From Thermoproteus tenax Kra 1 (GTDB lineage: Archaea > Thermoproteota > Thermoprotei > Thermoproteales > Thermoproteaceae), in the NCBI RefSeq assembly GCF_000253055.1, contig NC_016070.1, positions 120,001-152,000 of the forward strand: a DNA stretch of 32,000 nucleotides. Direction: 5' to 3'. The notes under the pieces are model-generated. The model had not been told where the DNA came from. It ran no database searches and worked only from the letters and a program-made list of their open reading frames with translations. Numbering within the stretch: position 1 is the stretch's first letter; each line of letters begins with the position of its first letter. Positions 1-32,000 of the stretch are shown piece after piece. Made by a program: the position numbers and the translations under genes.

Positions 1-553
1 GAGTGAGTATCCCCACTGTGTCGGCAATGCTCACTCTGTCCGCGCCTGCGTCTCGCGCAGTTTTTACCACTTGTATAAGGTAGTCGAGGTCTGCCCTAGT
101 GGCGTCTTCGGCTGTGAACCTCACCTTCACGCCGGCGCCTCTCGCGAACTCCACGTGTTCGGCGATTATGGCCAAAGCCTCCTCTCTGGTCTTCCTGTGT
201 TTGTGCTTCAGATGTATATCGCTGACGCCGTAGAAGATGGCGACTCTGTCGGGCTCAAGCGACGTCGCGTTCTCTATATCTGATTTGACGGATCTGCTGT
301 GGACGACTATCTCGCTCTTGATTTCGCCGTCTCGCTTCAGAGCTATTATCTTCGAGATAGCCGATCTGACGTCGGGCGCCACGTTTGGGTCGCCCACCTC
401 TATTAAGTGGACGCCTACATCCGACAGAGACTTCGCTATCTTGATCCTCCATTCCTCAGAGAATATAACGCCCGGAGTCTGCTCGCCCTCTCTCAGCGTC
501 GAGTCGAGAATTTTTATGCTTTCCCCGAACTCATGGCGGCTGAACCGACCCAC
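1..553 (-). CDS. 2-isopropylmalate synthase / homocitrate synthase / citramalate synthase family protein, N-terminal part (continues past the window start)
   Basis: Absent from the ORF track because it has no stop in the window. Minus-strand translation from GTG (553-551) reads VGRFSRHEFGESIKILDSTLREGEQTPGVIFSEEWRIKIAKSLSDVGVHLIEVG...RFTAEDATRADLDYLIQVVKTARDAGADRVSIADTVG. LDSTLREGEQ and DTVG are LeuA/HMGL-like hallmarks. A TATA-like ctatatag lies about 30 nt upstream on the coding strand. The plus-strand ORFs 71-283 and 237-560 are shadows of this gene. Confidence 0.85.
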   Translation of the reverse strand, partial: MGRFSRHEFGESIKILDSTLREGEQTPGVIFSEEWRIKIAKSLSDVGVHLIEVGDPNVAPDVRSAISKIIALKRDGEIKSEIVVHSRSVKSDIENATSLEPDRVAIFYGVSDIHLKHKHRKTREEALAIIAEHVEFARGAGVKVRFTAEDATRADLDYLIQVVKTARDAGADRVSIADTVGILT

Positions 554-596
554 TATATAAACCTAACTCGCGGAGGAGAGTCTATATAGAAAATAG

Positions 597-1085
597 CTAC
601 TTCGAGCCCCTTATCTTCAGATATTCAGTCAAGCCGCCGGCCTTGAGGATCTCGAGCGCAAGCCCCGACAGCGGCTTGCCCTTTATCACCTCGCCGGTGG
701 ACAAGTTCACCACCTCGCCTGTCTCAACACGGACGACGACCTCATCGCCGTCTCTGACCCTCCCCCTCGCCGGGGCCTGCAACACTGGCAGTCCCACGTT
801 GATGGCGTTCCGGAAGAAGATTCTGGCGAACGACTCGGCCACTACGGCCAATACACCGGCCCCCTTCAGTGCCGTGGCCGCTTGCTCGCGGCTGCTCCCC
901 ATCCCGAAGGCTCTGCCGGCCACTATCACGGCCCCCTTAGCCTTCTTCGGGAACTCGGGATCTAGAGGCTCCATGGCGTGTTGGCCCAGGACGGCCGGGT
1001 CAGTATATACTAGATATCTGGCAGGTATAATTACGTCGGTATCTATCTTGTCGCCGTAGACCAAGGCCCTCCCCCTTATTTCCAT
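597..1085 (-). CDS. leuD: 3-isopropylmalate dehydratase (or homoaconitase) small subunit
   Basis: 162 aa. The motifs [33 protein letters not shown] and [16 protein letters not shown] are typical of the aconitase swivel-domain small subunit. It sits directly upstream of, and co-oriented with, the LeuA-family gene at 1-553. Confidence 0.85.
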
Positions 1086-1231
1086 AGCCGCTGAGCCTAT
1101 ATAGCTTTTAAAAGTTCCGTCCTTCAGGGAGAAGGCCTATATATAGAGAGGCAAATCTTTAAATATAGGTTAAATAGTGCCCCTATGGATTCGGGGGTTA
1201 CATCGGGGCTCGAGGGGATCGCCCCAATAGG
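1086..1231. promoter_or_regulatory. Divergent promoter region between leuD and ilvB
   Basis: Several TATA-like boxes (cctatatagctttttaaaag-type, ctatatataga, ctttaaatatagg) lie between two divergently oriented operons. A GC-rich ~60-nt leader precedes the ilvB GTG. Confidence 0.5.
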
Positions 1232-2959
1232 GTGGTCGACAGAGTAATCGACACACTAAGGGAGCTGAAAGTAAGACATATCCTGGGGATCACAGGCGGT
1301 TCAATAATGGCGTTGTTCGACGCAGCGTATTTCGTAGACGACATAGACGTAATAATGTTCAGACACGAGCAGGGCGCTGCACATGCAGCCGAGGGCTACG
1401 CCAGAGTTGCCAAGAGGCCCGCCGTGGTTGCTGCAACCAGCGGCCCCGGCGCCACCAACTTGGTGACTGGGCTGACGGACGCCTACATGGACTCAGTCCC
1501 CGTAGTGGCCATAACTGGGCAAGTGGCCACGTGGGTCTTCGGAAGAGACGGATTCCAAGAGACGGACATACTGGGCGTGGCCACGCCTATAACTAAATGG
1601 GTCTATCAAGTGAGGAGGCCGGAGGAGGCATCGCCAGCAGTCAGGATCGCCTACGAGATATCGGCATTGGGGAGACCGGGCCCGACTTTAGTGGATCTGC
1701 CCAGAGATATACAGATACAGACTCCGCGAGGGGAGGCCGCTATTCCGATAAATGTGACCAAGTTTATACCTCCAAGGCCTCGCCACGAGGATATAGCGAG
1801 GGCGGCGAAGATAATAATTGAGGCCCAGAGACCCGTAGTCCTCGCGGGCGGCGGAGTCCTCTGGTCGGGCGCCACGAGAGAGGTGATAGAGCTCGCCGAG
1901 AGGATAGGAGCGCCTATAGTTTCAACTCTTCCTGGGAAGGCCGCAATACCTCACAACCACCCGTTGTATCTAGGGCCCGCCGGAATGCACGGAAGGGCCG
2001 AGGCCGACGCCGCCTTGGCCAACGCAGACGTAGTTATAGCGGTCGGCACAAGGTTCAGCGATAGGACTTGGGGCCGCTTCAGGGAGCTTCAGGAGGCGGT
2101 GAGGTCGGGCGACATGAAGGTAATCCATATAGATATAGATAGAAGCGAGATAGGGAAAAATGTAAAACCAACTGTGGGCATAGTCGCAGACGCAAGGGAG
2201 GCGTTGAGGGAGTTGATAGACATTCTGCCCGTGGCCGCCACGAGGGATCCCAAGTATATGGCCTGGCTCTACCACATCAGAAGGAGGTATGAGGACTCCA
2301 TGGAGAAGCTGGCCTCCGAGTTCAAGTACTTCGCTCCCTGGAAGGTGTTGAAGACTGTGAGAAGGGCAGCTCCGCCCAACGCGGTGACTGTGACCGGCGT
2401 GGGAGGACACCAGATGTGGGCCGAGATATGGTGGGAGGTCTACGAGCCGGGCACCTATATCACATCGGCGGGCTTGGGCACTATGGGCTTCGGCATACCT
2501 GCGTCCCTCGGCGCAAAGCTTGCTGACCCCAGCAGGCCCGTGATATGTATAGACGGCGATGGCTCGTTCCAGATGACCTTCAACAATCTGGCTTTAGTAA
2601 GGGAGTACAACTTGCCCTTCGTTGAGATCATATTCAACAATGCCGCGCTGCAGTTGGTGTTGCAGTGGCAGGTGTACATGTACGGCAACAGACAGGTGGC
2701 GACGCGGTTCGCGAGGAATCCAGACTTTATAAAGATAGGCGAGGCCTACGGGATAGAGGGAGTCCGCCCCTCAAGCTACGAGGAGCTCGAGAAGGCGGTG
2801 TCCTGGGCTGTGAGGAACAACGAGCCGATGATAATCGATGTAACGATAGACGGAGACAAGGATATAGTCTTGCCGTGGGTGAAGCCGGGCGACTGGCTGA
2901 CCCAAGCGATACTGCCGAAGGGAATGGAGGATATATCGTTGTACTATGAGCGTGATTAA
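1232..2959 (+). CDS. ilvB: Acetolactate synthase (acetohydroxyacid synthase) large subunit, ThDP-dependent
   Basis: 575 aa with a GTG start. The N-terminus GITGGSIMALFDA...HEQGAAHAAEGYARV and the ThDP motif IDGDGSFQMTFNNLALVREYNLPFVEIIFNN (GDG-x-NN) are present. It is followed by ilvN, ilvC and ilvE. No in-frame start lies upstream (TAG at 1175-1177). Confidence 0.9.
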   Translation: MVDRVIDTLRELKVRHILGITGGSIMALFDAAYFVDDIDVIMFRHEQGAAHAAEGYARVAKRPAVVAATSGPGATNLVTGLTDAYMDSVPVVAITGQVATWVFGRDGFQETDILGVATPITKWVYQVRRPEEASPAVRIAYEISALGRPGPTLVDLPRDIQIQTPRGEAAIPINVTKFIPPRPRHEDIARAAKIIIEAQRPVVLAGGGVLWSGATREVIELAERIGAPIVSTLPGKAAIPHNHPLYLGPAGMHGRAEADAALANADVVIAVGTRFSDRTWGRFRELQEAVRSGDMKVIHIDIDRSEIGKNVKPTVGIVADAREALRELIDILPVAATRDPKYMAWLYHIRRRYEDSMEKLASEFKYFAPWKVLKTVRRAAPPNAVTVTGVGGHQMWAEIWWEVYEPGTYITSAGLGTMGFGIPASLGAKLADPSRPVICIDGDGSFQMTFNNLALVREYNLPFVEIIFNNAALQLVLQWQVYMYGNRQVATRFARNPDFIKIGEAYGIEGVRPSSYEELEKAVSWAVRNNEPMIIDVTIDGDKDIVLPWVKPGDWLTQAILPKGMEDISLYYERD

Positions 2960-3215
2960 CCTAAGGATACCTCAGTCGATGGACTACGTGGGGCGCGTGG
3001 TCAGCATAGTGAGGAGGGCCAAGGTTACAGTGAGGACTATGGACGTAGAGATGAAGGACACGGCATACGAAGTGAACATACAGGTGGAGGGGCCGGCTGA
3101 CGAGATCAAATGGCTTGTGGCCAAGTTGGATAAACTGCCGGAGGTCCTGGAGATAAGAGAGATACCCATTCAAGCGGCCGCAGTGGCCGCTGCAGTGACC
3201 AAGGGCAATATTTAA
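2946..3215 (+). CDS. ilvN: Acetolactate synthase small (regulatory, ACT-like) subunit, short form
   Basis: 89 aa. Its start overlaps the ilvB 3' end by 14 nt. It has an ACT-like beta-alpha-beta pattern (VINLRIP...GRVVSIVRRAKVTVRTMDVE...YEVNIQVEG). The call rests mostly on position and size. Confidence 0.6.
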   Translation: MSVINLRIPQSMDYVGRVVSIVRRAKVTVRTMDVEMKDTAYEVNIQVEGPADEIKWLVAKLDKLPEVLEIREIPIQAAAVAAAVTKGNI

Positions 3216-3236
3216 AACAATACCTTATTGAGGGGC

Positions 3237-4220
3237 ATGGCGAAGATATATACTGACAAGGACGCCTCTCTAGATCCCCTCAAGGGGAAGACTATAGCGG
3301 TTCTGGGCTACGGCATTCAAGGGAGGGCTCAGGCGCTCAATCTGAGAGACTCGGGGTTGAGAGTGATAGTAGGCGTGAGGAAGGGTAAGTCTTGGGATCT
3401 GGCCGAACAAGAGGGCTTCGACGTATTCGATGTGGGCGAGGCGGTCAAAAGGGCCGACGTAGTGATGGTGCTTCTGCCCGATATGGAGCAGCCCAAGGTA
3501 TGGAGGGAGCAGATAGAGCCCAACTTGAGGGGCGGCTCAGTGGTGGACTTTGCCCATGGCTTCAACATCCACTTCGGCTTGATCAAGCCGCCTCCCAACG
3601 TTGACGTTGTGATGGTGGCCCCTAAGGGGCCCGGAAGGTTAGTCAGAGACGAGTTCCTTGCCGGTAGAGGCGTGCCCGCGCTAGTCGCAGTACATCAGAA
3701 CTACTCGGGGAGAGCTATGGAGTACGCCCTCGCCATAGCCAAGGGGATTGGGGCGACTAGGGCCGGCGTAATAGAGACGACGTTTAGGGAGGAGACCGAG
3801 ACGGACTTGATAGGGGAACAGAACGTTCTTGTCGGAGGTCTTCTGGAGCTCTTGAGGAAGGGCTTTGAGGTTATGGTCGAGCTGGGCTATCAGCCCGAGG
3901 TCGCCTACTTTGAGGCCATCAACGAGGCCAAACTCATTATGGATCTGATATGGCAGAGGGGCTTCTACGGCATGTTGACTGGTGTCAGCGAGACGGCAAG
4001 ATACGGCGGCTTGACCGTGGGCCCGAAGGTCATAGACGACTCAGTCAAACAGAGGATGAAGGAGGCGGCCGCGAGGGTTAGAGACGGCTCCTTCGCCAAA
4101 GAGTGGGTCGAGGAATACTCCAGAGGGGCGCCGAACCTCAAAAGGATGTTGGAGGAGGTAAAGGGGCATCCCGCCGAGAAGGTCGGAGAACAGATAAGGA
4201 GATTGATGTTCGGCTCATGA
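3237..4220 (+). CDS. ilvC: Ketol-acid reductoisomerase (class I)
   Basis: The ORF opens at TTG 3228, but ATG 3237 ([10 protein letters not shown]) is the likelier start. The dinucleotide fold [19 protein letters not shown] is present, along with [18 protein letters not shown] and SETARYGG. Confidence 0.92.
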
Positions 4221-5104
4221 GGATCTGGGTCGACGGCAGAATAGTGGAAGATAGAGAGGCCACAGTCTCGGTCCTCTCGCCGACGTTGAACTACGGCTTC
4301 GGCGTCTTCGAGGGAATAAGGGCCTATTGGAACGGCAAGAACCTCTACGTCTTCAGGCTGGCCGAGCACATGGAGCGCCTCCTCAGATCCGCGAGGATAA
4401 TAGGTATGGACATCCCCTACACGGCCGAGGAGCTCGTTAAAGCCACGGTGGAGACGATTAGGGCCAACGGGTATAGGGAGGACTTATACATCAGGCCTGT
4501 GGCGTTTATAGCGAAGCCGCAGATAGGTCTCGACGTCAGAGGGGTACAAGCCTCGGTGGCTATAGCGGCCTTGCCCTTCGGAAAGTATCTGAAGGCCGAG
4601 GGCGTCAGAGCCGCTGTGGTCAGCTGGAGGAGGGTTCACACATCGATGATGCCCGTTATGGCGAAGGCCACGGGGATCTACCTCAACTCAATTATGGCCG
4701 TATTAGAGGCAAAGTCGAGGGGATACGACGAGGCGATCCTTTTGAACGCAGAGGGGAAGGTGGTGGAGGGCTCGGGCGAGAATATATTCGTAGTGAGGCG
4801 AGGGATTTTGATGACGCCCCCCGTGGAGGACGGAATACTGGAGGGGATAACTAGGGAGACCGTGATAACTCTGGCGGGAGAGCTGGGGATACACGTGTTG
4901 GAGAAGAGCATATCTAGGGAGGAGCTCTACACAGCCGACGAGGCCTTCTTCGTGGGCACCGCCGCCGAGGTTACGCCGATAGTCGAAATAGACGGACGGC
5001 CGCTTCCAAGGGGGCCGATAACGGAGAGGCTGGCCAGAAAATACAGGGAGGTCGTCTTAGGGCAAGACGAGAAGTACCTCGGTTGGCTGACGCCGGTGTA
5101 TTAG
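4217..5104 (+). CDS. ilvE: Branched-chain amino acid aminotransferase (class IV PLP enzyme)
   Basis: The track ORF starts at 4103, but its first 38 codons overlap ilvC out of frame. ATG 4217 overlaps the ilvC stop (ATGA) and gives [19 protein letters not shown]. Motifs include [22 protein letters not shown] and [10 protein letters not shown]. Confidence 0.9.
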
Positions 5105-5138
5105 TCTATAGTCGCGAAAGCTTTATATATAGCCTATT

Positions 5139-6296
5139 TTGTCCGTCTATGGAGTCGGGGCTCGTATTGTAAAGATCTTCGACACAACTCTTAGAGACGG
5201 CGAGCAGATGCCCGGCGTTTCTCTAACCGTTGAGGAGAAGGTTATAATAGGCATGGCCCTTGACGAGCTCAGGGCGGACTATATAGAGGCCGGCTTCGCG
5301 GCGGTCTCGCCCGAAGAGGCCGAGGCTGTGTCCAGAATAGCCCGGGACGCAGCCTATGCGACTGTGGTGAGTTTGGCGAGAGCAAATAAACGGGATATAG
5401 ACGCGGCTGTGGACGCTGGCGTCGACATGGTGCACGTGTTCATAGCCACGAGCGACATTCACATGAAGTATAAGCTGAGGATGACTAGAGAGGAGGTCTT
5501 GGCAAAGATCGCCGAGTCCGTTGAGTACGCCAAGTCGAGGGGCGTCAAAGTCCTTTTCAGCGCCGAGGACGCGACCAGAAGCGACCTCCAGTTCTTGGTC
5601 GAGGCCTTCAGGACGGCCGTCGAGGCAGGAGCCGACGAGATAAACGTGCCGGACACCGTGGGCGTCATGACGCCGAGCCGCATGAGATACCTAGTGGAGT
5701 ACCTCAGGGGCCGGCTGCCGCCTGTACCTATGCACGTCCACTGCCACGACGACTTCGGCATGGCCGTCGCCAACACAGTCGCCGCCTTGGAGGCCGGGGC
5801 CGACGTGGCTCAAGTGACTGTGAACGGCTTCGGAGAGAGGGGCGGGAACGCGGCGTTGGAGGAGGTAGTGGCCGCCGCCGCGTTCCTCTTGGGCATGAAG
5901 ACGGGGATAATCATGGAGAAGTTGTACAATACGTCGCGGCTAGTGGCGAAGCTGTTCGGGATACAGCTACAGCCCAACAAGGCCGTAGTGGGGGACAACG
6001 CCTTCAGCCACGAGTCGGGCATACACGTCCACGGCGTATTGAACAACCCGTTCACCTACGAGCCCATGACGCCTGAGTCCGTGGGCAATAGGAGGAGGAT
6101 AGTATTGGGCAAACACTCGGGCAGACACTCGGTTGAGTGGGCCTTGAAACAGATAGGCTACGAGCCCGAGCCCGGCTTAGTCGACTACGTCCTGAGGAGG
6201 ATCAAGGAGCTGTCTGTGAAGAAGGTCTCCGTGGATGAGGACCTATTGAGGAGCATCGCCCAAGACTATAGAAAAACAATTAATATAGTGGGCTGA
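5139..6296 (+). CDS. leuA: 2-isopropylmalate synthase / (R)-citramalate synthase family, short form without a C-terminal regulatory domain
   Basis: 385 aa. Motifs are [36 protein letters not shown] and HESGIHVHG. The TTG start at 5139 is uncertain because the TATA-like ctttatatat lies only ~10 nt upstream. LeuA, CimA and HCS specificity cannot be told apart from sequence by eye. Confidence 0.8.
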
Positions 6297-6304
6297 CGGC
6301 CTGC

Positions 6305-6994
6305 GTGAAGGTAATAGATCTTTCTAGGGAGCTGTACGAGGGAATGCCGGTATATCCCGGCGATCCCATCTTTAGACATACATATCTCTCCGTAGCGAGG
6401 AGCTACGGCGAGGTGACTCTCTCGCGCGTAGAGATGGGCGCGCACACAGGCACCCATGTGGATCTGCCCGCGCACTTCGTGCCCGGAGGCGCCTCAATAG
6501 AGGCGTTGGATGCGAGCAGATTCGTGGCGTATGGATCGGTGATAGATTTAAGCTACAAGAGACCTGGGGAGGCCATAACCGCTGAGGATCTGTGGAGGCG
6601 TTCAGAGCTGATAAAGAGGGGCGAGGCCGTTATGATATACACAGGCTTCTCGGCCAAGTATGGAACAGAGGAGTTCCTCTATAATTGGCCCTATCTGGAC
6701 CGAGGGGCCGCCGATTATCTGGCCGAGGCCCGCGTAGCTGCAGTCGGCGTGGAGGGCATGTCGGTGGCAGGCTATCCAGGCGTCCAGGGCTTCCCGTATC
6801 CTCCGCGCGTCTCCAAGGACGACGTCGCCTACGTCCATTACAAACTTTTGTCGAGCGGAGTAATAGTAATCGAGAATGTGACAAATTTAGATAAAGTACT
6901 TTCAGAGTGTGGAGGGAGAGCTCTATTTATCTTTGCGCCTATAAAAATAAGGGGAGGAGAAGGGGGGCCTGCGCGCGTGCTCGCCTTATGTTAG
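6305..6994 (+). CDS. Cyclase-family protein (kynurenine formamidase-like metal hydrolase fold)
   Basis: 229 aa with a GTG start. It has the exact HxGTHxDxPxH motif ([11 protein letters not shown]) plus an N-terminal GMPVYPGDP. Its stop overlaps the convergent leuC stop (TTAG). Confidence 0.75.
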
Positions 6995-8232
6995 AGGTAC
7001 TTCCTTGGATCAACTATTCTGCCCTCCAGCGCCGCCGCGGCGGCTGTGTAGGCGTTGGCCAGATAGACTTTTGAGTCGTTGGCGCCCATTCTGCCCACGA
7101 AGTTTCTGTTGCTCGTGGACACGGCAGTCTCGCCCGGGCCCAGGACGCCGAAGTGTCCTCCTATGCACGGGCCACAAGTGCCGTAGGTTACCACGCAGCC
7201 GGCCTTGGTCAATACATCTATGTACCCCGCCTCTAAGGCCTGTCTGAAGACGGAGTAGGAGGCAGGGATGGCTATACATCTGGCCTTGGCCCTCCCCCTC
7301 TTGAGTATCCGAGCTGCCGCCTCGATATCGCTCAACCTCCCGTTGGTGCAACTCCCTATGAATACTTGGTCAACCTCGACGCCCTCGACCTCTCTTACGC
7401 TTTTGACGTTGTCGACGCTGTGTGGCGCAGCCACCAGCGGCTCGAGTCTGTCCAACTCCACCGTGTATTCATCTATATATTTCCCTCCTGGGACGAAGTC
7501 GACTCTGGGCGCGGCGCCCCTAGTCTTCTCCAGATAGGCGTAGGTCTCCGAGTCGGGCACAAACATCATGGCGTCTGCGCCGAGCTCCGTGGACATGTTG
7601 GCCACCGTTGCCCTATAGTCCATGGGGAACGCAGAAGGTCTCTCAACATATACATCAGCCGAGTATCCGTTCAAGCCCTCGGCCTTATAGACTGATAGCA
7701 GATGTAACACTACGTCCTTTCCAGTGACAGCGGCCGGGGGCTCCCCCCTTATCTCTATCTTGATGGGCTGGGGGACGACTAGCCACGTCCTCCCTATCTT
7801 GAGCATGGCGGCTATATCTGTGGCGCCCATGCCCTGGGCGAATGCGCCGACAGCTCCAGCGGTGTTCGTGTGCGAATCAGCGCCGAAGATGAAGTGGGCG
7901 GGCAGGGCGTATTTCTCGAGTATGATCTGGTGCATTATCCCCTCGCCCACGTCGTGGAAGTTCTTCAAGCCGATGGCCCTAACGTGGCGCCTAATGTAAA
8001 CTTGTATCTCGGCGGCTCTAACCGTGGGAGCAGGAGAGAGGTGGTCGAAAGCCACCACGAGCTTGTCTTTGTCGAACACCTCCACGCCGCCCATCTTCTC
8101 CATCATCTCTAGGACGTGGTACCCAGTCAGGTCGTGGAACCCCACTAGGTCTGGAACCAGCTCGACGACGTCGCCCGGGGACGGAGCTCTGCCGAGCTTT
8201 CTCGCAAATACATACTCCGTCCACGTAGACAT
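6991..8232 (-). CDS. leuC: 3-isopropylmalate dehydratase (or homoaconitase) large subunit, aconitase family
   Basis: Motifs are [38 protein letters not shown] and [10 protein letters not shown]. The ORF opens at TTG 8238. ATG 8232 sits ~25 nt downstream of a TATA-like cttatatatgc (8249-8260 on the plus strand). Confidence 0.9.
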
Positions 8233-8363
8233 GGCCAAGCCCTATTTAGCATATATAAGTATTCAGCTGTAGCCGGGCTCCCGCGAGCCGCCGGCCCCTC
8301 CAAGGCCCCCTCCTGGGGTCCACGGAGAGGAGGCCCAGATTCCCCTAAGCCTCTTGAAGCCAT

Positions 8364-8481
8364 GTTAATTACGCTTTACATATTATTTATATATTCTATA
8401 TATAAATAGAATTGTAGTTTTTTATCTCTCTTCGTTGAAAAAGGAGTATAATGCTTTAATACCATTTTTGTTTTCAATTTT
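8364..8481. promoter_or_regulatory. Extremely AT-rich spacer / promoter region upstream of the first CoA-transferase gene
   Basis: 118 nt with 24 G+C (20%) by direct count. It carries multiple TATA-like runs (tatttatatattctatatataaatag) and sits between a GC-rich block and ATG 8482. Confidence 0.55.
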
Positions 8482-9813
8482 ATGAGCTACTTTAGACTAA
8501 TTGAACGACTGATCTCCAGCGCAACGGGGGATCCCCCCTTGAAGGGCATTAGAGTCATCGAGTTCGCCCACTATATTCTGGGCCCCAACATACCCCGTCT
8601 TCTGGCCCAGCTTGGGGCCGAGGTCATAAAGATAGAGCCGCCGCCTCGCGGCGACCGCTGGAAGTACGCGTCCATGTGGGGCGGGAAGGGGTTCTACAAG
8701 GGCATGCGGATTGACTACCTCTATCTGAACTCTAATAAGTACTTTCTAGGCGTGGACTTCAAGAAGGAGAGAGGGAGGAAGCTGATAGTCGAGCTGGCGA
8801 AGACCGCCGATGTCTTTGTAGAAAATATGGAGCCCGGCACCCTTGATAGATACGGTCTGGGCTACCTCCAGCTGAAGGAGGTCAACCCCAAGCTGATATA
8901 CGTGAGTGCAAGCGGCTACGGAAACTGGGGCCCTCTATCGAGGCTCCCCAGCTACGACATAATAGGGCAGGCCGAGTCGGGCGTCATAGACACTACGGGC
9001 TGGGAGGGGGAGGTCCAGGAGGCCTACAGACTCCCCGACTATCCAGGCGACTGGCTTCCCTCGACTATGGCGGTCTCAGCCATAATAGCGGCGCTGATAT
9101 GGAGAGAGAAGAGCGGCAAGGGTCAGTATATAGACCTCTCTCAAGCGGCCAGCATGCAGAGACATATGTACCACTTCGCCTATATGTCGGCGACGGGGGA
9201 GAGGCTGAGGCGGAGCGGCTTCATAGACCCCTCGGCCTATTTCTCGGGAGTCTTCAAGACGTCGGACGGGAGATACGTTGCAGTGGCCGCCATGACTGAG
9301 GCCCAGTACGAGGCCTTGGCCGAACAAGTGCCAGGCCTGAAAGGGCTGAGGGATAAGCGCGATCTGGACTCTCTCTTTGTCAAATACAAGCTGGCGAGCC
9401 CGTGGTTCTCCTCAAAGAGTCTGGCGGAGTTGCTCGAGTTCGGGAGGAGGGCGGGCGTGCCGATCCAGCCGGTGTTGAACGACGAGGACGTGCTGAAGGA
9501 TCCCTGGAGGGCCGAGCGCGGATCTGTTCTGAAAATAAACGACAGGCTCTATGGAGAGATAGTGGTGCCCGGCCCTATAGTGAAGATGAGCGGGACGCCT
9601 CTGTCTGTCAAATGGGTCGCCAGGCCTGTGGGTTACCACAACAAGCTGATCTTGTTGAAAAAGATAGGTCTGAGCGAGCGCGAGGTCGAGGAGCTGGAGC
9701 GCGAGGGCATAATAGGGTATTGGGACGGCCAGTTAGGCAACACGCCGCCGCCCGGCTGGAGCCCCGAGAACGACCCCGTGTTCAAGGGCGAGAAAGACGA
9801 AGTGGAGCCATGA
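8482..9813 (+). CDS. Class III (CaiB/BaiF/Frc family) CoA-transferase, subunit 1
   Basis: 443 aa. The N-terminal Rossmann-like signature is LKGIRVIEFAHYILGPNIPRLLAQLGAEVIKIEPP. The mid-region YDIIGQAESGV contains the family's conserved Asp position. Confidence 0.85.
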   Translation: MSYFRLIERLISSATGDPPLKGIRVIEFAHYILGPNIPRLLAQLGAEVIKIEPPPRGDRWKYASMWGGKGFYKGMRIDYLYLNSNKYFLGVDFKKERGRKLIVELAKTADVFVENMEPGTLDRYGLGYLQLKEVNPKLIYVSASGYGNWGPLSRLPSYDIIGQAESGVIDTTGWEGEVQEAYRLPDYPGDWLPSTMAVSAIIAALIWREKSGKGQYIDLSQAASMQRHMYHFAYMSATGERLRRSGFIDPSAYFSGVFKTSDGRYVAVAAMTEAQYEALAEQVPGLKGLRDKRDLDSLFVKYKLASPWFSSKSLAELLEFGRRAGVPIQPVLNDEDVLKDPWRAERGSVLKINDRLYGEIVVPGPIVKMSGTPLSVKWVARPVGYHNKLILLKKIGLSEREVEELEREGIIGYWDGQLGNTPPPGWSPENDPVFKGEKDEVEP

Positions 9814-10967
9814 GCGAGCGCGAGCAGAGGCTCCAAGAGCTCTTCTCCAACAGAGAGAGCAAGCCCGAGGCGCTCGCCGGAGTGCGCGTCGTAGAGATCT
9901 GCGGCACTAACTTCGGATGCAGGCTAGCCGGCTCGTTCCTATCGGAGCTGGGCGCAGAGGTATTGACGGTGCCCGATGAGGACGCCAAAAAGATAACTCC
10001 ATACGGCGCAACTATAAACGGAGTCGGCATACCCTATTTCGTTGAGAGCAGGGGCAAGAGGGAGGTAGATCTCGAGCATGTGAGAAGCATTCTGGGCGAG
10101 GTCGATATATTGATAGACGGCCTTCCGCCCGGGAGGCTATACTCGTTGGGCTTGGGATACCCGCAGCTGTCGGAGCGTTATCCCAAGCTGATATATGTCG
10201 CCATATCTCAGTTTGGCCACTACGGCAGAAAGGCCGAGGAGTACGCAGGGATGCCAGACGCAGATCTGACTGGGCAGGCATATAACGGATACATGGCCAT
10301 GTTGGGCAATCCATCGTTGCCGGAGCCCTATTCCTACCCCATCAGAGCCGGCATATGGCTGGCCTGGGCCTTCGCGGGCGCCGCGGGCGCCCTGGGCGCT
10401 CTAGCCGCCTACTGGGCCCGCATGAGGACCGGCCGGGGCCAGTTTGTGGACGTGGCGATAAACGAGGTACTCTCAGTGGATCATCCATATCAGATAGGCG
10501 CCCCCTTCGTGTTGGGCCGGGCGCGCCAGAGGTCGCCGACTATTGACGCAAACCTTCTTGTGACTTACACCACTGCGCGCGCCAAGGACAGCTTCGTGGC
10601 TCTGGCCACGGTGATCTGGCCTGAGATTGAGGCCTTCTTCGAGATTATTGGAAGGCCCGATCTCGCTGAGAGGTGGAAGAAGGCGTTGGAGGCCTGGGAG
10701 AAAGATCCCGGCGTCCTCAAGTCGTTGGAGTCCGAGGTATTCGCCGAGGTAGCCAAGTTCAGAGGAGAGGACCTAGTCAAAGCTAGCCGTGAGAAGGGCA
10801 GGCCGCCTATAGCCGTAGTGAAGAGCATAGAGTGGGTCTCCTCGCAGGAACACTGGAGGATAAGGGGCGCCGTCATGGAGTTAGAATGTGGGGGCAAGAG
10901 GATCCTCGTGCCGGGGACTCCCTTCATGATGTCTGAGACACCAGGCAGAGTGAAGCTGAAGTGCTAG
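9810..10967 (+). CDS. Class III CoA-transferase, subunit 2 (paralogue of the preceding gene)
   Basis: The track ORF opens at 9402, but the first 136 codons are an out-of-frame overlap with the previous gene. ATG 9810 overlaps that gene's stop (ATGA) and gives MSEREQ...LAGVRVVEICGTNFGCRLAGSFLSELGAEVLTV. DADLTGQAYNG is also present. Confidence 0.8.
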   Translation: MSEREQRLQELFSNRESKPEALAGVRVVEICGTNFGCRLAGSFLSELGAEVLTVPDEDAKKITPYGATINGVGIPYFVESRGKREVDLEHVRSILGEVDILIDGLPPGRLYSLGLGYPQLSERYPKLIYVAISQFGHYGRKAEEYAGMPDADLTGQAYNGYMAMLGNPSLPEPYSYPIRAGIWLAWAFAGAAGALGALAAYWARMRTGRGQFVDVAINEVLSVDHPYQIGAPFVLGRARQRSPTIDANLLVTYTTARAKDSFVALATVIWPEIEAFFEIIGRPDLAERWKKALEAWEKDPGVLKSLESEVFAEVAKFRGEDLVKASREKGRPPIAVVKSIEWVSSQEHWRIRGAVMELECGGKRILVPGTPFMMSETPGRVKLKC

Positions 10968-11070
10968 GCCCGTATTATCCATTGTCATGTAATAAAATTT
11001 TTAAATTCATTGAAAACGAATTTAAAAATATATAAAAATAAAAATTAAAAATATTGACAAAAATTAAATT
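10968..11070. promoter_or_regulatory. Extremely AT-rich, A-tract-rich spacer / promoter upstream of the class I CoA-transferase gene
   Basis: 103 nt with 16 G+C (~16%) by direct count. It has runs such as aatttttaaatt and ttaaaaatatataaaaataaaaattaaaaatattgacaaaaattaaatt. Confidence 0.55.
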
Positions 11071-12702
11071 ATGAACAAGTTTGTTGAGGCAAAACGCGCC
11101 GTGGGGAAAATAGGCGACGGCTCAGTCGTGGCTATATCGGGCTTCAACGCAACCACATCGCCGTTCTATATAATCGACGCGCTCTTAGAGCACTACCTGG
11201 AGCACGGGAGACCCCGCGACCTTTTCATAATATCAGACGCTCTGCCGGCTGTACCGGGCTTTGGCCTAGACAAGATCGGCCGATATATACTACAAGACCC
11301 TGGACAAAGGCTTGTGCGCGGCTTTCTACTACCTTTCTACGGCTGGTCGCCGTCTTTGCAGGAGGCGGTAGCTAGGAACTTAGTAGAGGCCTACACCTGG
11401 CCTATAGGCATCGTCACCAGATGGCTTAGAGACGTCGCAGCAGGATCGCCAGGCGTTTTGACCAGGATAGGGTTGGGCACTTTTATAGATCCCAGACAGG
11501 ACGGCGGCGCGTTGAACGACTTGGCGCGCGCGAAGAGAACCGCCAACGTGGAGTTAGTCGTGATAGAGGGGAGGGAGTATCTGCTCTATAAAGCGCCGAA
11601 GCCCAACGCGGCCATAATCAGAGCGACGACGGCCGACGAGCTCGGCAATCTCTCGATGGAGCGGGAGGCGATATTTGGGTCGGTCTTGGCTATGGCGCAG
11701 GCGGCAAAGGCTCATCCGAGCGGCATCGTAATCGCCCAAGTGCTTAGGGCAGTCTCTCTGGGCGAGCTACATCCTAAATCGGTCGTCGTTCCAGGCCCGC
11801 TCGTGGACTACCTCGTCGTATCGCCCAGAGGCAACGAGTCGCAACGCTACCACTGGCAGACATACAGCTTCGACTTCAACCCGATAATCAGCGGGGACTC
11901 CCCCTATAGAGTATTCTATGAGCCCCGCAGATTGGATCTAGACAAGGTTATAGCGAGGAGGGTTGTGTTAAAGATGGCGGAGCTCGTCGCCAAGTTGGGG
12001 AGGCCTATCATCGTCAACTTGGGCATAGGGATACCGGCCGTGGCGGCCGACGTTATAAGAGAGGAGGACATAGAAGAATTCATCCACATCACTGTGGAGT
12101 CAGGTCCGTGGGGCGGCTACGCCTTGACAGGCCCGGACTTCGGCGCCGCCATGGGCCACTACTCTGTGCTGCCCATGCCCGACCAGTTCCTGTTGTACGA
12201 GGGCGGCGCAATAGATGCCACCTCCCTCGGCTTTCTCGAAGTGGACAAGGAAGGCAACGTCAATCCGGCGTTTATCCCTGGCAGAATGACCGGCCCCGGC
12301 GGTTTCCCTGTCATCGCGGTCGGCTCCCCGAGGGTATATTTTGCAGGCGAGTTCACTGCCGGCAAAAGAGAAATTACAATAGATAAATGTAAATTACAGA
12401 TAAAACTTGATGGAAATATAACTAAATTTATACAAAGAGTCTATAAAATTGTATTTAGTGGAAGATACGCAATAGAGGAGGGCAAGGAGGTGTTTTTCTT
12501 CACGGAGAGGGCGACCTTCAGTTTAACCCCGAGAGGTCTAAAGCTATTGGACATTGCGCCTGGCGTGGACTTAGATCGCGACGTGTTGGGGAAGATGGGC
12601 TTTGTTCCTGTGATGGACAAAATTGAGTCTATGCCGGAGGAGGTATTCTGCGACAGAAAGCTGGGGCTCAGAGAGGAACTGCTCAGAGCTCTGAGAAGAT
12701 AG
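11071..12702 (+). CDS. Class I acyl-CoA:acetate/3-ketoacid CoA-transferase, fused alpha-beta (YdiF-like)
   Basis: 543 aa. The N-terminus AKRAVGKIGDGSVVAISGF and the C-terminal half (...KFIQRVYKIVFSGRYAIEEGKEVFFFTERATFSLTPRGLKLLDIAPGVDLDRDV) are collinear with the fused YdiF-type enzymes as I recall them. Confidence 0.75.
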   Translation: MNKFVEAKRAVGKIGDGSVVAISGFNATTSPFYIIDALLEHYLEHGRPRDLFIISDALPAVPGFGLDKIGRYILQDPGQRLVRGFLLPFYGWSPSLQEAVARNLVEAYTWPIGIVTRWLRDVAAGSPGVLTRIGLGTFIDPRQDGGALNDLARAKRTANVELVVIEGREYLLYKAPKPNAAIIRATTADELGNLSMEREAIFGSVLAMAQAAKAHPSGIVIAQVLRAVSLGELHPKSVVVPGPLVDYLVVSPRGNESQRYHWQTYSFDFNPIISGDSPYRVFYEPRRLDLDKVIARRVVLKMAELVAKLGRPIIVNLGIGIPAVAADVIREEDIEEFIHITVESGPWGGYALTGPDFGAAMGHYSVLPMPDQFLLYEGGAIDATSLGFLEVDKEGNVNPAFIPGRMTGPGGFPVIAVGSPRVYFAGEFTAGKREITIDKCKLQIKLDGNITKFIQRVYKIVFSGRYAIEEGKEVFFFTERATFSLTPRGLKLLDIAPGVDLDRDVLGKMGFVPVMDKIESMPEEVFCDRKLGLREELLRALRR

Positions 12703-12728
12703 CTATAATTACACAGTCTTTTGGAGGC

Positions 12729-14240
12729 GTGGCGAGACACGTGAGACTAATGGGCTTGCTGACGTCAATGGCGACTCTTGCCGTGAGCCTCTTGTACAAT
12801 ATAGCGATAACCCGAAAGCTTCACATAGAGGAGCTCGGCCTCCTCACATTGCTCAATGCGTCCACGGCCTTCTCTCTGCTTCCCAACGCCGTACTCTCCT
12901 TTGCGTTGCCCCGCATAGCCGCGAGGGATGGAGGTTTAAACGTGAGGGCGGCTCTGGCGTCGTCTACAGCGTTCTTCGCAGGCTCCGCCGCTTTAACTAT
13001 AGTGTATCTGGCTGCTACGTGGGGAAAGATGGGCGTCTATGCGCCGTTAGTGCTCTCAGTGGCTCTAGCGACGGAGCTCGTGACCTATCTATCGTCTGTG
13101 GCCGCCTCGATCCTCATGGTCAGAGATAGAGGCCGCTTCGTGTTCAGCAATTTGTTGCAAGCCGTCTCAAAGCTTGTAGCCATAGGGGCGATCTCTCTAT
13201 TGAGGTGGTCCATTGAGGCAGTGCTCTGGAGCTCTGTAGCTATAACGGCCGTGCCGGCGCTATATGGCTTTTTCTATTCTCTAAGGTATCAAGCCCCCGG
13301 CTCTCTCAGAAGGTACTTGAGGGAAATAGCCAACGCATCGTGGGTGCCTCTGATGGGCTTCGCCGTGAACTCGTTCAGAGCCTTGGACGCCACAATAATG
13401 GGCCTCCTGGGGGCTCTGAACCAGCTGGGCCTCTGGTATCTGTTCTTCATTTTATCGAAGCCGTACTCCTTTTCGACGCTCCTTTCAAATATAACTTACG
13501 GCGAGCTCCTGAGCGGGAGGAAGGGCGGCCTCTACAAGGACTTCCTCATGGTGTTGGCGTTGAGCACGTCTCTATCGTTGTCGTATGTATTCTTTGAGCC
13601 AGTGTTCATAAACTTTCTGAGGCCCGGCGAGCCGCAATACGCTGCGCCGCTCCTAGCGCCGCTCGCCATCTGGGCCGCCGCCAACGTCCTGGGCAACGTG
13701 AACATGTTCATATCCAACGTGATGCAGGGGGTGGACAAAAGGGATATACAAGGCGGGGAGATAAGGGCGAGGGCCTATCTCGGATCCCTCGTCTTCTATA
13801 CACATGCGGCCGAGCTAGTCTTCACCGCAGTGTATCTGGGGTCCATAGTGCCCCTGGTGGAGCTGGCCAAGATGTTGGGGGCCGAGTACTACGCCATCGC
13901 TGGCGTAGTAGCCGCATCGCTGTTGGCCAACATCGCTGCGCTGGCCTTCAGAGCTCTATCCAGCGGCAGATCCGCCCTAGGCTTCATCACACTCGGGTCT
14001 CTGGTACAAGACTACGCCGTCCCCCTCGCTCTATCTCTATTGGCGTTGTACTTCGTATCAAGCGCCCTGCGCCTGCCGCTTGTCCCTTCGGCGTTGTTCT
14101 CGCTGGGCGAAATTATCTTGGCGGTCATCGTCGCCTCTGGAGTCTATATCGGGGCATCGCTCGCTCTATCTAAGACCTTCAGAGAGCTGACTCTGGCGGT
14201 CGCGAGAAACTTGTTCACAATATTGTCAAATATAAGGTGA
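12729..14240 (+). CDS. Multi-pass membrane protein, MOP/Wzx-type polysaccharide or oligosaccharide flippase family
   Basis: 503 aa, with 12 or more hydrophobic segments and the typical N-terminal pattern (LLYNIAITRKLHIEELGLLTLLNASTAF). The GTG start could instead be ATG 12750. Confidence 0.6.
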   Translation: MARHVRLMGLLTSMATLAVSLLYNIAITRKLHIEELGLLTLLNASTAFSLLPNAVLSFALPRIAARDGGLNVRAALASSTAFFAGSAALTIVYLAATWGKMGVYAPLVLSVALATELVTYLSSVAASILMVRDRGRFVFSNLLQAVSKLVAIGAISLLRWSIEAVLWSSVAITAVPALYGFFYSLRYQAPGSLRRYLREIANASWVPLMGFAVNSFRALDATIMGLLGALNQLGLWYLFFILSKPYSFSTLLSNITYGELLSGRKGGLYKDFLMVLALSTSLSLSYVFFEPVFINFLRPGEPQYAAPLLAPLAIWAAANVLGNVNMFISNVMQGVDKRDIQGGEIRARAYLGSLVFYTHAAELVFTAVYLGSIVPLVELAKMLGAEYYAIAGVVAASLLANIAALAFRALSSGRSALGFITLGSLVQDYAVPLALSLLALYFVSSALRLPLVPSALFSLGEIILAVIVASGVYIGASLALSKTFRELTLAVARNLFTILSNIR

Positions 14241-14255
14241 AGAGGAGGGCAAGAC

Positions 14256-15359
14256 GTGCTCCAATGTCTCAGATGTGGGTATAGGGGGAGCGGTCCCAAG
14301 AGGTGCCCCAGATGCGGCTTCCCCCTTATACCTGAGCCTCAAGGCAGATTCCGTATCGTCGAAGGAGAGCCCACCATATGGCGGTACGGGCCCACGTTGG
14401 GGGTGAGCAAGGGAGTGACGTTGGGCGAGGGGATGACGCCTCTGAGGAAGATAGGCGGCGTGGCGATAAAAGACGAGTCAAGAAACCCGACGGGCTCTAT
14501 AATGGACAGAGGCTCAGCCGTCTTGGCCTCAGTTTATCAAGGCGCCAGAGCCGCGGTCGCCTTCTCTGAGGATTTCACTCTGTCGATAGCCACCTACTTT
14601 TCGGCCCGGGGAATCACCGTGGAGGTATATATGGACCCTACGTCGGCAAACTACGCAGACTTTATCCTTTTGGCGAGTCTGCCGAACGTCGAAATACGCT
14701 TCGGCGTAGCTCCTAAGGTCGATGTGGAGTACGGCGAGCCCTACTTTCTGGCCGGCATAAAGACGTTGGCTTACGAGCTCTTCGAGGGAGCGAGGAAGAT
14801 GGAGGCCGTGGCGGTCCCCCTCGAGAGAGGCTATATAGCTCTAGCTATATATCAAGCGTTTAGAGAGCTTGAGGAGGAGGGCTACACAGCTCCGAGGCTC
14901 TTGTTGGCGAAATACAGAGAGGCCTCCGTCTCGGAGATAGCCCGGTGGCTCATCGATAAAGGCGCCGAACTCATCGAGGTCGACTCAGTGGACGCAGTGA
15001 GAGCCGCCGTAGAGCTCGCGAGGGAGGGCATCTATGCGAAACCGCTGTCGGCGATGGCGTATGTGGCCGCGGCCCAAGAGAAGAACGCCGTAGCCGTCAT
15101 AACGGGGACTGGGCTCAGGAGGCCCTATCTGCCGAGGAGGGGCGAGTTGGGCGGCCTTCAGGCGCAGATAATAGAGGTTCTCAGAAGGAGGGGCGAGATG
15201 ACGGCCTACCAGATATGGGACGCCTTGGGCAGAAGACCCACGCTTCGCGGGGTATATAAGGCGTTGAGCTCCCTCGCGGCGAGAGGGATTGTCGCACAGT
15301 CCTATCAAATCGAGGGGAAAAGGAGGATCAAAAGATTTAAACTGAATTCGGGAAAATAG
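14256..15359 (+). CDS. Threonine-synthase-like (PLP fold type II) protein lacking the catalytic lysine, with an N-terminal zinc ribbon and a C-terminal winged-helix domain
   Basis: 367 aa. The zinc ribbon is CLRCG-x10-CPRCG. GEGMTPL and KDESRNPTGSIMDRG correspond to the ThrC motif NPTGSFKDRG with K replaced by M. The C-terminal GEMTAYQIWDALGRRPTLRGVYKALSSLAARGIVAQSYQIEGKRRIKRFKL resembles a wHTH. The gene starts 15 nt after the flippase gene. Confidence 0.7.
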   Translation: MLQCLRCGYRGSGPKRCPRCGFPLIPEPQGRFRIVEGEPTIWRYGPTLGVSKGVTLGEGMTPLRKIGGVAIKDESRNPTGSIMDRGSAVLASVYQGARAAVAFSEDFTLSIATYFSARGITVEVYMDPTSANYADFILLASLPNVEIRFGVAPKVDVEYGEPYFLAGIKTLAYELFEGARKMEAVAVPLERGYIALAIYQAFRELEEEGYTAPRLLLAKYREASVSEIARWLIDKGAELIEVDSVDAVRAAVELAREGIYAKPLSAMAYVAAAQEKNAVAVITGTGLRRPYLPRRGELGGLQAQIIEVLRRRGEMTAYQIWDALGRRPTLRGVYKALSSLAARGIVAQSYQIEGKRRIKRFKLNSGK

Positions 15360-15450
15360 TATATTGCATTCGAAAGAGATTCAACTATCATTAGGAATAT
15401 GTCCCAAATTCGTCGAAGAAAAGATTAAATAACACAACAACATTGGGAGT

Positions 15451-16827
15451 ATGCCGGATCCACTAGATCTCGAACTAGCCAGATTAGTGAGTGCCGTAGG
15501 CGTCTTGGCTCACCTCTCTCTGGCCTCCTCGTTTCTTGGCGCAATAGGCCTCGCAGTTATCGCCGAGTATCTATGGCTGAGGAGGCGCGACGAGGATTGG
15601 CTAAACTTGGCCAAGCGGTTTAACATCATCGCCACTATATTCTTCGGAGTAGGCGCTGCGTTCGGCACTCTGGTCGAGTTCGGCCTTGTGACAATCTGGT
15701 CCAACTTCATCGCCATAATAGGCACCGCCATAGCCCTTCCCTTCTTCCTGGAGCTCTTCGCGTTCCTCTTCGAGGTAGTGTTCCTGCCGCTCTACACGTT
15801 CACGTGGGGCCGCATCAAGAACCCGTGGCTACACTGGTTTATAGGCATCCTGGCCGCGTTCGGCGGATACTACTCGGCCTACAACATCTTGGCAGTTATG
15901 TCGTCGTTGAGCATCGCCCCGCCTGGCCTCCAGATAGTGAATCTGGCTGCGCAGGGCAAGAGCATCGCAGGGGCTATAACCTATCTGGCGACTTTCCAGA
16001 ACCCGGCGGACGCCTGGAACATATTCTGGTGGGGCGCCAACGTGTTCATATTCCACGGCATCCTGGCCGCGGTTATCCTCAGTTGGTCCGGCGTGGCGGG
16101 CGTAGTGCTCTATCTATACCTCAAGGAGAGGAAGGCGTGGCAGTATAAGCTTCTGAGGTTGGTCGTGCCCAGCGTGGCCGTATTGACCGCGATAGAGGGG
16201 TTCGTCCTAGGCCACTTGCAAGGCGAGCTGGTGTTGGAGCATGATCCTCTTAAGTTGGCCGCTCTCGAGGGCATGTTCTGGAGTGGCCTCAAGACTGACC
16301 CACTGACTGGATTAGTGGCCTATGGAAACCCCAACGCCCAGTTCTGGGGATACTACTCTTGGCCGGCCGACATAAGGCCGCCCGACTTCGTCTACATCTT
16401 CTACCTCGGCTTCATGGTAGGCGCCGGCATTCTCTTGGGCATTCTAACGGCCGGCATCGGCCTCTACTTCCTACGGGGCGAGGAGAAATGCAAGCTGACT
16501 CCCATAGTTAAGCCGTTGCTCAGACCTGCGGTGGCTATAATACCCATACTTGCAGCTCTTGCATCCATAGGCGGGGCCGTCTCGGCGGAGACCGGGCGCT
16601 ATCCCTTTATACTGGTGCAGACCGTGAGCGGGACCGACGGGCCGCCCATGATAACGGGCGTTCCAGTAGGCCCCGGAGGGCTGTTCAACCCCACTCTGCA
16701 GCTCTCGCCGGCTCTCGCCGCGCTCATAATACTCGTTGAGGTTGCCATGCCGGCGTTGGCAGGCTATATGGTGTATTTAGCTATGGCCAAGCCTCCCAAG
16801 ATACTCAAGAGGGTGATAGAGTATTGA
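15451..16827 (+). CDS. cydA: Cytochrome bd-family oxygen reductase subunit I
   Basis: 458 aa. It has an N-terminal His (AHLSL), LAKRFNIIATIFFGVGAAFGTLVEFGLVTIWSNF, KLAALEGMFWSG and GRYPFIL. A TATA-like aagattaaataac lies ~25 nt upstream of the ATG. Confidence 0.85.
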   Translation: MPDPLDLELARLVSAVGVLAHLSLASSFLGAIGLAVIAEYLWLRRRDEDWLNLAKRFNIIATIFFGVGAAFGTLVEFGLVTIWSNFIAIIGTAIALPFFLELFAFLFEVVFLPLYTFTWGRIKNPWLHWFIGILAAFGGYYSAYNILAVMSSLSIAPPGLQIVNLAAQGKSIAGAITYLATFQNPADAWNIFWWGANVFIFHGILAAVILSWSGVAGVVLYLYLKERKAWQYKLLRLVVPSVAVLTAIEGFVLGHLQGELVLEHDPLKLAALEGMFWSGLKTDPLTGLVAYGNPNAQFWGYYSWPADIRPPDFVYIFYLGFMVGAGILLGILTAGIGLYFLRGEEKCKLTPIVKPLLRPAVAIIPILAALASIGGAVSAETGRYPFILVQTVSGTDGPPMITGVPVGPGGLFNPTLQLSPALAALIILVEVAMPALAGYMVYLAMAKPPKILKRVIEY

Positions 16828-16828
16828 T

Positions 16829-18097
16829 ATGGAGACTCTGACCGCTCTGACGGTCGGCCTAATCGCTTGGTCGTTCGCAGTGCATCTGCCGCTGGTGTAT
16901 ACAGTCCTTGGCCTTGTGTGGCTTCTCCCAACCCTGGAAGTATTGGGCATTAAGAAAAACAACGATAGATACTTCGAGATAGCCAAGAGGTTGTCCCGCT
17001 ACCTTATATTTATTTATGCCATAGGCGGCCTCTTCGGGACCATAATCACGGTATTCCTCGCGGGCCTTATGCCCATATTCACCAACGCAGCCGGAGTGCT
17101 CCTGTGGCCCGTGTGGGGCGTGGCGATAGTATTCGGCGTCGCCATATCCCTTCCGCTCATCGGCTTCTACTACCGCTCCTTCGGAAAGATGGACGATGCA
17201 AAACACGCGGCGCTGGGCTATGTGTTGGCCATCTTCACCTCGATAATACCTGCGATGTTCAGGCTCGTGTTCGCCTTCATAAACTACCCCGTAGGCGTCG
17301 TAGTTAAGCCGGACCCCAACTCTGTCATCGGCTTCGACCTAGGCGCCGATCTAGGACAGGCGTTGACTAACCCCACGTATCCGCCTCTATTGATAGCTAC
17401 GTTGACCGGCGCGGTGGCCTTCACAGCCACCTTGATATCCGCCGTATACACCTGGCGCTATGCTAAGACAAAGGACGAGATATACAAGCTCGGCAAGGAG
17501 TTCTTCGCCAAAGCTGCTCTGATACTGGGCGTGATATACGTCTTGTCGGCCGTATGGTACCTCTACGAGGTCTATCAGTACAGCCCCACTGTGGCTTGGT
17601 CCATCTTCGGCTCGCCGCCCTCTTACCTCCCATCGAGCCTACAGCCCGTATATCAGCCCGACTTGAACCTCAGCTGGCTGTTCTACCTGAATATTGTATT
17701 GGGAGTAATAGTCTTGATACATTTGGCTCTCGCCCTCCGCTCCTCCAACGCGCCTCTGGCAATGTTGGCCTTCTTGGCCGTTATTGCGTTGATGGACGGC
17801 GCAGAGGTGTTGAACGGCCTCGCCCATCTGCCCTATGCAATAGTCCCCTCGCCGCCCATCGCCCTAGCTCTAGTGAACTCCTACGGCGTCAACTTCGCGT
17901 TGCAAGTGGCCAATACGCTTAAGGTCTCGACGCTGATAACTCCATCGCTCAACTCGTTGGTACAGTTGATGGGCCAAGAGCCTTGGCTTCTGGGCTTCTC
18001 GTTGGCCATGTTTGTACTGTTCAACGTCGTGTTGCTCGCAGGAGTATACTACGTGTTTGCTCTGAGGCCGCAACAGACACCCCAAACTCCTAAATAA
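16829..18097 (+). CDS. CydA-like second subunit of a bd-family oxidase (CydA' type, replacing canonical CydB)
   Basis: 422 aa polytopic membrane protein, starting 1 nt after the cydA stop. Its N-terminus aligns without gaps to CydA: VHLPLVYTVLG...LEVLGIKKNNDRYFEIAKRLSRYLIFIYAIGGLFGTII versus AHLSLASSFLG...AEYLWLRRRDEDWLNLAKRFNIIATIFFGVGAAFGTLV. Confidence 0.7.
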   Translation: METLTALTVGLIAWSFAVHLPLVYTVLGLVWLLPTLEVLGIKKNNDRYFEIAKRLSRYLIFIYAIGGLFGTIITVFLAGLMPIFTNAAGVLLWPVWGVAIVFGVAISLPLIGFYYRSFGKMDDAKHAALGYVLAIFTSIIPAMFRLVFAFINYPVGVVVKPDPNSVIGFDLGADLGQALTNPTYPPLLIATLTGAVAFTATLISAVYTWRYAKTKDEIYKLGKEFFAKAALILGVIYVLSAVWYLYEVYQYSPTVAWSIFGSPPSYLPSSLQPVYQPDLNLSWLFYLNIVLGVIVLIHLALALRSSNAPLAMLAFLAVIALMDGAEVLNGLAHLPYAIVPSPPIALALVNSYGVNFALQVANTLKVSTLITPSLNSLVQLMGQEPWLLGFSLAMFVLFNVVLLAGVYYVFALRPQQTPQTPK

Positions 18098-18116
18098 TCT
18101 CCCCTTTTTCCTCTTA

Positions 18117-19823
18117 GTGCGTTTTCCCATACTGCTATTGCTCCTTGTAGCTATAGCGTACGCACAGCTGTGCGTGAGCCAAGCCGGCAGGCTGTACCTC
18201 GCCTCAGGGGCCCTCTACTCAATCGAGTGGAACAACGCCACGGCTATATCGGGGCCGCAGGGCGTTGAGGCGGCCCTTGAGGGCGCCGGATGGGCCCTCC
18301 TCGTGCCTCAGTCGGGCGGAGCCTACGAGGCCCCCGGCGTTGTAGCCTCCTCATGTATAAACCCACAGGGTGTGCTCAACTACGCCAAAATATACAATAC
18401 GCCTTGGGGGCCGGCGGCGCCGGTTGGGCTGGCATACTACGGCGTTGCCGAGAGGGACGGGGATTACTACCCCGAGCCCTACCTCGGCTCCGAGGTGGCT
18501 GGGTGTTTCAGACTCTTGAACTTCACGGCCGTGAGCCTCTCCCCCCTCGGCCCCACGGCCGGCTATTCAATTCAGCTGAACGCTTACGTTAGATCCAACA
18601 GCGGCCACATCTACTGGGCACAAGAGCTCGTCAGATACAGCCCAAGCGGCTTCGAGCTCCTCATCAACCTCTGGAATATGACCTCATCCGTTTCGACGCT
18701 GCGCGGCGTGAGGGGGCTCGGCTCTCTGGCCTTCTACGGCGAAGATCTCTATTATTACTATCTGGCCCCCCTGCCCAACCTCACGGCAGGCTGCATGGAG
18801 ATAAGGGCCTCAGGCGACTCGCTTGAATTCCTTCTGAACGGAACTCTGATGGACAAGGTCGTTTTGCCCGAGGCCGGGCTCCAGATAGCGGCCGAGCCCT
18901 CCCTCAACGGGAGGGGGCTGCCCATGGATCTGGAGCTCGTTTTGGGCGGATACGGCGGTGTGGCCGACGTAGCCCTCGTGGAGCGCGGCTCGTTGGAGCT
19001 GAAGCTATATGTTGCCGTCGGCACATCGCTCGTCCCGCCGCCATCGGTCTGGAGCATAGGAGCATCAACTAGGGAGATCGCCATAGCCGCCGCATCGCCG
19101 AGGGGGGCGGAGGCGTTTGTGGACAAAGGCGAGCCGCAGATGAGCCAGCTGTGGGCCCAGCCCCTCTGCGTCTATTACCTCAACGGGACGCGATACTGCG
19201 GCAGGACTGAGTATCTAGTCAGTCTAGCTCTGCCCAACGGAAGCCGCCTGCTCTGGGCCCCGCGCGGCGCCAATTTGACGTTTCACTTGCCGACGATCAG
19301 ACAGGGGGGTCTAGAGCTTAGGCCCGAGGCGTCAGAGCTCAATTTAACCGTCGAGGGGCCGTTGCGTTTGAGGCCGGAGTATGAGGCGTACTTCAAAGTA
19401 TATGTAGATGCCCTCGGCTCGGCCGTAGAGCTCTGGCTGCCCAATGGATCCCGCCTCACAGCCTCTCAATTCTATCGGGCCATAGCCGGAGTGGCGTACG
19501 AGCCTCTCTACTTCGCCGGAGGCGGCCGTGAGATCGCCGTGGCGCATCCGCTCAACCTCACCGTCGTGTATACAGCGGTCTACAGAGGGAGGGCCGACGA
19601 CTTGTTGGGCCTGCCGAGCCCCCTCTCCGTGGCCGTCCTACAGTGCGGCAACGCCACAACGTACAGCCTCGCCGGCCTTGACGGCGAATATAACGCCACT
19701 TATCCACGCGTCGTGGAGGTTTGTAGCGCGCATCTATTCTCAATACCTATATCTCTCTATCTATCGCCGTTGGCGTTGCTCCTCTTTACTCGAAAATTAT
19801 TTCGGAGAAGAAATGTTTATTAA
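18117..19823 (+). CDS. Thermopsin-family (peptidase A5-like) secreted glycoprotein with a C-terminal extension and membrane anchor
   Basis: 568 aa with a GTG start and signal peptide MRFPILLLLLVAIAYAQ. The motifs APVGLAYYG, YSIQLNAYV...HIYWAQELV, INLWNMTSS and DLELVLGGYGGVA parallel thermopsin's APAGIASFG, LQFNIVL...YWLQDV, IDNVWNLTGS and AELVWGGGGNGA (from memory). There are 13 N-x-S/T sequons and a C-terminal TM followed by RRRNVY. Confidence 0.7.
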   Translation: MRFPILLLLLVAIAYAQLCVSQAGRLYLASGALYSIEWNNATAISGPQGVEAALEGAGWALLVPQSGGAYEAPGVVASSCINPQGVLNYAKIYNTPWGPAAPVGLAYYGVAERDGDYYPEPYLGSEVAGCFRLLNFTAVSLSPLGPTAGYSIQLNAYVRSNSGHIYWAQELVRYSPSGFELLINLWNMTSSVSTLRGVRGLGSLAFYGEDLYYYYLAPLPNLTAGCMEIRASGDSLEFLLNGTLMDKVVLPEAGLQIAAEPSLNGRGLPMDLELVLGGYGGVADVALVERGSLELKLYVAVGTSLVPPPSVWSIGASTREIAIAAASPRGAEAFVDKGEPQMSQLWAQPLCVYYLNGTRYCGRTEYLVSLALPNGSRLLWAPRGANLTFHLPTIRQGGLELRPEASELNLTVEGPLRLRPEYEAYFKVYVDALGSAVELWLPNGSRLTASQFYRAIAGVAYEPLYFAGGGREIAVAHPLNLTVVYTAVYRGRADDLLGLPSPLSVAVLQCGNATTYSLAGLDGEYNATYPRVVEVCSAHLFSIPISLYLSPLALLLFTRKLFRRRNVY

Positions 19824-19842
19824 GACATAAATTCCTAGTGGC

Positions 19843-20481
19843 ATGGTCGAAGTGAAAGGTCCCTACCTGGGGATGCAAATACCGGAGGATCTGTGCTTCA
19901 ATACCGACATGGGGAGAAAGTGCTTCAGAGACTACAAGGGCAAGTGGCTGTTGTTGTTCAGCCACCCCGGCGACTTTACGCCAGTCTGCACCACAGAGTT
20001 CATAGAGTTCGCCAAAAAGTACGAGGAGTTCAAGAAGCGGGGAGTCGAGCTGTTGGGCCTTAGCGTAGACACTGACATAAGCCACATAGAGTGGAAGAGG
20101 CAGATCAAACAGCTTTGGGGCGTCGAGATACCGTTCCCGATAATCGCCGATGTGCCCGACTTCCAAGTGGCAAACTTCTTCAACGCAATACCGCCCGGCA
20201 CTACGGCCACGGTGAGGATGGTCGCCCTAATAGACCCGGACCTCAAACTTGCGTGGTTCGCGTTGTATCCGTTGACCAACGGCAGAAACATAGACGAAAT
20301 AATAAGAGTCATCGACGCGGTGCAGACTACATATAAACACGGCGTGGCTACGCCGGCCAACTGGAGGCCCGGCGACCCGGTGATAGTGCCTCCTCCGCAC
20401 AGCTACGCCGACGCTGAGAAGAGGCTGAAGGAGCCGGGAATCGAGTGCAAGACTTGGTGGTTCTGTACCAAGAAGATCTAA
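19843..20481 (+). CDS. Peroxiredoxin (archaeal Prx6-like thiol peroxidase)
   Basis: 212 aa. FSHPGDFTPVCTTEF contains the peroxidatic Cys. The C-terminal CKTWWFC Cys pair matches that described for Aeropyrum-type Prx. Confidence 0.9.
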   Translation: MVEVKGPYLGMQIPEDLCFNTDMGRKCFRDYKGKWLLLFSHPGDFTPVCTTEFIEFAKKYEEFKKRGVELLGLSVDTDISHIEWKRQIKQLWGVEIPFPIIADVPDFQVANFFNAIPPGTTATVRMVALIDPDLKLAWFALYPLTNGRNIDEIIRVIDAVQTTYKHGVATPANWRPGDPVIVPPPHSYADAEKRLKEPGIECKTWWFCTKKI

Positions 20482-20484
20482 ACA

Positions 20485-20493
20485 TTTATTTTT
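20485..20493 (+). terminator. Oligo-T tract after the peroxiredoxin gene (candidate archaeal terminator)
   Basis: tttattttt lies 4 nt after the TAA stop. Archaeal RNAP terminates at T-runs. There is no experimental support. Confidence 0.35.
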
Positions 20494-20544
20494 CCCATTT
20501 CTCTCTCCGTCAAGCTTTAATATCATAGTCGGAGTGGTTCTTTG

Positions 20545-21456
20545 ATGGAAGTTAGTTCTAAAAAGAACTTAATTCGGACAATTGCGTCCGAATTCGCCGA
20601 GGACGAACACTTGGACTACAACGTCTACAGAGCCTTAGCCCGCGTCGAAAGAAACGAGAACAGGAGACGCGTCCTCGAGAGGCTTGCCGAGACTGAGCAA
20701 CGCCATTTCCACTTCTGGCTCAAGTTCTTGGACGGCTATAAACCCTCTCTGAAGGTCAAGCTGTACCCCCTCTTGTTAGTCCTCCTTAGGTTCCTCTTCG
20801 GTGTGACCTTCGTCGTAAAGCTCTTTGAGGCAGGCGAGGAACACGCCGTGGAGAAATACAAAATGGCGCTCGACTTAATGGAGACGCCTGAGGATAAGAG
20901 GGCTCTCGAGGAGATAATAAAGGACGAGCTTGAGCATGAACAGTACTTTGTGGGCCAGCTGGACGAGGCCGTGGTCAAGTACATGAGCGCCTTGGTCTTG
21001 GGCATGGCCGACGCCATAATAGAGATAACGGGAACTCACGCGGGCGCCCTCGGCACTACAAGCTCCTCAATAATAACTGGCGTCGTGGGGCTGGTGGTCG
21101 GCGTTTCCGCCGCCATCTCTATGGCCTCTGCCTCGTACCTCCAGACTAAACACGAGTTGGGTAAATCCCCCACAATAGCCGCCCTAGTTACCGGCGTCGG
21201 CTACGTGGTTGCGGCCGCCCTTATGTCGCTCCCCTACTTCTTGATCGAGAACATCTACGCTGCCTTCGCGACCTCAGTAGCCGTCAGCGTGCTCCTGGCG
21301 TTGACCTTCACATTTCAGGGAAGCGTCTACACCGGCGCTGACTTTCGCCGCGAGTTTGCGCAGACGGTGGCCCTCCTGCTCGGCGTAGCGGCGCTTGCGT
21401 ATGTAATGGGCGATGCGTTGAGCGCGGCGTTTGGCATTAAAAGTCTAATAAAGTAG
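20545..21456 (+). CDS. Ferritin-like (erythrin) domain fused to a VIT1/CCC1 iron-transporter domain (MbfA-like)
   Basis: The ORF opens at TTG 20542 and ATG is at 20545. Di-iron-type ExxH motifs are present (ETEQRH, DELEHE), followed by the VIT1-type segment LVLGMADAIIEITGTHAGALG and about 4 more TM helices. Confidence 0.8.
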   Translation: MEVSSKKNLIRTIASEFAEDEHLDYNVYRALARVERNENRRRVLERLAETEQRHFHFWLKFLDGYKPSLKVKLYPLLLVLLRFLFGVTFVVKLFEAGEEHAVEKYKMALDLMETPEDKRALEEIIKDELEHEQYFVGQLDEAVVKYMSALVLGMADAIIEITGTHAGALGTTSSSIITGVVGLVVGVSAAISMASASYLQTKHELGKSPTIAALVTGVGYVVAAALMSLPYFLIENIYAAFATSVAVSVLLALTFTFQGSVYTGADFRREFAQTVALLLGVAALAYVMGDALSAAFGIKSLIK

Positions 21457-21462
21457 CCGCGC

Positions 21463-22095
21463 GTGTGGGAGCTGTTGTACAAGGGGGGCCGCTGGACTAG
21501 GATAGATAGACCCTATCTACACGTCCCCAGAGGCCGCATCGTCGTCAAAGTGAAGGCCTTCATTTTGGACGACTACAGCGCCTGGGCTGCCGCAAGGGGT
21601 CTGGAGAAGGTATCTAGGTGGGCCTTCGGGAACATCGTGGGGGGCCCATCGGCTAAAACCGGCGAATATGTAGTGGCGCTGGCCGAGAACGCGGCCGCTG
21701 AATACGTCGTAGCCGACCGAGTCTTTCCCGCAGGTAGAGACGGCGTTGAGGCGCTGTCTAAAATACATGCAGCCCTCGTGCTCGAGGCCTTGGATAGACT
21801 ACCCAAGTTCGCCCCAGTCCAGATCTCCGGCGATGATCCCAGAAGGGAGTATGTCGAAAGGCTTGCGAGGACGGGCAGCTCGAGACATCGCATAATACTC
21901 CAGGGGGGCTCTTTGGCCGACGGCGCCGTTGCAGTCTCGTTGACGCGCCTATTCAGCGTAGAGGGCCCCGGCCTTGTGAGAGTTTTGGATCTGCCCAAGC
22001 GGAGGTACGTGGAGACCGCCGAGGGTAGACTAAGGATACCCATCAGAGGTCTCGACGAGGCCGTCCCTGGCGCTTGGGCGATCGTGGAAATTTAA
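21463..22095 (+). CDS. Hypothetical protein, with weak resemblance to the GroES-like N-terminal part of MDR alcohol dehydrogenases
   Basis: 210 aa with a GTG start 6 nt after the previous gene. The pattern GRIVVKVKAFILDD...FGNIVGGPS...GEYVVAL...AEYVVAD resembles the MDR catalytic domain. No Cys/His zinc ligands and no GxGxxG are visible. Confidence 0.4.
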   Translation: MWELLYKGGRWTRIDRPYLHVPRGRIVVKVKAFILDDYSAWAAARGLEKVSRWAFGNIVGGPSAKTGEYVVALAENAAAEYVVADRVFPAGRDGVEALSKIHAALVLEALDRLPKFAPVQISGDDPRREYVERLARTGSSRHRIILQGGSLADGAVAVSLTRLFSVEGPGLVRVLDLPKRRYVETAEGRLRIPIRGLDEAVPGAWAIVEI

Positions 22096-22117
22096 ATAGG
22101 GCCTCGTCGGTGGAACT

Positions 22118-22444
22118 ATGAGGACGGGCGAGCTGGAGTCGTATATTGCCTTGGGGCTCGGGGTTGCTCTAGTTGTATTCGTCGTCTTTGCCGGCGCTCT
22201 GATGTTTATGCAGAGCATACCGAGATCCGACATAGTGATCACAACCAACTTCGGCCCCATGAAGCTGTCCAATATGCCGGATCCATACGCCGTGGCGACT
22301 GCGGCAGTCCGCTCCCTAATCCTCCTGGCCTTGGGCCTCACAGGCGCCAAGCTGCTTGAGGTAGGGATCGACCAGAGGAGGAAGCTCAAGATGGAGGCTC
22401 AGCTCGAGCAGTACTACCAATATTATCAACAGTATCAATATTAG
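22118..22444 (+). CDS. Small two-TM membrane protein with a Gln/Tyr-rich C-terminal tail
   Basis: 108 aa with two hydrophobic helices. The tail reads KLKMEAQLEQYYQYYQQYQY. Confidence 0.5.
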   Translation: MRTGELESYIALGLGVALVVFVVFAGALMFMQSIPRSDIVITTNFGPMKLSNMPDPYAVATAAVRSLILLALGLTGAKLLEVGIDQRRKLKMEAQLEQYYQYYQQYQY

Positions 22445-22846
22445 CTACCAGAGCAATAGAAATCTGAAGGCCCTCTTGGCTATATACCTCTTCAACTGTA
22501 TGAAGTACATCGTAAGAAACGTTGTGGACATAGTAGTGAGGGCCCAAGAGAGCCAGACAGCCACTGTGTAAATCAGCGGGGGGAGCGCGAGGCCCAACGT
22601 CCCCTCGACAACGCTGAGAACTTGTGAATAAAGCGTGGGGCCGGCCACTGGTATCAACGAGACGGCGAGCCCGAACCCGGCCGCCGCCCCTAACAGCGCA
22701 AGTCTGCCCATAAGCGCGAGGTCTTGTAGCGCTACGTGATATGCTAACATGAGATACAACACTATGGCCACAGACAACGCGAGGAATATCCTCACGTACT
22801 GTTTTACTCGGGAGAATATATTGGTTTCGCCCATGACAAACAACAA
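22445..22846 (-). CDS. Hypothetical four-TM membrane protein
   Basis: 133 aa from TTG 22846 (ATG alternative at 22834). A TATA-like gattaaattc lies ~22-25 nt upstream on the coding strand. Its stop abuts the stop of the convergent gene at 22444/22445. Confidence 0.5.
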   Translation of the reverse strand: MLFVMGETNIFSRVKQYVRIFLALSVAIVLYLMLAYHVALQDLALMGRLALLGAAAGFGLAVSLIPVAGPTLYSQVLSVVEGTLGLALPPLIYTVAVWLSWALTTMSTTFLTMYFIQLKRYIAKRAFRFLLLW

Positions 22847-22880
22847 GCCCCGCCCCTTAGGTGGGTGAATTTAATCTACG

Positions 22881-23330
22881 GCAGAGCTGGTGAAGAGGGC
22901 AGAGGAAAAGAGAAGGAGGAGCCGCGGCGGGCGCCGCGCACGGGGGCGAACCCAAGCGCAAGATGGCCCCGGCGGGGAGTCCCCGCCACAATGCCCTCCG
23001 CCCGGACCGTCCGCCTGAGGCCCCTCCCTACGGCGGCGCAGGAGAGGATAGAGGCGTACTGCCCGACGTCGAACGGATCAACCCCGAGGAGGGGCAACGG
23101 GTGAGGCCCCAACGGTGGAAACCCCGCCTAAGGCGAGGAGGGGGTCATGATTGCTTATACGCGCAACTCCGGATGGGGGATCCGCCCCGAGCTCTGGAGG
23201 AGGGAACTGCGTCGTCCAGCCCTGTGCCAGACAGCCCCGCGACCTGGTCAGCTTGGATAAGGACGCGGGCGAGGAGGAAGCCCCTGGGCGTGACGTCAGC
23301 GGCGGCCGCCTAAGGACAGAGGGCTGAATC
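22881..23330 (+). ncRNA. GC-rich ORF-free block: candidate structured non-coding RNA(s), identity unresolved
   Basis: 43/60 and 45/60 G+C in the two 60-nt stretches 22890-22949 and 22950-23009. All six-frame ORFs here are R/P/G/A-rich junk on both strands. Several strong hairpins are present (22971-22987, 23167-23199, 23236-23269). The strand is uncertain. Confidence 0.3.
23276..23320 (+). repeat. Repeat copy A: GGAAGCCCCT, 9-nt spacer, GTCAGCGGCGGCCGCCTAAGGACAGA
   Basis: The 26-nt core at 23295-23320 matches 23932-23957 at 25/26 positions. It contains the 10-nt palindrome GGCGGCCGCC. Confidence 0.8.
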
Positions 23331-23360
23331 AAGCTTAAATACTTGGGAGCACATCTCTCT

Positions 23361-23525
23361 ATGCCGTCCCACGGCAGTTTGACCAAGGCGGGCAAAGTGA
23401 GATCCCAGACCCCCAAGATACCCCCGAAGCCCAAGAGGAATCTGACGCCGAGGAGGAGGAACTCGAGGAACTACAGAAGGAGGATAGTCTACGCAGCCCA
23501 GTCCGCCGAGGCGGCGGCCGAGTGA
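23361..23525 (+). CDS. Small, very basic hypothetical protein (54 aa)
   Basis: [54 protein letters not shown]. The ATG is ~25 nt downstream of a TATA-like gcttaaatac. Its stop TGA overlaps the next ORF's ATG. Low-complexity composition makes the coding status uncertain. Confidence 0.3.
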
Positions 23526-23761
23526 TGGACTTCTCCACAGATGTATCGGCATCGTTGTTGCGGAGGGTCAGAGAGATAGAGTCAGTCCTGTCCGGCGTAG
23601 CGGAGCACCACCCCTATTGGCCGGCTGCCCACTATCTGACGCAGGCGCTCAGTTTGCTCTTCGAGAGATGGAACGGCCGTCTGACGCAGGAGGAGTTGGA
23701 GGAGATCAAATGGTATCTAGAGAAGGCGGCCCAGTCGTTGGGGCTGTTTCATACTTCTTGA
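23525..23761 (+). CDS. Small helical hypothetical protein (78 aa)
   Basis: [78 protein letters not shown]. The composition is balanced and amphipathic-helix-like, unlike the surrounding junk ORFs. Confidence 0.5.
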   Translation: MDFSTDVSASLLRRVREIESVLSGVAEHHPYWPAAHYLTQALSLLFERWNGRLTQEELEEIKWYLEKAAQSLGLFHTS

Positions 23762-23904
23762 TTCGGAGGAAAATCCTGCGTCTTTGGCGCGGGCGGAAGG
23801 CCTAAATCATGCGCGTGCCTACAGCTGTGAGGGGCGGCGTCCCATGAGGGGCCTGCCCCAGTCGGGCTTGAGGCAGCTGGGTTGTCGGTGAAGGCATAGG
23901 CAGG

Positions 23905-23957
23905 GGAAGCCCCTAGCATGAACCGGGAATTGTCAGCGGCGGCCGCCTAGGGACAGA
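23905..23957 (+). repeat. Repeat copy B: GGAAGCCCCT, 17-nt spacer, GTCAGCGGCGGCCGCCTAGGGACAGA
   Basis: The core at 23932-23957 lies 637 nt downstream of copy A in the same orientation. Confidence 0.8.
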
Positions 23958-23976
23958 CGGTTTAAGATAAGGCGGC

Positions 23977-23987
23977 AAAAATTTAAA
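23977..23987 (+). promoter_or_regulatory. TATA box for tRNA-Ala
   Basis: aaaaatttaaa is centred ~25 nt upstream of tRNA position 1 (24008). Confidence 0.6.
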
Positions 23988-24007
23988 CCACCAATTTAGA
24001 ATGGGCG

Positions 24008-24079
24008 GGGCCGGTAGTCTAGCGGAAGGATGCCCGCTTGGCGCGCGGGAGATCCCGGGTTCAAATCCCGGCCGGTCCA
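24008..24079 (+). tRNA. tRNA-Ala (anticodon GGC), no encoded CCA
   Basis: Hand-folded cloverleaf. The acceptor GGGCCGG/CCGGTCC includes the Ala-identity G3:U70 wobble. The D arm is GTCT-AGCGGAA-GGAT and the anticodon arm CCCGC-TTGGCGC-GCGGG. The variable loop is AGATC, the T arm CCGGG-TTCAAAT-CCCGG, and the discriminator A. Confidence 0.9.
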
Positions 24080-24220
24080 CTAATCAGTTGGCCGCTCTCC
24101 TAGCGGTAGGCCCTCGCGTTTGTACTATTATTGAGCCGCCGACTTAGCGTCGGCTAAATGTACATCGAGGACTCTAGAGGTTATCGCCGATGAAAAACAA
24201 GGTTATAAGCGGGATCCGAT

Positions 24221-24943
24221 GTGTTGGGAGTGGGCGATAATAATCTAAATATCAGAGCGGCTGAAGCCTCTGATATCCCACAGATAGTTGGTTTCACGAG
24301 GAACACGTTTTCGTGGGGCGACTATTTGCCCAACGTCATCAGCGAGTGGGTTAGAGCCGGCACAGCCTATGTTGCCGCGGCCCGCGACGAGGTCGTTGGA
24401 GTCATAAATGTCGAGCTACTGCCGACGGAAGTCGCTTGGCTTGAGGGCCTGAGGGTAAAGCCTAGCCACAGGGGGATCGGGGTTGGAACAGCGCTGACGA
24501 AATTCGCCATGAATTACGCAAGACGGGCTGGCGCGAAATACGCCATGTTGATGATCGCTGAATGGAACGAGGCCAGCCACAACTTGGCTCACAAATTGGG
24601 GTTCAAGCCCGTGCTTCGCGTGCATGCAGGTATAGCCGAGGAGCCATCGATCGTACGCGAGACCGACTCTGAAAGGATAAGAGAGCTCATAAGGCGAGCC
24701 CTAGATGCCACCGGCGGCTATATATGTGTAAGTAATGGCCTCTGGAGATGCACTAGGACCGCCATCGATTATGTATCTTCGTTGATTAGGGAGGCGTACG
24801 TAGGCGACAAAGGCATCGGCTTCAACATAGGCTTCTCCGTGGGCGCGCCTACAACGCCTGCGAAGATGGAGGTGCTTTCCACCGATTATGGCAATTTCGA
24901 AAAATATTATGGCGCTTATATAATTTATGAACAAAAACTTTAA
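24221..24943 (+). CDS. GNAT-family N-acetyltransferase
   Basis: 240 aa with a GTG start. The acetyl-CoA motif A is LRVKPSHRGIGVGTALTKFAMNYAR, followed by a beta-bulge region and NEASHNLAHKLGF. Confidence 0.8.
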   Translation: MLGVGDNNLNIRAAEASDIPQIVGFTRNTFSWGDYLPNVISEWVRAGTAYVAAARDEVVGVINVELLPTEVAWLEGLRVKPSHRGIGVGTALTKFAMNYARRAGAKYAMLMIAEWNEASHNLAHKLGFKPVLRVHAGIAEEPSIVRETDSERIRELIRRALDATGGYICVSNGLWRCTRTAIDYVSSLIREAYVGDKGIGFNIGFSVGAPTTPAKMEVLSTDYGNFEKYYGAYIIYEQKL

Positions 24944-25203
24944 AACAGATAAATAAACTTCATTTATAGGTGCTCAGCACAACCCCCAAAATTTCCATTC
25001 TCTTGTTGGCGATTGCCGTCCAAGTTGGACGCGAGCGGCTATAGATCTGGTTGGCTACGCGCCAAATAGGCTAAGGCCGGCGGCCGCCCGAATTGTCGTC
25101 AAGGTGTTTCCCGACGTCTAGATCTGTTGGACGGGCACCTCCTCTGAACTACGATCGCTACGCATCGTTCCGTTTTGTTGCGCATAAAGCGGGATAAGGC
25201 GAA

Positions 25204-25289
25204 GCCGGCAGTCTAGCGGAAGGATGCCCGCTTGGCGCGCGGGAGATCCCGATCCGCGAGGCTGCGCAGAGAAGGTTCAAATCTCGACC
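25204..25289 (+). pseudogene. Degenerate second copy of tRNA-Ala(GGC) with a 22-nt insertion in the T stem
   Basis: 25210-25251 is identical (42/42) to 24016-24057, and 47/48 over 25204-25251. A 22-nt insert atccgcgaggctgcgcagagaa (25252-25273) follows, then ggttcaaatctcgacc. After removing the insert the T stem can pair 4/5, but the acceptor stem pairs only 4/7. Confidence 0.7.
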
Positions 25290-25303
25290 ATCGTTATATC
25301 TCT

Positions 25304-25810
25304 GTGAATTATAAGGCTCTGTTGACCTCGGCCTATCTGCTCGGCGCCGCGGCCATAGCTATAGCCATATACCTCATACTCGTGCCCTACTCTGTTACAA
25401 CATACTATATTGGTCCTCTGAGACCGATGAACATATCGGTGGACGGCAACATAGTCTTGATATTCATCAACAACACGGGAGAGAGCACCATCCATATCCC
25501 AGTGACAGTGGGTGAGTCGGTCTTAGGAGTGAGCTTCGTCAACAACGCCACCCTAGTGGCGGGGGCCCACACTGTGGCACTCTACAATTTCTCATACCCT
25601 AAGTATGTATCATTTAATCAAACATTTGAAAATGTGAAAATTACAATAAAAGGTATAAAAATACCATTAATAAATAAAATATTAACTCTAATAATGATAA
25701 TTTTATTTATATTAATGATGGCACTGTTAATAATCGGATATCTATTTTATATTCAACATAGTGCAAGTAGGAGATCTTTTACAGACAGAGGAATACTTAA
25801 AAACAATTAA
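25304..25810 (+). CDS. Hypothetical bitopic membrane protein (N- and C-terminal TM helices) at the head of the ABC operon
   Basis: The track ORF opens at 25232 inside the tRNA-derived sequence. GTG 25304 (VNYKALLTSAYLLGAAAIAIAIYLILVP) is the more plausible start. The C-terminal TM and tail are encoded by very AT-rich DNA. Confidence 0.5.
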   Translation: MNYKALLTSAYLLGAAAIAIAIYLILVPYSVTTYYIGPLRPMNISVDGNIVLIFINNTGESTIHIPVTVGESVLGVSFVNNATLVAGAHTVALYNFSYPKYVSFNQTFENVKITIKGIKIPLINKILTLIMIILFILMMALLIIGYLFYIQHSASRRSFTDRGILKNN

Positions 25811-25823
25811 ATGGGAGTAGTCT

Positions 25824-28484
25824 ATGTCGGCCAGAAAAACAACGATAACGGCGGCGCTCATAGCTGTCTTGGTTCTGTCCGTATATCTCGCCCACGCCCA
25901 AACGACGATGCCGCAGACGGTCACAGTGCTGGAGGTGCCAACAGACCAAGTGCCACTATATTTCCAGAGCGGTAAAATAGACCTATATCTCAACCCCTGG
26001 GCCCTTCCGCCGAACATAATAGCGCAGCTACAGCAGAACCCGAACATAACCTTTGTGAGCCCCGGCATGATATCTGCATACGATCTGCTCTTCAACCCAT
26101 ATCCGAGCAATAAGACGTTCAACCCGTTCGCCTATAGGCAGTTCCGCTTCCTCATGAACTATCTAGTCGACAGAAGCGGAATAGTACAACAGGTGTTCCA
26201 CGGTCTGGCCACTCCGATGGTGACTTGGCCCGGCCCCTTCGCTCTGAATAGCTACATCCTAATGTTGCCCTTCGTATCTCAATACAACATCCACTACGAC
26301 CCTACCTATGTCAATGCATCTATATGGAGCCTCTTTAAGCAGATAAACCAGACGGACCCTGTTTGGCACGGCAGAATCTTGTGGATGAATAGCAAGTGGT
26401 ACTACATCCCGCCGAACTCCACCACTCCGCAGCCGGTGACTATAATATTCTTTATAAGAAGCGACGACCCATACCGCAATCAGATGGGCTTGATGTTCAC
26501 CGAGGCCCTGCAATCGTTGGGCTTCACAGTTAAGCCCATCTACGGCACATTGACTGACGCCCTTAACACAGTGTACGGCTCCAACCCTGCCGACATGCAG
26601 TGGCAGATCTACACTGAGGCCTGGAGCATAACTCCACAGCCTTGGGACACCAGCGCCGGCGCATACTTCTGTGCTTCCTGGAGTGGCGATATGCCTGGTT
26701 GGGGCGAGCCCGGATGGTGGCAGTACGCCAACGCCACGATAGACCAAATAACGCAGCAAGTCTCCTCGGGCAACTTCACGAGCTTGGAGCAATTCAAGCA
26801 GCTCTCGAAGGTAGCTCTGGACGACTGTTTCGCCGAGGCCGTCAGAGTCTGGCAAGTGGCTAGGGCAGCGGCGTATCCCGTCGTCTCCAATCTGAGGGAC
26901 TATATGCCCTCCGTCTTGGGCCTTGAGACTCCGTCTGGAGTCAAGTTCGCCTATGTGCCCGGCAAGACCACGTTGACCGTCGGCATGTTGCACGTAAGGC
27001 AGTTCCCATGGAACCCCATATCTTGGATCATATCTATGGACGCCTATACAGCTGACGATGTATTGGGATGGCTGTTCGACCCATTCATGGCCTACGACCC
27101 ATTCTCGGGAGAGCCAATACCGTACAGAGGGGCGTGGAGCGTCCAGCTGAGCCCCAACGGCTCAGCCATATACCCAGTGCCTCCCACGGCGGTCGTCTGG
27201 AACGCGACCTTGGGCAAGTGGGTCCAGATAGGGTCGGGCCATACGGCCAAGGCCGTGATCAGATATTACTACAACGGGACTTGGCTCGGCACGAACTGGC
27301 AGGATGGACAGCCAATAACTATGGCTGATGTGTTGATGTATTGGTATTGGACGTTCGATCTGGCCCAGGGCGCGCCCGACCTCGGCGCCAGCGCCCAGTA
27401 CATAAGCGACCTACAAGGCGCGCTGCAGCCCGGCGTGAGCACAATAGTTGGAGTTCAATTCTTCCCCAATGGTACCGTCGTGGTGTATTCCAACTACTGG
27501 TTCCCCGACCCCAATATAGTCGGCGCATATTACGCTCCGTACTACACTTGGTCGGTGCCGTGGGAGATCTATGCGGCCATGTTCCAGGCAATGAAGGACG
27601 GGAAGCTCGCGCTGACTAGGCCCGAGGCGCGCTCTATGAAGGTGCCTCAAGCCGATCTCACCGCCAAGGACAGTGCCCAGATCTTGGCCCAATATCTGGC
27701 CAACTGGAGCAACACCGGATACATCTGGGACAACGGATCCTGGGCCTGCGTGCCCGGCGTAGGCTGTATGTTGAACAAGTCTCAAGCTGTGCAGGCCTAC
27801 CAAGCCGCTCTGAGCTTCTACAACCAGTACGGCCACCTCTTCATAAGCAATGGACCCTATATACTGAAGTCGATAGTATCCACTACGCCGCAGTCGGCGG
27901 TCTTCACTCTCTGGAGCGGGTATCCGTTCAACTACTCCTATTGGTACTACAAGCTGTACGGCGCATTGCCTTCAGTGCCGCCCAACCCGCTGGCGTCCGT
28001 GGTGTCTGTGTCGCCCACTACTATAGTGGCCGGCCAGCCCAACACTATAACTGTCTCAGTGCAAGCGATCGGCCTCCCGAGGGCCTACGTCTATATCACT
28101 AACCCGCAAGGCCAGGTGGTCTACAGCGGCACTGTATCTTCAAACACGCCGGGACAGCTCACAATATCACTGCCCGCCAGCGCTGTCCCAACGCCTGGCG
28201 TCTATACAGTGAACATGTTGCTCTACACTGACAAAGTGACTGTGCCGACTACCTACACGGCTACTATCGCCGCGGTCGGTGCCATAACGACGACAGCGAC
28301 CACAACCGCAACAGCGACTACTACGGCTACTGCAACAGCGACCACAACCGCAACAGCGACTACTACAGCGACAGTAACGACCACAGTGACAGCTCCAACG
28401 GTGCCCAGTTGGGTCTGGGCGCTCGTGGCCCTTGTGGTTATTCTAATAATAATAGTGGCCATATTGGCTATCAGAAGGCGCTAA
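25824..28484 (+). CDS. ABC transporter solute-binding protein, family 5 (Dpp/Opp type), membrane-anchored through a Thr/Ala-rich stalk and C-terminal TM
   Basis: 886 aa with signal peptide MSARKTTITAALIAVLVLSVYLAHAQ and many N-x-S/T sequons. The C-terminus is TTTATTTATATTTATATATTTATATTTATVTTTVTAPT, then a TM, then RRR. Two permease genes and an ATPase gene follow it. Confidence 0.75.
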   Translation: MSARKTTITAALIAVLVLSVYLAHAQTTMPQTVTVLEVPTDQVPLYFQSGKIDLYLNPWALPPNIIAQLQQNPNITFVSPGMISAYDLLFNPYPSNKTFNPFAYRQFRFLMNYLVDRSGIVQQVFHGLATPMVTWPGPFALNSYILMLPFVSQYNIHYDPTYVNASIWSLFKQINQTDPVWHGRILWMNSKWYYIPPNSTTPQPVTIIFFIRSDDPYRNQMGLMFTEALQSLGFTVKPIYGTLTDALNTVYGSNPADMQWQIYTEAWSITPQPWDTSAGAYFCASWSGDMPGWGEPGWWQYANATIDQITQQVSSGNFTSLEQFKQLSKVALDDCFAEAVRVWQVARAAAYPVVSNLRDYMPSVLGLETPSGVKFAYVPGKTTLTVGMLHVRQFPWNPISWIISMDAYTADDVLGWLFDPFMAYDPFSGEPIPYRGAWSVQLSPNGSAIYPVPPTAVVWNATLGKWVQIGSGHTAKAVIRYYYNGTWLGTNWQDGQPITMADVLMYWYWTFDLAQGAPDLGASAQYISDLQGALQPGVSTIVGVQFFPNGTVVVYSNYWFPDPNIVGAYYAPYYTWSVPWEIYAAMFQAMKDGKLALTRPEARSMKVPQADLTAKDSAQILAQYLANWSNTGYIWDNGSWACVPGVGCMLNKSQAVQAYQAALSFYNQYGHLFISNGPYILKSIVSTTPQSAVFTLWSGYPFNYSYWYYKLYGALPSVPPNPLASVVSVSPTTIVAGQPNTITVSVQAIGLPRAYVYITNPQGQVVYSGTVSSNTPGQLTISLPASAVPTPGVYTVNMLLYTDKVTVPTTYTATIAAVGAITTTATTTATATTTATATATTTATATTTATVTTTVTAPTVPSWVWALVALVVILIIIVAILAIRRR
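28293..28376 (+). repeat. 42-nt tandem duplication inside the SBP stalk-coding region
   Basis: acagcgaccacaaccgcaacagcgactactac occurs at 28293-28324 and again at 28335-28366. The period is 42 nt, equal to 14 codons of the T/A repeat. Confidence 0.85.
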
Positions 28485-28524
28485 AAGGAATAAAATAAAT
28501 ACCCCCCTTTTCTATATATTCTCT

Positions 28525-29631
28525 ATGGGTCTATTGAGAAGTCTTGCTCTCAGAGCAGTAAATCTGGCCATCATATTGTTCGTGGTTTTATTCGCTATAT
28601 CTTACGTATTGTCGGGCCCGGCTGCGCAGCTGTTGAAGTCGCAGATAGAGCTCGAGGCCAGAGCTCTGGTCTCCCAGCTCGCCAAATCAGGCCACTATAC
28701 GCCAGCCCAGATTCAGGAGCTCTACAACACTCTCGTCGATGAGCTCTCAAGATCCTATGGGCTGAATCAGCCCACGTTCATCAGAGTCTTCTATATAATA
28801 TACAACATGATGACGTTCAACTGGGGCTATTCTTATTTTCCCGATATATACGGGATAGCGTCCGGCAAAGTCTCTGACATTATCGCCTCGGCGTTGCCTG
28901 GAACCATTTTGTTGGACACCTTCGGCATACTATTGAGCGCCTTCATCGGCATACAGATAGGTCTCCGCTCCGCTCTTAAGTACGGCAGCAGAAGCGACAG
29001 AGCCGTCATGTACTACGGCGCAGTCTCCAACGGTCTGCCGCAGTGGTGGGTGGGCGTATTGTTGCTCCTAGTGTTCAGCTTCTACTTGGAGTCTTTGAAA
29101 TCGCCCATATACTTCCCAGCGGGGGGCATCTTAAGTCCGCAGTACTACTCCCTCTGGTTTACAAACCCAGGCGCCGTCTTCGTCAACCCTAAGACTCTGG
29201 CCGACCTTCTCTGGCACTTTGTGTTGCCTCTGGCGACCGTCCTAATAGTAAACATAGGAGGATGGGCCTACTTCGCCAGAACGGTCACGTTGAATGTGGC
29301 ACAAGAGGACTTTGTCACATTCGCCAAGGTGAGAGGGCTCCCGGAGGGCAGAGTCACCAGCCGTTATATTCTTAGGCCGGCGGCCCCCGCGATTCTGACG
29401 AGCATCATGTTGTCGCTACCGTTTATCATCTTCGGAGGCTTCATAATAACTGAGGCAGTATTTCGTTGGTGGGGCCTCGGCTACGTTTACAACTTGGCCA
29501 TCTTCGCCCCGACCCCCGATCTCCCCGTCATAGTGGCTCTAACTTATGCGTCTACTCTGCTCTATATCGTCTTAGTGCTCGTGTTGGAGGTGCTCTACAT
29601 AGTGTTGGATCCAAGGATAAGGTCGGAGTAG
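28525..29631 (+). CDS. ABC transporter permease (DppB/OppB type)
   Basis: 368 aa. The EAA-loop-like segment is FVTFAKVRGLPEGRVTSRYILRPAAPAILT, with six or more TM segments. Confidence 0.85.
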   Translation: MGLLRSLALRAVNLAIILFVVLFAISYVLSGPAAQLLKSQIELEARALVSQLAKSGHYTPAQIQELYNTLVDELSRSYGLNQPTFIRVFYIIYNMMTFNWGYSYFPDIYGIASGKVSDIIASALPGTILLDTFGILLSAFIGIQIGLRSALKYGSRSDRAVMYYGAVSNGLPQWWVGVLLLLVFSFYLESLKSPIYFPAGGILSPQYYSLWFTNPGAVFVNPKTLADLLWHFVLPLATVLIVNIGGWAYFARTVTLNVAQEDFVTFAKVRGLPEGRVTSRYILRPAAPAILTSIMLSLPFIIFGGFIITEAVFRWWGLGYVYNLAIFAPTPDLPVIVALTYASTLLYIVLVLVLEVLYIVLDPRIRSE

Positions 29632-29634
29632 GCC

Positions 29635-31038
29635 ATGTCCGCCAAGAGAGAGCTCAGAATACTGGGGATGACGCCGGGGGAGATATGGAGAGGCTTTATC
29701 TCAACGGCCACCGGGAAAATCGCCCTAATATTCTTCATAGTAATGGTGGCGTTCTCAGCGTATTCGTACATCGCTCTGCCCCCCAATTTCGGATCCCTGT
29801 GGAACACGCCGTCCTATTGGCAAGCTAATCCCAAGTATGCCCCTCCAGCTTGGATCAATCTGTTCACCAACAACGCATATTCTCCGCAGATTACGATAAC
29901 CGACTTCAACTTCACGGGCGGGTCCGCCAACGGTATGACCTACGCCATTATTACGTTCTCAGTGGACTACCACTACTTATACCCATGGCGCGACATGTTC
30001 CTCATAGTGAGGAACCCCGCTGTGTACAACGCCTCGACAGTGGCCTTAGTAACTGTGCAGAGGCCCGATGGACGCACGATACAGATAGGGCCTGTGGCCG
30101 TTGACCGCCAGTTCCTCTCGTTGGGCCTCACACCGCAAGTTGCATCGCAAGTAGACAGCTTCTATCAGCAGAACTTCGGCCTAGCCTCAGCTGTGCCGGC
30201 GGGCTCCTCGGCGGTTCCCTACTTCTTTTATACGATCGAAAATAATAAGCTCACTCCACTAAATGGTATTTATAAATTTACCATCAATATATATTCATTT
30301 ACCAATAAACATTTAATAAATAAAAATGATATATCAATAGTCTTGGAGGGACAAGTGTACGGGCTGATGGGCACTGACTACCTGGGGCACGACCTATGGC
30401 AAGGCCTCCTTGCGGGCTTTCCGATCGATCTCGCGGTCGGCCTCCTCACGGCGGCAATCGTTGTAACGTTGGCCATACTCGTGGGAGTCATCGCCGCATT
30501 CTACGGAGGGTTCGTCGACGAGGTGCTGACGAGGATCACCGACTTCTTCATTCTCCTGCCCGCTTTCCCGCTCTTAATAGTGTTCTCCGTCCTCTTCCAG
30601 TGGAGCATCTGGGACGCCGTGGTGTTCCTCGCCGCTGTGTCTTGGGGCGGCTCAGCCCGTATAATCAGGGCTATGATATTGCAGATCAAGAACTCGCCGT
30701 TTATCGAAAGCGCTGTGGCGGCGGGAGCGGGTAAGCTTTGGGTGCTCCGCAACCACATATTGCCCATGGTCATGCCCTATACTCTCTACCTCTTTGTCGT
30801 GAACGTGCCGGGAGGAATCTTGACGCTCTCGGCCATAAACTTCTTCAATCTGGCCGGCGCCGAGCTTCCCACGTGGGGCAACATACTGGCCTATGCGAAC
30901 GAATACGGCGCTCTGACGTCGGGCTATTGGTGGTGGGTCGTGCCGCCGGGCCTGCTGATCACCTTCGTGGCAGTGACATTCATATTCGTGGCCATGGGCC
31001 TCGAGCCCGTGGTTAATCCAAGGCTCAGACACGCATAG
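29635..31038 (+). CDS. ABC transporter permease (DppC/OppC type) with an enlarged extracytoplasmic loop after TM1
   Basis: 467 aa. The EAA-like segment is ESAVAAGAGKLWVLRNHILPMVMPY. About 215 residues lie between TM1 (KIALIFFIVMVAFSAYSYIAL) and the next TM. Confidence 0.85.
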   Translation: MSAKRELRILGMTPGEIWRGFISTATGKIALIFFIVMVAFSAYSYIALPPNFGSLWNTPSYWQANPKYAPPAWINLFTNNAYSPQITITDFNFTGGSANGMTYAIITFSVDYHYLYPWRDMFLIVRNPAVYNASTVALVTVQRPDGRTIQIGPVAVDRQFLSLGLTPQVASQVDSFYQQNFGLASAVPAGSSAVPYFFYTIENNKLTPLNGIYKFTINIYSFTNKHLINKNDISIVLEGQVYGLMGTDYLGHDLWQGLLAGFPIDLAVGLLTAAIVVTLAILVGVIAAFYGGFVDEVLTRITDFFILLPAFPLLIVFSVLFQWSIWDAVVFLAAVSWGGSARIIRAMILQIKNSPFIESAVAAGAGKLWVLRNHILPMVMPYTLYLFVVNVPGGILTLSAINFFNLAGAELPTWGNILAYANEYGALTSGYWWWVVPPGLLITFVAVTFIFVAMGLEPVVNPRLRHA

Positions 31039-31040
31039 CC

Positions 31041-32000
31041 ATGCCGCTCCTAGAGGTCAAAAACGCAAGGCTCTACTATCAGACGACCAAAGGGATACTC
31101 AGGGCGTTAGACGGCGTATCCTTCGAGTTGGGGGAAGGAGAGACGCTGGCCATAGTCGGCGAGACTGGCAGCGGCAAGTCGACGTTGGCCAAGCTGATAA
31201 CTAGGGTGTGGGAGAGGAACGTGGCTCTGGTCGACGGGGAGGTGTATCTTGAAAACGAGGAGATCCTCCACATGCCTGAAGAGAGGTTCAGAAAGGAGAT
31301 AAGGTGGCGCAAGGTAGCCATGGTGCCTCAAGCGTCTATGAATGCGCTCAACCCTGTGATTACCATCGGGGAGCAGATGGTGGAGCCCCTCGTGCTCCAA
31401 GGAGTGCCGAAACAAGAGGCCGTGCGCCTAGCCGCAGATTCGTTGGAGTCCGTAGGTCTCCCGAGGGACATCCTATCGAGATATCCTCACCAGCTCTCGG
31501 GCGGCATGAAGCAACGCGTGGTGATAGCCATGGCCATTATGGTGAGGCCGAAGTTGCTAATACTGGACGAGCCCACGTCGGCGCTCGACGTAATGACGCA
31601 AGCCAACATTATGAATCTCTTGAAGGAGCTCAAGAACAGGCTCAAGTTGAGCTACATCTTCATTACTCACGATCTGGCTCTGGCCAGCGAGCTCGCAGAC
31701 TCTGTGGCGGTAATGTACGCCGGCAAGATAGTGGAGATAGGAAGCGCGGACGACGTATACACAGCCCCGGCCCATCCGTATGCCCAAGGGCTGATGTCCA
31801 GTATGCCCACGCTGAGGACCGACAAGGCCCTCTCCTATATACCCGGCGAGGTGCCGAGCTTGATCGATCCGCCCAGAGGATGTCGCTTCCACCCGCGTTG
31901 TCCGTACTTCTCCAAGGAGCCTGGCCTCAGGGGGCTCTGCGACGCCGAGGAGCCGCCGCAGGCGGAGATATCGCCTTGGGCGCACCGCCGCCATCTGGCC
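31041..32000 (+). CDS. ABC transporter ATP-binding protein (DppD/OppD type), 3' end beyond the window
   Basis: Absent from the track because it has no stop in the window. Translation from ATG 31041 gives MPLLEVKNARLYY. It has Walker A GETGSGKST, signature LSGGMKQR, Walker B LLILDEPTSALD, and the Opp-type C-terminal motif HPYAQGL...PPRGCRFHPRCPY. Confidence 0.9.
   Translation, partial: MPLLEVKNARLYYQTTKGILRALDGVSFELGEGETLAIVGETGSGKSTLAKLITRVWERNVALVDGEVYLENEEILHMPEERFRKEIRWRKVAMVPQASMNALNPVITIGEQMVEPLVLQGVPKQEAVRLAADSLESVGLPRDILSRYPHQLSGGMKQRVVIAMAIMVRPKLLILDEPTSALDVMTQANIMNLLKELKNRLKLSYIFITHDLALASELADSVAVMYAGKIVEIGSADDVYTAPAHPYAQGLMSSMPTLRTDKALSYIPGEVPSLIDPPRGCRFHPRCPYFSKEPGLRGLCDAEEPPQAEISPWAHRRHLA

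Follow-up and report, generated by a model that had tools for sequence, protein, structure and literature searches.

A threonine synthase-like pseudoenzyme fused to a winged-helix domain in Thermoproteus tenax as a candidate vitamin B6-responsive regulator

Locus and gene features

The T. tenax gene designated X here lies in a 32-kb window (the whole stretch of DNA analyzed, 32,000 nt), and its product is laid out in four parts, namely a zinc ribbon, a threonine synthase (ThrC)-like fold-type-II PLP domain, a disordered linker, and a winged helix-turn-helix (wHTH) (Table 1). The upstream membrane-protein ORF ends at 14240, the GTG of X follows 15 nt later, and cydA starts at 15451 after an AT-rich gap of 91 nt; the coordinates 14240, 14256, and 15451 agree with the original prediction, which had placed X 15 nt past the upstream gene and ahead of cydAA'. 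The upstream gene had been called a flippase, a name for which a Pfam search gave no confirming match. The candidate TATA box AAATATAA is inside the 3' end of this gene, with its center ~24 nt 5' of the GTG. Branched-chain amino-acid genes are located 7 to 13 kb upstream of X in the window. The X gene is unmentioned in the T. tenax genome paper.

Table 1. Features of X and its upstream region, in window coordinates
Feature	Position	Strand	Details and basis
Possible TATA box AAATATAA for X's own near-leaderless transcript	14228..14235	+	By-eye reading, inferred
Whole gene X, ThrC-like pseudoenzyme + wHTH	14256..15359	+	367 aa + stop, GTG start; CCC80818.1 / WP_014126076.1
N-terminal zinc ribbon, C4-x2-C7-x9-C17-x2-C20	14265..14315	+	Four Cys invariant across the family
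ThrC-like fold-type-II PLP-enzyme domain, aa ~39-288	14370..15119	+	Pfam, structure model, ThrC alignments
N77-PTGSIMDRG86; Schiff-base Lys position is Met83 (codon 14502-14504)	14484..14513	+	Alignments
S104-E-D-F107, replacing S-T-G-N (Asn holding PLP O3')	14565..14576	+	Alignments
E158-Y-G-E-P-Y-F164, opposite ThrC N154-S-V-N-P-H-R160	14727..14747	+	ThrC alignments
L189-E-R-G-Y193, replacing the Gly-rich PLP-phosphate loop (G-N-A-G-N)	14820..14834	+	Alignments
T283-G-T-G-L-R288, ThrC C-terminal TGxGLK motif kept	15102..15119	+	Alignments
Flexible linker, pLDDT < 50 at aa 289-295	15120..15152	+	AlphaFold2 model
wHTH: H300-312, H317-323, H330-342, beta-hairpin wing 346-363	15153..15344	+	Model, structure search
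Predicted recognition helix, T329-LRGVYKAL...	15240..15281	+	Comparison with relatives

ThrC-like domain and lost catalytic sites

Motifs were placed using HMMER alignments of X to the solved ThrC structures 2zsj, 2d1f, 1uim, and 6cgq. Pfam PALP matched X with E = 1.2e-20, the full-length AlphaFold2 model had a pLDDT of 90.9, and its best PDB matches in Foldseek were the threonine synthases 6nmx, 1uim, and 2zsj; the structure prediction proposed as a check on the original reading thus recovered both a ThrC-like fold and a separate wHTH. The N-terminal ribbon described there is present, with a spacing of CxxC-x9-CxxC in place of x10. Since Lys-bearing archaeal ThrC has the same ribbon Cys, the ribbon is inherited and not new.

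Met83 stands opposite the Schiff-base Lys in all four structures (NPTGSFKDRG vs NPTGSIMDRG), and position 83 is Met or Ala/Val/Ile/Ser in 36/36 close orthologues and Lys in 0/36, so that Met83 is no sequencing error. The Lys-to-Met change first read by eye from SIMDRG is borne out by these alignments and by the orthologue survey that had been suggested at that position. The structure-based alignments also confirmed SEDF and LERGY, which together with Met83 make up the three places where PLP catalysis had been said to be lost. They added a fourth, in which E158/Y159/F164 occupy the positions of ThrC N154/S155/R160 (T. thermophilus numbering), residues that in ThrC bind the O-phosphohomoserine phosphate. 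Among clade I sequences, the short clade described below, Asp106 and Tyr159 are invariant and Phe107 is found in 33/36. Canonical PLP binding is unlikely in clade I because acidic and bulky residues stand in for the Gly-rich loop and for the Asn that holds PLP O3'.

It is extremely improbable that X is still an enzyme, working via another Lys or non-covalent PLP and carrying an incidental tail. NCBIfam and JGI do call relatives "threonine synthase", and rare tail-bearing members have the Lys; against this, four functional sites have been lost together with the loss conserved, and X scores far below the cutoffs of the ThrC models (NF004170, its best NCBIfam match, yet only 106.7 bits vs 421; NF005035, 81.9 vs 301; TIGR00260, 16.2 vs 167.1). 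Moreover, one organism, Vulcanisaeta sp. AZ3, encodes a ThrC paralogue with the Lys alongside X (P0037 and L011). The data support the view that X has a ThrC fold without catalytic function, joined to a true wHTH.

Winged-helix tail

The tail modeled alone had a pLDDT of 93.1 and the DSSP order H-H-H-beta-beta. Structure search returned matches at TM 0.76-0.83 to Stf76, 1sfx, the PadR-DNA complex 5x11, and MarR/AdcR, with TFE and ScpB also among the matches. The tail is below the Pfam gathering scores (TrmB, 19.5 < 25.6; PadR, 14.9 < 27; HTH_27, 14.2 < 22.2), and its sequence-profile search against the PDB gave weak matches (E = 0.02-0.3), in place of which the structure search was used for the wHTH assignment. 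With a three-helix bundle plus wing modeled and matched to known DNA-binding wHTH proteins, the C-terminal wHTH of the original prediction holds. The recognition helix is highly conserved and basic, the wing is basic too (GKRRIKRF), and the helix of X is identical or nearly so to that of the pdxST-linked relatives described below (TLRGVYKAL). The most economical reading of a dead ThrC fold joined to a wHTH is a ligand-sensing transcription factor.

Family distribution

The ThrC-like plus wHTH architecture is widespread in Archaea. The uniqueness implied at first is contradicted by this large archaeal family and by UniRef, which already flags T. tenax X as "Threonine synthase fused to HTH transcriptional regulator". 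No characterization of such a ThrC-HTH regulator was found in the literature searched, most subscription journals being outside its scope. Among representatives of 50%-identity clusters, 80/82 of those bearing the tail are without the Lys and 2/82 have it, and the Lys is present in 14/16 tail-less representatives; the pattern of tail presence with Lys loss is also seen across genome loci. The rare tail-bearing relatives that retain the Lys look like possible intermediates.

A neighbor-joining tree, unreliable in its deep branching, served only to order the sequences. The clade I signature consists of the zinc ribbon, NPTGS[FYI]xDR in which x is not Lys, x-E/x-D-F for STGN, and a tail with TAYxxW and [TS]L[RQK]G[VI]YK, and X shows every one of these features. 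The long clade (clade II) keeps the PLP-holding residues and has tails that match Pfam PadR, and the clade I pocket is rebuilt with acidic and aromatic residues; the substrate-phosphate positions (ThrC N154/S155/R160) are replaced in both clades. X is 33-36% identical over its full length to the pdxST-linked members, with which it has pocket residues D106, F107, Y159, E190, and G192 in common, and the Thermoproteales subclade differs from them at pocket positions M83, F164, R191, and Y193.

Genome context of relatives

The clade I gene is often third in a pdxS-pdxT-X operon, with pdxS-pdxT directly upstream of X on the same strand at 0-30 nt in loci L005, L016, L019, L020, L021, L022, and L028. 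At X-linked loci, PdxS (451 > 395 bits) and PdxT (188 > 105 bits) exceeded their curated cutoffs. When PdxS was taken independently as the starting point, X followed pdxT in 3/4 genomes (Sulfolobales, L090; Acidilobaceae, L092; Desulfurococcus mucosus, L094). In an unbiased scan, 9/27 clade I loci had pdxS-pdxT linkage or a TTGAACGTTCAA-type operator nearby. PdxS/PdxT is the sole PLP route in Archaea (PMC9997740). Clade II adjoins genes for PF07155 S-components (PdxU-family ECF transporters) in 26 loci, and the B6 transporters PdxU and PdxU2/HmpT belong to PF07155 (PMC9997740). Membership in PF07155 leaves the specificity of a transporter unfixed.

X is not beside B6 genes in Thermoproteus, Vulcanisaeta, one Acidilobus group, and other clade I loci. 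The neighbors of the Thermococcal members (proteasome beta, FttA, a beta-propeller protein, and rpiA) have no clear B6 theme, rpiA, two genes downstream, being the only one related to B6. Across ~90 loci, no threonine or other amino-acid gene recurs as a neighbor, the recurrent ones being pdxST and PdxU-family genes. The context in other lineages thus points to vitamin B6 over amino acids.

This bears on the original proposal of an amino-acid or metabolite sensor driving transcription, of which the ligand-sensing regulator is supported as the most economical reading, and the amino-acid or ThrC-substrate ligand is unsupported, given the missing phosphate site and the B6 neighbors. A dead pocket that has kept its affinity for threonine, homoserine, or O-phosphohomoserine, in a protein regulating amino-acid metabolism, would fit the ThrC descent of the scaffold, the strong conservation of the NPTGS..DR and TGxGL motifs, and the branched-chain amino-acid genes upstream in the window. 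Set against the replaced phosphate residues, the recurrence of pdxST and PdxU-family genes in place of amino-acid neighbors, and the conserved operator at pdxS promoters described next, such a sensor is improbable.

Candidate operator

In 10/11 pdxS promoters, TTGAACGTTCAA forms a palindrome directly next to the TATA box. RAACGTTY was present upstream of pdxS in 10/11 cases, at positions -58 to -74 relative to the DSY codon conserved near the pdxS start, against a background of 0.008 per 160 nt and at most 2/11 in 5000 shuffles. Exact TGAACGTTCA has 7 copies in 1.18 Mb, and 7/7 are in promoters of pdxS, MFS-X, or X itself. In Vulcanisaeta, the nearest genus, in which X is likewise unlinked, the pdxS promoter has TTAAACGTTTAA, a symmetric version of the palindrome, and the X helix has Gln where other members have Arg; this single promoter suggests a possible Arg/Gln versus G/A covariation of helix and operator. 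Searches for Thermoproteus PdxS returned none among the best 120 matches of the PdxS protein searches, Vulcanisaeta being the closest genus reached. Between clade II X and the PdxU-family gene, AT-rich palindromes were seen by observation, without statistics.

Within the 32-kb window, mismatch-tolerant searches for TTGAACGTTCAA, GAACGTTC, and TTRAACGTTYAA gave chance or near-chance counts, with none in a promoter near X, and the other Thermoproteus loci likewise had neither pdxS-pdxT linkage nor a TTGAACGTTCAA-type site by X. Control of the neighboring cydAA' promoter is unsupported because the window has no such operator site, and the X-cydA adjacency is found only in Thermoproteus. A local role in T. 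tenax, acting on the cydAA'-thermopsin-peroxiredoxin-rubrerythrin cluster (oxygen/oxidative stress) or on the upstream membrane-protein gene, would account for the order membrane protein-(epimerase)-X-cydA-cydA'-thermopsin-Prx-rubrerythrin/VIT1 kept in four Thermoproteus-like loci and for the 91-nt AT-rich promoter region 3' of X. That synteny stops at close relatives (62-65% identity), with Vulcanisaeta, Acidilobus, and others differing; the family operator is absent in and near the cydAA' and upstream-gene promoters; and the recognition helix is that of the pdxS-linked members, so that the same DNA target is predicted for both. We regard local control as unlikely.

The palindromes also bear on an alternative in which X is no transcription factor but a partner protein of PLP synthase with no catalysis of its own, for example one that carries or buffers PLP or takes part in assembly or regulation as a subunit, and uses its winged helix for protein contacts. 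The tight, probably translationally coupled pdxS-pdxT-X operons would suit such a partner, as would the existence of non-DNA-binding winged helices and the presence of TFE and ScpB among the structural matches. A conserved palindrome at the expected operator position of the pdxS, MFS-X, and X promoters, however, calls for a protein that recognizes its sequence, and no regulator-like gene other than X co-occurs with it; with a conserved basic helix, a basic wing, and an X gene often unlinked from pdxST, a role as synthase partner is decidedly unlikely.

Proposed B6 regulator

We judge it fairly probable that X is a B6-responsive, trans-acting regulator of PLP synthase and the archaeal analogue of bacterial PdxR. 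For T. tenax X, the tie to the pdxS promoter would come through orthology. ThrC is a homodimer, and X would therefore be expected to dimerize via its ThrC-like domain. This would place two wHTH domains on the pdxS promoter, at a site away from X in the T. tenax genome, over the palindrome at the BRE/TATA edge. A B6-related ligand in the remodeled pocket would alter operator occupancy, and the result would be feedback control of PLP synthase. Repression by blocking of TFB would be the likelier sign because of the operator position and the operon-encoded regulator, with activation as the second possibility.

For the family as a whole, the balance tips slightly toward an archaeal group of B6 regulators that arose independently of PdxR from a Lys-less ThrC scaffold, in which clade II would detect free PLP by non-covalent binding and govern uptake of the PdxU type, and clade I would respond to a different vitamer or to a metabolite related to PLP synthase, with control of pdxST via TTGAACGTTCAA at the BRE/TATA edge. 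The clade I ligand would follow from regulon logic, not from pocket chemistry. If this is true, hundreds of database entries named "threonine synthase" are transcription factors, and archaeal control of the synthesis of PLP, an essential yet reactive cofactor, which was undescribed in the literature searched, gains a candidate regulator, operator, and regulon (pdxST and the PdxU-family and MFS transporters). The family would also be a case of a pseudoenzyme turned sensor with two grades of pocket decay side by side.

Comparison with known systems

Bona fide ThrC (TIGR00260; archaeal PRK06450/PRK08329 type with zinc ribbon) shares with X the fold, the ribbon, GEGxTPL, NPTGS..DR, and TGxGLK, but X is without the Schiff-base Lys, the O3' Asn, the Gly-rich loop, and the substrate-phosphate residues and has an extra wHTH. 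The "threonine synthase" model NF004170/PRK05638 (a 442-position equivalog) is alike in that it spans the wHTH tail; X differs in belonging to the sister short clade. Clade II proteins that lack the Lys score above the cutoff of this model (Thermococci, 805 bits; Thermogladius, 447 bits), and the product name is in all likelihood wrong for the proteins that the model itself covers, a naming of Lys-less fusions that may mislead reconstructions of archaeal threonine biosynthesis. PadR, MarR, and TrmB wHTH proteins resemble X in the fold of the tail, but the sensor domain of X is unrelated and its tail is below every Pfam gathering score.

MocR/PdxR regulators are reported to be absent from Archaea, and the PdxR regulon is centered on pdxST and the B6 transporter gene pdxU (PMC5320631). 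X resembles the MocR-family PdxR in joining a PLP-enzyme fold, as presumed sensor, to the wHTH of a transcription factor, and in repeat-type operators and a probable dimer. A regulon of pdxST and B6 transport is predicted for the X family from the strong genomic association of relatives, the window itself showing no such link. The X family is of fold type II (ThrC) with a C-terminal wHTH that is not GntR-type, whereas PdxR is of fold type I (aminotransferase-like) with an N-terminal, GntR-type wHTH, which indicates an independent origin; X has no GntR or aminotransferase Pfam match. MocR proteins retain the PLP Lys and bind PLP covalently, and in X this Lys is lost.

Archaeal ThiR, attributed to Hwang et al. 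2017 (J Bacteriol 199:e00810-16, cited in PMC8305020), is reportedly a ThiN-domain transcriptional repressor of thiamine genes. The likeness to the role proposed for X lies in the logic, by which a domain from an archaeal vitamin-pathway enzyme provides ligand sensing for a DNA-binding protein that represses the genes of the same vitamin, and the differences are an unrelated fold, another vitamin, and another domain order.

Dead threonine synthase fold and winged-helix tail

The protein encoded by the gene under study (X) is identical to T. tenax CCC80818.1/WP_014126076.1 (exact look-up). UniRef already names it "Threonine synthase fused to HTH transcriptional regulator"; it is not discussed in the T. 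tenax genome paper (PMC3189178), and no published description of a fusion of threonine synthase (ThrC)-like and winged-helix (wHTH) domains was found in the literature open to search. The protein matches Pfam PALP (1.2e-20), falls far below the cutoffs of all NCBIfam ThrC models, and has only weak Pfam wHTH matches, at aa 298-363. Together with the PALP match, the AlphaFold2 model (pLDDT 90.9; top PDB matches, threonine synthases) upholds the original prediction of a PLP fold-type-II layout.

HMMER alignment to solved ThrC structures placed Met83 on the Schiff-base lysine of NPTGSFKDRG, S104-E-D-F107 on S-T-G-N, and L189-E-R-G-Y193 on the G-N-A-G-N phosphate loop, confirming the three losses first read by eye. 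A fourth lost site is E158/Y159/F164, opposite ThrC N154/S155/R160, the residues that bind the O-phosphohomoserine phosphate. GEGxTPL, K72-x-E, NPTGS..DR, and TGTGL are kept. The predicted N-terminal ribbon is present, with CxxC-x9-CxxC spacing instead of x10; it also occurs in lysine-bearing archaeal ThrC and is therefore inherited. As predicted for the last ~70 aa, a separate model of the final 73 aa (pLDDT 93.1) shows three helices plus a beta-hairpin and matches wHTH DNA-binding proteins, including operator-bound PadR, at TM 0.76-0.83. Among solved structures, none covers both parts of the fusion. X is a dead ThrC fold joined to a wHTH tail.

Family spread and loss of the lysine

A word-indexed sequence search returned 36 close orthologues, at 33-65% identity, from Thermoproteus, Vulcanisaeta, Conexivisphaera, Fervidicoccaceae, and other groups. 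None of the 36 has the lysine. The same search found dozens of Nitrososphaerales proteins of 440-490 aa with PALP and PadR, likewise lysine-less, and tail-less matches of 360-370 aa that retain the lysine. Searched with a profile, 1.84 billion representatives yielded ~110 clusters covering it through the wHTH. Family-wide, the tail is coupled to lysine loss: 80 tail-bearing representatives have L, I, R, V, M, T, A, S, N, Y, or F at that position and two keep the lysine, as do 14 of the 16 tail-less ones. The rare fusions that combine a full tail with the lysine (NPTNSFKDR) are encoded beside a PdxU-family gene, and in their closest relatives Arg occupies the lysine position. They may have reverted from Arg to Lys, or may preserve an ancestral-like state that binds PLP covalently.

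In a scan of one genome per species, the fusion was present in Thermoproteales, Sulfolobales, Desulfurococcales, Acidilobales, Fervidicoccales, Methanomethylicia, Bathyarchaeia, Nitrososphaerales, Thermococci, and some Methanomicrobia. Vulcanisaeta sp. AZ3 has both a lysine-bearing ThrC (P0037) and X (L011), so X is a paralogue and not the cell's ThrC. X is seemingly split or truncated in Vulcanisaeta sp. JCM 16159 and V. souniana (240 + 147 aa; 244 aa), which could reflect a pseudogene or an assembly error.

Comparison of the two clades of the family (clade I includes the window protein)
Feature	Clade I	Clade II
Length	365-390 aa	410-500 aa
Lysine position	M / V / A / S / I	I / R / L / M / V / T
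S-T-G-N	x-E-D-F	G-N (or G-D) kept
Phosphate loop	x-E-x-G-x	GxGG kept
Recognition helix	[TS]L[RQK]G[VI]YKAL	...VYQHL (PadR-like)

In the alignments, neither clade retains the substrate-phosphate Arg of ThrC. From the residues retained and lost, clade II could still hold PLP, non-covalently; the clade I pocket is probably unable to hold it canonically. Clade II proteins from Thermococci (805 bits) and Thermogladius (447 bits) pass the cutoff of 421 of the "threonine synthase" model NF004170 (PRK05638, equivalog), a model of 442 positions that takes in the wHTH. As a label for these proteins, its product name is almost certainly incorrect, which looks like systematic misannotation across archaeal genomes.

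Vitamin B6 genes beside X

ORFs were called in all fetched loci and neighbours were clustered, giving two recurrent partners. PdxS and PdxT genes, assigned by passing curated cutoffs, lie directly upstream of X on the same strand in seven clade I loci of different orders, with pdxT-X spacing from overlap to ~30 nt; starting from PdxS, pdxS-pdxT-X was found in 3/4 further genomes. A PF07155 ECF S-component gene adjoins clade II X in 26 loci (74-125 bits versus a gathering score of 26.7). It is divergent from X in Nitrososphaerales, with an AIRS-domain gene alongside, and co-directional in Desulfurococcales, followed by genes for an ABC ATPase and a third conserved protein without a Pfam match. 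The B6 transporters PdxU and PdxU2/HmpT belong to PF07155/COG4720, and PdxS/PdxT is the only PLP route in Archaea (PMC9997740). X relatives are thus linked by operon or neighbourhood to pdxST and PdxU-family genes, a context that points to vitamin B6.

The AIRS/AIRS_C protein is HypE/ThiL/SelD-like and scores under all curated cutoffs; where a PdxU-family gene adjoins clade II X, its pairing with that gene is conserved. Any part in B6 salvage would be no more than a guess. Thermococcal X directly follows FttA/aCPSF1, and the gene for ribose-5-phosphate isomerase A, the enzyme that produces a substrate of PdxS, lies two genes downstream; this proximity is a weak B6 link at best. Crenarchaeal PdxS carries a conserved N-terminal extension of ~40 aa (LxDSYxxLEKLRxLIYxLLExRD) preceding the curated-model match, which starts at residue 40-47.

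Locations of X and associated features (L, fetched genome loci; P, proteins or cluster representatives)
Feature	Location	Strand	Details
X	window 14256-15359	+	GTG start, 367 aa
Run 3' of X	window 15451-21456		two cytochrome-bd subunit-I-like genes, thermopsin-family protease, 1-Cys peroxiredoxin, rubrerythrin-VIT1 fusion
Family III CoA-transferases	window 8482-10967		two ORFs
Branched-chain amino-acid cluster	window 1232-8238		acetolactate-synthase-like TPP enzyme, ketol-acid reductoisomerase, class IV aminotransferase, HMGL-like gene (isopropylmalate/homocitrate synthase family), aconitase-family (LeuC-like) gene
pdxS-pdxT-X found from PdxS	L090, L092, L094		Sulfolobales, Acidilobaceae, Desulfurococcus mucosus
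PdxS extension	L005:4379-4500, L019, L020, L021, L022, L028, L089, L092		start of pdxS
Transporters with pdxS-type site	L023:6738-7992; L022:4604-6199		MFS, then X; CitMHS-family, just before pdxS
ATATATAAG-n6-8-CCTATATAT	L007, L040, L058, L068, L073, L080, L083		divergent PdxU-family/X
AIRS/AIRS_C partner	L007:4129-5145, L046:10216-11241, L072:4169-5194 + 13 other loci		Nitrososphaerales, Bathyarchaeia
Thermococcal X context	L082:10974-11663, L044:8315-8998		
Lysine-less fusions passing NF004170	L082:8001-9329, L035:7986-9287		
Lysine-keeping fusions	L033:7974-9395, L037:7974-9395; P0195, P0203		L033, L037: Bathyarchaeia
Split or truncated X	L017:7935-9127; P0026, P0028		Vulcanisaeta

Putative operator

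The core RAACGTTY occurs upstream of pdxS in 10/11 loci, mostly within the 12-bp palindrome TTGAACGTTCAA, at a fixed spacing of -58 to -74 from a conserved DSY codon near the pdxS start; an A/T-rich TATA-like box directly follows the palindrome. The background is 0.008 per 160 nt, and 5000 shuffles reached at most 2/11. The 1.18 Mb of loci contain seven exact copies of TGAACGTTCA, and every one occupies a promoter position: pdxS accounts for five, and an MFS-transporter-X pair (L023) and X itself (L024) are each preceded by one. Locus L022 has a second copy, with one mismatch, before the CitMHS-family gene preceding pdxS; both transporters are candidates for a B6-related role. The palindrome is conserved at pdxS promoters. 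Its BRE/TATA-edge position suits a repressor competing with TFB; activation may be the alternative. Divergent PdxU-family/X intergenic regions hold a conserved back-to-back TATA-like palindrome, ATATATAAG-n6-8-CCTATATAT, and the X-to-PdxU spacers of Desulfurococcales and Thermogladius contain others, for example TTAAAGTTTAAACTTTAA. Both kinds are candidate operators of clade II.

Application to T. tenax

The window protein is 33-36% identical over its full length to pdxST-linked members and has the recognition helix TLRGVYKAL and clade-specific pocket residues in common with them. Some clade I lineages, Thermoproteus and Vulcanisaeta among them, do not have X next to pdxST. The pdxS-pdxT pair of Vulcanisaeta sp. 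JCM 14467 has no X beside it, and its promoter has, at the usual position, the perfect palindrome TTAAACGTTTAA, a symmetric G-to-A/C-to-T variant of the operator. The Vulcanisaeta helix, T[IV]QGVYKAL, has Gln where others have Arg or Lys. This single variant is as expected if the helix Gln/Arg reads operator positions 3 and 10; X of T. tenax has Arg, predicting TTGAACGTTCAA at its pdxS promoter.

The original prediction placed X 15 nt after a flippase gene and upstream of cydAA', as an amino-acid or metabolite sensor acting on transcription, perhaps of its neighbours. The 15-nt spacing holds, and two cytochrome-bd subunit-I-like genes begin after a 91-nt gap; the upstream ORF encodes a 503-aa membrane protein with no Pfam match. 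A AAATATAA element ~24 nt ahead of the GTG, read by eye, may be X's own promoter. No operator-like sites above chance were found in the whole 32-kb window and X-cydAA' adjacency is limited to Thermoproteus-like genomes; control of the neighbours is therefore without support. The regulator part of the proposal stands; an amino-acid sensor acting on neighbours is not supported.

The genes 3' of X form an oxygen/oxidative-stress-looking run. As listed, the two CoA-transferase ORFs share ~400 nt; the second probably has its real start codon further 3', as its Pfam match begins at residue 158. By the evidence here, the branched-chain cluster is unrelated to X.

Proposed mechanism and comparison with known regulators

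X would dimerize through its ThrC-like domain and set its wHTH pair on the palindrome, where ligand-dependent occupancy would exert feedback on PLP synthase; the clade I pocket argues against canonical PLP binding. We consider it reasonably probable that the window gene belongs to a new, independently evolved class of candidate archaeal vitamin-B6 regulators, and hold this reading with somewhat more confidence for the family as a whole. A conceptual parallel, for thiamine, is the archaeal ThiR reported by Hwang et al. (2017; cited in PMC8305020). The closest system in function is bacterial PdxR, of the MocR family, a regulator of pdxST and pdxU that Archaea are reported to lack (PMC5320631). 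The two are structurally unrelated: X has fold type II, a C-terminal, non-GntR wHTH, and no lysine, in contrast to PdxR, with fold type I and an N-terminal GntR wHTH.
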